A stretch of DNA of 64,000 bases from Macrostomum lignano (lineage: Eukaryota). The notes under the pieces are model-generated. The model saw only the letters and a program-made list of their open reading frames with translations, was not told the DNA's origin and did not search any database. The stretch covers positions 271,704 to 335,703 of the forward strand of contig NIVC01001206.1 in assembly GCA_002269645.1 (NCBI GenBank). Reading direction: 5' to 3'. Position 1 is the stretch's first letter, and the number at the start of each line of letters is the position of its first letter. Both the position numbers and the translations under genes were made by a program. Shown piece after piece: positions 1 to 64,000 of the stretch.

Positions 1-1025
1 AAACTGAGTGGGCTGATGGGTAAACAACTGCAATAAACTGAGGGAGCTGATGGGTAAAGAACTACAATAAACTGAGGGTGCTGATGGGTAAACAACTACA
101 ATAAACTGAGGTTGCTGATGGGTAAAAAACTACAATAGACTGAGGGTGCTGATGGGTAAACAACTACAATAAACTGAGGTTGCTAATGGGTAAACAACTG
201 CAATAAACTGAGTGGGCTGATGGGTAAACAACTACAATAAACTGAGGTTGCTAATGGGTAAACAACTACAATAAACTGAGTGGGCTGATGGGTAAACAAC
301 TACAATAAACTGAGGGTGCTGATGGGTAAACAACTACAATAAACTGAGGTTGCTGATGGGTAAACAACTACAATAAACTGAGTGGGCTGATGGGTAAACA
401 ACTACAATAAACTGAGTGGGCTGATAGGTAAACAACTGCAATAAACTGAGGGAGCTGATGGGTAAACAACTACAATAAACTGAGGTTGCTGATGGGTAAA
501 CAACTACAATAAACTGAGGGTGCTAATGGGTAAAACAACTACAATAAACTGAGGTTGCTGATGGGTAAACAACTACAATAAACTGAGGGTGCTGATGGGT
601 AAACAACTACAATAAACTGAGGTTGCTGATGGGTAAACAACTACAATAAACTGAGGGTGCTGATGGGTAAACAACTGCAATAAACTGAGGGTGCTGATGG
701 GTAAACAACTACAATAAACTGAGGGTGCTGATGGATAAACAACTGCAATAAACTGAGGGTGCTGATGGGTAAACAACTGCAATAAACTGAGGGAGCTGAT
801 GGGTAAACAACTACAATAAACTGAGTGGGCTGATGGGTAAAAAACTGCAATAAACAGGGTGTTGGTGGGTAAACAACTGCAATAAACTGAGGGTGCTGAT
901 GGATAAACAACTGCAATAAACTGAAGGTGTTGGTGGGTAAACAACTGCAATAAACTGAGGGTGCTGATGGGTAAACAACTGCAATAAACTGAAGGTGTTG
1001 GTGGGTAAACAACTGCAATAAACTG
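1..1025. repeat. 34-bp tandem minisatellite (~30 copies, runs off the left edge)
   Basis: Unit AAACTGAGGGTGCTGATGGGTAAACAACTRCAAT repeated with minor variants; ends at ...CAATAAACTG near 1025. Confidence 0.95.
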
Positions 1026-1480
1026 TCTCTTGCATCAGTAAATGCGCAAACCTACATGTAAAACTGAATCCAAAGCTTAAGGGAAAGAGGCACAAAGAAG
1101 TCAGGTGCCTAAAATTGTGTATAGGCAAAAAGCGGGACAATTGGCTTTAGTTTTACTATTATTCCAAAAGTGTAAGTTTACCGGAATTAAATATAATCTT
1201 GTTTTATATTTCAAAACTAGAGAGAAAACTCAGGGAATTTGTGAGGGACAGATTTTGTTTCTGTTGGTCGGTAGGCATAGTTTGAATTGAGCAAACAGAT
1301 GGATGGCCACATATGCAATGATCGTCATTGGTGCCAGATTGGTCAAAGCGCACGTTCATGATCAGCTGAACTGCTTTGGAAAACTAGATAGATGTCAGTG
1401 ATTGATTTCTAACTACCATTGATGGATTGTTGGAATTAAAAGGACAAGATGAACTTTGAAATCAATTTTCAAGTCGAAGT

Positions 1481-3551
1481 CTACTTTCCACTGCCGGGCA
1501 TGTAGCGCAGGTACTGCTTGCCGGAGGGCAGATCCCTGACCTGGGTGCCAGCCGGCGGGGTCTTGATAGACGGCGGCACGATGCAATCGTCGCCGGAGCG
1601 CCAGTTCACCGGCGTGGCAAAGCCGTTCTTAGCAGTCAGCTGGATGCTGTCGATAGCGCGCAGAATCTCGTCGAAATTGCGCCCAGTGGTGGCCGGGTAC
1701 AGGATGGACATCTTGAGCTTCTTGTCCGGCCCGATGAGGAACACGGTGCGGGCTGGCAGCGGCAGGCCCTCCTTGCCGATCTCGTTGGGGTCGAGCATCT
1801 GCAGCTGGACGGCCAGCTCGCGGCTCTTGTCGGCGATGATTGGGTAGGGCAGCGGCCGGCTGCAGTCCGTGGCACCGGACACGTGCATCACGTCCTTGGA
1901 CCAGGCCTTTTGGGTTTTGATGAAAAGGCGCTTATAGTGACCGTTTTTTGCCCAAAAATCAATTCAAATTGAAATGATTAATTTGTTCTTGAACCAACCG
2001 GAGAATTGCCTATCAACCGTCCATCGAAAATCGTTCTTTATCTACTGTTAGAATCGCCTAATCCCACCTCCAGAGAATCGCCTCTAAACCACCCAGAGAA
2101 TCGCCCCTGAACCACCCGAAGAAAAGCCTCTAAACCACCTAGAGAATCTTCCTAAAGCACCCGGAGAATCGCCCCTAAACCACCCAGAGAATCGCCCCTA
2201 AACCACCCAGAGAATCGCCCCTAAACCACCCAGAGAATCGCCCCTAAACCACCCAGAGAATCGCCCCTAAACCACCCAGAGAATCGCCTTTTAAACTAAC
2301 TACCCAGAGAATCGCCTTTTAAACTAACTACCCAGAGAATCGCCTTTTAAACTAACTACCCAGAGAATCGCCTTTTAAACTAACTACCCAGAGAATCGCC
2401 GCTAAACCACCCGAGAAAATGCTTTAAGACCTAAGATAATAGGAGTAAAAAGCATAAAAAATGTCGCTCTGAATCCGGTAACATAATATTATTAAAGCTT
2501 GTTCAGAGTAATAATATAGTCACTCTTATCGCGCCTAAACAAAAAGATGATCAAGCACCAGCACGCACGCCTTGCCTATAGGCTTATCAATTGTTGGACC
2601 CGATAACAAGGCTTAAGTCTTTAAGAGTCAGAGTACCAAAGTTAAAGACTTGCTTTAGTTAACGAAGTTTCTTTTTCTTATCAATAATATTTTATTGCGT
2701 AAAAGCTGCTAGACTGGACCTAAAATCTATGTCGGTCACCCTTGTTTGATAAAAATTCGGTCAGATTAAACAAGGCAAAAATCCAAAGGTAAAATTACAT
2801 TTACCTTTATTACGATTCTCGAATATGCTATTGCTATCTATTTCCTTATCTATGACCTTTAAGAGACCCTGGGACAAAGCCGGCTGGTCTTGATCTGGAC
2901 TTTGGGCTTATTTTTTCAGACGAATCCAAATTATGGCATCCTATAAAATAGGATTTGATTCAAAGTACAAAATGTCCTGAGCCAATATATATCCAATAAA
3001 CAAATACAGTTAAATATTTTAATATTATAATCTTTGTTTATAAGAATATACAGTCCAGAAGGTTAAGATCCTGGCTTTGGAGTTCATGAAGTTAAATTCC
3101 ATTCAAATTCGTGTCATAAAGGACATTGTTACAAAAATCGTTCACCCAATAAACTGTCTTTAAACATCTCGAAAACGACTACTCATTTGTTCATTGACAA
3201 TGACATTGTCATTACCATTAGCCTTGCTTTTAATGCCAATTGGCAATGGTGTCTGTTTAAAAAGGAGTTTGATTAAAAAACGAACGGAAGGGAATGTTGT
3301 CTCTTTGAGCTTGTCATTACCTTGTGATCTTCAACGGAATCCAACGAGATTGCAATCAGCTTAACTCCGCGCTTATCAAACTCCGGCTTCAGATTGACAA
3401 CCCGAGCCAGTTCGGTAGTGCAAACCGGGGTAAAATCGGCCGGATGAGAGAACAGAATGGCCCAGGAGTCGCCAATCCATTGGTGAAAGTTGATGCGACC
3501 CTCGGTTGTGTCCGCGTCAAAATTTGGGAAAACTTCGCCAAGTCGGGCCAT
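1481..3551 (-). CDS. PRDX6: 1-Cys peroxiredoxin (peroxiredoxin-6 family), 2 exons: 3551-3321 and 1906-1481, ~218 aa
   Basis: Exon 1 [11 protein letters not shown]...[19 protein letters not shown]...DSVEDHK carries the PVCTTE peroxidatic motif, with donor AAG|GTAATG at 3320. Exon 2 starts after acceptor AAAG| at 1906: AWSKDV...LPYPIIAD...[40 protein letters not shown]...TPVNW...[12 protein letters not shown]. The phase-0 join is in frame. Confidence 0.96.
2060..2415. repeat. Intronic tandem repeat: 24-bp unit grading into a 28-bp variant
   Basis: CCCAGAGAATCGCCCCTAAACCAC copies followed by CCAGAGAATCGCCTTTTAAACTAACTAC copies, inside the Prdx6 intron. Confidence 0.9.
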
Positions 3552-5678
3552 TGTTGTCGTGTTTCTGTTTACGAGAAGTCTTGTGAGAGTGGGGTAGGCA
3601 AGAGTGAGAAAGGCAAAAAGCCTGGGTAGAAGAGTTATCTCTTTAAAAAGGCAAGACTATAACTATCAGCGGGGACTGGGGAGGTTGAGGTTGTATTGTA
3701 GCTCGAGTGTACAGTGTGGACCTAGAGCGAGGGGCCCGGGCCGGGGGGGGGGCAAGTAAAATCAATAAAAAGTCTCTCTGCTTTCTGCCCTCAAACGGAG
3801 GGGATGTACACCGTGAAGGAAAAAGAATGTACACTGGGACCGGACTGACTGTACGCAGAATGCGGCTTGTTATCGGTACAGAGCAGTTTTACTGCTGCGT
3901 AGTGCGCCTGCTGTATATGCGATAAAGGCATGCCAAGTGGTAAATTTATTAACTTAGGTCTCCTCCATTATACACACGTAAATGAGGCCAAAATTTCTTT
4001 GACAAAGAATTTGTTCTACAGAAATTCAGCTGCAGCCAAGCTCTCAACTTCTCAAGCAACTACTTAAATAGGGGTATAGGAAAAACCCTTTAAATTCTGG
4101 TTCACTTGAAGCTCGTATATTACAATGGGAGTGCTTTATTAGCTCAAAATATCAAAACCCTGAAAACATGATAGCTATAACAAAAACCGCGCAGTAGTTT
4201 TCGACGTGAAACTTCGAGTTTTTGAACCCCCCCGGACTATGGGCAGGGGTAATAAAGTGCTTGCTTTCTTATATATTAAATGCAATTAATAATTGAATTG
4301 TTAGTGCTCATTCAGTGTAGAAGCATAAAGTTAAAAAAAATGAGATGAATTTTAAATAAAACATAGATTTAAACTAGCTGAGGAATCATTTAAAGAACTG
4401 AAATAAATTCTCTTTCTCCGCAACCAGCAGAAACAAAAGAAACAAAACAAAAGAAACGAAGATGTTTCTTGCCAGCGTAGCTAGTTCATTTGAAACCATA
4501 AATTTCAAATTTAGGAATTTTTATGCACAGGTTTTTTGTTTTTCTATTTTCATTTCTTCTGCATAAACTTTCTCGGAATGAGAAACTGATTATTTTACAC
4601 TAACACTGCTCCAAACTCCAATCCAACATGCACAAAAGGTTGCATGAAAAAAATGGTTTCCAGTCTTTTAAAATATAAACCTTACACAAAATTTTACAAT
4701 TCTCCAGCGCAGCGAAAAAATGATTGCCGCGAAAACGTGCCAACTATTTTCTGTTGTTTTTTGGCTAGAGAAAAAGAGCATAATGACAGGCAAGATTGCT
4801 TATCCAGGGCAGCAACGGTCTGTGGATGAATGAACTAAAGGCTTTAGTCTTTAGACTCAAACCCTAACCCCGAGACTAATTAATGTACCACTCTTAAGGA
4901 AATGTTCATTTCGTAAATATACAATGGTGCGAATGTACAGGCACAGTCAAACTGAACATTCTACGCACACTGCACTCTCGTCCTCAAGTGTAAAATTAGC
5001 TAAAGCAAGTTCCCTTTTCTAGCAGTGTATTTGCACGGGTTATAAATACGATGTGTTGCCCCAGTCTAACTCCATTCCAACAAGCATACACATACTCAAC
5101 CCTATATGCCTTGCTTTACCAGCATCGATTTGGTAAGTTTGGTGTCTAATTCTTGAATTTATTTGCTTCAGGTTGCTACACTTTAGGAAGTAAGGGGCGC
5201 AGCACAGAGGTGTCACTTTGCATATGGAGCGCCCTACTTGGGCGCAATGGCGAGGCACCATTGACGGATGCCATACCTGGTGGGGCAGCCTGATAGGTCT
5301 CTTGAGCTGATTACACTGTTGTGCTAAGGGGACATTTTCTTTGCCTTTAAACCCTTGTCTTTGCCCCTGACGCTGCATTTGCAGAGGTGTTCTAAGGTCT
5401 ACATGCATGGGTACTCTCATGTCCTCGGGTAGAGGGGGTGCGGCTACCCCTGGATTCGCCCTTGTATAGAAAATCGTATCAAGAATTTTTTCTAATTCAA
5501 AGACTATTTTTGTAGTTGTACACATTCGAACGTTGTAGCAAGTAATGCCATATGGTCTACTAGCAGTAGGCTACCAGCATTTTTTATCTCTTTTTTCTCT
5601 ATGATCTGAAAAAAATTGCTACGAGCGTACGTACAATAGGTCTTAATATTTTTTTCTGTTATTTTTAAGTCAATATTT

Positions 5679-6038
5679 TTTTTATTAGAGGCAGGGGGGT
5701 TGTGTGCACCCTGGCGCAATTTAAGCGTCATTGGCACACAACCGGCGAGAGGCATTACTGCCCATTCCGCCGACTCCCCTGAGCAGGCATACAAGCGCGC
5801 GGATACGTTACGCAGGCACACACTCACACAGGAGTGTACAGCGGCCCTAACTTTATCAATTGTTAGGCATGTACACTTCACTGCGCCTTGGGGGGGGTTG
5901 GCTCTCAAGGCCGTTAATTGCACAAGCGAGCCAAGCCAAGATTCCAATCCAGCCCCAAATTAATGTGGCTGCACTTGGAATCGAGCCTGGGTCGCGGCAC
6001 ACCAGAGCAGCTGCGCTACCGCTGGGCTACGGCCCCCC
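5679..6038 (-). mobile_element. tRNA-derived SINE, copy A
   Basis: Minus strand starts GGGCCGTAGCCCAGCGG (A box) ... GGCTCGATTCC (B box) and has an A-rich tail. 14-bp TSD TTAAGTCAATATTT at 5665-5678 and 6039-6052. Near-identical to 12559-12914 and 20658-21017. Confidence 0.92.
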
Positions 6039-7046
6039 TTTAAGTCAATATTTACTATATTTAATATATTCTTCTTAGATTTTGATTTTTATCTGTTTTT
6101 TGGGTCGCTAATCATTTCTTGACAGCGAATAGACAGCGTCTGAAGCCAACCATCAAATTTGTGCGAAAATTACGTGTAAATATAACAATTATCGAGTCGA
6201 AAAGGTTGCACAAATTGCTTAAATGATATTTTACGTATAACTTATTTCTACACACAGACAGCCAATTAGCTAAGCATTCTATTTGTTCTACGCATTTACA
6301 GTTTTGGACAATTACAATCGAGAAGAGTGCATAAAGCCAGCGTCATCTCTAGCATCGAGGAGACTGGCTGGAGGCTGCATGGTTAGCCTGACGCTGGTTA
6401 TCCAGACGGACCTGAACTTATTGCTTTGTTCTACTGCTTCAGACTGCCGTGAGTATAAAACTTTCTCTTGCCCTACATATTACACTCGTTTTTGTAAAAT
6501 TTAGGGGCATGTACATGGTACATACATGTAAATGCGTGTGCAATAGCATGCCATACATGTATTCGCCATTCCTTTTTAAGTCGTAATTTCTGTTACAAGA
6601 GTATAGCCGCAACTTCCACAGGTTTCAGTCGCAGGGATTTTTTGTAGTACGTTTCGGTGCTTTCAAAGTAAGCTAAGAAAAGTGAGCCTAAGTAGCATTT
6701 TCGTTAGCCGGCGAAGGAAAAAATTCTCAAACTGAGAGTTGAAACCTTTGACTCTGAAAAAGGGATAGTTCCATGTCATTGCTTTTCGGGAAAGGGAAAA
6801 TTCCCGTTGATATGCTAAATTTGAATTCATATCAAGCAAATAGCTCGAACTTCGCAGTACTACTTAAAGTGTGTTTAGACGGACTTTATAAAAATTCGCT
6901 ACGGGAGAGTCTTGGTGCAGGAAGGACCCAGCTGGAAAACCTCGTTAGGAAAATTGCCACGAGAAATTCTCGGTGGTAAAACTAGATACTTCCGCTTGAT
7001 AAATTAACCACCCCTGGCATCGTCATTCAAGGCAAAATAAATCATC

Positions 7047-10000
7047 ATGAACGACGGAAACGAGTTAATGCGCCATCTCTTAAAATCCATGAGTCTCCAG
7101 CCGACTGAAAACCAACCTGCTCAGAATCAAAGTTCGGAAGATATGACAGAATTTCGAAACCAGCTACAAAAAATGAGTTCAAAATGGAATGAAAAACTGG
7201 CTGTTACAAAACAGAAGATGAAAAAAATGAAAGAGCTACCAGAAAACGTTGTCAAATATCTATCAGCTGCAAGAGGCGGAGACAATTCTAAGTGCCATCA
7301 ACACTTAGCAACAGGTATGAATGTTGATATTAGAGGCGTCAACAATGAGACGGCGCTTTGCCTCGCAGCTGCAGGTGGACATACTGACCTGTTGAATCTG
7401 TTTTTGCAACACAAAGCGGACGTTAATGCTCAGGATGAAGACGGCGACACTCCACTGATAACAGCAGTTATTAATGGAAAAAATGCCTTTGTCAGGGCCC
7501 TGTTAGACCAGTGCGGAGATAAACTTAATCTTGATTTAAGGAATAAAGCAGGAAAAACAGCAATTCAAATAGCCTTCAAGGCAGGAAACGAAGAGGTTGT
7601 TACTTTACTCGCTGACAAGAACGCGCGCTTTGACTGTGATGACGAAAAGCAAAAGAAAATTCTCTTTAAATGCGCAGTCGAAGGCAAGGCTTTCTTCATA
7701 AAGTTTTGGTTTCGTCAACATCCTGGCAAGCAAGCTGTCATCAACATGACAAGGAATTCTCACACACTGTCGTCAGTTTCAGCGCTTAATGGCAGCCTAG
7801 ACGTCCTTGAAGTACTTCATCAAGAAGGAGCCAACTTGGACATTCCTGATAAAGACGGAGACACGCCTTTATTTTGCGCTGCTCAAAATGGATTCCGTAA
7901 GATTGTTGAGTTTCTAGTGAGAAACGGTTGCAAAGTAAATCATAAAAATAAAGGTGGGAAAACACCTTTATTTTCCGCTGTTGTGAACAGACATATAGAT
8001 ATTGTTCGTTATTTAGCAAACCATGGAGCCAGTATAAGTGTGCTTGACAAAAAAGGCTATTCGTTACTTAACGCCGCCATTGTAGCAGGATCGACAGAAA
8101 ACTTTCAGTATCTATGTAAGCACCTTCCGGAATATTGCCTTCAGTTTAACACCGTCACAAAGGACGGAGAGACATGCCTGCTGGCAGCATCGCAAACTGC
8201 GAACATGAAAATTTTCGAAGAGGTACTCAAAATGAGCAGTGACTTAAATCATCGAAATAAACAAGGCGTCTCCGCAGTACTTAGGGCAGCACACAATAAT
8301 CAGACAGAGATGGTGAAGCTGCTAATCGATCGTGGAGCTGACGTTGACTTGCCGACTAAAGGTAATGAGACAGCGCTTCTTTGTGCTGTTCAGCAAAACA
8401 ACAGTGCGATTGTAAAGCTTTTGATTGACACTAACAGGTGCAACATTGCTGTCCAGGATTGTAATGGCTTTTCGCTTATCTATCGTGCTGTAGAAAAGAA
8501 AAACATAGAACTTCTTCAACATCTATTGAAGTTAGGAGCACCAGCTGATTTGGCTGATGTTAGTGGAAATACTCCATTCATCGTGGCAGTGAATCAGAAC
8601 TCTGTCGAAACAGTAAAGATCTTAGTCAACACCGGAAAAGTTGATATTGGCAGAAGAAATCTAAAGGGCCACACAGCCGTCCTGCTAGCGACAAAAAATC
8701 AATCGGAGGCGATGCTGAAATATTTGCTTGATGTTGGGTGTCAGATGGACGTCTGTGACAAAAGTGGCGATACTCCTTTGCTACTTGCAATCAAGAAAAA
8801 GAACTACAAGATAGCCAATATTCTCTTGAATCGAGAACGAATGGGATGCGACGCTAGCATTGCGGACAAATCAGGAAAATCGTGTTTGCATGTTGCCGCT
8901 TTAACTAGGAAGTCAGCTTTTATTACTATTCTGATCAGCAAGGGTGCAAATTTAGACAAAACCGACAGTCAACAGAACACGTCTTTTTTAACGTCAGCCA
9001 AGAATAAAAATTCCACCGAATTGACTGTTTTAGAGGCAAAAGGTTCAGATGTCAACCGACGCAATTCTGAAGGCCAAAACGCAGCACATGCGTGCATATC
9101 ACACGGAATGAACAATCTTGTTGCTTTGGAAGCCCTTGGCTGCTGTACTGATGCAGAAGATTTTATGGGTAATACTCCGATTCACATCGCTGCTGCCAAG
9201 GGAAAGTCCTTAGCGATAGAGTTTCTAGCTGGGCTTGGAGCACCGGTAGATTTGCCCAACAAAGAAGGAAATACACCGGTGCATTTAGCTTGCAAAATGG
9301 GTTCAAGTAGTGCACTAGTGTGCCTTGTCGAGCACAGCGCCAAATTGAAGGTTAAAAACAACCAGAGGCAAACAGAACTGATGCTGGCCAGTCGGTCGGG
9401 TAATGAAGAAACAATCAATATTCTACTTGAGCGTTACAGTAAGGAGGACATCAATCTACAAGATCGTAGCAGGAAGACTGCTTTACATTACGCAATAGAA
9501 TCTCGGGTCGACGGAGCTGCCAAGAGGCTGATTGAAGCTGGTGCAGATGTAAACATTCCGGATAATGAAGATTTCACACCAGTTCTGCTTGCAGCTCAAA
9601 TGAGCCAATGGAGCGTTCTCAGTACCGCTGTAGAAAAGATCGATTCGAATTTATTGCTCAAATCAAGGAATGGAGAATCGATAGCACATTTTGCGGCCTC
9701 TAACTCAAGCATTGAGACTCTGAAAAAGCTCAAGGAGAAGCTAGTATCACTGACGGAACTAACCAAAGAAAGTGAGTCCTGTCTAACTCTGGCTGCCACA
9801 GGCGGATCAATCGAAGTTTGTGAGTTCCTAATTTCTGAAGGAAATCTGGTCAGTCACTGTAACAGAAAAGGCGAGAATGCAATTTGCAAGGCTGCTCAAG
9901 GAAAACATTCAGAGCTGTTTTTCCATCTGGCTACTTGCCACAGATCGGATTTTCTGCTTAAGGATGAGAACGGCAAGAGTAGCCTCTACTATTTTCTAGA

Positions 10001-12473
10001 CGGCTCCGAGAGCCTTGATCATTCTGCCATATCAGAACTCCTTCTGGACGTTGATGAACAGGACCTAATCGATCTCAATTCACAAGGATTCGGACTCTGT
10101 CACATGGCAGCCAAGAAAGATAGTGCCAAACTTCTTCGCGAGCTGCGGGACCGTGGATGGCATCTGAGTAGAACTACAGCAAGTGGCGAAACTTGTATCA
10201 CTCTTGCAGCGAAAACCAGCGGATCAAAGGCACTGAAGTTTCTACTTGAACTCTCCCGTAACAAGGACGCAATGGAACCAGAGCTTTCCAAAAGTAAACA
10301 AGAGCAAGAGAAGGCTTTTCGAATTTGTGCTAAACTAGGAAAGATAGAACTGACTGACGAGTTATTCAGTCGTGGTGTTAATGTCAACGCCACCGACGAA
10401 GAGGGCAACACTGCTTTGATGATAGCTTGTCAGCACAAGCAGAATGACTTTGCCTTAAGCCTACTTTCCAGGGAAGCGATACCTCGAGTTGATGTGGATG
10501 TAAAAAACCAAAACGGATTCTCTGCACTTCATTTTGCCAGCAAGAATCAGCTTACTGATTGCGTTGAAAAGCTGCTCAGCCTTGGAGCCAAAACTGACTC
10601 TGTTAATTCCGAAGGTTACACCTGTCTACATGAGGCCGTGAGGGGCCCTGACTCGACTGACGTTGCCGAACTACTAATAGATTCTGGCTGTGATGTTAAT
10701 CAGAAGACCTCTAGCGACGAGACAAGTTTATTGTTGGCACTTAAAAAAGGAAGTAAGAAATTGACTAAGTTTCTGATTAGTCGAGGAGCAAGAGTGGATG
10801 CAGAAAAAGTTCCAATATCTTTGGTGGTAAAAAAGTTCTTGTCGCAGGGCCGAAGAGAAATCATAACTTGGCTACTCAAGCTCGAACCAAGGCTCGATGT
10901 AAACAAAGTCGATGCTGATGGCCGTCATGTACTTTTTGACGTCATCGACCATGGAGCGGAAGAAATCCTGAGGCTTTTCCTTTCTAGTGGAGCCGATATT
11001 GAATGCGAGGACAAACGTAGTGTCACACCATTCCTTCACGCTCTAGCAGTTGGCAGAGAAGATTTAGCAAAGATATTGCTTGAACGAGGCTGCAACACTG
11101 AGAAACGAGCAGCCAATGGATTTGATTGTGTTTTGGCTGCTGTCTCTACGAGGCGTCTCTTCACACTAAAATGGTTGTTTAATCATGTATCCGGACTAAA
11201 CAGTCGTCCACAAGCAGAGATCAAAGGTAAAAATGCGTTACACTTTTGCTGCCAAATTGGACACCCACAGATGTTTAAACTGCTGCTTGATAATGGCTTC
11301 GATCTGAACAAACAGTGCGATATTGGCTGGACTCCTGTAGACTACGCGATAGCCGAAGGGCATCTGGCGATTATAAAGGCAGCAGATGCAATACAGAACA
11401 GGACCTTCTTGAGTAGATACGAACATCATGCAAACACGGCAAGTGATGTACCGTCACCTTTCGCTAAAGCTGCTGCTAACGGCTATGAAAGCTTATTCAA
11501 GTTTCTCCACTCAATCGGTGTTAACTTTGAGGGCATAGCCGATACAACCATTCCGTTTGCGTGTGGAAATGGACAGCAGCATATCATTAAATTTCTTCTT
11601 TCCGTTGGAGTTGATATTCAAGCGTATAAGAATCCAAAAAATGGCCGAACGGCTCTTCTTACAGCCATCGATTCGGGTGATTTGCACTTGATTAGCTTCC
11701 TTGTTGACAAAGTTAGGTGTGACATTCGAGCTGTCTGTCATAACAGAAACACTGCTATTCAAGGAGCAGTCACTACGAACCAAGAAAGAATCCTGAATTA
11801 TCTCATTAGCAAGGGTGCACTAATTGACGAACCGGATGCCGAAGGAGACACTCCTGTTCTTGAAGCATCACTTCTTGGGCATCAGCGCATGCTAGACATC
11901 TTATTAGAGCACAACTGCAACATAAAGAGGCTGAATAATCAGGCGCGAAGTGCTATTCATATGGCTGTTATAAAAAATGACAACCCAGAAATGCTCCAGT
12001 TCCTAATCGATAAAGAAATCCCAGCGAACGGCAGGGATGAAAAAGGCAACACTGCCTGCATGATCGCCAGCTACCAAGGTCACCAAAAATCAGTAAAGCT
12101 CCTGCTTGAGCACGACCGAAGCCTCGGAAAAGAACGAAACGCAGACGGTTCAACGCCAGCACTGCTGGCCGCAATGAAAGGCAAGCACGAGGTTCTTCAA
12201 GTTCTGGCAGAAAATGATTGTTTGGAAGCTAATGACGTCGACAACGAAGGCAGCACAATCCTGATGATGGCCATTCAGTCCGGCTCTGTGCCAACAGTAA
12301 GAATGCTTCTGGAAACGGGTGACTGCAACACAACTGCTGTGAACAACAATGGGATTGGCGTTCAAACGCTGGCGACGCAGTGTCGCGATGAAGCGATGCT
12401 GGAGCTACTGAGGCAGTTCGGTATTGAAGGCCAACTGGCAGAGGCTGAGGCAACTGAGGCGCAGCAAACGTAA
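7047..12473 (+). CDS. Very large intronless ankyrin-repeat protein (1808 aa), short N-terminal coiled-coil-like leader
   Basis: Uninterrupted 5.4-kb ORF. Recurrent ankyrin consensus (G-T-P/A-L-H-x-A...G...V-x-x-L-L-x-x-G-A-D-V-N) runs from ~aa 75 to ~aa 1790, e.g. DEDGDTPLITAVING, NKEGNTPVHLACKMG, DEEGNTALMIAC. In-frame TAA at 7038-7040 supports ATG 7047 as the start. Confidence 0.93.
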   Translation: MNDGNELMRHLLKSMSLQPTENQPAQNQSSEDMTEFRNQLQKMSSKWNEKLAVTKQKMKKMKELPENVVKYLSAARGGDNSKCHQHLATGMNVDIRGVNNETALCLAAAGGHTDLLNLFLQHKADVNAQDEDGDTPLITAVINGKNAFVRALLDQCGDKLNLDLRNKAGKTAIQIAFKAGNEEVVTLLADKNARFDCDDEKQKKILFKCAVEGKAFFIKFWFRQHPGKQAVINMTRNSHTLSSVSALNGSLDVLEVLHQEGANLDIPDKDGDTPLFCAAQNGFRKIVEFLVRNGCKVNHKNKGGKTPLFSAVVNRHIDIVRYLANHGASISVLDKKGYSLLNAAIVAGSTENFQYLCKHLPEYCLQFNTVTKDGETCLLAASQTANMKIFEEVLKMSSDLNHRNKQGVSAVLRAAHNNQTEMVKLLIDRGADVDLPTKGNETALLCAVQQNNSAIVKLLIDTNRCNIAVQDCNGFSLIYRAVEKKNIELLQHLLKLGAPADLADVSGNTPFIVAVNQNSVETVKILVNTGKVDIGRRNLKGHTAVLLATKNQSEAMLKYLLDVGCQMDVCDKSGDTPLLLAIKKKNYKIANILLNRERMGCDASIADKSGKSCLHVAALTRKSAFITILISKGANLDKTDSQQNTSFLTSAKNKNSTELTVLEAKGSDVNRRNSEGQNAAHACISHGMNNLVALEALGCCTDAEDFMGNTPIHIAAAKGKSLAIEFLAGLGAPVDLPNKEGNTPVHLACKMGSSSALVCLVEHSAKLKVKNNQRQTELMLASRSGNEETINILLERYSKEDINLQDRSRKTALHYAIESRVDGAAKRLIEAGADVNIPDNEDFTPVLLAAQMSQWSVLSTAVEKIDSNLLLKSRNGESIAHFAASNSSIETLKKLKEKLVSLTELTKESESCLTLAATGGSIEVCEFLISEGNLVSHCNRKGENAICKAAQGKHSELFFHLATCHRSDFLLKDENGKSSLYYFLDGSESLDHSAISELLLDVDEQDLIDLNSQGFGLCHMAAKKDSAKLLRELRDRGWHLSRTTASGETCITLAAKTSGSKALKFLLELSRNKDAMEPELSKSKQEQEKAFRICAKLGKIELTDELFSRGVNVNATDEEGNTALMIACQHKQNDFALSLLSREAIPRVDVDVKNQNGFSALHFASKNQLTDCVEKLLSLGAKTDSVNSEGYTCLHEAVRGPDSTDVAELLIDSGCDVNQKTSSDETSLLLALKKGSKKLTKFLISRGARVDAEKVPISLVVKKFLSQGRREIITWLLKLEPRLDVNKVDADGRHVLFDVIDHGAEEILRLFLSSGADIECEDKRSVTPFLHALAVGREDLAKILLERGCNTEKRAANGFDCVLAAVSTRRLFTLKWLFNHVSGLNSRPQAEIKGKNALHFCCQIGHPQMFKLLLDNGFDLNKQCDIGWTPVDYAIAEGHLAIIKAADAIQNRTFLSRYEHHANTASDVPSPFAKAAANGYESLFKFLHSIGVNFEGIADTTIPFACGNGQQHIIKFLLSVGVDIQAYKNPKNGRTALLTAIDSGDLHLISFLVDKVRCDIRAVCHNRNTAIQGAVTTNQERILNYLISKGALIDEPDAEGDTPVLEASLLGHQRMLDILLEHNCNIKRLNNQARSAIHMAVIKNDNPEMLQFLIDKEIPANGRDEKGNTACMIASYQGHQKSVKLLLEHDRSLGKERNADGSTPALLAAMKGKHEVLQVLAENDCLEANDVDNEGSTILMMAIQSGSVPTVRMLLETGDCNTTAVNNNGIGVQTLATQCRDEAMLELLRQFGIEGQLAEAEATEAQQT

Positions 12474-12558
12474 GATTTTTTATTTTTGCCAAACTGTACT
12501 ATCAATTTCCCGCTGTTATTCTTATTCCGATAGTAATTTTACCTATCTTAATTTTACC

Positions 12559-12914
12559 GGGGCCGTAGCCCAGCGGTAGCGCAGCTGCTCTGGTGTGCCA
12601 GCGACCCAGGCTCGATTCCAAGTGCAGTCACATTAATTTGGGGCTGAATTGGAATCTCGGCTTGGCTCTTCTCGTGCAATTAACGGCCTTGAGAGTCAAC
12701 CCCCAAGGCGCAGTGAAGTGTACATGCCTAACGATAAAATAAAGTTAGGGCCGCTGTACACTCCTGTGTGAGTGTGTGCCTGCGTACGTATCCGCGCGCT
12801 TGTATGCCTGCTCAGGGGAGTCGGCGGAATGGGCAGCAATGCCTCTCACCGGTTGTGTGCCTATGTCGTTTAAAGTGCGCCAGGGTGCACACAACCCCAT
12901 GCCTGTAATAAAAA
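12559..12914 (+). mobile_element. tRNA-derived SINE, copy B
   Basis: GGGGCCGTAGCCCAGCGG...GGCTCGATTCC head, 3' stem GGTTGTGTGC...GCACACAACC, tail TAATAAAAA. Flanking TTTTACC repeats (12552-12558 and 12918-12924). Confidence 0.92.
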
Positions 12915-13180
12915 TTTTTTTACCCAAGACTTAAGGGTCTTATTTTGTTAGTAAGTGTCGTTCATTTAAAAAGAATTAACTGTTGTCTCGGATCAAATGC
13001 TCGATATTCGTAGTTTGTAATTAAATAAATTCGCTGGATTTATACAATAACCCAATTGCAGGAGTACCGTTGGGCATCCGATAGAACTGCTGATTTTTAC
13101 CCCGGACACGTAAGTTTAAACCAGACGTAGCTAATGAGATGAATTTTACTAGCAAACTTGAAATCTGTGGACTATAATAA

Positions 13181-18817
<5,637 letters not shown>

Positions 18818-19234
18818 TAATACTATAAGTTGACCGAAATATTCTTCCCGTCATAATTTAGACCTGAAGCACAGGAAGGCGAAGAAGACACAGATCAACA
18901 ACAGGAAGAACTCGAAATATCTGCAAGCGAAATTTTCAATGATGCAGCGTAAGCAATGTTACATTTTTATCAGTTTGATAGAAGAAAGGACATACTAAGA
19001 AACAGTGCACCATTTAAGAACTTTAAATACAATTGTGAAATTTTTGCCGGCTATTAAAGCAGTTATTTTATGGTTCATAATTCCCTAAAACTAATTATAA
19101 GGCAATGTCTGATCAACGTAACTAAAAAACCACACAGATCGCAACGCAGCAGATCAACATACAGATCTACCATGCATGCCGTGCGTCACGCTCCGATCCT
19201 CGTCTCCGATGGGTTAGTACACATTGCCATACTT

Positions 19235-19459
19235 CAGGGGTCGGCAATTACTGCGGAAAAACTCCCACATACGGCCCGCGAAGCCTCTCTATCCGGCCCT
19301 CGGGTTCTTTGAAACTTCACAACGGCAATGCGGCCCGGCCCGCTCAAGGCTTGTCTCTTCTCAGCTGTCTTTTCTTCTTTCTCTCCTCTCCTCTCTCTGG
19401 CTCGCAGTCATACGCTAGATTGTAAAGCTGGCCCGAAGTTTAAAGTTTGTCGAGCCCTG
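19235..19459. mobile_element. hAT (Charlie-like) MITE, 225 bp
   Basis: Left TIR CAGGGGTCGGCAA; right TIR reverse-complements to CAGGGCTCGACAA (11/13). 8-bp TSD CCATACTT / CCATGCTT (7/8). Internal CGGCCCG subterminal motifs. Confidence 0.85.
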
Positions 19460-20657
19460 CCATGCTTCCAACAGTGTATAAGCAGAAACTTTATTTGGAA
19501 TTACGGGCGCCCGTAACTCTTAGGGGCGCCAATATTTGACGGGCGCCCGTCTCTTGGTCGGTTATAGAGATTTATTATTAGAACTGGATTTTGAATTCAT
19601 GAATGCATTTATATGCTCGATTTCTTTGCAGAAATTTTATGCAAGAACCAGAACACGCGAACCAAGCAGGATCGCTGATATCCAGTCATCATCCCGTGTC
19701 TGTAGCTGAAAGGTTTGTCATCATTTGTAACTTCTTTTTCAATAAGATTGGGCTTTTATTTTCTTGCCACAAGTCTGGAACCCAGGTAAAATGTGGGCCG
19801 GGGCTGTACCAAAGCTTCTATTTTAAATGAGCAGACACACATGTAGCCCAAACTTAGACTTCAATACAGCAGTTTAACCTAGGATTTGGCTGCGAACCAT
19901 GAATTGGTTCAATCCCAAGAAAGCACTCCTGCTACAGAAATTACTAAAACTATGCATAGACTGGCTCGTGTGCAAACTATGGCTATTTTATAATTATCAA
20001 CAGGGCCTCGACTGTGGCGTCGGCAAACCTAAGCGACACAAGGCACGATTCGCAGTCGATCGCATCCTAAAGGTAAGATTATTATCCCTAATGAATACAA
20101 AGTCAAACTCTTACGTTAGTATGAAAATGTAGACTTACACTCGCATGCTTTTTTCACCATTTTTCAGGACACAACCACAAATGATCAGCTGACTGATGAA
20201 GAATAAACATTTGGAAATGCTTTGACTAAACTTTTCAAGCAGGAAATTGTCAAAATTAACTATAGAAGTGTTGTTTGATCGTTATTTATATCCCAAATGA
20301 ACTTACTCGAAAGAAACTTTTTGTAGTTGGGTAAATTTCTACAGATTTTAGTAGGACCTGACAAACTAATTAATTATTAATAATTATATGGAATAACGCA
20401 AGAATGTTAAACAGATTAAATTATTAGTAGACCAAACTATTTCGAAATTTCTAAGCAAAATTGAGACCCACTAAATTTTTACTACGAAAAAACCGAAGAT
20501 TCCTCGATAAAGATAAACTTTACTGTAGAATTCGGTAGTATACAGACTTTAAAAGATATAGAAATACTTGCAAGTTGTACCCTACCCTTTCTCTCTATAT
20601 AGGACAACTCTACAGTCTCCATTTTTATACTTCATTAGTTAATACATTATTTACATT

Positions 20658-21017
20658 TTTTTTATTAGAGGCAGGGGGGTTGTGTGCACCCTGGCGCACT
20701 TTAAGCGACATTGGCACACAACCGGCGAGAGGCATTACTGCCCATTCCGCCGACTCCCCTGAGCAGGCATACAAGCGCGCGGATACGTACGCAGGCACAC
20801 ACTCACACAGGAGTGTACAGCGGCCCTAACTTTATATTATCGTTAGGCATGTACACTTCACTGCGCCTTGGGGGGTTGACTCTCAAGGCCGTTAATTGCA
20901 CGAGCAGAGCCAAGCCGAGATTCCAATTCAGCCCCAAATTAATGTGACTGCACTTGGAATCGAGCCTGGGTCGCTGGCACACCAGAGCAGCTGCGCTACC
21001 GCTGGGCTACGGCCAAC
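20658..21017 (-). mobile_element. tRNA-derived SINE, copy C
   Basis: Same sequence as copies A and B. 13-bp TSD CATTATTTACATT at 20645-20657 and 21018-21030. Confidence 0.92.
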
Positions 21018-22037
21018 CATTATTTACATTATTAAATTAGTTACATTAATTAATACATTATTACAATATTTATACCAAATCTATAATGGTGGTTGTTGTT
21101 GTGTGTCTATGTAAGCTTTTTACACTAAACTATTTAATGCACCAATAACACATTATATATTTAATCACGTTTTACACAACACTATATCAAAGCTGATTTT
21201 CTCAATAATACGGATATAAAATGCTGATGTTTTCTTAACCGTCATAATTTGTCTTTTTGCACCGTTTTATCATTTTTTAATAAGGAATCATTATACCTTT
21301 TTATTACCTACCAACACCATTCATACGGCCCATTATTCGTTTCCCGCTTAGTTGGCCTACAAAAACGATAAATTTTCTGTCTATGACATGACAACTCTAC
21401 TCTCCGTATGTGAATTCTCTACGTTTATAATTCATACGTTGTAGTGCACTATTATGATATTAATATCAAATATATAATATGGTTGTTGTTTTGTGTGCTT
21501 TTCCACTAAACTATTTAATCTATTAATATAACACATTTACATCCTATATTTACCTTAATATACTCAATCACGTTTTAACAACAAATATACAAAACGACAT
21601 GTATTCAAAACTGATTTATTGTTTGATAATAGCAAAATTAGGGATTTTTTCTACTGTTAAACTGTTTTTTTCTTTTTCTTCTTCTATTTCGACCTTGGCT
21701 TTCAATTTGGCAGAATGCCGAAATTTCGGCAGGATGGAGAATGGCTGACGAAGGACCTCGTCATATAGAGAACCACGGCCGAGACGATGATACACAAATT
21801 GGGCACTAAAGACCGTGTTGCGTGGAGGCAACGAGGAGCCGCTGGAGCCAAATTTTACACCAGCAATGTTGATTGTTGAAGAGGAGAGGGACATGAAGGA
21901 GTGAAGAAGAAGATGGAAGACGAAATTCCAGGTGCACCTGGCGTGTCGGTGCATCACAGATCCTAGAATAAGTAGATGGGCCACTCAGGCATAAATGGAA
22001 GGGCCACTCAGGCACGTACTTTGTAAAAAAATTTTAA

Positions 22038-22375
22038 ACTTTCAGTTCAGTAGCAACGAAGAATACATAAGCTATTTTTATTAAAAGGCAGCTGAAATGA
22101 CTTTGATAAGTTTAGAATCCCAAGCTTGCAGGCGTAAACAACTTGCTAATTGGTTCAGCAATATAAGTACGTATGTACATTAGCCAGTCCACTGAAATGT
22201 ACATGGCAGCTTTAAGCTGGAATTCCAAGAAAGGCAATTAAAATTGGTGCAAGGCGGGGGTAGTTTCGAAAGGCTCGATTGGGGGTTTAAGCTGGTGGGT
22301 AAGAGCCAATAAATGAGCCTTGGCTTTAAAAAAGCATTAAAATGCTTCTGTTTAACTTACTACTGAACTGAAAGT
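22038..22375. mobile_element. Probable MITE with a perfect 16-bp terminal inverted repeat
   Basis: ACTTTCAGTTCAGTAG (22038-22053) and CTACTGAACTGAAAGT (22360-22375); no clean TSD. Confidence 0.6.
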
Positions 22376-23088
22376 AGCTTACACGCAAATGTGCGGAGTG
22401 GCCCATCCAGTTATTCTAGCATCCGTGATGCAGACAGACAAGCAGCCGTCACCTCCATAGTTGACCATATTAGAAAAATACCAAAATTCAAGTCACTTAA
22501 ATTTGCCAAAAGTCTTAGATTTAAAAAAAAGTTATACACTTATGGCGTTATTCCATTTTGAAGGAAAAGTTTAGAGAAAACCGATATGCATTTATTTATT
22601 TAGTCAGCACACCAAATCATGCGCAAACCAATAAATGGATAGCCTAAAGCCCAGCATGATTAAGTCAAAAAGTCAAATTTATTATTAGTAATATATATTA
22701 CTGGAGATAGGGGCGTACCCCTACACGCAGTGGCTAACAGTTGGATTCACTGGAAGCCGAGAATTGCAATACATCAACTAAAACACTGAAAGTGGTGAGA
22801 TGATCAAGGCCAGCAAGAGTCAGTGCCAGGTGCCAAACAGTCTACAACATGCGCAATTGAATTATGAGTAAAAGACTGAATCTGAAATTGCTGATTGAAA
22901 AAAGACGCGGAATACAATAGTCAAAGCGAAACCATCAAGATACAGAATACTATGAAATACCACGATACTATGAATTATCTTGGCAGACAGGCAGAAATTA
23001 ATTTTTCGTTAGGCATTAATAAAGATGAGAAAAAATGGGAGAAAATGCACTAAAACCGAGAGACGAATTAATGAGCTAGCTTAGTTAA

Positions 23089-26000
23089 TCAGTTGTTATC
23101 ATCGTCTGAGCTGTCCAGACTGATAACTATTGGCTCTGAGGGTCTTGGGGCAGCAGGGGCAGGCGGAGGAGGTTGGGGCTGCTGCGGCTCCTGAGCATTC
23201 GAAGGCGAGGCCACAGCGTTCGCTGCAGCCGCCGGCGTTGCCGCCGCTGCCACCGCCGCCCCATCGCCGTCCGTCAACTCATCGTCGCTCTCCGTCAGAT
23301 CAAAATGATTGACAGTGGCGGCTGCCGCCCTTCCATTCTGAGTCTCCGATCCAGCAGCAGCCGTGGCAGATGCCGAAGCAGCTGACGGATCCGACGCAGT
23401 CGACTTGGCCGCGGCGCCGCTGTCGGCCGCTGGATGGTCAGCCGAGTCGCGATCGACGGCTGCCGACCAGCTGCCGTCTGGCAGGAACTGCAGCCGCTCC
23501 AGCTCGGAGCTGGTCGGGCTGGACAGAACCTCCTGGCGAGCGAGTTGGGAATGCGTGCAGAATTATCTGACTTCAACTCGCTTTCAATCGTTTCTTCTGA
23601 TACTCTAATGCCATCTGGGAGATGCTTGCCATCTGGGAGATGCTTGCCATCTGGGGGATGCTTGCCATCTGGGGGATGCTTGCTAGGTGGGAGAAGCTTG
23701 CTATCTGGGAGATGCTTGCCATCTGGGGGATGCTTGCCATCTGGGGGATGCTTGCTAGGTGGGAGAAGCTTGCTATCTGGGAGATGCTTGCCATCTGGGG
23801 GATGCTTGCCATCTGGGGGATGCTTGCTAGGTGGGGGAAGCTTGCTAGGTGGGGGAAGCTTGCTATCTGGGGGATGATTGCTAGGTGGGAGAAGCTTGCT
23901 ATCTGGGAGATGCTTGCCATCTGGGGGATGCTTGCCATCTGGGGGATGCTTGCTAGGTGGGGGAAGCTTGCTAGGTGGGGGAAGCTTGCTATCTGGGGGA
24001 TGCTTGCTATCTGGGAGATGCTTGCCATCTGGGGGATGCTTGCCAGGTGGGAGAAGCTTGCTATCTGGGAGATGCTTGCCATCTGGGGGATGCTTGCCAT
24101 CTGGGGGATGCTTGCTAGGTGGGGGAAGCTTGCTATCTGGGAGATGCTTGCCATCTGGGGGATGCTTGCCATCTGGGGGATGCTTGCTAGGTGGGAGAAG
24201 CTTGCTATCTGGGAGATGCTTGCCATCTGGGGGATGCTTGCCATCTGGGGGATGCTTGCTAGGTGGGGGAAGCTTGCTATCTGGGAGATGCTTGCCATCT
24301 GGGGGATGCTTGCCATCTGGGGGATGCTTGCCATCTGGGGGATGCTTGCCATCTGGGGGATGCTTGCTAGGTGGGAGAAGCTTGCTATCTGGGAGATGCT
24401 TGCCATCTGGGGGATGCTTGCCATCTGGGGGATGCTTGCTAGGTGGGGGAAGCTTGCTATCTGGGAGATGCTTGCCATCTGGGGGATGCTTGCTAGGTGG
24501 GGGATGCTTGCTAGGTGGGGGAAGCTTGCCATCTTGGGGATGCTTGCTATCTGGGGGATGCTTGCCATCTGGGGGATGCTTGCTAGGTGGGGGAAGCTTG
24601 CCATCTGGGGGATGCTTGCTATCTGGGGGATGCTTGCCATCTGGGGGATGCTTGCTATTTGGGGATCAATGCTTGAATGCTGTCTGGGGATGCTTGCTGT
24701 CTTGGGATGTTTTGTTTTTAGAGGGAATGTCTTGTTTTTTATGAAGGCTTTATTTCGCTGTCTATTTGTTATTTGTAAAGAACAAAGATTCTATCCAGAT
24801 GCGCCCCATCGGGGGGCGAAGATTGCTTGTCTGATACTCTAATTGAGACTAAATTGGATTCATAGATTGAGTCTTCATCGGATGACAAAGACCTCATTCG
24901 TCTACGTCTGCCAACTGATTTTTTTATTGTAGATTCCGTACCTTCAGCCTTCTTGTCAATGACGACTCGGACTTGAATTTATAGGACTACAGAAAGGAGC
25001 GATTACCTAGTTACATAGACCAAGAAGCCTCATTGCAGTCAGTGCAGGTAACACAGGTAAAATAAGATAGAAGTGACTCTTAGACGACTCTAAAACAACC
25101 AGATGTCAAGGCACAAGTCGCCAAAAGTCGATCGCATAAGAGTCAATTCGACTCTGAAACGACTCTGAGGCGTTCTTTCTGAATATAGCTGTCGCTCTAG
25201 TCGTTAAAAAGCAACAAGAGTCGCCTCAGGGTCGCTAGTGAGTTATTTGAAATGACTCTTTTATCGATTCTTGTCACGGTAACAAGTTCAACGGGGTGCC
25301 TTCAACTCTTTTCAGTGCTGTTCGTGTCTACTGAGAAACTCTTGAACTTTCTATCCAAAGTGTTGCAACTATCGCTGATATAACTTACCTGAAAATAGGC
25401 ATCAATATAGAGCTGGCCATAGGGCGACGGCTGGTCGCAGAACGGGCACTTCCACACGGGCTTCTTGGCATTCATAGCCAAGTAGGAGTAGGCATCGAAG
25501 CACTGCACATGAGAGCAGGCCTCCGATCGCATTGGCGTGCTCATGCGCATCTTGCCCAGCGGGCACTTCAACGAAGCCACCAGCTCAGTGACGGCCAGCT
25601 CGCAGTCGGACGGGCTCAGCTTTTCACGGATCATTGTTCGAGTGAAATCGGCCGCGCGAATGCCGCGATCCCGAATCCGATCGATCAGGTCAACCGGGGT
25701 CAGGGCGCGGACCAGACAGATCTTACGGGGTTTTATTGTTTTGTATATGAAATATGAATGTAATAACTATTATACAATAAAATAATGATAATAATTGATG
25801 ACACCGCCCAAATTGGACCAGATGTGCAACCAACAACTCAGCCGCAGCTATTGGGCGGCGCATCTAAAGGGTGCGTACGGCTGTTCAGTCCAAGGACTGG
25901 GGGGGTCGCCACACGCACCCTCAATTAACCTCAGCTAATGCTGGCACCCATCTTACAGCTGGGTGAACTAAAGCATTGCAGAGTTAAGTGTCTTGCTGAA

Positions 26001-29000
26001 GGACACAAAATTGTTCCGAGTGGGATCGGGAATCGAACCCCCGACCTTCAAGTCGTGGGTCCGACGCTCTAAACACTAGGCTACAACCCCCGATAAAAGC
26101 AACATCAAAAAGAAAATGGCCGGGTGAGGGGTCACTGCTCTCCTACAGACATTTGATGAGATTATACTATATATCTTAACTGCAATAGGGAAGCCTTCCA
26201 AGACAGGTCAATGGGAGGAGGGTCGTTGGCCCATCCCCACGACAAAACGATAGTTGCCTAGTGGGAACAAAAATGATTTCGCGTCAAAGATCCTGGGTTC
26301 GATTCCGCACACGCTCACAATAATTAGAGTTTGTAAATGCTAATTAGTCTATTATTCAGTAGGCAAGGCGGGTGGGCTATTTAGCTGCGTACTAACCACA
26401 GCCAACTGTGCTTAACTTGCAGCGCTAATGTCGAATGTGGATGGTGACTACGGACTATGACTAGCAAGAGTTTTATCGAAAGATTTGAAATTCGAAATAA
26501 TGACTCACCTGTACACAGTAACTAGCAGTAGAATCGTAATTATATCCCATCTGGAGTAGATTTGGCGTCTTAGGACTCAGCCGGCAGAGCGGTGTTAAAT
26601 TAATTGGCCGGCCGGGCCGCTGCGGCTCAGCGTTGGGCTTGTTGGTGGGGATGACGGCAGGCAGGGTGACCGGCTGCTTGTTCACTCGGCAGGAGACGCC
26701 AGTTGGGAACACGTCCGACTGGGGACCGGGCTGGATCTTCAGGCAGCGCAACTGCACCTGCGGTATTGATTTTGTTCTATGGTAAATTACGATTATTAAT
26801 GATGTTCAGTCATACAGATGAGTCACCCGAGGCCAAAACAATCAGACTATCATGTTGGTAATTCAGCCCTGTCAGTTAAACTCTTACCAATTCATGTTGG
26901 TAATTCAGCCCTGTCAATTCAACTCTTACCAATTCATGTTGGTAATTCAGCCCTGTCAGTTAAACTCTTACCAATTCATGTTGGTAATTCAGCCCTGTCA
27001 GTTAAACTCTTACCAATTCATGTTGGTAATTCAGCCCTGTCAATTCATATCTCACCAATTCATGTTGGTAATTCAGCCCTGTCAATTCATCTCTTACCAA
27101 TTCATGTTGGTAATTCAGCCCTGTCAATTCAACTCTTACCAATTCATGTTGGTAATTCAGCCCTGTCAGTTAAACTCTTACCAATACATGTTGGTAATTC
27201 AGCCCTGTCAATTCAACTCTTACCAATACATGTTGGTAATTCAGCCCTGTCAATTCAACTCTTACCAATTCATGTTGGTAATTCAGCCCTGTCAATTCAA
27301 CTCTTACCAATTCATGTTGGTAATTCAGCCCTGTCAGTTAAACTCTTACCAATTCATGTTGGTAATTCAGCCCTGTCAGTTAAACTCTTACCAATTCATG
27401 TTGGTAATTCAGCCCTGTCAATTCAACTCTTACCAATTCATGTTGGTAACTCAGCCCTGTCAATTCAACTCTTACCAATACATGTTGGTAATTCAGCCCT
27501 GTCAATTCAACTCTTACCAATTCATGTTGGTAATTCAGCCCTGTCAGTTAAACTCTGACCAATTCATGTTGGTAATTCAGCCCTGTCAATTCAACTCTTA
27601 CCAATTCATGTTGGTAATTCAGCCCTGTCAGTTAAACTCTTACCAATTCATGTTGGTAACTCAGCCCTGTCAATTCAACTCTTACCAATTCATGTTGGTA
27701 ATTCAGCCCTGTCAATTCAACTCTTACCAATTCATGTTGGTAATTCAGCCCTGTCAATTAAACTCTTACCAATTCATGTTGGTAACTCAGCCCTGTCAAT
27801 TCATCTCTTACCAATACATGTTGGTAATTCAGCCCTGTCAGTTAAACTCTTACCAATACATGTTGGTAATTCAGCCCTGTCAGTTAAACTCTTACCAATA
27901 CATGTTGGTAATTCAGCCCTGTCAGTTAAACTCTTACCAATACATGTTGGTAACTCAGCCCTGTCAATTCAACTCTTACCAATTCATGTTGGTAATTCAG
28001 CCCTGTCAATTAAACTCTTACCAATACATGTTGGTAATTCAGCCCTGTCAGTTAAACTCTTACCAATACATGTTGGTAATTCAGCCCTGTCAATTCATAT
28101 CTCACCAATTCATGTTGGTAATTCAGCCCTGTCAATTCAATTCTTACCAATTCATGTTGGTAATTCAGCCCTGTCAGTTAAACTCTTACCAATTCATGTT
28201 GGTAATTCAGCCCTGTCAGTTAAACTCTTACCAATACATGTTGGTAATTCAGCCCTGTCAGTTAAACTCTTACCAATACATGTTGGTAACTCAGCCCTGT
28301 CAATTCAACTCTTACCAATTCATGTTGGTAATTCAGCCCTGTCAGTTAAACTCTTACCAATTCATGTTGGTAATTCAGCCCTGTCAGTTAAACTCTTACC
28401 AATACATGTTGGTAATTCAGCCCTGTCAGTTAAACTCTTACCAATACATGTTGGTAATTCAGCCCTGTCAGTTAAACTCTTACCAATACATGTTGGTAAT
28501 TCAGCCCTGTCAATTCAACTCTCACCAATTCATGTTGGTAATTCAGCCCTGTCAGTTAAACTCTTACCAATACATGTTGGTAATTCAGCCCTGTCAATTC
28601 ATCTCTTACCAATTCATGTTGGTAATTCAGCCCTGTCAATTCATCTCTCACCAATTCATGATGGTAATCTGGGTGAATACAGCTGGGTGAACTGAAGCAA
28701 TGCAGAGTTGTGTCTTGCTTAAGAACACAAATTGTTCCGAGTGAGTCAAGAATCGAACCCCTGACCTTCAAGTCGTGAGTTCGACGCTCTGACCACTAGG
28801 CTACAAACTAGGCTTTCAACTCTTACCAATTCATCTTATTAACATTCTTAATGAGCATTAACGCAACTTACCTGCACTGGATACTCAATTCGATTAGTGC
28901 TGTCATTTATATACCGATTCATAGTGACCTGGTTGACCTGTTGCAGAGTTAAGTAGAATACGCAGTGCTGCTCTTGGGCTCGCTGGGTTAAGTTGGTTAT

Positions 29001-29611
29001 CTGGGGGTATATTTGTATAGGGAGGGGTGCACTTTATTATTTAAAACCTAAAATTTCGAAATGCCTATGCTTTTAATAGAAAGCCTAGAAGGATTAGGTG
29101 TAAAACTATCCTCTCTCCTCTTTTCTTCTCTCCTTTCCCCCCTCCCCTATCTCTCTCCTCTCTGCCCCCCTCTGACCTGCAGCTAGGTTCTCTGTCTGGT
29201 CCTTGAAGTAAAAAGTTACTCAACTGAGCTATGAACAAACTTACAGTAGAAGTAAAAGAATATTGCAAGTATATAACTAATTGTTTAGCCTGCCTAAATA
29301 GAGCCTAAAAGCTTGTCCCCAGCATGCTAAATTAAAGAAAAATATCTGCAGTACGCCCCAATCTTTACCTGCAGACTGGTTGGCGGCATTATTGCCTCCA
29401 AGACGTCGTAGAATGGCATCAAATTGGCATCGGCGTTGTCGGCCTGCACTGGTGGATGATGCGGCAGGTTGCTGGGCGCCGGCGGCAGCGGCAGGCCGTT
29501 GGCGGTCAGCTGGCCCAACATGGCGGCGGCTGGCGGCCGCTGCTGGACTGGAGCGGCAACTACAGAGGATTCGGGGTTGGGTGTGATTGCCAGGTATGAG
29601 ATTAATTCAGC
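23089..29611 (-). CDS. PIAS: PIAS-family SUMO E3 ligase; coding exons 29611-29369, 29000-28872, 26757-26509, 25721-25389, 23532-23089; 5' (SAP) exon(s) not located
   Basis: Spliced in frame through phase-0 GT-AG introns: ...PFYDVLEAIMPPTSLQ | ITNLTQRAQEQHCVFYLTLQQV...YPVQ | VQLRCL...GRPINLTPLCRLSP...YCVQ | ICLVRALT...SLKCPLGKMRMSTPMRSEACSHVQCFDAYSYLAMNAKKPVWKCPFCDQ...YIDAYFQ | EVLSSPTSSELERLQFLPDGSW...VNHFDLTESDDE...IVISLDSSDDDNN*. PINIT, SP-RING and SIM motifs are recognisable. Confidence 0.92.
23603..24720. repeat. 18-bp G-rich tandem minisatellite in the last PIAS intron (~60 copies)
   Basis: ATGCTTGCCATCTGGGGG alternating with variants such as ATGCTTGCTAGGTGGGAG and AAGCTTGCTATCTGGGAG. 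Confidence 0.95.
25775..26091 (-). mobile_element. tRNA-derived CORE-type SINE
   Basis: Minus strand: GTAGCCTAGTG (A box), GGTTCGATTCCC (B box), TGTGTCCTTCAGCAAGACACTTAAC (CORE-like), GTTCACCCAGCTGTAAGATGGGT, then an (ATT)n-like tail. Confidence 0.8.
26249..26318 (+). other. tRNA-like head fragment (A/B boxes), probably a SINE remnant or pseudo-tRNA
   Basis: TTGCCTAGTGG ... GGGTTCGATTCC with tRNA-like spacing; no convincing full cloverleaf. Confidence 0.35.
26845..28660. repeat. 42-bp tandem minisatellite in a PIAS intron (~43 copies)
   Basis: CATGTTGGTAATTCAGCCCTGTCAGTTAAACTCTTACCAATT and a CAATTCAACTC variant. Confidence 0.97.
28672..28808 (-). mobile_element. 3'-truncated copy of the CORE-type SINE
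   Basis: Matches 25957-26088 (CAGCTGGGTGAACT...GAATCGAACCC...CTAGGCTACAA). A relic of the 42-bp unit (CTCTTACCAATTCAT) resumes at ~28820. Confidence 0.78.
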
Positions 29612-29654
29612 CTGGGATGTCCGGAGTAGGTAAAGGCTGCTTAGTTCCATACAG

Positions 29655-30255
29655 GAACAGGTGAGGAAGGGGTATTCTATTCAGTAAAAGGACAAGAACA
29701 GGTGTGGAAGGGGTATTCTATTCAGTAAAAGGACAAGAACAGGTGTGGAAGGGGTATTCTATTCAGTAAAAGGACAAGAACAGGTTTAGAAGGGGTACTT
29801 TTATTCAGTAAAAGGAAAGGAACAGGTGTGGAAGGGGTATTCTATTCAGTAAAAGGACAAGAACAGGTGTGGAAGGGGTATTTTATTCAGTAAAAGGACA
29901 AGAACAGGTGTGGAAGGGGTATTCTATTCAGTAAAAGGACAAGAACAGGTGTGGAAGGGGTATTCTACTCAGTAAAAGGACAAGAACAGGTGTGGAAGGG
30001 GTATTCTACTCAGTAAAAGGACAAGAACAGGTGTGGAAGGGGGTATTTTATTCAGTAAAAGGACAAGAACAGGTGTGGAAGGGGGTATTTTATTCAGTAA
30101 AAGGACAAGAACAGGTGTGGAAGGGGTATTCTACTCAGTAAAATGACAAGAACAGGTGTGGAAGGGGTATTCTACTCAGTAAAAGGACAAGAACAGGTGT
30201 GGAAGGGGGTATTTTATTCAGTAAAAGGACAAGAACAGGTGTGGAAGGGGTATTT
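29655..30255. repeat. 41-bp tandem minisatellite in a PIAS intron (~14 copies)
   Basis: AGAACAGGTGTGGAAGGGGTATTCTATTCAGTAAAAGGACA. Confidence 0.95.
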
Positions 30256-30380
30256 AATCAAAGGATAGACAGGTAGAATGCTAAATTTGCTGCAGCATAC
30301 TAATGAATAGATGGCAAGTGGTTGTTAATTAGAATCAGAATAGTATTTGACATTAAAAGCAAACAACAAAGCTAGCTTAC

Positions 30381-30516
30381 TTACTAGGTTGAATGGTGGG
30401 AGGGTTAACAAGTCTAAGTGAATTGGTAGGTCTTGGCGCAATATTGCTAAAAGAAACACCAGAAGCTGCCATTTGTGAGGCAGAATTAGATGCTGAATCC
30501 AAAATAAGGCATGTTG
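30381..30516 (-). CDS. Candidate upstream PIAS exon (Ser/Pro-rich linker)
   Basis: Acceptor ATTTCAG| at 30517, open frame TCLILDSASNSASQMAASGVSFSNIAPRPTNSLRLVNPPTIQP, GTAAG donors at 30384 and 30380. The phase match to the next exon is not clean. Confidence 0.35.
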
Positions 30517-31013
30517 CTGAAATGTTTCATTGGGAGGCTAACATATAAAGTTATTTTAAAGCTCAAAATCTGTAATATATAGAATTCAAAATTATTAGCT
30601 TATGCCTATTAATGTCTATAATTTAGGTAAAATTCTTTCAATTTTATTATTTTAGTTTATATTAGAATTAATATTCTAGAATTATTATAGAAGTGTGTAG
30701 TATCCTTATATAATAGTTATATGCCTTAATGATTAAATATAGCTTTTTTTAGTTTATTTAGTCTTTAAATAAACATTGAATTTAAGCTAATTTGCTGAAG
30801 GGTTGACAGTGATTTTGTCTACTGCCATTTTTTCTGCTAATATTCATAGAGAGTCATTTCATTTGCCAATTTGCCCATTGTCTCTGCAATAAAAATTTTC
30901 AGGCTTATAATTCAAGACACATATATGGCAGTATTAAGCTGTAGCATTCAGAACTCTAAATAGAGATTTTTAGACTATATTTAATCCCTTCCAATGATGT
31001 ATATATGTACTTA

Positions 31014-32298
31014 TTGGGTGTTGCAAAAGTCTTTTCAGTAAATTAAAACCAACATGAAAAGTAGTATTCTTCAAATATTTAAGTATTTTGGCAGCTAAAA
31101 CTTTTTGCATGTGTTCATGACTTGCAATAGTTAATATTACTCAAAGTAGCTGCCTCCAGCTTCAATGGCTTTCTGAAGGTGTCCTTGGAAAGCTCTGCAA
31201 GAGTCATGGATGTAGGCTGGTAACATAGCATTCTACTCTTCTGTCACAACAGCCTTTAGCGACTCAATGTTGCTGTGGCAAACAGCATAGGCCTTGCCCT
31301 CAATGTGCACCTACAGACTATAGTCAAACAGCAACATCTGGCAATGATGGTGGCCAGTATGACTTTGGCCCAAAGTTCATGTTCTGCTCCAGCCACTCCT
31401 GTGCAACCCTTGATATGTGTGCAGGTGCTCCATCCTGTTGAAACACATAATTTCCATCAGGAAAGTTGGCATCAACCCACAGCTTGATTTTGCTAGCAAT
31501 AACATTTATGTACTCTGCTCCAGTCAGTTGGTATCCAACAGGAAACCACACCAATGGGCAGACACAGCCATTCGATGCAATAACACCATGCATCATCACA
31601 CTTAAGGGGTACTGATTGGTTGTTGAAATGAACCTAACTGACTCCAGAATGTCCTCCTCAAGCTTGATGAGTGTGTCATTGCAACAGTTTTGAGCAGGAT
31701 CCATGTTGAAGTTCTTCTTGTCACTGAAGATGATAATGCATCCAGTAGGGGCTGACTTCAAATCGTTCAGGAGTAGGCTTGCTCTTTCCAGATTGTTCTG
31801 CCATATCGTGTCACTTAGCAGAGGCCGCTCCTGCACTGTGAGGGACTTGCCACCAAGCTTTTCATGGTTCTTGAGATGGTCAACTTGTGGACATTGAATT
31901 CTTGTCCTTGGCTTGCCATTGAATGCTTTGGATTCTCAAGAATGGCATTGTGAAGCTCAGAATTGCTCATTGCCACTGGCCAGCCACTCTGGGGTTTGTC
32001 TTTTAAAGTGTTTTCAACTTCTTCATTGGCCATTTGCTTCTTGATGTTGTATACTGTTCTTTTAGTGCAGTTTATCATTGTAGCAACATCTTTAGGTTTA
32101 ATACCTGGGCATAGCAAGGTAGCAATCTGGTACCTTTTCATCTCCATCTTTAACAAAGTGGTCAGATTGATCTGAAATGCTAGCCAAAACCTTAGATTAT
32201 ATTGCTATATAGCTGGCTAAATGGGCTAGCTTGTAATGTGTATCTTTTTCTATTTATATGCATTTACAGATCACTAAAAAGACTTTTACAATACCCAG
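31014..32298 (-). mobile_element. Decayed Tc1/mariner DNA transposon (DDxD type, maT/DD37D-like), ~1.29 kb
   Basis: TIRs TTGGGTGTTGCAAAAGTCTTTTCAGT and ACTAAAAAGACTTTTACAATACCCAG, each flanked by TA. Frameshifted transposase: HTH (IATLL..GIKPKDVA..INCTKRTVYNI), IIFSDKKNF, VFQQDGAPAH, WPPSLPD, then DYSL..., ...AIEAGGSYFE*. Confidence 0.92.
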
Positions 32299-32859
32299 TA
32301 TCTTTAGATGTACTAAAATAAAATGCACAACATCTACATATATTATAACATATAGGGCTATTATAGTAAGCTAACTTAATGATCTTTCAGTTCATAGTGG
32401 TGCTAAAATTTGAAAGTACAGTATGCCAAATCATTTGATTTATGTACTTAGTTAAAAAAATATGACCTTTCTTCAAAGGTTCTACTATACATAATTTAGC
32501 ATGCATATTCTGAATTGTTATGATTTGCATTGCTCACCAAGATTTGATTTATATATTTGCATTGCTACTATTTGTTTTTCTAGATATATAACTAGCAATC
32601 TAGTGTGGCCCCCTTTGGAGCACCCAGTAAGAAAGGAGCAAAAATAGTTCATGGAAGTTCATGGAAAACAATTAAAAAAACACATTTTCTTAAAAATCAA
32701 TTCCTTCTTCACTTTTAAAAATCACCTTATTCATGTAAAATTGTCACGGACAAAGATGTTTGCTATGAATATCTTTTTTTCTAAAATTAACAAACAGACA
32801 ACAAAATATAGCTTTCACAAAGATAACAGACATTTCTCCTAAAAAAGAAAATATTCCCA

Positions 32860-33100
32860 AGACAGCAAGCATACCCCCAGATAGCAAGAACCCCCTTCAA
32901 AAAGTAAGCAACCACAGATAGCAAGCATCCCTTAATACTTGTAGCAAGCATCCACTTAGATAACAAGCATCACCCTAGATAGCAAGCATTTTGCAGATAG
33001 CAAGCATCCCCCAGATAGAAGCTTCCACCTAGATAGCAAGCATTCTGCAGATAGCAAGCATCCCCCAGATATGTGTTGAAGCATCCCCCAGATAGCAAGT
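32860..33100. repeat. Degenerate reverse-complement relics of the 18-bp minisatellite
   Basis: ATAGCAAGCATCCCCCAGAT-type units, the reverse complement of the 23603-24720 unit. Confidence 0.75.
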
Positions 33101-33339
33101 AGCTAATGCAAATGTTACCTCTACTAATGCAATAATCACTTTCTTAGGTTCCATGTCTCAGCTGGTGAAATAATTATTTTCTTATCTAGTGCAATATTCC
33201 TTTACTTATCAAGTCCAAAAATTGATGTTTCAGCTAATGCAATAGCCTTTTCTAATCTAGTGCAATACCCCTTGGCTTATCAAGTGCAATATTCCTTCAT
33301 TTATCTAGTGCAATATTCCTTATTATCAAAGTACAATAA

Positions 33340-33660
33340 TCATTAGCTTATCAAGTGCAATATTCTTTATTAATTATCAAGTGCAATAATCAATGGCTTA
33401 TCAAGTGCAGTAATCCTTGGTTTATCAAGTGCAATAATCCTTGGTTTATCAAGTGCAGTAATCCTTGGTTTATCAAGTGCAATAATATTTGGTTTATCAA
33501 GCACAATAATATTTGGTTTATCAAGTACAAGCAATAATCCTTGGTTTATCAAATACAGTAATCCTTGGCTTATTAAGTGCAGTTATATTTTGCTTATCAA
33601 GTGCAGTAATTCTTGGCTTATCAAGTGCAGTAATCCTTGGCTTATCAAGTGCAATAATCC
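33340..33660. repeat. 24-bp degenerate tandem repeat
   Basis: TTATCAAGTGCAATAATCCTTGGT units; more decayed copies extend left to ~33180. Confidence 0.85.
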
Positions 33661-33876
33661 AGGTCTTTTTAATTAGCCCTTTAATAAAAGCTTTCAATAA
33701 AAATTTACACTGCTTTTACCCTACACAGATTTAAACCCAGGTTGCTAACAGGCTGAGAAGCTGGGCTTGCATCCTATTTGTCTGCTAGAAAAAGCAGTTT
33801 TGTTTGCTAGCAGGCAAAAAGGTGGCAAACAAAAAATAATTGCACACCTGCCAAAGTAGGCCTCTTAGAACTTTTA

Positions 33877-36228
33877 TCTCTACATATAAAAATCAAAACT
33901 CTGTCTGTATGTCTATGGACAATTTTGTTTGCTATGGACTCCCAAACCGCTCAACCAAATTACACCAAACTTTACACCCACCCTAAACTTACTACGGAGA
34001 ATGTCTTAGGCTACCTTAAAATTTCCTAAACTCAAGTCTTCTTACCTAAAAGTACAAAAAACTGCTCAAAATGTGCAATTTTTTCACTAAATCCTTTATA
34101 GCGCCACTCCAGTTTTACCAATCCTCTTCAAATTTGACATGAACAATCTTCAACTATCTTGACACAATTGTGTAAAATTTTGAGTCTTAAAGTTAATCCT
34201 GAACAGTGCTATGCACTTTTAAAGTTGGGCTGCTTTTTTCAGCGAGACAGCCACTCCAACCTCTGCTGCCTGCCTCTCTTTCATGATCTGGGCCCAGATG
34301 TGTAAAAGGGTTTCAAAATTGACTAACTTTCAGCTGCCATAAGTTTTTTCCACGTAAAGCAATTGACTTTAAACTTGACACAATTCTTAATTGACTTGTT
34401 CTCTGTCTAAATATAAAGTTTTAACTTTCTAACTCAATCAGAACAGAAACTGTAAGCACATGAAGTTTGTCTGCTTTTTCTGTTGTTTGTGCCACTCACT
34501 CACTCATTCCCCCAGAGCCAGATGAAGGATCAGGCAATAGGACTGAATGTACATAGCAAATGTACAGTGTTTTGGAATAACTTTTTTTATAGCCTTCTCG
34601 CACCCCGAGAGTGGAGAGGCTACGTTTAGTCATAACAGTTTAGTGAGAAATTCTAACCACTGCCTGCCCTCCCCTCTGTATTGGCAAACTCTGCAGCAAT
34701 TTAACAGTGGATGGCAATTGGCAAATCGAGGGAATCCATCAAAAAAAGCGAAAGCAAAAAGCAGTTTGTAAAAGCGAAAGATTTATGTAAAGGCGATGCG
34801 ATGCAATGCACAATGCAATACAACCCTACTAAATTAGGCACACTATGGAAATTTTAGGTTTCTTTTAAAGGTAGTGTATAAATTTTAAATGGCTTCCTAA
34901 GAAATGCATATTTCCTTGGTTGTTATTGTTAGACTGATGCAGACTGCAATGGAGCTGAAGATACACAGATTCCTTTCAGGGCTGCAAATTGGCAAGAAAG
35001 ATGACGTGATCAAAGCATGAGAACAACAATGAGAGTAGTACGTCCCACAAACTGGCTTTCGAAGCAGGGATTGGCAGACTTTTACTTCAAAAGCAGATAA
35101 AGAATTCAGCTTATGTGCAGGCCAGATGAGAGTGGAAGGAGAAGGAATAGACTATTAGAAGAGAGGAGAGGCAAGAGGGGGATTAGATAAAACATGGAAG
35201 ATAAGAGGAGAGACAAGTGGTGAGGAGAGAGCAGAAAAGAAGAGAGGAAGAAGCGAGAGGAGGGGAGAAAGGAGGGAGAGAAAAGGGTAAAGCTGAGAAG
35301 AGGGGAGAGATGAGACAGAGGATCGATGAGAGGAGAGTAGAGAAGAGTGAGAAGAGAGTAGAGATGAGAGACCAGAAAGAAGATGACAGAGGGTCAAGAG
35401 GAGAGGAGACATTAGAGAGGAGAGAGTAGAAAGGATAGAGAAGAGAGGAGATAAGGGGAGAGAGGAGTGAGAAGAGAAGAGATAGAGATAAGAGAGGGGT
35501 GTAAGAGGGAGAAAGGAGAGATGAGATTGCAGAGATGAGACAGATTAAAGGAGAGATGAGAGAGTAAAGATGAGAGATGAAAAGGTGAGAGGAGAGTACA
35601 GAGAGACGAGAGAAGATAATAGAGGAGAGAGAGTATAGAAGAGGGAAGAGAAAAGAAGAGAGGAGTAAGGAAAGAGAGGAGTCAGAAGAGGTGAAAGAGA
35701 AGAGTACAGAGGAGATAAGTGAGAGAACGTATAAGAGAGTAAAGATGACAGATGAGAGAGCAAAGATGAGGGTGAACAGACAAGAGATGGGAGAGTAGAG
35801 AGAACAGAGGAGAGATAAGAGAGATGAAAGAGAAGAGAGATAAGAGAAGATACAAGAGAAGAGAGGAGAGAAGAGAGAGGAGAGAGGAGAGACAAGGGAC
35901 GAGAGAGAAGAGAGGAAACACAAGAGACAATAGAAATTTTAAAGGATCTAAGGGACGTAAGGAAAGTCAGGGAGAGACCAGAGTTTGCCAATATATGTTT
36001 TAGAGTCAGACAGACATTGCCTGACATTCTTTGGAGTACCCCAGCCAACAATATCAATGTTTGCCTCAAACCCTAATTTTACACATTGTGCTTCATTTTG
36101 TCTACCTCTATCCTACAAACTATTAACAAGTTTTTGTTTGTTTATGGCCTTAGATTTCAGAATACATGCAAAAGTATTCCGGGGATTGGAATTCCCCAGG
36201 TTCAAAATCTGCGGGTTGCAACAGCTTG
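33877..36228 (+). mobile_element. Non-autonomous Helitron, copy 3 (more diverged)
   Basis: A|TCTCTACATATAAAAATC start; end GGGGATTGGAATTCCCC...GCGGGTTGCAACAGCTTG|T. Same internal blocks as copies 1 and 2. Confidence 0.87.
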
Positions 36229-36312
36229 TGTATATTATATATTAAAGAAAGTGACATGCTTTATTAGCTTTGCTAGCTCATGCCAAAAGCCTAGTAAAGC
36301 ATAGTATAAGTT

Positions 36313-36844
36313 GCCATAGTCAGGAAGGTGTCCCATATACCCTGGAATGTACGCCGAGGAAAGGCTTAATGTGCAGGCTGATGTACGCCGATCTTTCGGA
36401 ACTTGATTTTCCAAACTCTACAGGTACGCCAAATTGTACGCCAAAAAATTACGATTAATATTTTTTAAACTGTAGCGGAAAATGAGTGTTAATAAACAAA
36501 GTAAAAATTGTACTAATTAAAAGCGAGGGGATTTTAGATTATATTGCAAATTTACTTTATAAATAAATTTTCCCTTGAGCATAAAATTCTAAAAAAGTAA
36601 GATAACTAAAAAAGATTTTTAATATCAATTTTTTGACTTCACATATTTCAGTATTGTATTATCACGACACAACAAAGCAATTTGAACAATAACCCTTTGT
36701 ACGGCGTACAAGGATGCTATCCAATAGGTATGCCAATCATTTTGGCGTACCAAAATTTGCACGCCAATAATGTATGCCAAAATTTATCTAATGTAAATGC
36801 ACGCTGGAATTTTCCAGCATATAGGACACCTTCCTAACTATGGC
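36313..36844. mobile_element. MITE-like element with ~27-bp TIRs and GTACGCC subterminal repeats
   Basis: GCCATAGTCAGGAAGGTGTCCCATAT versus the reverse complement of the right end, GCCATAGTTAGGAAGGTGTCCTATAT. Several GTACGCC/GGCGTAC motifs near both ends. No TSD found. Confidence 0.7.
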
Positions 36845-37439
36845 TATCTGCATGGCACACTGACAAAATAGTCTATCCTATCTTCTTAATCTTACACATA
36901 CTATAAATAATAATTTACAGTTATGTAAGTTTTGTAAATTAATAGGCATAATTAGAATAGGTTTACTAGTTTATATTTGTTTATATTAGGCCTATACCAA
37001 CTGGTTTACAAAACTTATACAAACAAATAAAACAAATATTAATTTACAAAACTTACTTTTAACTCAAATTTTCTTTTTGCAACATTTGAGTAAATTTGAG
37101 TGAATAGAATGCAACTTTAGCCTAAGGCCTAACTTAAAAATTAGGTTTCACAAATTAATAACTTTGCTATATAATTACATAGAATGAAAACCAAATATAA
37201 ACTAGAATAGAATCAAGAATTCTTTGTAATAGAAAACAAAAAACTGCAATGGGAACAATTTCCATCTTATGTTTAGCACATTGACGAGATAGGCCTAGCT
37301 AAAAATAATAGAACAAATATTCAAGCAAAGCTATGTTGTTATACTGTGATGAAATTGAATATACTAAACTGTAAATTATTATTTATAGTATGTGTAAGAA
37401 GATAGGATAGACTATTTTGTCAGTGTGCCATGCAGATAG
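36844..37439. repeat. Foldback region: ~75-bp inverted arms plus nested shorter inverted repeats
   Basis: 36844-36921 CTATCTGCATGGCACACTGACAAAATAGTCTATCC...TTTACAGTT pairs with 37367-37439 (one 6-nt indel). Confidence 0.85.
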
Positions 37440-38309
37440 GACAGAAATTATTCCCATAGCATATTTAGACATCAATAATAAGATGGCTATCTTGCTCATG
37501 TGCCATGCTGCTAAGCAGAAAATTATTCCCATAGTACTGTAGGAATAAGGCAGAAATTATTCCTACAGTACTGTGGGGATAAGCACTGCTGTGAAATATA
37601 GACCTAGCATTCTAGCAACTTAAAAGCCATAGGCCTACTTAGCTGAGTACTATTACACCGCGATTCTCAGGGATGGAATCAGAACTTGTGTCTAAATAGC
37701 CGCACACATTAACTGACTCCTTAACGAAAATCACGAAAATCACAATTTAAATGAATTTCTTTCTGTGAAACAAAGAGTCAAACAAAATATTGTCTAATAG
37801 GCCAAGCAAAGTGTCCATCAGTAACGTTTTGCTCAAGTAGTCTAAATATTTTGCGTGAAATATTTCTTGCTTTATATTTTACAGCTCAGTTTGATTACTT
37901 AGTAGAATATACCTTTCCTCTGTTTTAAGATTTTCTGGTAAACAGATATTCGATAAGTAATTCTCTATCTTAATCGATGACCACCTCTGCTGATCTTTAA
38001 TGATGAGTTGGATAACTGTTGACACCCCGCTGACGACAAGGACCACTAGAAGTTACCGTTACTGTTCGTTGTGGCCCATTCGATTTCATTGATAGTGAAA
38101 TCCATTTCCAAGTCATCTATCGTGAAGACTTGCTGTCCTTGCTGCTCACTTTTCGATGTAGATATGATGGAATTTGCATATCGTTGCATCGCTTGTGTTG
38201 GCTGTTTTGGTGTGTACTTAGCGTTGCGTGGCCTGTAGCTAGCTATCGTTTTCCGAGGCGCCTCATGCCTTGTTGCTGCCGATTTTTGATATTGCTGCCA
38301 TGGCTTTTG

Positions 38310-39119
38310 TCATGGTTTTTGTCTGCCATGGTTTCCGATTGTTGAATGGCTGTCTCGGTTTGTAATACTTGTCGTCCGATGAGGATAATTAATTTGATAA
38401 TGTCCTTCTTGTCCGCAGTAGTAGCATCTGGCTTGTGCTTGTTCGTTTCTTCTTTTTTGTTCGGCGATAGCAGCTGTTTGATGTTGCATCAGCTTGTTTA
38501 ATTGCTGCGTCAACTTCTGCACGTCAGTGTTGCCTGTTGTCATTAATGGGGCACTGGCTTCCCCATTGCATTCCGCACCGCAGAAGTTCTTCGGTCTCGA
38601 TGTTTTCTCGCAAAAGTCTGTCCCGGAGTGACGGCTGTGCATTGTTTATTACATGCAGGATCAGATTTTGTTCACGATCCATCAATCGCTGTCGCTCTCT
38701 AGCTCATATATAGCGGCTAATTCTGCCGCACCCAAAGGTGGTTGGTCCGCAGCTGACAGTTGGCTGATGCAGTGCCTTAATTATCTGACAGACGTCGTCC
38801 ACACAAAGGTTAGAAAGGATTCCGTTGCTTGCATTCTTCTGTTGTGCAGCTTGTGCAGTAGCACCGATCTGTTTGTGCCACAACGGTTGAAGTGCTCGCG
38901 CAGTTGAATGATTAATGCCGAGTAATTTTGCTGTGTTGCCGCATCCAGTTTGCCGTAAATTTCTCGCGTAGTGCCTTGGAGGAGAGGTGGCAACAGTTGC
39001 GCCTTTTCTGGATTTTGTGGGTTGTATTCCCTACATACCAAGTCGAAATGATCCACGAAAGTGTTAAAATCTTTTTCCATAGAGAACGTGCCGACTTGGA
39101 TTGGATTGCGCCGCGCCAT
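38310..39119 (-). pseudogene. Degraded Ty3/Gypsy-like gag with CCHC zinc-knuckle remnant
   Basis: MARRNPIQVGTFSMEKDFNTFVDHFDLVC...KAQLLPPLLQGTTREIYGKLD...YSALIIQLREHF resembles a retrotransposon capsid N-terminus. Downstream frame has RCYYCGQEGHYQINYP (last Cys lost). Contains stops and frameshifts. Confidence 0.75.
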
Positions 39120-39833
39120 GTTAAGTTGTTGATGGGATAGAACGGTAGGTCTATTTGTACAGTCTGGGTCGATTTGTAACGGATCTTCCAGTGTGGTGTT
39201 TTTCTCGGAATAAACTTCGACTGTAATGGATTGTCTTGCGGTGTTTCTGACACGTCAATTTGTTACTTGCTGGTCCGAGCGAAGTTGTTCTTTATGTTAC
39301 CATTGGCTGACCGCAAACGCACTTTGTTTTATTCGCTTGCCGATTTTGCACTTACGAGTATGCGGCGTCCCGCAAAAGTGTATCTTCAAGTGGTGTCGAA
39401 GTGTAGAATTGTCTTCTTGTATTGCAAGTTCTTTTCTTTTTTGTGTTTTTGTTTGTTTTTTGTTTTCCTTTATTAATTAATTTCTGTTTGTTTTAATGCT
39501 TACCAATGAAGTTGTAATTGATTTTCGGTTTTGTTTTAGCTTGTTCCGACGAAAGTTTTAATTAATTTTCAGCTTGTTTTGAAATTACACTTGCTCGAGC
39601 TCGTTAAAACAAAATTAACACGCGTGCTCAAATTCTTTCACTCAAAATTGACAGGTTCTAAAGCCTGTACGCAAAAAATTACTCGAGTTTCACAGAGTAC
39701 GAAAATCGAAAAGTGTTAACTCTAACACGTGCGCACAAAATTAATGAAGACGCTCTCTCGTTACGTAACAATAGCTTGATCAGGGCTATTGCTCAAAAAG
39801 CTTGAGTAGTGCCGAGAGGGCGAGATCACCAAT

Positions 39834-40794
39834 TGATGTGTTCCTTACTACCAAGACTTTCTTAGTAATCAAGGAACAATCACTTCTAGCTACTGCTAGG
39901 CAACCCAGTAATCAAATGAAGGTATCTCTTACCTTGAGTCCTGTCTTGGAGAGCTCTTCCTTGTTTTGCAATTCTCGGACTTCTTGACTCGTTAGACGTC
40001 TATGTTTCGTAAACCAGGTCCGCGTTCCTTTACTTCCACTGAAGTCGTTTCCGGCCGGTATCTGTCGTTTGGACCAATCAGAAGCTTCGTTTTATCAATG
40101 GGGATCCTTGCGCCTTAATGTGGTTCAAATAAGCCTTCTCCCTCTAGCGGTGCCTTAAATGCACCCTAGGTATAGCTCCGGTATTCACTGATAGTCTTCT
40201 AAAAGCTATCAGGGTAGTCCTTCTGGAGACTGCAACCAATAGAGTCTTATAGACTCAGGAGTCTCAATAGACTCAACAACAACAATAATGAGTCGACTCA
40301 AACACCTGGCGCAAATGAGTAAGGCTTACCGCAAGAACTCGACCGAGTCTTGATTGACTTGGTGACTAGGAAGTCTTCCTAAGGCTTCCTCTTCGGAGCT
40401 TCTTCTTCTGGAAAGCAAAATCTGAGGCCCCGGTCCGCTCCGGACCACTTGTATTTATAGGCAAACGGATCTCTCTCGAGGTCGTCCATCACATTTTCGT
40501 AAATGTCAAAGAGTCACGCTTTGGTTGCTGTCAAGCATGACAGGGTAGAAAGTAAAGCAACTAGTCTAGTGTAAGCGCGCATGATTGGTTATAGTGGTTG
40601 GGTTATTTTGGGCTTTCTTTGATTGGTTCACCGGGTGCAGGCCGGATGATGAATCGCAGGTGGGGTTTACACTTGACAATTGTAGGTCACACGTGATTGG
40701 TCGGTTGCTGAAAATAACATGTTCGACTTTACTCGATCTCTCTTGTTGTTGGTTGACTAAAATATACTTGTGATTCAGAACTTAATCTTATACA
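39834..40794 (-). mobile_element. Candidate 5' LTR (~960 bp) followed by a PBS-like TGGTGATCTCGCC
   Basis: Minus strand begins TGTATAAG at 40794 and ends ...ACATCA at 39834, then AT-TGGTGATCTCG. Contains three CCAAT boxes (40584, 40622, 40696) and TATAAATA (40452-40459). Lies upstream of gag. No second LTR seen. Confidence 0.5.
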
Positions 40795-42724
40795 TGCTAC
40801 TTAGTACACTACTGAATAAAATGTGTGAGTAGTGCATTAACACTTATGTCTTTTCTTTTACGGGAGGTAGAAAACTCTACACGAGATCATTGAAAGCTTT
40901 CAGACGCATCAAAGAATTCCGCTAAGAGGATAGATAGACTTTGAACTCATAAATCTTTTATGAAAGAAAAAATCTAAAGCAATTGACTTTGGCAGCCTGT
41001 CTGGCGCAAAAAAGGCTCCGCTGTCTAGAAATGATTTAAAACCCTAAAAAAGAGAGTAAAATTGGATTCTGAAGAAGTTCAAATCGACCTAGAAAATCAT
41101 AACCAGCAATTATACTAAGAATAATTGTAATAGTCGCAATAATTCTGAAATGGTAGAGAAAATATGGTCTTGCAAAACCATGTGTCCCGCCTACTTACTT
41201 GTGATACTTACTTGCGATAGGTACATAAGTACTTATGACGGTGATGGTAAGTTATGATAGACTTATCTGGTCCTGAATGGTGCGTTTAGGCTTTCATTGG
41301 GTTTTAACGGTTTTTGTAGTGGCTGGCGATGGATTGGGATGGAAAATCGTTACATAAGTTTAAATACTGTGCCAACCGACTGAACATCACAACCTTTATG
41401 TCCCAAGAATAGGCTAGCAACAGTTTATGTACGGCGCCCCTTGCAGTAAAGATTTGGCGCCCATTGTGCTGGTGCCCCTCACGCTGACGCCCACTGTAAA
41501 ATAACCCCTAAAACAAAATGACGCACGTAGAATAAAAAATTGACATAGAATCCGAATTTTCTTAACGAAAAGCTTTATGAATATCAATAGAGCTATAAGA
41601 AAGGCACAAAATATCAAAATATGAACACTGGGTCTGCCTCATATCGAAAGCAATAACAATTTTAATATGAAAAAAGTGAAAAGTTCCGATTTCCGTAATG
41701 TTTCGGCGATAACCAGCCTCCCTAATTTTTTTTAAGAAACGTAGTTTCCCGTCCTTCTATAGTTGAGTAGTCTTTGCCAAAGGATCGGGTAGTTTTTTGG
41801 AGGCCAATTTCCTGGAAAAAATACCCTGCGAAGATAAGAAAAAACTTTTTTTAATCACAAAATCAATGATTTCATTTGATCTCTTGTAGTGAAGATTACC
41901 ATTCCGTCAATAGCATCCGTATAATGTTACTTTGTTGTATCTTAGCTGTGTAGTGAAAGTTTGATTTTCATTTCATAAGCCCAATCCAAAGTTGTAAATG
42001 CAAACTTACAAGTGAAATTTTTGCTTTGTTCTTTCTTGAACCCAGTATAATTTGTAAAAAAACTGTTGCATGCAGTACTCTGATGTTTTAAGCTGGACCT
42101 TGGCTTAAAAATGACAGCTTTCCAAAGACTAGGTCAACAAAAATATTTAAAATGATATTTAAACATTGTCTACATTTAATCATCTATCAGGTCTAAGAAG
42201 AACTACTAATATGTATTTAAAATGGAACTATACCAACAATATTGGCTTAAGAGTGCCTGAATGCAACAGTTTTTGCCCCCCCCCCCACATGCTCATACTT
42301 ATACTTCCTAGCTAACCAAGCATCTAAGCAAGCTAAGATCAAAGCAAGCAGTACTTTCCCACGGCTTCAAGAACGCCTAATTAATTAATATTCGGTATGT
42401 TAATTTCTACTTGTTGGTGACTGGGAACTGGGTGAATTTCAATTCTTGCACTGCAGGTGCTTGCGACTTGTAATTCGGTTCGCGCTGTTTATAATAAGCA
42501 GTCTGGTTGGTGAGACAACAGGAGAACATTTCTCTAATACCAGTTTTTTATGACCTTGCGCTGATCGTTGAAAGTTATTTTGGATTTGGTTTTGGGGCAG
42601 CGAATTTAATGAGGTTTAAAGAATGCGTATTGAAAATGAATAATGGGAGAATTGAGCAAGAATTGTAGTATGTTGGGAATTTTAGAGATCAGATAATCTT
42701 GTAGGTTATTTGAATGAGAGAATG

Positions 42725-42885
42725 AGAACCAGATGAGAATGTTGGCGAGATGTGAATGTCGGCGAGATGAGAATGTCGGCGAGATGAGAATGTCGGCGAG
42801 ATGAGAATGTCGGCGAGATAAGATTGTCGGCGAAATGAGTCGGCGAGATGAGGATCGGTGACATGAAAATGTCGGCGAGATGAGA
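42725..42885. repeat. 17-bp tandem repeat
   Basis: CGGCGAGATGAGAATGT units with degenerate flanking copies. Confidence 0.85.
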
Positions 42886-43772
42886 TTCCGCGAGCTGCGA
42901 CGTGCCCAAGAATCTAGGCTTTTTCTAGTACTTTTGCATGCTCGATGTTCTTTCACGCGTCACTGAATATCCAACGAATTGTTTAATTAACTTCTTCTTG
43001 TGACAGCGTCAGGAAATAGCTGTTTGCTGAGCTCGTAAATTCTGACAGGCTGATATGGTTTTCCGTTTCACTGGAATTAGTGGAAATGAATTGAATCACT
43101 TCCTTTTTAAAAGTACAGAAGTCTGGCACCTATCTCGTATATGCATGGTTCGCGCTATGCCTTGCTATTCCTATTCGTACGGGTTCCATTGAACCCTACA
43201 TACATGTATCTTTCTAATCGATTTCCTTATCGTTCTGGTTCTGGCAATATACGAATAGGTCGTAGATAGCTCTTATTTCAACTCCCCTGCCACGTTACTT
43301 GAGAGCTTGCGATATGTTTGTAAATATAGAGCAAGTTGAACTTGTATAGTATACAGTTTTTACTCAATGAGCAACTGAAATCAGCTACTTTTGTATTTTC
43401 CATTAATTTCAATTTTTTCCAACTCTAGAACTTGGAAGCTTCTTCAGAACTAAGCAAAAGTTCCCCTTGTCAGTCTATTTCGCGAGCGTGTACTTGCTGT
43501 ATATTGTGCTTGTGGCCCTTGGACGGCCGTATCGCGGGGTTTACAGTAAAAACCAGTTCACTCACTGGCTGGGGCAAGTCTAAAAATAGATGGCCTACTA
43601 AGTCCTTCAAGTGACCTCAGCACGCGTCTAGCAGGAGGGGAAGGCATGACAATATAAAAAAGCTGTGCAGCATTTGGGTAAAGCATAACACAGGTAGAGA
43701 AACTGGTTAGTTCTAGCCTCACTATACTCGTTTGCTTCTCTTAATTATTTTTCTAGCCTGCCTCAGTGGCTC

Positions 43773-43881
43773 TATAAAAGACAATACTAAACCGTGCGTG
43801 CGTCAGGGAGCAAGCAAAGCAGTCTGCAAAACAAGCCGTGACCCCAGCTAAGGTTTGAAACTCAACGCATACTTTGCAAAG
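43773..43881 (+). promoter_or_regulatory. Candidate TATA/Inr promoter and non-coding first exon of pyruvate carboxylase
   Basis: TATAAAAG at 43773, TCAG at 43803-43806 (~30 nt downstream), donor AAAG|GTAATA at 43882. A second candidate 5' exon ends AACG|GTAAGT at ~44372. Confidence 0.45.
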
Positions 43882-44919
43882 GTAATAAGGCTTCTAAATT
43901 TTACTTTGATTTTGTATTAATTCCATACTCGCATCATCTGCGAAGTACTGGCGATTTTTTAATCCGGATTTTCTCCGGTTCTAGCCGCGTTCTTTTTCCC
44001 ACGATCGATGCCCCTCAGTCTCCTGCTCTTTCCTGTATATATGAACAGGAGACGAGAAACTGAGTACAGCGTACTGTACAGCACACTGTACACTCAGCTA
44101 ATGTGTGATTGCGACAGGAAGTACCGCTCTCGGTCGAGAATTTTCATCCTCTTGCCCCTTCCCTCTCTCTCTCTCTCTTCCCCCCAGTCCACCCCTAGGG
44201 CCTCCTGTATTCCCGATTCCCATCCCCTCGTCCTCTAACAGAGAATTATAAGACGCCGAACAGAGGCAGCCTTCCCCGACTTAACCAGCGACTCTCATAG
44301 AGATACCAAGTTTACTTATCCGCCAAGGAATAAGAATAACTCTGTCGTAAAATATATCTTTTTCGTTGAACGGTAAGTGGAAGAATAGAAATTAAATTAC
44401 ATTGTGTGCTTGAAATGAATATACGGTAGCTTTTACGTAGCTTTTACGGTAGCTTAGCTTCTTACATTTGTTATTAAAATGCACTCAGTATAGGAATGGA
44501 ATTATTAGTCCAAACTTACTATATTTCTTTGCCCAACGCAAAAAACACATTGAGTGAGCAAATGCTTACCAAATGTGGGCCGAAAGTGTAGGCAAAGGTC
44601 CTAGAAAGGGTTGTGCATTGGAAAGAATAACAGACACCTTCGCAAATTTAACAGCAGACATCTGATTCATCTACTTATACTAGAAATGTGAACATTTTAG
44701 TACTATAAAATCAGTTTGCGGATTTATTCAGTAAATTCTAGCCCGGTTAGTGAACTGACATTCAATCCGAGGTGTAATGAAATATTTTACCTGTCCCAAT
44801 CAAGTTTTAGTGATTTTAAGTGAAATGCGAATAATCAAATATTATTATCAAATAGGCAGGATGATTTTTATTACTTTCTTACCAAATTTTACCGACCCAA
44901 TCAAAGCCAGGAAGCCCAA

Positions 44920-47900
44920 ATGTCCGACGACGAGTCCCAGCAGATTGACCACTCCTTCCACTCGCTTCTGGAGTCTAGCAATGAGAAACGCATCTTCAAG
45001 CGCATCCTGGTGGCTAACCGGGGCGAAATTGCCATGCGCATCTACCGGGCCTGCAGCGAGTTGGGCATCCGGTCCATCGGTGTCTACAGCGAGGTGGACA
45101 CGATGCACATGCACCGCACCATGGCCGATGAGAGCTACCTGATTGGCAAGGGCTTGCCGCCTGTGCAAGCCTATCTAAACATACCGACTATAGTGCAGGT
45201 GGCCAAGGAGACTGGCGCGGACGCCGTGCACCCAGGCTACGGATTCCTGTCGGAGAGTGCGGAGTTTGCGCAAGCCTGCAACGACGCTGGAATAGTGTTC
45301 ATCGGGCCAAAGCCTGAGACTGTGGCTCTACTTGGAGACAAGGTTTGTGCGCTTTTTTGTTCGACTAACACTGGCTATTCCAAGTTAGTTTTTTATGAAA
45401 AGCATTAGGATTCGATCCGCCACTCTTCACTGAAAACTAACTCAGGTGAAAGCCCGTGCCGCTTCCGTCGCCGCCGGTGTCCCCGTGGTGCCCGGCTCGC
45501 CCGGGCCAATCCAAAGCGCTAAGGAGGTGACCGATTTCTGCGCCGAGCATGGCTTCCCGGTCATCCTTAAGGCGGCCTTCGGCGGTGGCGGCCGCGGCAT
45601 GCGAATTGTACGCCGCGCCGAGGATCTCGTTGAATCGTTCGAGCGGGCCACTTCTGAGGCGAAGGCGGCGTTCGGAAACGGGTCCATGTTTGTGGAGCGC
45701 TACGTGGAGAATGCAAGGCACATTGAGGTGAGCATATGCCATATTAGCTGTATGAAGTTTTATACTACAGACGGAGGGTTGATTGGCTCTCCTTCAACGC
45801 ATTATGAACTCTTTAGGGTTTAGCCGTTTTACTGACATGTGATTTGCTGGTTTGACAAGTGACATTCTAAATCTTCTCTACAGATACAAATCCTAGCTGA
45901 CAGCAAGGGAAACGTTGTTCACCTGCACGAGCGCGACTGTTCGGTTCAACGTCGCCACCAGAAGGTAGTGGAAATCGCCCCTGCTCCGTACTTGGACCCT
46001 GCGGTGGCAGCGGCCATTGCAGGCGACGCTGTGAAGCTCATGCGCCACGTAGGCTATCAGAATGCCGGCACTGTGGAGTTCCTCTATGAGCAGCACACTG
46101 GACAGCACTTCTTCATGGAGGTTAACCCGCGAATCCAGGTCGAGCACACTGTCACTGAGGAGGTCACTGGAGTCGATATTGTGCGCAAGCAGGTGAGATT
46201 AACACAGTCGCAGAGCATCTGAATTTAAACCTAAAGCTGATATATTACCATTTTCTTCTTGGTTCAGTTTCTTTCTGGTCGCTTGATAATATCTACACAT
46301 CGCGTTTGTTGTAATAAGCAGTCCAAACCGTGTCAGCTTACATTGGCAAGCCGATTCCCTCTAGCACTAACCATTGCTTTTTATTTCACTCCAACCCCCT
46401 GTCCTTTCTAGATCCGCATAGCCGAGGGCTACACGCTGGCTCAGCAGGACATCAGTCAGGAATCAGTCAAAGTCAACGGCTTCGCTATGCAGTGCCGCAT
46501 CACCACCGAGGATCCGCACCGGGGCTTCCAGCCTGACTCTGGCCGCCTGGAAGACTTCCGCCCCGGCCTGGGCATCGGCATCCGGCTGGACTCGGCCAGC
46601 GCCTACGCTGGCGCAATCATCTCGCCCTACTACGACAGCCTGCTCTGCAAGGTGATCGTCAAGGCAAGCAACTTCCACGACTGCGTGGTGAAAACGTACC
46701 GCTGCCTTGGAGAGTTTCGCATACGCGGCGTCAAGACCAACATACCGTTTTTGCGAAACCTGCTGAACTGCTCGGAGTTCCTTTCTGGCCCAGTCAGCAC
46801 CGGCTTTCTGGACCGCAATCCGCAGCTGGTAAAGCAGAAGACATCTAAAAACAAGGCCCAGCGCCTGCTGTTCTTTATTGGTGAGTGCGGGGAATTAATG
46901 AGTCATGTAGAATGTGTCTATAGGCAGTGGGTATCACCACATAAAACGTGCTACTACTAAATTTCATCCACAGCCGAGACGCTGGTGAATGGACCAACAA
47001 CTCCGATAAGTAACAAGGATATCCGCATTCCCGAAGTGAATCCACCGGTGCCGGATATTGACTATTGTAAGTAATGTATTTTTCTATTTCCTTTCTTCTG
47101 AATTCAAAATGCAAAGATACGACCCTAAATGTCGGGAAGCACAGGGGTGCAGTTTTGGTCACTTGTACTCATATTTTTGGCTTTTTGCCCTCTGCCAGAT
47201 AAAATTTTCAGTACTTAGTCGCCAGCTTAGTATGAGGATTTTAGTATATGGATTTATATACGTAAGTTGCTTTAATTGAACAGAATTTTGTGATATCCCG
47301 ATAAAAAAAGACTCGTATGTTTCCAACTACTTCAGCCTCCAGCTGCCCCCCCGGTTGGCGGCAGATTCTGCTTAAAGAGGGACCTGAGGCCTTTGCCAAG
47401 GCCATCCTGCGTCATCCGACTGTTCTCCTCACGGACACCACGATGCGCGACGCCCACCAGTCGCTACTGGCTACTCGAGTTCGAACTCACGACCTCATCA
47501 AGATTGCTCCCTTTGTAGCCAGACGCATGGAGAATCTACTTTCACTCGAGTGCTGGGGCGGCGCCACCTTTGATGTGGCCATGCGCTTTCTGCACGAGTG
47601 CCCGTGGGATCGACTTGAGGAGCTGCGGAAGAGGATCCCTAATATCCCGTTTCAGATGCTGCTACGCGGCGCGAACGCTGTTGGCTACACCAACTACCCG
47701 GACAACGTGGTGTACAAGTTCTGCGAGGAGGCTGTCAAGTCCGGCATGGACATATTTCGCGTTTTTGATTGTCTTAACTACATACCAAACATGGTTGTTG
47801 GTATGGACGCTGTGCGCAAAGCCGGCGGCGTGGTCGAAGCCGCGTTGTGCTACACGGGAGACGTCACCCGTTCGGAAAAGTACACCTTGCAGTACTATTT

Positions 47901-49266
47901 GGACACTGCGGAGCAGCTTGTGCGCGCCGGGACGCATATCTTAGCCATCAAAGACATGGCTGGCTTGCTGAAGCCCGATGGAGCGCGCCTGTTGGTGCGC
48001 GCTCTGAAGACAAAGTTCCCGGACTACCCGCTGCACGTGCACACACACGACACAGCTGGAGCCGGAGTGGCCACGCTACTCGCCTGTGCCGAAGCTGGCG
48101 CCGACATAATTGACGCCGCCGTCGACTCAATGAGCGGAATAACTTCGCAGCCGTCGATGGGTGCCCTGGTGGCCTGTCTGGGCGGCAACGGTGGGGGTCT
48201 CCGAATGCCGGACGTGACGCAGTACAGCTCCTACTGGGAGTTGACCCGACGTCTTTACGCCAACTTTGAGTGCACGAGCACTATGCGTAGCGGAAATGCT
48301 GACGTCTACGAGAACCAGATCCCGGGTGGACAGTATACCAACCTGCAGTTTCAGTCCATGAGCCTTGGACTCGCTGATCAGTTTGAACTGGTCAAGAAAA
48401 GATTTTCCGAGGCCAACCAACTGCTTGGTGACATTATCAAGGTGACTCCGAGCTCGAAGATTGTGGGAGACCTGGCCCAGTTTATGGTGCAGAACGGCCT
48501 GTCTTATAATGATGTTCTTGAGAGGGCTTCTGACCTCTCTTTTCCAACGTCTGTTATCGAGTTTTTTGACGGTCACGTCGGACAGCCGTACGGCGGCTTC
48601 CCTCCCAAGCTGGCGGCCGCTGTTCTTAAGGGTCGCCCGCCGACCTACACTGACCGACCGGGCGCCAAGATGCCACCATTCGACTTCGATGCGCTTCGTG
48701 AGCGTTTAAATGAGAAGTTCAGCGATCTTCACATCACGGAGAAGGATTTGATTAGCTCTGCACTGTATCCCCGCATGCACGAGCAGTTTATGATTAACCG
48801 TCGTCTATACGGTCCGGTATGGTTGCTAGATACGCGAGTGTTCTTCCAGGGCCCCAAGACGGCTGAGGAGCTGGAGATCCAGCTGCATCAAGGCAAGACG
48901 ATGTATGTCAAGCCACTGGCCGTGGCTGGCGTGGACAAGCGTGGCCAGCGAGAGTGCTTCTTCGAGGTCAACGGTCAGCAGCGGGTCGTTTACGTGACCG
49001 ACCGCGAGGCCTCTAAGGACATCATCATTCGCCCGAAGGCCGACCAGAACAACAAGGGCTCCGTCGGTTCGCCGATGCCTGGCGAGATTCTCGCTATCAA
49101 GGTTAAACAGGGCGACGCTGTTGAGAAAGGCCAGGCTCTGATAGTGGTGTCCGCTATGAAAATGGAGCTGGTCGTTTCGGCTCCTATAACCGGCAAAGTG
49201 AAATCTGTGTACGTGACGGTCAAGGACAAGGTGGAAGGCAACGACCTGGTGATGGACCTCGAGTGA
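44920..49266 (+). CDS. PC: Pyruvate carboxylase, 6 coding exons: 44920-45342, 45446-45727, 45884-46192, 46412-46880, 46974-47066, 47336-49266; ~1168 aa
   Basis: Biotin carboxylase motifs [60 protein letters not shown]. Carboxyltransferase motifs [38 protein letters not shown]. Biotinyl domain SAMKMEL. All GT-AG joins are in frame (phases 0,0,0,1,1). Confidence 0.97.
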
Positions 49267-50066
49267 ATGACTATTCTAAGTAGATTGGGACCGACAGACG
49301 GTTTTGACTCTACTAGATTTGTAGTGTGTTAGCTGTTCATTTAGATTTTGCACAGTTATAACTCGACCGATCCAGTTTTCCATCGTCATGTAGCCTTCAA
49401 GACAACAATTTTTTTCAGTAGCAAGTTTTTTACAAAAAAAAATATTTGGCTCATCTACGAAGGCTCCTCGGTGAGCGTTAAATTAGATAGTTTTCATTTC
49501 CATCTGTTATTGCAAAATCTTGCCGTTCGTGAAGCATACTGTAGATTTTTGTTGGTATGATGGCATGCCATATTTTGACATTTTTATGATGGGTAGATGC
49601 TACATATTAGCTAGATGCTCTTTTTTAATTTAGTTTTAGTCTTTAGACTTAGCCAATTCCAGCAAAGCAATGCAGCTTTTTCGACTAACGTCTTGTTAAC
49701 TAGCTTGGAATTAGTTACTTTCTATTAACTCTTATATTCACACGTATTAGTAATCTCATTGCCGTTCTATCATTGTTTATCGAACAAAGTACCCCACGCC
49801 TGTTATAATAGCTTTTTTGAAGTAACTATCCCATTGATAGTTATCCTTTTTGATTTAATCGCTACATTGAAGAGTAGACACAAGGTAGTTGCCGTGCGAT
49901 CTAGCTTTTAGCAGTGCACCAACAATTTCGCGTAGGAATTTTCCATAATCAATCAAATAGATCCGAAAAAAACTGCTTAGCCTTCGTTGTTTTAGTAAAC
50001 CGATTTTTTAGTTTGTCTTAATATATACACTACGTTATACGTTATTATACGTTACACTACGAAACT

Positions 50067-53000
50067 TTGAGAATGACAGCCCGGTAACCTGCTTGTTTGA
50101 GAACGATGACCTGCTTGTTTGAGAACGATGACCTGCTTGTTTGAGAACGATGACCTGCTTGTTTGAGAACGATGACCTGCTTGTTTGAGAACGATGACCT
50201 GCTTGTTTGAGAACGATGACCTGCTTGTTTGAGAACGATGACCTGCTTGTTTGAGAACGATGACCTGCTTGTTTGAGAACGATGACCTGCTTGTTTGAGA
50301 ATGATGACCTGTTTGTTTGAGAATGATGACCCGCTTGTTTGAGAACGATGACCTGCTTGTTTGAGAATGATGACCTGTTTGTTTGAGAATGATGACCCGC
50401 TTGTTTGAGAACGATGACCTGCTTGTTTGAGAATGATGACCCGCTTGTTTGAGAACGATGACCTGCTTGTTTGAGAATGATGACCCGCTTGTTTGAGAAC
50501 GATGACCTGCTTGTTTGAGAATGATGACCTGTTTGTTTGAGAATGATGACCCGCTTGTTTGAGAACGATGACCTGCTTGTTTAAGAATGATGACCTGTTT
50601 GTTTGAGAATGGTGACCCGCTTGTTTGAGAACGATGACCTGCTTGTTTAAGAATGATGACCCGCTTGTTTAAGAACGATTACCTGCTTGTTAAGGAATGA
50701 TGACCCGCTTGCTTGAGAATGATGACCTGCTTCTTAAAGAATGATGACCCGCTTGTTTAAGAATGATGACCTGCTTGTTTGAGAACGATGGCCTGCTTGT
50801 TTGAGAACGATGACCTGCTTGTTTGAGAATGATGACCTGCTTGTTTGAGAACGATGACCCGCTTGTTTAAGAATGATGACCCGCTTGTTTGAGAACAATG
50901 ACCTGCTTGTTAAAGAATGATGACCCGCTTGTTTAAGAATGATGACCCGCTTGTTTAAGAACAATGACCTGCTTGTTAAAGAATGATGACCCGCTTGCTT
51001 GAGAATGATGACCTGCTTGTTAAAGAATGATGACCCGCTTGTTTAAGAATGATGACCCGCTTGTTTAAGAACGATGACCTGCTTGTTAAATAATGATGAC
51101 CCGCTTGTTTAAGAATGATGACCCGCTTGTTTAAGAATGATGACCCGCTTGTTTAAGAATGATGAACGCTTGTTTAAGAATGATGACGTGTTCGTTTGAG
51201 AATGATGACCCGCTTGTTTAGGAATGATGACCCGCTTGCTTGAGAATGATGACCCGCTTGTTTGAGAATGATGACCTGCTTGTTTGAGAATGATGACCCG
51301 CTTGTTTGAGAACGATGACCTGCTTGTTAAAGAATGATGACCCGCTTGCTTGAGAATGATGACCTGCTTCTTAAAGAATGATGACCCGCTTGTTTAAGAA
51401 TGATGACCCGCTTGCTTGAGAATGATGGCCTGCTTGTTTGAGAATGATGACCCGCTTGTTTAAGAATGATGACCCGCTTGCTTGAGAATGATGACCTGCT
51501 TGTTAAAGAATGATGACCCGCTTGTTTAAGAATGATGACCCGCTTGTTTAAGAACGATGACCTGCTTGTTAAAGAATGATGACCCGCTTGTTTAAGAATG
51601 ATGACCCGCTTGTTTAAAAATGATGACCCGCTTGTTTGAGAATGATGACCTGCTTGTTTGAGAATGATGACCCGCTTGTTTAAGAATGATGGCCTGCTTG
51701 TTTGAGAATGATGGCCTGCTTGCTTGAGAATGATGACCTGCTTGTTTGAGAATGATGACCTGCTTCTTAAAGAATGATGACCCGCTTGTTTGAGAATGAT
51801 GACCCGCTTGTTTGAGAATGATGGCCTGCTTGTTTGAGAATGATGGCCTGCTTGTTTGAGAATGATGACCTGCTTTTTGAGAATGATGACCTGCTTGTTT
51901 GAGAATGATGACCTGCTTGTTTGAGAATGATGACCTGCTTGTTAAAGAATGATGACCCGCTTGTTTGAGAATGATGACCTGCTGCTTGTTTGAGAATGAT
52001 GACCCGCTTGTTTGAGAATGATGACCCGCTTGTTTGAGAACGATGACCTGCTTGTTTGAGAATGATGACCTGCTTGTTAAAGAATGATGACCCGCTTGTT
52101 TGAGAATGATGACCCGCTTGTTTGAGAACGATGACCTGCTTGTTTAAGAATGATGACCCGCTTGTTTAAGAACGATGACCTGCTTGTTAAAGAATGATGA
52201 CCCGCTTGCTTGAGAATGATGACCTGCTTCTTAAAGAATGATGACCCGCTTGTTTAAGAACGATGGCCTGCTTGTTTGAGAACGATGGCCTGCTTGTTTG
52301 AGAACGATGACCTGCTTGTTTGAGAACGATGACCTGCTTGTTTGAGAATGATGACCTGCTTGTTTGAGAATGATGACCTGCTTGTTTGAGAACGATGACC
52401 CGCTTGTTTAAGAATGATGACCCGCTTGTTTGAGAACAATGACCTGCTTGTTAAAGAATGATGACCCGCTTGCTTGAGAATGATGACCTGCTTGTTAAAG
52501 AATGATGACCCGCTTGTTTAAGAATGATGACCCGCTTGTTTAAGAACGATGACCTGCTTGTTAAATAAAGATGACCCGCTTGTTTAAGAATGATGACCCG
52601 CTTGTTTAAGAATGATGACCCGCTTGTTTAAGAATGATGACCGCTTGTTTAAGAATGATGACCCGCTTGTTTAAGAATGATGACGTGTTCGTTTGAGAAT
52701 GATGACCCGCTTGTTTAAGAATGATGACCCGCTTGCTTGAGAATGATGACCCGCTTGTTTGAGAATGATTACCTGCTTGTTTGAGAACGATGACCTGCTT
52801 GTTAAAGAATGATGACCCGCTTGCTTGAGAATGATGACCTGCTTCTTAAAGAATGATGACCCGCTTGTTTGAGAATGATGACCCGCTTGTTTAAGAATGA
52901 TGGCCTGCTTGTTTGAGAATGATGGCCTGCTTGCTTGAGAATGATGACCTGCTTGTTTGAGAATGATGACCTGCTTCTTAAAGAATGATGACCCGCTTGT

Positions 53001-56000
53001 TTGAGAATGATGACCCGCTTGTTTGAGAATGATGGCCTGCTTGTTTGAGAATGATGGCCTGCTTGTTTGAGAATGATGACCTGCTTTTTTGAGAATGATG
53101 ACCCGCTTGTTTAAGAATGATGGCCTGCTTGTTTGAGAATGATGACCTGCTTGTTTGAGAATGATGACCTGCTTGTTTGAGAATGATGACCTGCTTGTTT
53201 GAGAATGATGACCTGCTTGTTTGAGAATGATGACCCGCTTGTTTGAGAATGATGACCCGCTTGTTTAAGAACGATGACCTGCTTGTTAAAGAATGATGAC
53301 CCGCTTGTTTAAGAATGATGACCCGCTTGTTTAAGAATGATGACCCGCTTGTTTAAGAATGATGACCCGCTTGTTTAAGAATGATGACCTGCTTGTTTAA
53401 GAATGATGACGTGTTCGTTTGAGAATGATGACCTGCTTGTTTAAGAATGATGGCCTGCTTGTTTGAGAATGATGACCTGCTTGTTTGAGAATGATGACCC
53501 GCTTGTTTAAGAATGATGACCTGCTTGTTTGAGAATGATGACCCGCTTGTTTAAGAATGATGACCCGCTTGTTTGAGAATGATGACCTGCTGCTTGTTTG
53601 AGAATGATGACCTGCTTGTTTGAGAATGATGACCCGCTTGTTTAAGAATGATGGCCTGCTTGTTTGAGAATGATGACCTGCTTGTTTGAGAATGATGACC
53701 CGCTTGTTTGAGAATGATGACCTGCTTGTTTGAGAATGATGACCCGCTTGTTTAAGAATGATGGCCTGCTTGTTTGAGAATGATGACCTGCTTGTTTGAG
53801 AATGATGACCCGCTTGTTTAAGAATGATGACCTGCTTGTTTGAGAATGATGACCTGCTGCTTGTTTGAGAATGATGACCTGCTTGTTAAAGAATGATGAC
53901 CCGCTTGTTTGAGAATGATGACCCGCTTGTTTGAGAACGATGACCTGCTTGTTTGAGAATGATGACCTGCTTGTTTAAGAACGATGACCCGCTTGTTTGA
54001 GAATGATGACCCGCTTGTTTAAGAATGATGACCTGCTTGTTTGAGAATGATGACCTGCTGCTTGTTTGAGAATGATGACCTGCTTGTTAAAGAATGATGA
54101 CCCGCTTGTTTGAGAATGATGACCCGCTTGTTTGAGAACGATGACCTGCTTGTTTGAGAATGATGACCTGCTTGTTAAAGAATGATGACCCGCTTGCTTG
54201 AGAATGATGACCTGCTTCTTAAAGAATGATGACCCGCTTGTTTAAGAACGATGGCCTGCTTCTTTGAGAACGATGGCCTGCTTGTTTGAGAATGATGACC
54301 TGCTTGTTTGAGAACGATGACCTGCTTGTTTGAGAATGATGACCTGCTTGTTTGAGAATGATGACCTGCTTGTTTGAGAACGATGACCCGCTTGTTTAAG
54401 AATGATGACCCGCTTGTTTGAGAACAATGACCTGCTTGTTAAAGAATGATGACCCGCTTGCTTGAGAATGATGACCTGCTTGTTAAAGAATGATGACCCG
54501 CTTGTTTAAGAATGATGACCCGCTTGTTTAAGAACGATGACCTGCTTGTTAAATGATGACCCGCTTGTTTAAGAATGATGACCCGCTTGTTTAAGAATGA
54601 TGACCCGCTTGTTTAAGAATGATGCCCGCTTGTTTAAGAATGATGACCGCTTGTTTAAGAATGATGACGTGTTGTTTGAGAATGATGACCCGCTTGTTTA
54701 AGAATGATGACCCGCTTGCTTGAGAATGATGACCGCTTGTTTGAGAATGATGACCTGCTTGTTTGAGAACGATGACCTGCTTGTTAAAGAATGATGACCC
54801 GCTTGCTTGAGAATGATGACCTGCTTCTTAAAGAATGATGACCCGCTTGTTTGAGAATGATGACCCGCTTGTTTAAGAATGATGCCTGCTTGTTTGAGAA
54901 TGATGCCTGCTTGCTTGAGAATGATGACCTGCTTGTTTGAGAATGATGACCTGCTTTTAAAGAATGATGACCCGCTTGTTTGAGAATGATGACCCGCTTG
55001 TTTGAGAATGATGCCTGCTTGTTTGAGAATGATGCCTGCTTGTTTGAGAATGATGACCTGCTTTTTGAGAATGATGACCCGCTTGTTTAAGAATGATGGC
55101 CTGCTTGTTTGAGAATGATGACCTGCTTGTTTGAGAATGATGACCTGCTTGTTTGAGAATGATGACCTGCTTGTTTGAGAATGATGACCTGCTGCTTGTT
55201 TGAGAATGATGGCCTGCTTGTTTAAGAATGATGGCCTGCTTGTTTGAGAATGATGACCTGCTTGTTTAAGAATGATGGCCTGCTTGTTTGAGAATGATGA
55301 CCCGCTGCTTGTTTGAGAATGATGACCTGCTTGTTTGAGAATGATGACCTGCTTGTTTGAGAATGATGACCTGCTTGTTTGAGAATGATGACCCTGCTTG
55401 TTTGAGAATGATGACCTGCTTGTTTGAGAATGATGACCTGCTTGTTTGAGAATGATGACCCGCTTGTTTAAGAACGATGACCTGCTTGTTAAAGAATGAT
55501 GACCCGCTTGTTTAAGAATGATGACCCGCTTGCTTGAGAATGATGGCCTGCTTGTTTGAGAATGATGACCTGCTTGTTTGAGAATGATGACCTGCTTGTT
55601 TGAGAATGATGACCCGCTTGTTTGAGAATGATGACCCGCTTGTTTGAGAAAATGATGACCTGCTTGTTAAAGAATGATGACCCGCTTGTTGAGAATGATG
55701 ACCTGCTTGTTAAAGAATGATGACCCGCTTGTTTAAGAATGATGACCCGCTTGTTTAAGAACGATGACCTGCTTGTTAAATGATGACCCGCTTGTTTAAG
55801 AATGATGACCCGCTTGTTTAAGAATGATGACCCGCTTGTTTAAGAATGATGACCCGCTTGTTTAAGAATGATGACCCGCTTGTTTAAGAATGATGACCCG
55901 CTTGTTTGAGAATGATGACCCGCTTGTTTAAGAATGATGACCCGCTTGTTTGAGAATGATGACCGCTTGTTTGAGAATGATGACCTGCTTGTTTGAGAAT

Positions 56001-59000
56001 GATGACCTGCTTGTTTGAGAATGATGACCTGCTTGTTGAGAATGATGACCTGCTTTTAAGAATGATGACCCGCTTGTTTGAGAATGATGACCCGCTTGTT
56101 TGAGAATGATGACCTGCTTGTTTGAGAATGATGGCCTGCTTGTTTGAGAATGATGACCTGCTTGTTTGAGAATGATGACCTGCTTGTTTGAGAATGATGA
56201 CCTGCTTGTTTGAGAATGATGACCCGCTTGTTTGAGAATGATGACCTGCTTGTTTGAGAATGATGCCTGCTTGTTTGAGAATGATGCCTGCTTGTTTGAG
56301 AATGATGACCTGCTTGTTTGAGAATGATGACCTGCTTGTTTGAGAATGATGACCTGCTTGTTTGAGAATGATGACCTGCTTGTTTGAGAATGATGACCTG
56401 CTTGTTTGAGAATGATGACCTGCTTGTTTGAGAATGATGACCTGCTTGTTTGAGAATGATGACCTGCTTGTTTAGAATGATGACCTGCTTGTTTGAGAAT
56501 GATGACCTGCTTGTTTGAGAATGATGACCTGCTTGTTTGAGAATGATGACCTGCTTGTTTGAGAATGATGACCTGCTTGTTTGAGAATGATGACCTGCTT
56601 GTTTGAGAATGATGCCTGCTTGTTTGAGAATGATGACCTGCTTGTTTGAGAATGATGACCTGCTTGTTTGAGAATGATGACCTGCTTGTTTGAGAATGAT
56701 GACCTGCTTGTTTGAGAATGATGACCTGCTTGTTTGAGAATGATGACCTGCTTGTTTGAGAATGATGACCTGCTTGTTTGAGAATGATGACCTGCTTGTT
56801 TGAGAATGATGACCTGCTTGTTTGAGAATGATGACCTGCTTGTTTGAGAATGATGACCCGCTTGTTTAAGAACGATGACCTGCTTGTTAAAGAATGATGA
56901 CCCGCTTGTTTAAGAATGATGACCCGCTTGCTTGAGAATGATGGCCTGCTTGTTTGAGAATGATGACCTGCTTGTTTGAGAATGATGACCTGCTTGTTTG
57001 AGAATGATGACCCGCTTGTTTGAGAATGATGACCCGCTTGTTTGAGAACAATGACCTGCTTGTTAAAGAATGATGACCCGCTTGCTTGAGAATGATGACC
57101 TGCTTGTTAAAGAATGATGACCCGCTTGTTTAAGAATGATGACCCGCTTGTTTAAGAACGATGACCTGCTTGTTAAATGATGACCGCTTGTTTAAGAATG
57201 ATGACCCGCTTGTTTAAGAATGATGACCCGCTTGTTTAAGAATGATGCCCGCTTGTTTAAGAATGATGACCGCTTGTTTAAGAATGATGACGCTGTTGTT
57301 TGAGAATGATGACCGCTTGTTTAAGAATGATGACCCGCTTGTTGAGAATGATGACCGCTTGTTTGAGAATGATGACCTGCTTGTTTGAGAATGATGACCT
57401 GCTTGTTAAGAATGATGACCCGCTTGTTTGAGAATGATGACCTGCTTCTTAAAGAATGATGACCCGCTTGTTTGAGAATGATGACCCGCTTGTTTAAGAA
57501 TGATGGCCTGCTTGTTTGAGAATGATGGCCTGCTTGTTGAGAATGATGACCTGCTTGTTTGAGAATGATGACCTGCTTTTAAGAATGATGACCGCTTGTT
57601 TGAGAATGATGACCCGCTTGTTTGAGAATGATGCCTGCTTGTTTGAGAATGATGGCCTGCTTGTTTGAGAATGATGACCTGCTTTTTGAGAATGATGACC
57701 GCTTGTTTAAGAATGATGGCCTGCTTGTTTGAGAATGATGACCTGCTTGTTTGAGAATGATGACCTGCTTGTTTGAGAATGATGACCTGCTTGTTTGAGA
57801 ATGATGACCTGCTTGTTTGAGAATGATGCCTGCTTGTTTAAGAATGATGCCTGCTTGTTTGAGAATGATGACCTGCTTGTTTAAGAATGATGCCTGCTTG
57901 TTTGAGAATGATGACCTGCTTGTTTGAGAATGATGACCTGCTTGTTTGAGAATGATGACCTGCTTGTTTGAGAATGATGACCTGCTTGTTTGAGAATGAT
58001 GACCGCTGCTTGTTTGAGAATGATGACCTGCTTGTTTGAGAATGATGACCTGCTTGTTTGAGAATGATGACCTGCTTGTTTGAGAATGATGACCTGCTGC
58101 TTGTTTAAGAATGATGGCCTGCTTGTTTGAGAATGATGACCCGCTTGTTTAAGAATGATGACCGCTTGTTTAAGAATGATGACCTGCTTGTTAAGAATGA
58201 TGACCGCTTGTTTAAGAATGATGACCCGCTTGTTGAGAATGATGCCTGCTTGTTGAGAATGATGACCTGCTTGTTTGAGAATGATGACCTGCTTGTTTGA
58301 GAATGATGACCCGCTTGTTTGAGAATGATGACCTGCTTGTTAAAGAATGATGACCGCTTGTTTGAGAATGATGACTGCTTGTTAAAGAATGATGACCCGC
58401 TTGTTTGAGAATGATGACCTGCTTGTTAAAGAATGATGACCCGCTTGTTTGAGAATGATGACCTGCTTGTTAAAGAATGATGACCCGCTTGTTTAAGAAT
58501 GATGACCCGCTTGTTTAAGAACGATGACCTGCTTGTTTGAGAATGATGACCCGCTTGTTTGAGAATGATGACCTGCTTGTTTGAGAATGATGACCTGCTG
58601 CTTGTTTGAGAATGATGACTGTTGTTTGAGAATGATGACCTGCTTGTTTAAGAATGATGACCCGCTTGCTTGAGAATGATGACCTGCTTGTTTGAGAATG
58701 ATGGCCTGCTTGTTTGAGAATGATGACCTGCTTGTTTGAGAATAATGGCCTGCTTGCTTGAGAATGATGACCTGCTTGTTTGAGAATGATGACCCGCTTG
58801 TTTGAGAATGATGACCCGCTTGTTTAAGAATGATGGCCTGCTTGTTTGAGAATGATGACCTGCTTGTTTGAGAATGATGACCCGCTTGTTTAAGAATGAT
58901 GGCCTGCTTGTTTGAGAATGATGACCTGCTTGTTTAAGAATGATGGCCTGCTTGTTTGAGAATGATGACCTGCTTGTTTGAGAATGATGACCTGCTGCTT

Positions 59001-59956
59001 GTTTGAGAATGATGACCTGCTTGTTTGAGAATGATGGCCTGCTTGTTTGAGAATGATGACCTGCTTGTTTGAGAATGATGACCTGCTTGTTTGAGAATGG
59101 TGACCTGCTTGTTTGAGAATGATGACCTGCTTGTTTGAGAATGATGACCTGCTTGTTTGAGAATGATGACCTGCTTGTTTGAGAATGTGACCTGCTTGTT
59201 TGAGAATGATGACCTGCTTGTTTGAGAATGATGACCTGCTTGTTTGAGAATGATGCCTGCTTGTTTGAGAATGATGACCGCTTGTTTAAGAATGATGACC
59301 CGCTTGTTTGAGAATGATGACCTGCTTGTTTGAGAATGATGACCCGCTTGTTTGAGAATGATGACCTGCTTGTTAAAGAATGATGACCCGCTTGTTTAAG
59401 AATGATGACCCGCTTGTTTAGAATGATGACCCGCTTGTTTAAGAATGATGACCTGCTTGTTAAAGAATGATGACCGCTTGTTTGAGAATGATGACCCGCT
59501 TGTTTGAGAATGATGCCTGCTTGTTTGAGAATGATGACCTGCTTGTTTGAGAATGATGACCTGCTTGTTTAAGAATGATGACCTGCTTGTTTGAGAATGA
59601 TGACCTGCTTGTTTGAGAATGATGACCTGCTTGTTTGAGAATGGTGACCTGCTTGTTTGAGAATTATGACCTGCTTGTTTGAGAATGATGACCTGCTGCT
59701 TGTTTGAGAATGATGACCCGCTTGTTTAAGAATGATGACCTGCTTGTTTGAGAATGATGACCTGCTTGTTTGAGAATGATGACCTGCTTGTTTGAGAATG
59801 ATGACCTGCTTGTTTGAGAATGATGACCTGCTTGTTTGAAAATGATGACCCGCTTGTTTGAGAATGATGACCTGCTTGTTTGAGAATGATGACCTGCTTG
59901 TTTGAGAATGATGACCTGCTTGTTTGAGAATGATGACCTGCTTGTTTGAGAATGAT
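50067..59956. repeat. 22-bp satellite array, ~9.9 kb (~450 units)
   Basis: GAGAATGATGACCTGCTTGTTT with variants (AAC/AAT, CCC/CCT, TTAAG/TTGAG, GGCC). Confidence 0.98.
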
Positions 59957-60215
59957 CTGCTCGGCATCAGCCAACATGCAGGCAGTCGACGGTAGGGTGT
60001 CTGCAGCGTGAGCGGCAGCACTTGCGCCGGCTGCGGACAGTAGGATTCGACTGCCTGCTCGATGAGGATGATGTTACCTGCCAGCTGGAGTCGCCGACGG
60101 CGCAACAGTTCACTGGGACGGGACAGGCCGGTGCGGCGATAGAGGGCCGCGTTGGTGACTCACTCGTAGCCGATCTTGAAGGCGGCGCGCAGCAGGGCCA
60201 GCGTGGCCCCCATGG
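59957..60215 (-). mobile_element. RTE-clade non-LTR retrotransposon fragment (C-terminal part of RT ORF), decayed
   Basis: Minus frame ALLRAAFKIGYE*VTNAALYRRTGLSRPSELLRRRRLQLAGNII...ESYCPQP.QVL.LTLQTPYRR matches the RTE post-RT pattern (xVTNxxLYRRxGL...LLRxRRLxxAGH). Contains an internal stop and abuts the satellite. Confidence 0.72.
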
Positions 60216-61534
60216 CACTTTGGGCAGGTCCTATTCTCGTACATGTAAAGAGATCTTTGGTCTTGCAGTCCTCACTGTTTCGGAGTTTATGGTTTGCTAA
60301 TCTAAACTGTGACAGCGTGAACTTTAATTCTAGAGTTTGAAGCTGTAGTAAAATTGACTTCTTCTTTAGTAGTCGTCGTCTTGCTTAAGATCCTCTTCAT
60401 CATCCTTGCTCATGCAGAGCTTGAGGGGCTGAAGAACTGAGTAGTCAGAGTGCATAATCATCGAATTATTGTAGACCTTTTCCTCTTCTTGGTTCTGTAC
60501 CAACGAGGTTCGATTTCTAGATGCAACTACGCAAGTACTTGTCTTGTTAGGGGAAACACCAAAGTAGCAATACAATTAATGCAGAAATATTAGTTGAAGA
60601 TTTTTTAAGTCTCTTCTTTTCTAATCTAGGATTGTAAGATGGAACCTTGTGATGGTAATCAATTTTTAGGGACAAGTTTTGACTGTACGAGTATTGGATG
60701 GACTTTTTCTTATTAGCTGGTATGGATATGGAGTAGACAGACAGAACGAGCTCACATGCTGCAGGGTTATCTTCCTTAAAAGTACATTGACCAATTTTTA
60801 TGCTTTATGTGTCAGACTGAAGATAATTTTTCAACGAAAAAACTTGTTATTTGAATTTCCTTTCTATCTGGCTTCGGTCAAGATTTACACCAGGAAATGT
60901 GAAGGAAGGTCAGTACTAGTGTTACTCAACCTCGAATGTCTGTGGTGTCACATTTCCAATGCACCTCGGTACTTTGAAATTGGTCAAGGTACGTGTCAAA
61001 CTCTCTCTGCTTGATAGACTTTCATTGGTCACTTGCAACCATTGCCTCCCAAGCGCACTGGCACTACACTCTTACAACATGCTAAAGTTTCCACCATGAA
61101 ACCAGTGGTCAACTTTTCTCAGATTTCGGTCCCAAGTGACGCAATTCACATCCCGTCCGCGGATCGACTTTGGGTGATGCAACTTGCGTTACAAGCTTAG
61201 GCTGGTGAGGAGAGAGTGGAGAGTTATATGGCTAGGTTTAGATTAAAGCTGCCACTCTCTTACTTTAACAGGAACTTTAACATGCTGATGAGTGTGTTAT
61301 ATACACCAAGGTCCTACTATGGCTGCCACCTTTCTTTAAAAGTATCTTCTACGAGCGTAAGGTAGAGCCCTGTGGTGGAGGGTTACCTTAGGTAACCAAG
61401 CAAGTCACAAGGAGTCACTGATTAGTTTATTCGCGGGTTAAGGTCTATCAGTAAGCACACTTTCCGGGACTAAAGATTCCATGAGGAATGTGGACCCGCA
61501 GCCAGCAAGGAAGCAAGCAGTCATGCTCATTGCG

Positions 61535-61612
61535 TTAACCCCTGAGCACGCCTATGCACACGGTTACGTTCGCAGGCACAATCACACAAGGTGTACAGTG
61601 GACCTGAAGGAG
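61535..61612 (-). other. Diverged match to the central body of the tRNA-SINE
   Basis: CCCCTGAGCACGCCTAT..GCACACGGTTACGTTCGCAGGCACAATCACACAAGGTGTACAGTGGACCT aligns to SINE CCCCTGAGCAGGCATACAAGCGCGCGGATACGT.CGCAGGCACACACTCACACAGGAGTGTACAGCGGCCCT. Confidence 0.55.
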
Positions 61613-62444
61613 CGGCTCTTCATAAGCGAGAATCGCACAAGCACCAGGCAAATATTTCTTGCACAAGCCCCAAAATACGAGTACTTGGCCATATGTCTTA
61701 TAACACATGTTATATGTTATTTTCTTCATGTGTAGAGTTTTATTTTACTACTTACTGCATTGAAACAAGTAGTCTGTGTTGCATATGGTTGCATAATTTT
61801 CTTTTATTTTTTAGCACTTTTTGCAGCATGTGTGTCTACTTTGAATTTTACGTTTTAATTCCGGGCCGAACTTTATTCAATGCATTCTCCAATTTCCGAT
61901 GAAATCCCTATTTTATCCACTAGGAACCCAAGGAGGAGAACGATTGGGAAGTCTCGCGTTTCTAGTCGACTTGAAATCGATCAATATCAGCCCTAATTTC
62001 TCTCCATTCCAGTGCTTAATTTCTACGTCCACTTTCGTGAGTATCAAGACGTCACATCACGGGCCACGCAGTGTAGTCGCATTCTGTCTTTATTTAGACA
62101 GTCTCTTGCTCTCTCGTGTATCTTTCAAAATTAGTGTCGATCCAGTTTATCGCACGTGCAGTTAACGCTCGTTGTTCAATATCAAAAATGTGCACTTAAG
62201 TTTCTACGAGTATACAATGTGGAATAATTGGGTCTCTACTTTCTCCCTCAATGCCGGAAGACTCACTCAGCCTCACAATCAAACCACGATGAGGTGGCTC
62301 CTCAAGCCTATACTCGTAGTAGCTATGTGCGTGCCGCCCAAGGCATAGAGACTCCCAAAACGCACTTAGTAGTAGGGCGAATTATGATACTGCCGCACTA
62401 GCACTGGCGAGATAGGCGGCAATGCAAATGTATAGGGAAAAATA

Positions 62445-62945
62445 CACTGCGGAGATATGAGCCCTATCTCTGTGCATTGGGGACGGCTAAGCACTGCAGA
62501 GATATGAGCTCTATCTCTGTGCATTGGGGACGGCTAAGCACTGCAGAGATATGAGCTCTATCTCTGTGCATTGGGGACGGCTAAGCACTGCAGAGATATG
62601 AGCTCTATCTCTGTGCATTGGGGACGGCTAAGCACTGCAGAGATATGAGCTCTATCTCTGTGCATTGGGGACGGCTAAGCACTGCAGAGATATGAGCTCT
62701 ATCTCTGCTTAACACAGGAGTGATAGGAGAAGAGGCGGCCTATTTCTTTACACTGGAGATGGTTAACACTGCAGAGATAGGAGGAGAGGCGGCCTATCTT
62801 CTTTGCATTGGGGTGGTTAACACTGCAGAGATAGGAGGAGAGGCGGCCTATCTCTTTGCATTGGGGTGGTTAACACTGCAGAGATAGGAGGAGAGGCGGC
62901 CTATCTCTTTGCATTGGGGTGGTTAACACTGCAGAGATAAGATGT
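62445..62945. repeat. Two adjacent hairpin-forming tandem repeats (47-bp x ~5, then ~53-bp x ~4)
   Basis: CTGCAGAGATATGAGCTCTATCTCTGTGCATTGGGGACGGCTAAGCA, then CTGCAGAGATAGGAGGAGAGGCGGCCTATCTCTTTGCATTGGGGTGGTTAACA. Confidence 0.92.
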
Positions 62946-62977
62946 TAATCTATGTAATTGGGAGTGGATTTGCGAAA

Positions 62978-63040
62978 GAGCCAATCACAGAGCCCGGAGT
63001 GGGATGGGTGGTTTGGGGTGGTTCGGTCGAGGGTATATAA
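62978..63040 (+). promoter_or_regulatory. CCAAT box, G-rich boxes and TATA box upstream of the PC4-like ORF
   Basis: GAGCCAATCACA 62978-62989, GGGATGGGTGG/GGGGTGG, TATATAA 63034-63040, ATG at 63145. Confidence 0.6.
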
Positions 63041-63144
63041 GCCCGAAATTGACAAGAAAGAATTCTCAATTTTTCAAATCCAAAATTTCATCCGAAATTT
63101 TCCTCAGCTTTTAACTTTTGTGAGTTTTCAATTGCGAAAGGAAA

Positions 63145-63697
63145 ATGGACATCTGTGAAGGCTATAAGGCACAAGTCCAGGAGTTTGAAGGACAAAAATT
63201 TATCGCTATTCGCAAATTTTACCGACACGGCAGCACGGCAAGTCTGAAGCCAGGCGTCCCAGGATTCAACCTGAATGTTCACCAATGGAAGAAATTGAAG
63301 GAGGTGAAACGCTCACTTGTGATTTCTGCACGCAACAACGAGCCCAAGGTCGTGAAACTCGCTTCGATAAGTTTGTGGAAGTCAAAGGCGGCATCATTTG
63401 CTCAAACGGCTGCCGGAAGATTGCTGCGAGGAGTTTTTGAGACGAAACGCCGTACCACTGACTCCGCCGCTGTGGCAGAAGCTCTGGAAAATCGCCTCCT
63501 GGATCGACGGTCAGCTGGTGGCTCCCTTGAGGAACACAATGCAGTACGAGCTGGAGTCTGATGAGGAAGAGGAGGAAGAGGACAAGAAGCTCAAGTTGGA
63601 GGCTGACCAGGACACGAAGCCCATAATGGAGACTGATGAGGGCGGAGATCATGCTGATGAGAGGACGTTAGCTCGCCCACAAGGCCGCGCATTGTGA
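63145..63697 (+). pseudogene. Tandem PC4/Sub1-like ssDNA-binding domain protein with acidic C-tail; two apparent frameshifts (decay or assembly error)
   Basis: Domain 1 KAQVQEFEGQKFIAIRKFY...LKPGVPGFNLNVHQWKKLKE matches the PC4 pattern (V.V.xF.G...I.IRxxY...KPG..Gi.L...QW..LK). After frame switches near 63360 and 63400: FDKFVEVKGGII / LKRLPED...NAVPLTPPLWQKLWKIASWIDGQL, then ESDEEEEEEDKKLKLEADQD. Confidence 0.65.
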
Positions 63698-64000
63698 CTG
63701 AGCCAATCACATCCACACCGATACTTCGGTTGATTCTGATGCTGGACTGCTTCCGCAGCGGACACCAACCTTGAGGAAGATCCGGTGTGGTATCATTCAG
63801 GGCGCATGCGCGGCTTCGACGGTGAGCAGCAGCAGCAGGAAGCGAAAGCTGCATTTCAACTTCGTCGGCAGGACGCGATGAGGCTGCAGCCCAATGTTCG
63901 CTTTGATACTGAACAGCTAGAATGCTTTGAATGCATTGGACTAACTAAATTACTTTTAGCTTGCACATGATTATCAGCCTGACGGCAACTATGCTGTTTT

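Follow-up and report, generated by a model that had tools for sequence, protein, structure and literature searches.

A candidate Maverick/Polinton terminus with tandem repeat arrays and a broken, intronless PC4-like gene

Features of the locus

The window, as the whole 64,000-nucleotide stretch of DNA analysed here is called, contains genes divided into exons that encode a 1-Cys peroxiredoxin, a MIZ-finger protein (presumably PIAS-like) and a pyruvate carboxylase, and also an ankyrin-repeat frame of 1810 codons. Compared with solved structures, the pyruvate carboxylase matches the mitochondrial enzyme with an E-value of 2.6e-262, and the next entries are at 1e-201. The DNA of the window is eukaryotic, and the nearness of the carboxylase to the mitochondrial enzyme suggests an animal. 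Tandem arrays are abundant across the window (52 TRF rows). The locus described here occupies the last 1.6 kb, about 2.4 kb beyond a 10-kb satellite of 22-bp units. A dispersed-repeat fragment at 61539–61605 shows a 78% match to copies at 12747–12818 and 20756–20827, and thus the same genome can be traced to within 760 bp of the end motif described below. No match was obtained in an Rfam scan of 59900–64000 or in a tRNA scan.

The sequence AGTAGTAG is located at 62368–62375 (this and all the following features are on the plus strand), and it is directly preceded by GCACTT at 62362–62367, as the preliminary description had reported. According to the available text of PMC8097293, the 5' ends of Mavericks carry (AGT)2 or (AG)3, the former being the most frequent in the vertebrate elements. 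AGTAGTAG has the form of an (AGT)2 end motif, starts 30 nt ahead of the first repeat unit, and is the most likely terminus. GCACTT is, as judged from the sequence alone, a putative 6-bp target-site duplication. As an 8-mer, AGTAGTAG is not rare; it occurs three times in the window where 1.18 copies would be expected, and three or more are also found in 13 of 100 shuffles. Within the 80 nt upstream of the array, a distance that was chosen after the data had been seen, AGTAGT would be found by chance with a probability of about 0.02 and AGTAGTAG with one of about 0.002; at 500 nt, the chances are 0.13 and 0.011, respectively. AGTAGT is found 24 times in 43,855 unmasked bases, and further copies lie upstream at 60368, 60440 and 61768. 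The GC content is 0.43–0.44 just before 62368 and 0.51 after it, and the value of 0.51 is also found at 61501–61700. The switch of sequence claimed earlier for 62368 is therefore not seen as a sharp step in composition. With no such step and with other AGTAGT copies nearby, an exact boundary at 62368 is indicated by the motif only. Read from 62367, one base before the end motif, the sequence is TAGTAGTAG. Within the window, no inverted copy of 62368–64000 was found, and the search for inverted or dispersed copies of the terminus gave only two chance matches of 19–26 nt.

Two tandem arrays follow the end motif. According to the alignment, a degenerate first unit of the repeat family occupies 62398–62444 (66% identity over the 122-nt reference copy starting there). 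The first array, 62445–62707, consists of 5.6 units of 47 bp with 99% matches and 0% indels by TRF, and the spacing is exactly 47 in all five cases. The second array, 62709–62939, consists of 4.3 units of 53 bp with 93% matches by TRF, and contains a weak hairpin. Both arrays share one core and have degenerate units at either end, as seen in the alignment. An inverted pair of boxes is present in every unit; in the 47-bp units, these boxes are AGATA and TATCT. Units were folded and compared with shuffled sequences. The two 53-bp units tested fold better than the shuffles (z of -2.2 and -3.1), and the two 47-bp units tested show no excess folding (z of 0.0 and -0.95). Strong hairpins in the 47-bp units were accordingly rejected as not above shuffles. 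The tandem hairpin repeats proposed from the first inspection are tandem in both arrays by TRF, and are supported as weak hairpins in the 53-bp units tested, not in the 47-bp ones. WGATAR sites number 15 in the 593 bp from 62368, against a background of 2.5 per kb, and these 15 are copies of one unit and so are not independent. A pattern search with the repeat core gave six single matches, against about ten expected by chance, with one longest alignment of 33 nt; these matches were rejected as chance.

Downstream of the arrays, a CCAAT box is present at 62978–62989 (CCAAT at 62979), which we take to be NF-Y-like. The TATA box TATATAAG is located at 63034–63041. Both were recognized as sequence motifs. 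The first ATG downstream of the pair is at 63145, 111 nt from the TATA box. Elsewhere in the window, 43,855 unmasked bases contain no comparable CCAAT and TATA pair on either strand. The end motif, array, promoter and gene are packed into 780 bp. No polyadenylation signal was found in 63100–64000.

The PC4-like gene and its relatives

One intronless gene, MOSUB-like and with 4–8 frame changes, extends from 63145 to about 63910 according to the frameshift-aware alignment to relatives (four relatives and two penalties, eight runs). The aligned span of 763 nt corresponds to about 254 codons, and the intact relatives have 246–272 amino acids. The first PC4 half-domain (Pfam PF02229) lies at 63166–63303, with a score of 33.7 bits against the cutoff of 25 (E = 2.6e-8), and matches PC4 in the PDB with an E-value of 3.9e-5. 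Two firm frame changes near 63361 and 63399 (63355–63405) were placed at identical positions in all eight runs. A second, degenerate PC4 half-domain occupies approximately 63363–63520 according to the models, hhalign and the matches in each frame. It is followed by an acidic, poorly conserved linker at approximately 63540–63750, which is predicted to be disordered (pLDDT below 50; 7 of 72 positions invariant in four relatives). Then 2–6 further frame changes lie in 63655–63855, placed in the runs between about 63659 and 63852, and their positions shift with the relative used. The conserved tail motif LRRQ(E/D)AM is located at 63860–63880.

The sequence of the relatives continues in other frames of the window, leaving fragments over three frames. 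Over the first 123 aligned residues, the three closest relatives are 89–95% identical to the window and P0004 is 69% identical. The sequence comparison indicates that the apparent ORFs are pieces of one intronless gene. The closely packed ORFs described previously are therefore not separate genes. The frames 63539–63697 and 63806–63970 and two reverse ORFs were considered as separate genes and rejected; none matches a Pfam family, and the plus-strand frames align as pieces of the gene. The PC4-like gene has no introns, whereas the neighbouring host genes are exon-split.

The frame changes could be local sequence-assembly errors in a young copy, or they could be true decay. We lean slightly towards errors and give true decay a little less than an even chance. 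No stop codon was found on the aligned gene path in any of the eight runs, which is in favour of errors. So is the branch to the window sequence, which is 0.099 in length compared with 0.084–0.12 in the intact relatives (quick tree, with the intact N-terminal part of the window gene). In the 22-bp satellite, 47 of 218 units at 54–60 kb are short or long, compared with 3 of 109 at 50–54 kb (p = 1e-6), and the rate at 54–60 kb predicts 7–10 breaks in the gene. Among the 45 satellite units of 21 bases, the lost base is at 11 different positions. A 42-bp satellite at 27–28 kb has, by comparison, 43 exact units out of 43. Against errors, 14 of these 45 units lose one common position, as natural variants would, and no length variant occurs in the five spacings of the 47-bp array (P of 0.04–0.10).

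A HMMER search of 1.84 billion representatives matched 78 proteins, and further searches added P0079, P0080 and P0081. The best HMMER match, P0001, is 74% identical to the window ORF over residues 1–74 only. Seven intact relatives were found. The six with source data, which do not include P0004, come from short unannotated contigs of 717–1494 nt from Logan, JGI or ENA, and none of the six has an NCBI or UniRef record. At least three variants are present among the relatives, 63–71% identical to one another. The Pfam PC4 cutoff is passed by the window ORF and by four of the six relatives scanned, and the other two score 19.9–21.6 bits; in the relatives scanned, the second half-domain has no Pfam match. 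In four full-length relatives, 58 of 128 positions are invariant in the first part, and 21 of 51 in the last. Outside alignment A2, P0053 has the highest score, 49.5 bits over positions 2–122 of the profile, followed by 43.7 over 2–78 for the next protein. From these sequence comparisons, P0053 is a distant member of the family, with 24–27% identity to the other members.

A quick tree was built on 64 columns with 150 domain rows (82 proteins, MOSUB sequences left out), and most of its forks are unresolved. In it, the eight family rows, including the intact N-terminal part of the window gene, form one clade with an SH-aLRT support of 95 and a stem of 0.92. In this tree the family stands apart from the 142 other PC4 domain rows and does not group with cellular PC4/SUB1. 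The family begins directly at the domain, without the long N-terminal extension of most canonical PC4 matches inspected. Tandem PC4 repeats are common among the other PC4 matches. BLASTP found no internal repeat between the halves in any of four proteins, and the internal duplication is visible by profile and fold only; hhalign of the family to a tandem-PC4 protein gave 94.6% over 126 columns, covering both halves. Compared with cellular PC4/SUB1 and MoSub1, which are type II homodimers, the first half matches PF02229 and the PDB entries of PC4 and MoSub1 by sequence and fold, whereas the family is predicted to be a single chain with a degenerate second half, has no long N-terminal region and forms a separate clade.

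Other searches gave few matches. A word-based homologue search with the window ORF confirmed none of 44 candidates because of the frame change after residue 72, and an Atlas search with the same ORF gave no usable match. Among the nearest Atlas clusters, with scores of 0.87–0.90, eukaryotic PC4 proteins of 116–134 amino acids predominate. In bacterial and archaeal genomes, none of 69 matches to a protein-family pattern was confirmed. With P0053, tblastn against a phage collection gave no match. PHROGs gave nothing better than E-values of 0.025–0.057, to a family of unknown function.

Predicted fold and likeness to MOSUB

The AlphaFold model of P0001 is weak (pLDDT of 51 overall), and that of P0053 is better defined (pLDDT of 80, pTM of 0.75). 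Both models contain two PC4-like halves in one chain. The available text of PMC7549692 describes the type I class of PC4-like folds and its binding to single-stranded DNA. The arrangement of this class, two repeats of four strands plus a helix in one chain, is seen in the model of P0053 and more weakly in that of P0001. The model of P0053 fits Pur-alpha with a Z-score of 10.0 and an r.m.s. difference of 3.7 over 119 residues, and the next entry has a Z-score of 6.2. Accordingly modelled, the family product is inferred to be a single-chain type I PC4/Pur-alpha-like domain, predicted to bind single-stranded DNA. It shares with Pur-alpha, Whirly and MRP1/2, which are assigned to type I in the part of PMC7549692 consulted, the single-chain layout of four strands and a helix, a linker, and again four strands and a helix. 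The identity to these proteins is, in contrast, 14% or less, and the family seems to have arisen when a PC4 gene was duplicated separately from Pur-alpha, Whirly and MRP1/2.

In a Foldseek search of the PDB, nothing was found at E ≤ 0.001, and the top entries were PC4 and MoSub1. Against BFVD, the P0001 model has its top match in the Branchiostoma lancelet adintovirus, namely its MOSUB, with an E-value of 2e-3 and a probability of 1.00; the next E-value is 1.2e-2. The P0053 model again finds this MOSUB in the first place, with an E-value of 1.5e-5 and a TMq of 0.59. The MOSUB of Bos-associated insect adintovirus is at rank 24 for the same model (E = 0.029), with a TMq of 0.60 and an r.m.s. difference of 3.7 over 142 columns. 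These two MOSUBs have the two highest TMq values among the best 50 BFVD matches listed for P0053. The identity to MOSUB in the fold matches is 10–15%, and several phage proteins in BFVD likewise score a probability of 1.00. BFVD holds viral proteins only, and a best match there is compatible with a cellular origin. The stronger MOSUB match comes from P0053, the distant member. The two MOSUBs (A0A5H3CIS2 of the lancelet adintovirus, 203 amino acids; A0A5H3CT48 of the insect adintovirus, 197 amino acids) and the family have the predicted two-half PC4-like fold in common. The family is longer and includes an acidic linker; its LRRQ(E/D)A tail may or may not be shared by MOSUB.

The available text of PMC8502044 proposes that adintoviruses are animal Polintons in their viral form. 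The name MOSUB occurs nowhere in its main text, as far as that text was available, and once in the part of its supplement examined. The single occurrence is in Supplementary Fig. S2, where the first map reads 'Penton Hexon MAEL MOSUB ITR' in the text layer of the PDF, in which the columns may be off. MOSUB thus appears to be the last gene before the ITR in one published adintovirus map. In the literature covered, the name is met only as this figure label and as a database name. The MOSUB name shows that PC4-like Polinton genes were already annotated in 2021. In the literature search, which left most subscription journals and Repbase outside, nothing was found on PC4-like genes of Polintons, and the one paper pairing PC4 with Polinton/Maverick uses PC4, in its available text, as an unrelated table label.

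Interpretation as a Maverick/Polinton end

In our view, an animal genome has here probably taken up a Maverick/Polinton (adintovirus-like) element, or a derivative with an internal deletion, of which 62368–64000 is one end. The preliminary description had proposed the left terminus of such an element with several ORFs. The proposal of several ORFs has been given up, and the terminus has gained a second, independent line of support: the MOSUB fold match of the PC4-like family, for which MOSUB is the best viral match, together with the apparent position of MOSUB next to an ITR. The candidate terminal inverted repeat (TIR) of about 570 bp is within the range of 46–1447 bp given for vertebrate Mavericks in the available text of PMC8097293, where accessory regions are also described as flanking the core. 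The PC4-like gene is intronless and lies at the edge, as an accessory gene would. Among the ORFs of the window, which takes in about 1.6 kb of the candidate element, no polymerase, integrase, ATPase, protease or capsid was detected; such genes would lie beyond 64000. A second TIR was not found within the window, which ends about 1.6 kb into the candidate element; the partner of a Maverick TIR is expected 13–25 kb away (10.1101/2023.08.22.554363, available text). As no defining core gene, paired TIR or paired target-site duplication lies inside the window, membership of the Mavericks/Polintons is unproven.

Three other explanations were weighed. The region may be the end of a different mobile element with a PC4-like gene, for example another linear DNA virus with inverted ends (a further MELD or Polinton-like virus), or a cut-and-paste transposon that is Galileo/Foldback- or Academ-like. 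Long, internally repetitive TIRs are typical of Galileo in the available text of PMC3573991. Accessory genes may pass between viral groups. Academ ends start with TAG, and an Academ-like end would fit TAGTAGTAG read from 62367, with the end at TAG one base earlier. We regard a different element as unlikely, since the motif agrees in full with the (AGT)2 end of Mavericks (PMC8097293, available text), no transposase fragment is present among the ORFs scanned from the region, and the only named whole two-half-domain matches among the viral entries listed are the two adintovirus proteins. A host gene or pseudogene is somewhat less likely still. It would be a lineage-specific, retrocopy-like paralogue of PC4, with a minisatellite upstream and AGTAGTAG there by chance. 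The window is indeed rich in tandem repeats and in AGTAGT, as its counts above indicate, 62368 lacks a compositional step, PC4 is universal in eukaryotes, and eukaryotic PC4 predominates in the nearest Atlas clusters. The family, however, is a long-branch clade apart from canonical PC4 in the quick tree, and the contigs behind its six relatives with source data are all from Logan, JGI or ENA, with no NCBI or UniRef record for any of the six. The existence of at least three variants is what a diversified element family would show, and the end motif, array, promoter and gene lie together within 780 bp.

An assembly artefact, in which the host contig continues past the 10-kb satellite with the sequence of another organism or of a free virus, seems very improbable. 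The sequence quality may drop after about 54 kb, and adintoviruses that came into datasets by contamination are reported (PMC8502044, available text). Such a join would, however, have to coincide exactly with a canonical end motif, and the dispersed repeat at 61539–61605 brings DNA of the same genome within 760 bp of that motif.

According to the available texts of 10.1101/2023.08.22.554363, PMC6431247 and PMC8097293, Mavericks use a retroviral-type integrase to integrate, producing a short duplication, and a protein-primed polymerase to copy themselves. If the Maverick/Polinton reading holds, AGTAGTAG and the arrays would form the terminal inverted repeat. The element would have entered by its own retroviral-type integrase, with a 6-bp duplication, and would be copied from its termini by its own protein-primed polymerase, both genes lying outside the window. 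The CCAAT/TATA promoter next to the TIR would drive the accessory gene at the element's edge, and the repeated GATA-like boxes might assist it. The product would fold its two PC4 half-repeats into the type I PC4/Pur-alpha-like domain, bind single-stranded DNA, and coat or melt the displaced strand in strand-displacement replication. Given the element, we would put this replication role at slightly better than even. The next most likely role, clearly less probable, is by analogy co-activation of viral transcription, as host PC4 does. A functional analogue for the proposed replication role is the PC4 homologue of bacteriophage T5 (PDB 4bg7), a virus-encoded PC4 fold implicated in viral DNA replication by the title of the PDB entry and the available text of PMC7549692. 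The T5 protein differs in being a type II dimer of a virus with a bacterial host, and its fold match to the family is weak (Z-score of 3.6–4.5).

Compared with animal Mavericks/Polintons (PMC8097293 and PMC8502044, available texts), the (AGT)2 end, the TIR length range and the intronless accessory gene at the edge are common features. The candidate TIR here consists of palindromic 47- and 53-bp units, and no such units are found in the parts of the published descriptions compared. The locus itself matters little, as Mavericks/Polintons occur widely among animals, mostly as degraded copies (PMC8097293, available text). If the family is truly a Polinton single-stranded DNA-binding protein, a gap in the replication of these elements would be filled. 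Intact natural relatives exist, and they allow a direct assay of the family protein.

The tail motif LRRQ(E/D)A is present in 4 of the 81 fetched proteins, all of them family members. It is absent in P0081, and P0003 and P0053 end before its position. In the six frames of the window, it occurs once, at 63860. The identical six residues make up the core of AIP, a synthetic peptide that inhibits CaMKII (PMC6469190, available text). A more speculative combined reading, which we hold to be unlikely, is that animal Polintons carry their own single-stranded DNA-binding, single-chain PC4 duplicate of the MOSUB type, that in this subfamily it has gained a tail that would be a non-phosphorylatable pseudosubstrate of a host CaMK-type kinase, and that the present copy may be intact and young, the breaks being sequence errors. 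If so, the protein would couple the handling of viral DNA to a damping of host kinase signalling. The motif follows a basic stretch, and it could equally be part of a nuclear-localisation signal.

Promoter-like signals and tail motif of the PC4-like gene

The CCAAT box of the promoter contains the 12-mer GAGCCAATCACA (window 62978), and an exact second copy of this 12-mer is located within the PC4-like gene at 63700–63711. The second copy could be a candidate promoter element for a downstream gene; no TATA box is present after it. At 63100–63109, 35 nt upstream of the ATG, a pyrimidine run with CAG at its end is observed, which we take to resemble a splice or trans-splice acceptor.

The tail motif LRRQ(E/D)AM is encoded at 63860–63880, and is also present in the protein relatives P0001, P0004, P0079 and P0080. 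This motif matches the core of AIP, a peptide inhibitor of CaMKII. Many of the search hits P0002, P0005 and P0007–P0066 contain two to four canonical PC4 repeats per chain.

Satellite and tandem arrays

The 22-bp satellite (50087–59956) consists of about 450 copies. Units of 20, 21 or 23 bases account for 3 of the 109 units at 50–54 kb versus 47 of the 218 units at 54–60 kb, and nearly all of these off-length units are short. Sequence quality is possibly lower locally where they increase (54–60 kb). The stretch directly after the satellite, 59957–60300, is GC-rich (0.56–0.58). It may represent a minus-strand exon or element fragment; the Pfam and Rfam searches gave no convincing match in this stretch.

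An 18-bp tandem array is located in the MIZ-finger gene region (23609–24790), and a related array is found at 32771–33099. The two arrays are about 75% identical, lie 9 kb apart and are mutually inverted.

Dispersed repeats, transposon-like remnants and the ankyrin-repeat frame

A repeat with a length of about 360 bp is dispersed in both orientations at 5675–6042, 12561–12914 and 20655–21022, with a fragment at 61539–61605. The three longer copies are 93–97% identical with T-rich or A-rich ends, and the repeat is SINE- or MITE-like; no tRNA was called in it. Another element, of 2.0–2.4 kb with a long GA-rich tract, is present in three copies that are 76–80% identical (13181–15478, 16201–18496 and 33874–35927). 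On the minus strand, a broken Tc1/mariner-like transposase is located at 31324–32204; one frame has a Pfam helix-turn-helix match, and the next frame contains a stretch that resembles a catalytic domain. The minus-strand frame 38781–39254 gave no Pfam match, and resembles a retrotransposon gag fragment.

An uninterrupted single frame of 1810 codons (7041–12473, plus strand) encodes ankyrin repeats nearly throughout, with a predicted-helical stretch at the N-terminus. Such a frame without breaks is unusual beside its exon-split neighbours.

Follow-up and report, generated by a model that had tools for sequence, protein, structure and literature searches.

Background

The closest described relatives of the gene reported here are PC4/SUB1 (PF02229; 1pcf, 2c62, 4usg) and MoSub1 (4agh/4bhm). 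PC4 itself has one repeat, forms a homodimer, and carries an N-terminal regulatory region that is Ser/acidic and Lys-rich. A different arrangement is found in the single-chain ("type I") PC4-like domains defined by Janowski and Niessing in 2020 (PMC7549692), such as repeats I-II of Pur-alpha, in which two strand-strand-strand-strand-helix repeats are joined by a short linker within one polypeptide and are expected to swap helices, forming one nucleic-acid-binding domain. No sequence similarity to PF02229 can be detected in these type I proteins, and the literature treats the homodimeric and the single-chain PC4-like forms as unrelated in sequence. Several repeats per chain also occur in the multi-PC4 proteins of Chloropicon, Trebouxia and Amoebophrya (two to four tandem PF02229 domains), whose repeats are all of the canonical kind that Pfam recognises, and some of which have an N-terminal segment resembling DEK-C by eye. 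Finally, there are the OB-fold SSBs of bacteria and phages, which carry an acidic C-terminal tip.

Here we examine a gene at the end of a 64-kb stretch of Macrostomum lignano DNA ("the window" denotes this whole stretch), which the original prediction had read as a tandem-PC4 protein with an acidic tail and as a candidate virus-type ssDNA-binding protein. The explanation that we consider probable is another one, namely that this is a chromosomal, intronless, Pol II-type animal gene belonging to a small, sparsely sampled and flatworm-like double-PC4 family, and that the window copy is a recently inactivated pseudogene.

Among the systems above the family is nearest to PC4/SUB1: its first repeat (module 1) is a member by sequence, scoring above the gathering score, the size and the four-strands-plus-helix layout are alike, and PC4 and MoSub1 are the best structural matches of the model of an intact relative (P0001). 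Unlike PC4, however, the family proteins start at the domain and then add a diverged PC4-like repeat (module 2), a variable Ser/acidic linker and a basic C-terminal motif. With the type I domains (PMC7549692) the family would share, judging from its sequence, two strand-strand-strand-strand-helix repeats with a short linker in one polypeptide, but in this family repeat 1 is a true PF02229 domain and repeat 2 can still be detected as a diverged copy of it, which gives the arrangement the appearance of a "type II" repeat that was recently fused or duplicated. The algal and protist multi-PC4 proteins are the best-scoring matches outside the family, yet they have neither the diverged second module nor the C-terminal motif of the family, and their identity to module 1 is only 30-40%. 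Its only resemblance to the OB-fold SSBs lies in a presumed role in ssDNA binding and in having an acidic stretch, which intact members place inside the chain, their ends being basic; no Pfam OB-fold family was found, and no OB-fold SSB was among the top PDB and Foldseek matches, which were PC4 and MoSub1.

Results

Intact relatives of the window gene

An exhaustive search of 1.8 billion representative proteins, with a 127-nt splice model of the window gene as the query (see below), gave 66 matches, seven of them at E<=1e-10 and the best, P0001, at E 5e-34. The intact relatives obtained in this way were P0001 (251 aa), P0002 (247 aa) and P0003 (142 aa), to which a follow-up word-based search added P0067 (246 aa) and P0068 (272 aa), while two distant members of the same layout, P0061 (181 aa) and P0052 (238 aa), came from metagenome assemblies. 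The intact ORFs of the family are uninterrupted on their own contigs and encode proteins of ~180-270 aa. In P0001, P0002, P0067 and P0068 (246-272 aa) a single frame encodes what the window splits over three, and the joining of three frames in the original prediction is therefore correct as a description of homology. Among the intact relatives dN/dS is 0.09-0.30 over both modules, with dS saturated, and these values indicate purifying selection on a family that appears functional and old enough to span well-separated species.

Each protein is represented by a cluster of one to three sequences on one or two contigs, and each contig occurs in a single sequencing run; clusters as tiny as these indicate a low copy number. 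The relatives all lie on contigs of 0.9-1.5 kb, and no relative with genomic context was found in IMG/VR or in the JGI metagenome contigs. The nearest proteins outside the family are cellular multi-PC4 and single-PC4 proteins of green algae, Amoebophrya, a choanoflagellate, a fungus and amphioxus.

Two observations on these outgroups may be added. In green algae and marine protists, canonical PC4 domains occur two to four in tandem in unnamed proteins (P0004, P0006-P0010), and the P0054 cluster contains several paralogous "uncharacterized" proteins of Branchiostoma floridae (244-341 aa), which have a C-terminal PC4 domain and are encoded at different chromosomal loci. Multi-PC4 architectures are thus widespread but unstudied.

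Module 1 is a PC4 domain

The reading frame opens with the ATG at 63145, and a PC4 domain (PF02229, E 2.6e-8) makes up its first 53 residues, with a Pfam score of 33.7 bits against a gathering score of 25 for the stretch 63166-63303. In the PDB this module matched human PC4 (4usg, E 3.9e-5) and MoSub1 as well, and by tblastn it is 76% identical to residues 1-72 of P0001, P0067 and P0068. Among the relatives, PF02229 scored 28.4 bits in P0002 and slightly under the cut-off of 25 in P0001 and P0003. A word-based homology search with the first-frame ORF gave no match, and the ORFs of the second and third frames, taken alone, had no match in Pfam or the PDB.

The AlphaFold model of P0001 predicts for module 1 four strands and a helix (E2-4, E7-14, E17-26, E35-43 and H45-63; local pLDDT 50-83), and the top 12 Foldseek matches of this model were all PC4 or MoSub1, with probabilities of 0.99-1.0 and TM scores of 0.56-0.71 (normalised to the target). 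In the window copy and all relatives the PC4 domain begins at residue 8, and none of them has a Ser/acidic and Lys-rich regulatory region ahead of it. The protein starts directly at the domain, in agreement with the original prediction on this point.

Module 2 resembles PC4 at the profile level

Module 2 (residues ~66-125) is highly conserved across the family alignment, but Pfam did not recognise it, either in the window or in the relatives. We compared it by hhalign with a profile of 146 PC4 domains taken from matches outside the family. A five-member module-2 profile matched with a probability of 74% and a score of 25.3, over the last strand and helix only, and none of 200 column shuffles did as well (10.2 +/- 2.0, maximum 16.2). 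When the distant members P0061 and P0052 were added to the profile, their own PC4 domains being removed from the target, the resulting seven-member profile matched with a probability of 93% (E 3.2e-7, score 34.6) over 59 collinear columns, i.e. the whole module, and none of 150 column shuffles reached the observed 34.6 (9.5 +/- 2.3, maximum 17.8). Moreover, the weak matches of the module-2 HMM in unrelated proteins lie within the PC4 domains of those proteins, in the same register. At the level of profiles, module 2 is accordingly to be described as PC4-like.

Structure prediction was less informative. For module 2 AlphaFold predicted three strands and then two helices, the first short and the second long, with low confidence and from five sequences only (pLDDT 49 and pTM 0.27 for full-length P0001; pLDDT 61 for a model of module 2 only), and Foldseek with the module-2-only model found no PC4 match. 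This miss says little, because a single PC4-like repeat is unlikely to fold alone (PMC7549692). Of the two PC4-like modules that had been proposed, the first is thus confirmed by Pfam and the PDB, and the second is supported by profile comparison but not recognised by Pfam or Foldseek. Given the Pfam miss and the weak models, the case for a pseudo-dimer fold consists of profile similarity and predicted secondary structure. In the profile alignment, moreover, the aromatic residues on the DNA-binding face of PC4 and module 1 have no counterpart in module 2, which shows gaps or non-aromatic residues there.

The acidic stretch is an internal linker

In the intact relatives the Ser/acidic stretch is internal (alignment columns ~160-200) and is followed by about 100 more residues, which end in a conserved basic motif (EDPxWY ... 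basic cluster ... RRQ[DE]AM). The window retains this C-terminal motif (Table 1), beyond 63697, where the gene had been thought to end. The acidic stretch seems terminal in the window copy because the reading frame is broken, and by comparison with the family it corresponds to the internal linker and not to a C-terminal tail. Both the Glu/Asp-rich tail of the original prediction and its likeness to the tails of SSBs were hence products of the broken frame.

Table 1. Features of the window, with the double-PC4 gene first
Feature	Position	Strand	Basis or remark
Broken double-PC4 gene, whole	63145..63970	+	start codon to first stop of the frame bearing the last conserved motif
Module 1, canonical PC4 repeat (four strands and a helix)	63145..63336	+	PF02229, PDB, tblastn
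Module 2, diverged PC4-like repeat, split here by frame changes	63349..63529	+	family alignment, hhalign
Glu/Asp-rich stretch, corresponding to the variable Ser/acidic linker of intact relatives	63545..63661	+	translation and family alignment
Remnant of the conserved C-terminal motif	63773..63907	+	translation against family alignment; third tblastn piece
Putative Pol II core promoter	62981..63040	+	read directly; compared with L005
Two abutting tandem arrays just upstream of the promoter	62445..62939	.	Tandem Repeats Finder and repeat search
1-Cys peroxiredoxin gene (AhpC-TSA and 1-cysPrx_C)	1484-3656	-	
Ankyrin-repeat ORF, 1808 aa, intronless, uninterrupted	7047-12473	+	Pfam Ank_2, E 2.8e-200
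PIAS-type SUMO ligase gene (PINIT and zf-MIZ)	25305-26805	-	
HTH_23 transposase-like fragment	31327-32204	-	
CCHC zinc-knuckle gag-like fragment	38313-39254	-	
Pyruvate carboxylase gene, at least five GT-AG introns (~55-280 nt), one 649-aa exon	44900-49266	+	
Satellite array, 22-bp unit, ~450 copies	50087-59956		91% matches
GC-rich stretch beside the satellite	~59960-60230	-	by eye only, LINE reverse transcriptase-like (C-terminal tail)

The frame changes of the window copy

A tblastn search with P0001, P0067, P0068 and P0002 recovered three collinear pieces of the window, each in a different frame, at 76%, 75-92% and ~40% identity. Read in this way the gene contains two frame changes and three in-frame stops; a frameshift-aware protein-to-DNA alignment gave four frame changes at the strictest penalty and 4-8 otherwise, with no stop crossed. 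The extent of the whole gene in Table 1 is based on these tblastn searches, a DNA alignment and the frameshift-aware alignment, the last being used for the counts only. Family homology stops at 63907, so that 93 bases of the window lie after the homology and 30 after the gene. With at least four frame changes between conserved pieces, the window copy as assembled is therefore unable to make the family protein.

One may consider the frame changes to be only apparent, if the middle of a spliced single-PC4 gene were removed as a 175-nt (or 127-nt) GT-AG intron. We enumerated every GT-AG intron that leaves a single frame open between the ATG and the stop at 63697. A good donor (GAG/GTGAAA) and acceptor (CAG/) are indeed present, the 175-nt model lengthens the alignment with PC4 in the PDB by 4 residues and 2.4 bits, and the neighbouring pyruvate carboxylase gene has introns of 55-270 nt. 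Nevertheless, many GT-AG combinations yield open frames by chance, and the supposed intron is conserved protein in one continuous frame of the intact relatives, to which the window sequence within it is 75-92% identical at the protein level. Splicing is thus extremely unlikely, and both the 175-nt and the 127-nt models were rejected since the intact relatives, which are intronless, encode the "intron" as conserved coding sequence. Programmed frameshifting was also set aside, as the frame changes are too many and the relatives need none.

A recent pseudogene is the most likely state of the window copy, judging from the lesions, and its main rival is a local assembly error. The gene could be intact in the organism if the frame changes were consensus errors, e.g. 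unpolished long-read indels in a repeat-flanked region, and several observations are in keeping with this. Each window piece, compared with the relatives in its own frame, is strongly constrained (pN 0.12-0.18, pS 0.83-0.84), the promoter is conserved (see below), the inferred frame changes are mostly of one kind, and reads are difficult to map for polishing at a locus set between a 10-kb satellite and tandem arrays. On the other hand, at least four frame breaks in ~0.76 kb here compare with none in some 8.8 kb of coding sequence elsewhere in the window: the pyruvate carboxylase exons shift frame only across intron-sized gaps and the 1808-aa ankyrin ORF is unbroken, and the breaks are therefore specific to the double-PC4 locus. 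In addition, a family copy from an independent data set (L004, JGI 3300040779, gene at 223-651) has an in-frame stop in module 2, after which family-like sequence continues in the same frame. This is a second decayed or truncated copy, which argues that decay occurs in the family. We regard an assembly error as rather unlikely.

For the pseudogene reading, the window copy has disabling lesions relative to intact relatives, and such lesions are absent from the neighbouring genes. The low pN as against the high pS of its pieces implies that constraint lasted until recently, and its protein divergence is not above that between intact relatives. This normal divergence and the intact-looking promoter fit a very recent decay, and would fit a sequencing or assembly error as well.

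Promoter and upstream repeats

Upstream of the gene there are a CCAAT box (62981), a G-rich block and a TATATAA element (63034), the last ~105 nt ahead of the ATG at 63145. The upstream sequence of a relative (L005) keeps the same order as the window, namely CCAAT, a GGAGTGGGGTGGGT-like block, GGTCGAGG and TATATAA. A second contig with the same gene (L006) starts ~27 nt past that TATA box, which suggests that a transcript begins at about that distance after it.

The two tandem arrays that lie just upstream consist of a 47-bp unit repeated 5.6 times and a 53-bp unit repeated 4.3 times; the two units are related and each has a palindromic core of ~20 nt. Short palindromic repeats of the CTAAGC type are also found upstream in another relative (L001).

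A 20-nt motif around the CCAAT box occurs twice, at 62970-62989 and at 63692-63711, with 17 of the 20 bases identical, and its second copy sits just past the first stop of the third frame. A tandem gene unit delimited by this repeat was considered and rejected, as the flanks do not align, and the motif was treated as a shared promoter-type motif.

The surrounding window

The 64-kb window is ordinary animal nuclear DNA, with genes, satellites and transposon fragments (Table 1). The closest named match of the pyruvate carboxylase exon is from Macrostomum lignano, at 70% identity, with other animals at ~62% or less. An Rfam scan of the window gave no match, and neither did exact look-ups of the ankyrin ORF and of a 138-aa ORF. 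A literature search for PC4 in Macrostomum, or for PC4 domains in transposons, found nothing relevant.

Some features of the surroundings were noted in passing. The ankyrin ORF consists almost wholly of ankyrin repeats and is intronless, in contrast to the neighbouring pyruvate carboxylase gene. Flanking the ligase gene are 18-bp and 42-bp tandem arrays (23609-24664 and 26850-28668), which create long spurious ORFs. The 10-kb satellite with its 22-bp unit has strong GC and AT skew and lies ~3 kb upstream of the double-PC4 gene, and Tandem Repeats Finder reported many minisatellites across the window. GA-rich low-complexity arrays recur at 14688-15895, 17495-18470 and 35333-35916, with similar ORF fragments at their flanks; those at 13830-14084 and 16908-17291 (both on the minus strand) have peptide strings in common (13.8/16.9 kb), as do fragments at 18.5/36.0 kb. 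The recurrence of arrays together with flanking ORF fragments suggests local segmental duplication.

Host gene or viral gene

The original prediction took the gene for a virus-type SSB and not a host PC4, suited to strand-displacement replication of a linear DNA element. In its full form this reading supposes an ssDNA-binding protein of a virus or mobile element, an acidic-tailed pseudo-dimer that served such replication and was later endogenised. Some properties of the gene are compatible with it: it has no introns, is lineage-restricted, evolves fast except in the two modules and tends to decay, viruses do have PC4-like proteins (weak matches in BFVD and PHROG), and the downstream neighbourhood is unseen, as the window ends just past the gene.

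Other observations speak against it. The 63 kb upstream hold only the peroxiredoxin, the ankyrin gene, the PIAS-type ligase, pyruvate carboxylase, satellites and small transposon fragments, without a capsid, polymerase, integrase or packaging ATPase gene or terminal repeats, and no gene that is a hallmark of replication was found there. The family has no relative in IMG/VR, its PHROG matches are at E>=0.018, and BFVD gave none at E<=0.001, while the nearest outgroups are the cellular PC4 proteins listed above. A low-copy host gene would be expected to give such tiny clusters on single-run contigs, the protein has its acidic stretch inside and a basic end, and the CCAAT/TATA promoter is conserved. 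A viral or mobile-element origin of this kind is accordingly very improbable, and nothing ties the window gene to a virus or a linear DNA element.

A variant of this idea makes the family as a whole not an old host gene but a domesticated one, acquired from a parasite of flatworm-like animals, either a large DNA virus or a Maverick-type element; the fused PC4 pseudo-dimer would have been the ssDNA-binding protein of that element, and the window copy would be a decaying endogenous remnant. Although the contigs of the relatives are under 1.5 kb and the window ends just past the gene, we hold such a capture to be highly unlikely. What stands of the fused pseudo-dimeric SSB is therefore the fusion of two repeats, and a pseudo-dimer that is plausible from the profile match, but not the virus-type SSB role.

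Discussion

If the gene is, as we think probable, a host gene of the double-PC4 family, its protein may work as follows. The two repeats would pack together within one chain, giving an intramolecular "type I" PC4-like domain in place of the homodimer of PC4. Module 2 would probably be mainly a structural partner, because the aromatic positions of the PC4 DNA-binding face are missing from it in the profile alignment, leaving one functional ssDNA-binding half-site. The basic C-terminal end resembles a nuclear-targeting signal and might act as one, and the Ser/acidic linker may have the regulatory role that belongs to the N-terminal region in PC4.

The window copy itself is probably dead, and it offers no evidence for a new virus, mobile element or replication mechanism. 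What the locus does document is an unnamed animal family of narrow distribution that joins a genuine PC4 repeat to a degenerate copy of itself. Such a double-PC4 family would link the homodimeric to the single-chain PC4-like forms, as an intermediate that can be traced in sequence. Its significance is modest, but it may be of interest for the study of PC4/SUB1, of Pur-alpha-type domains and of gene innovation in flatworms.
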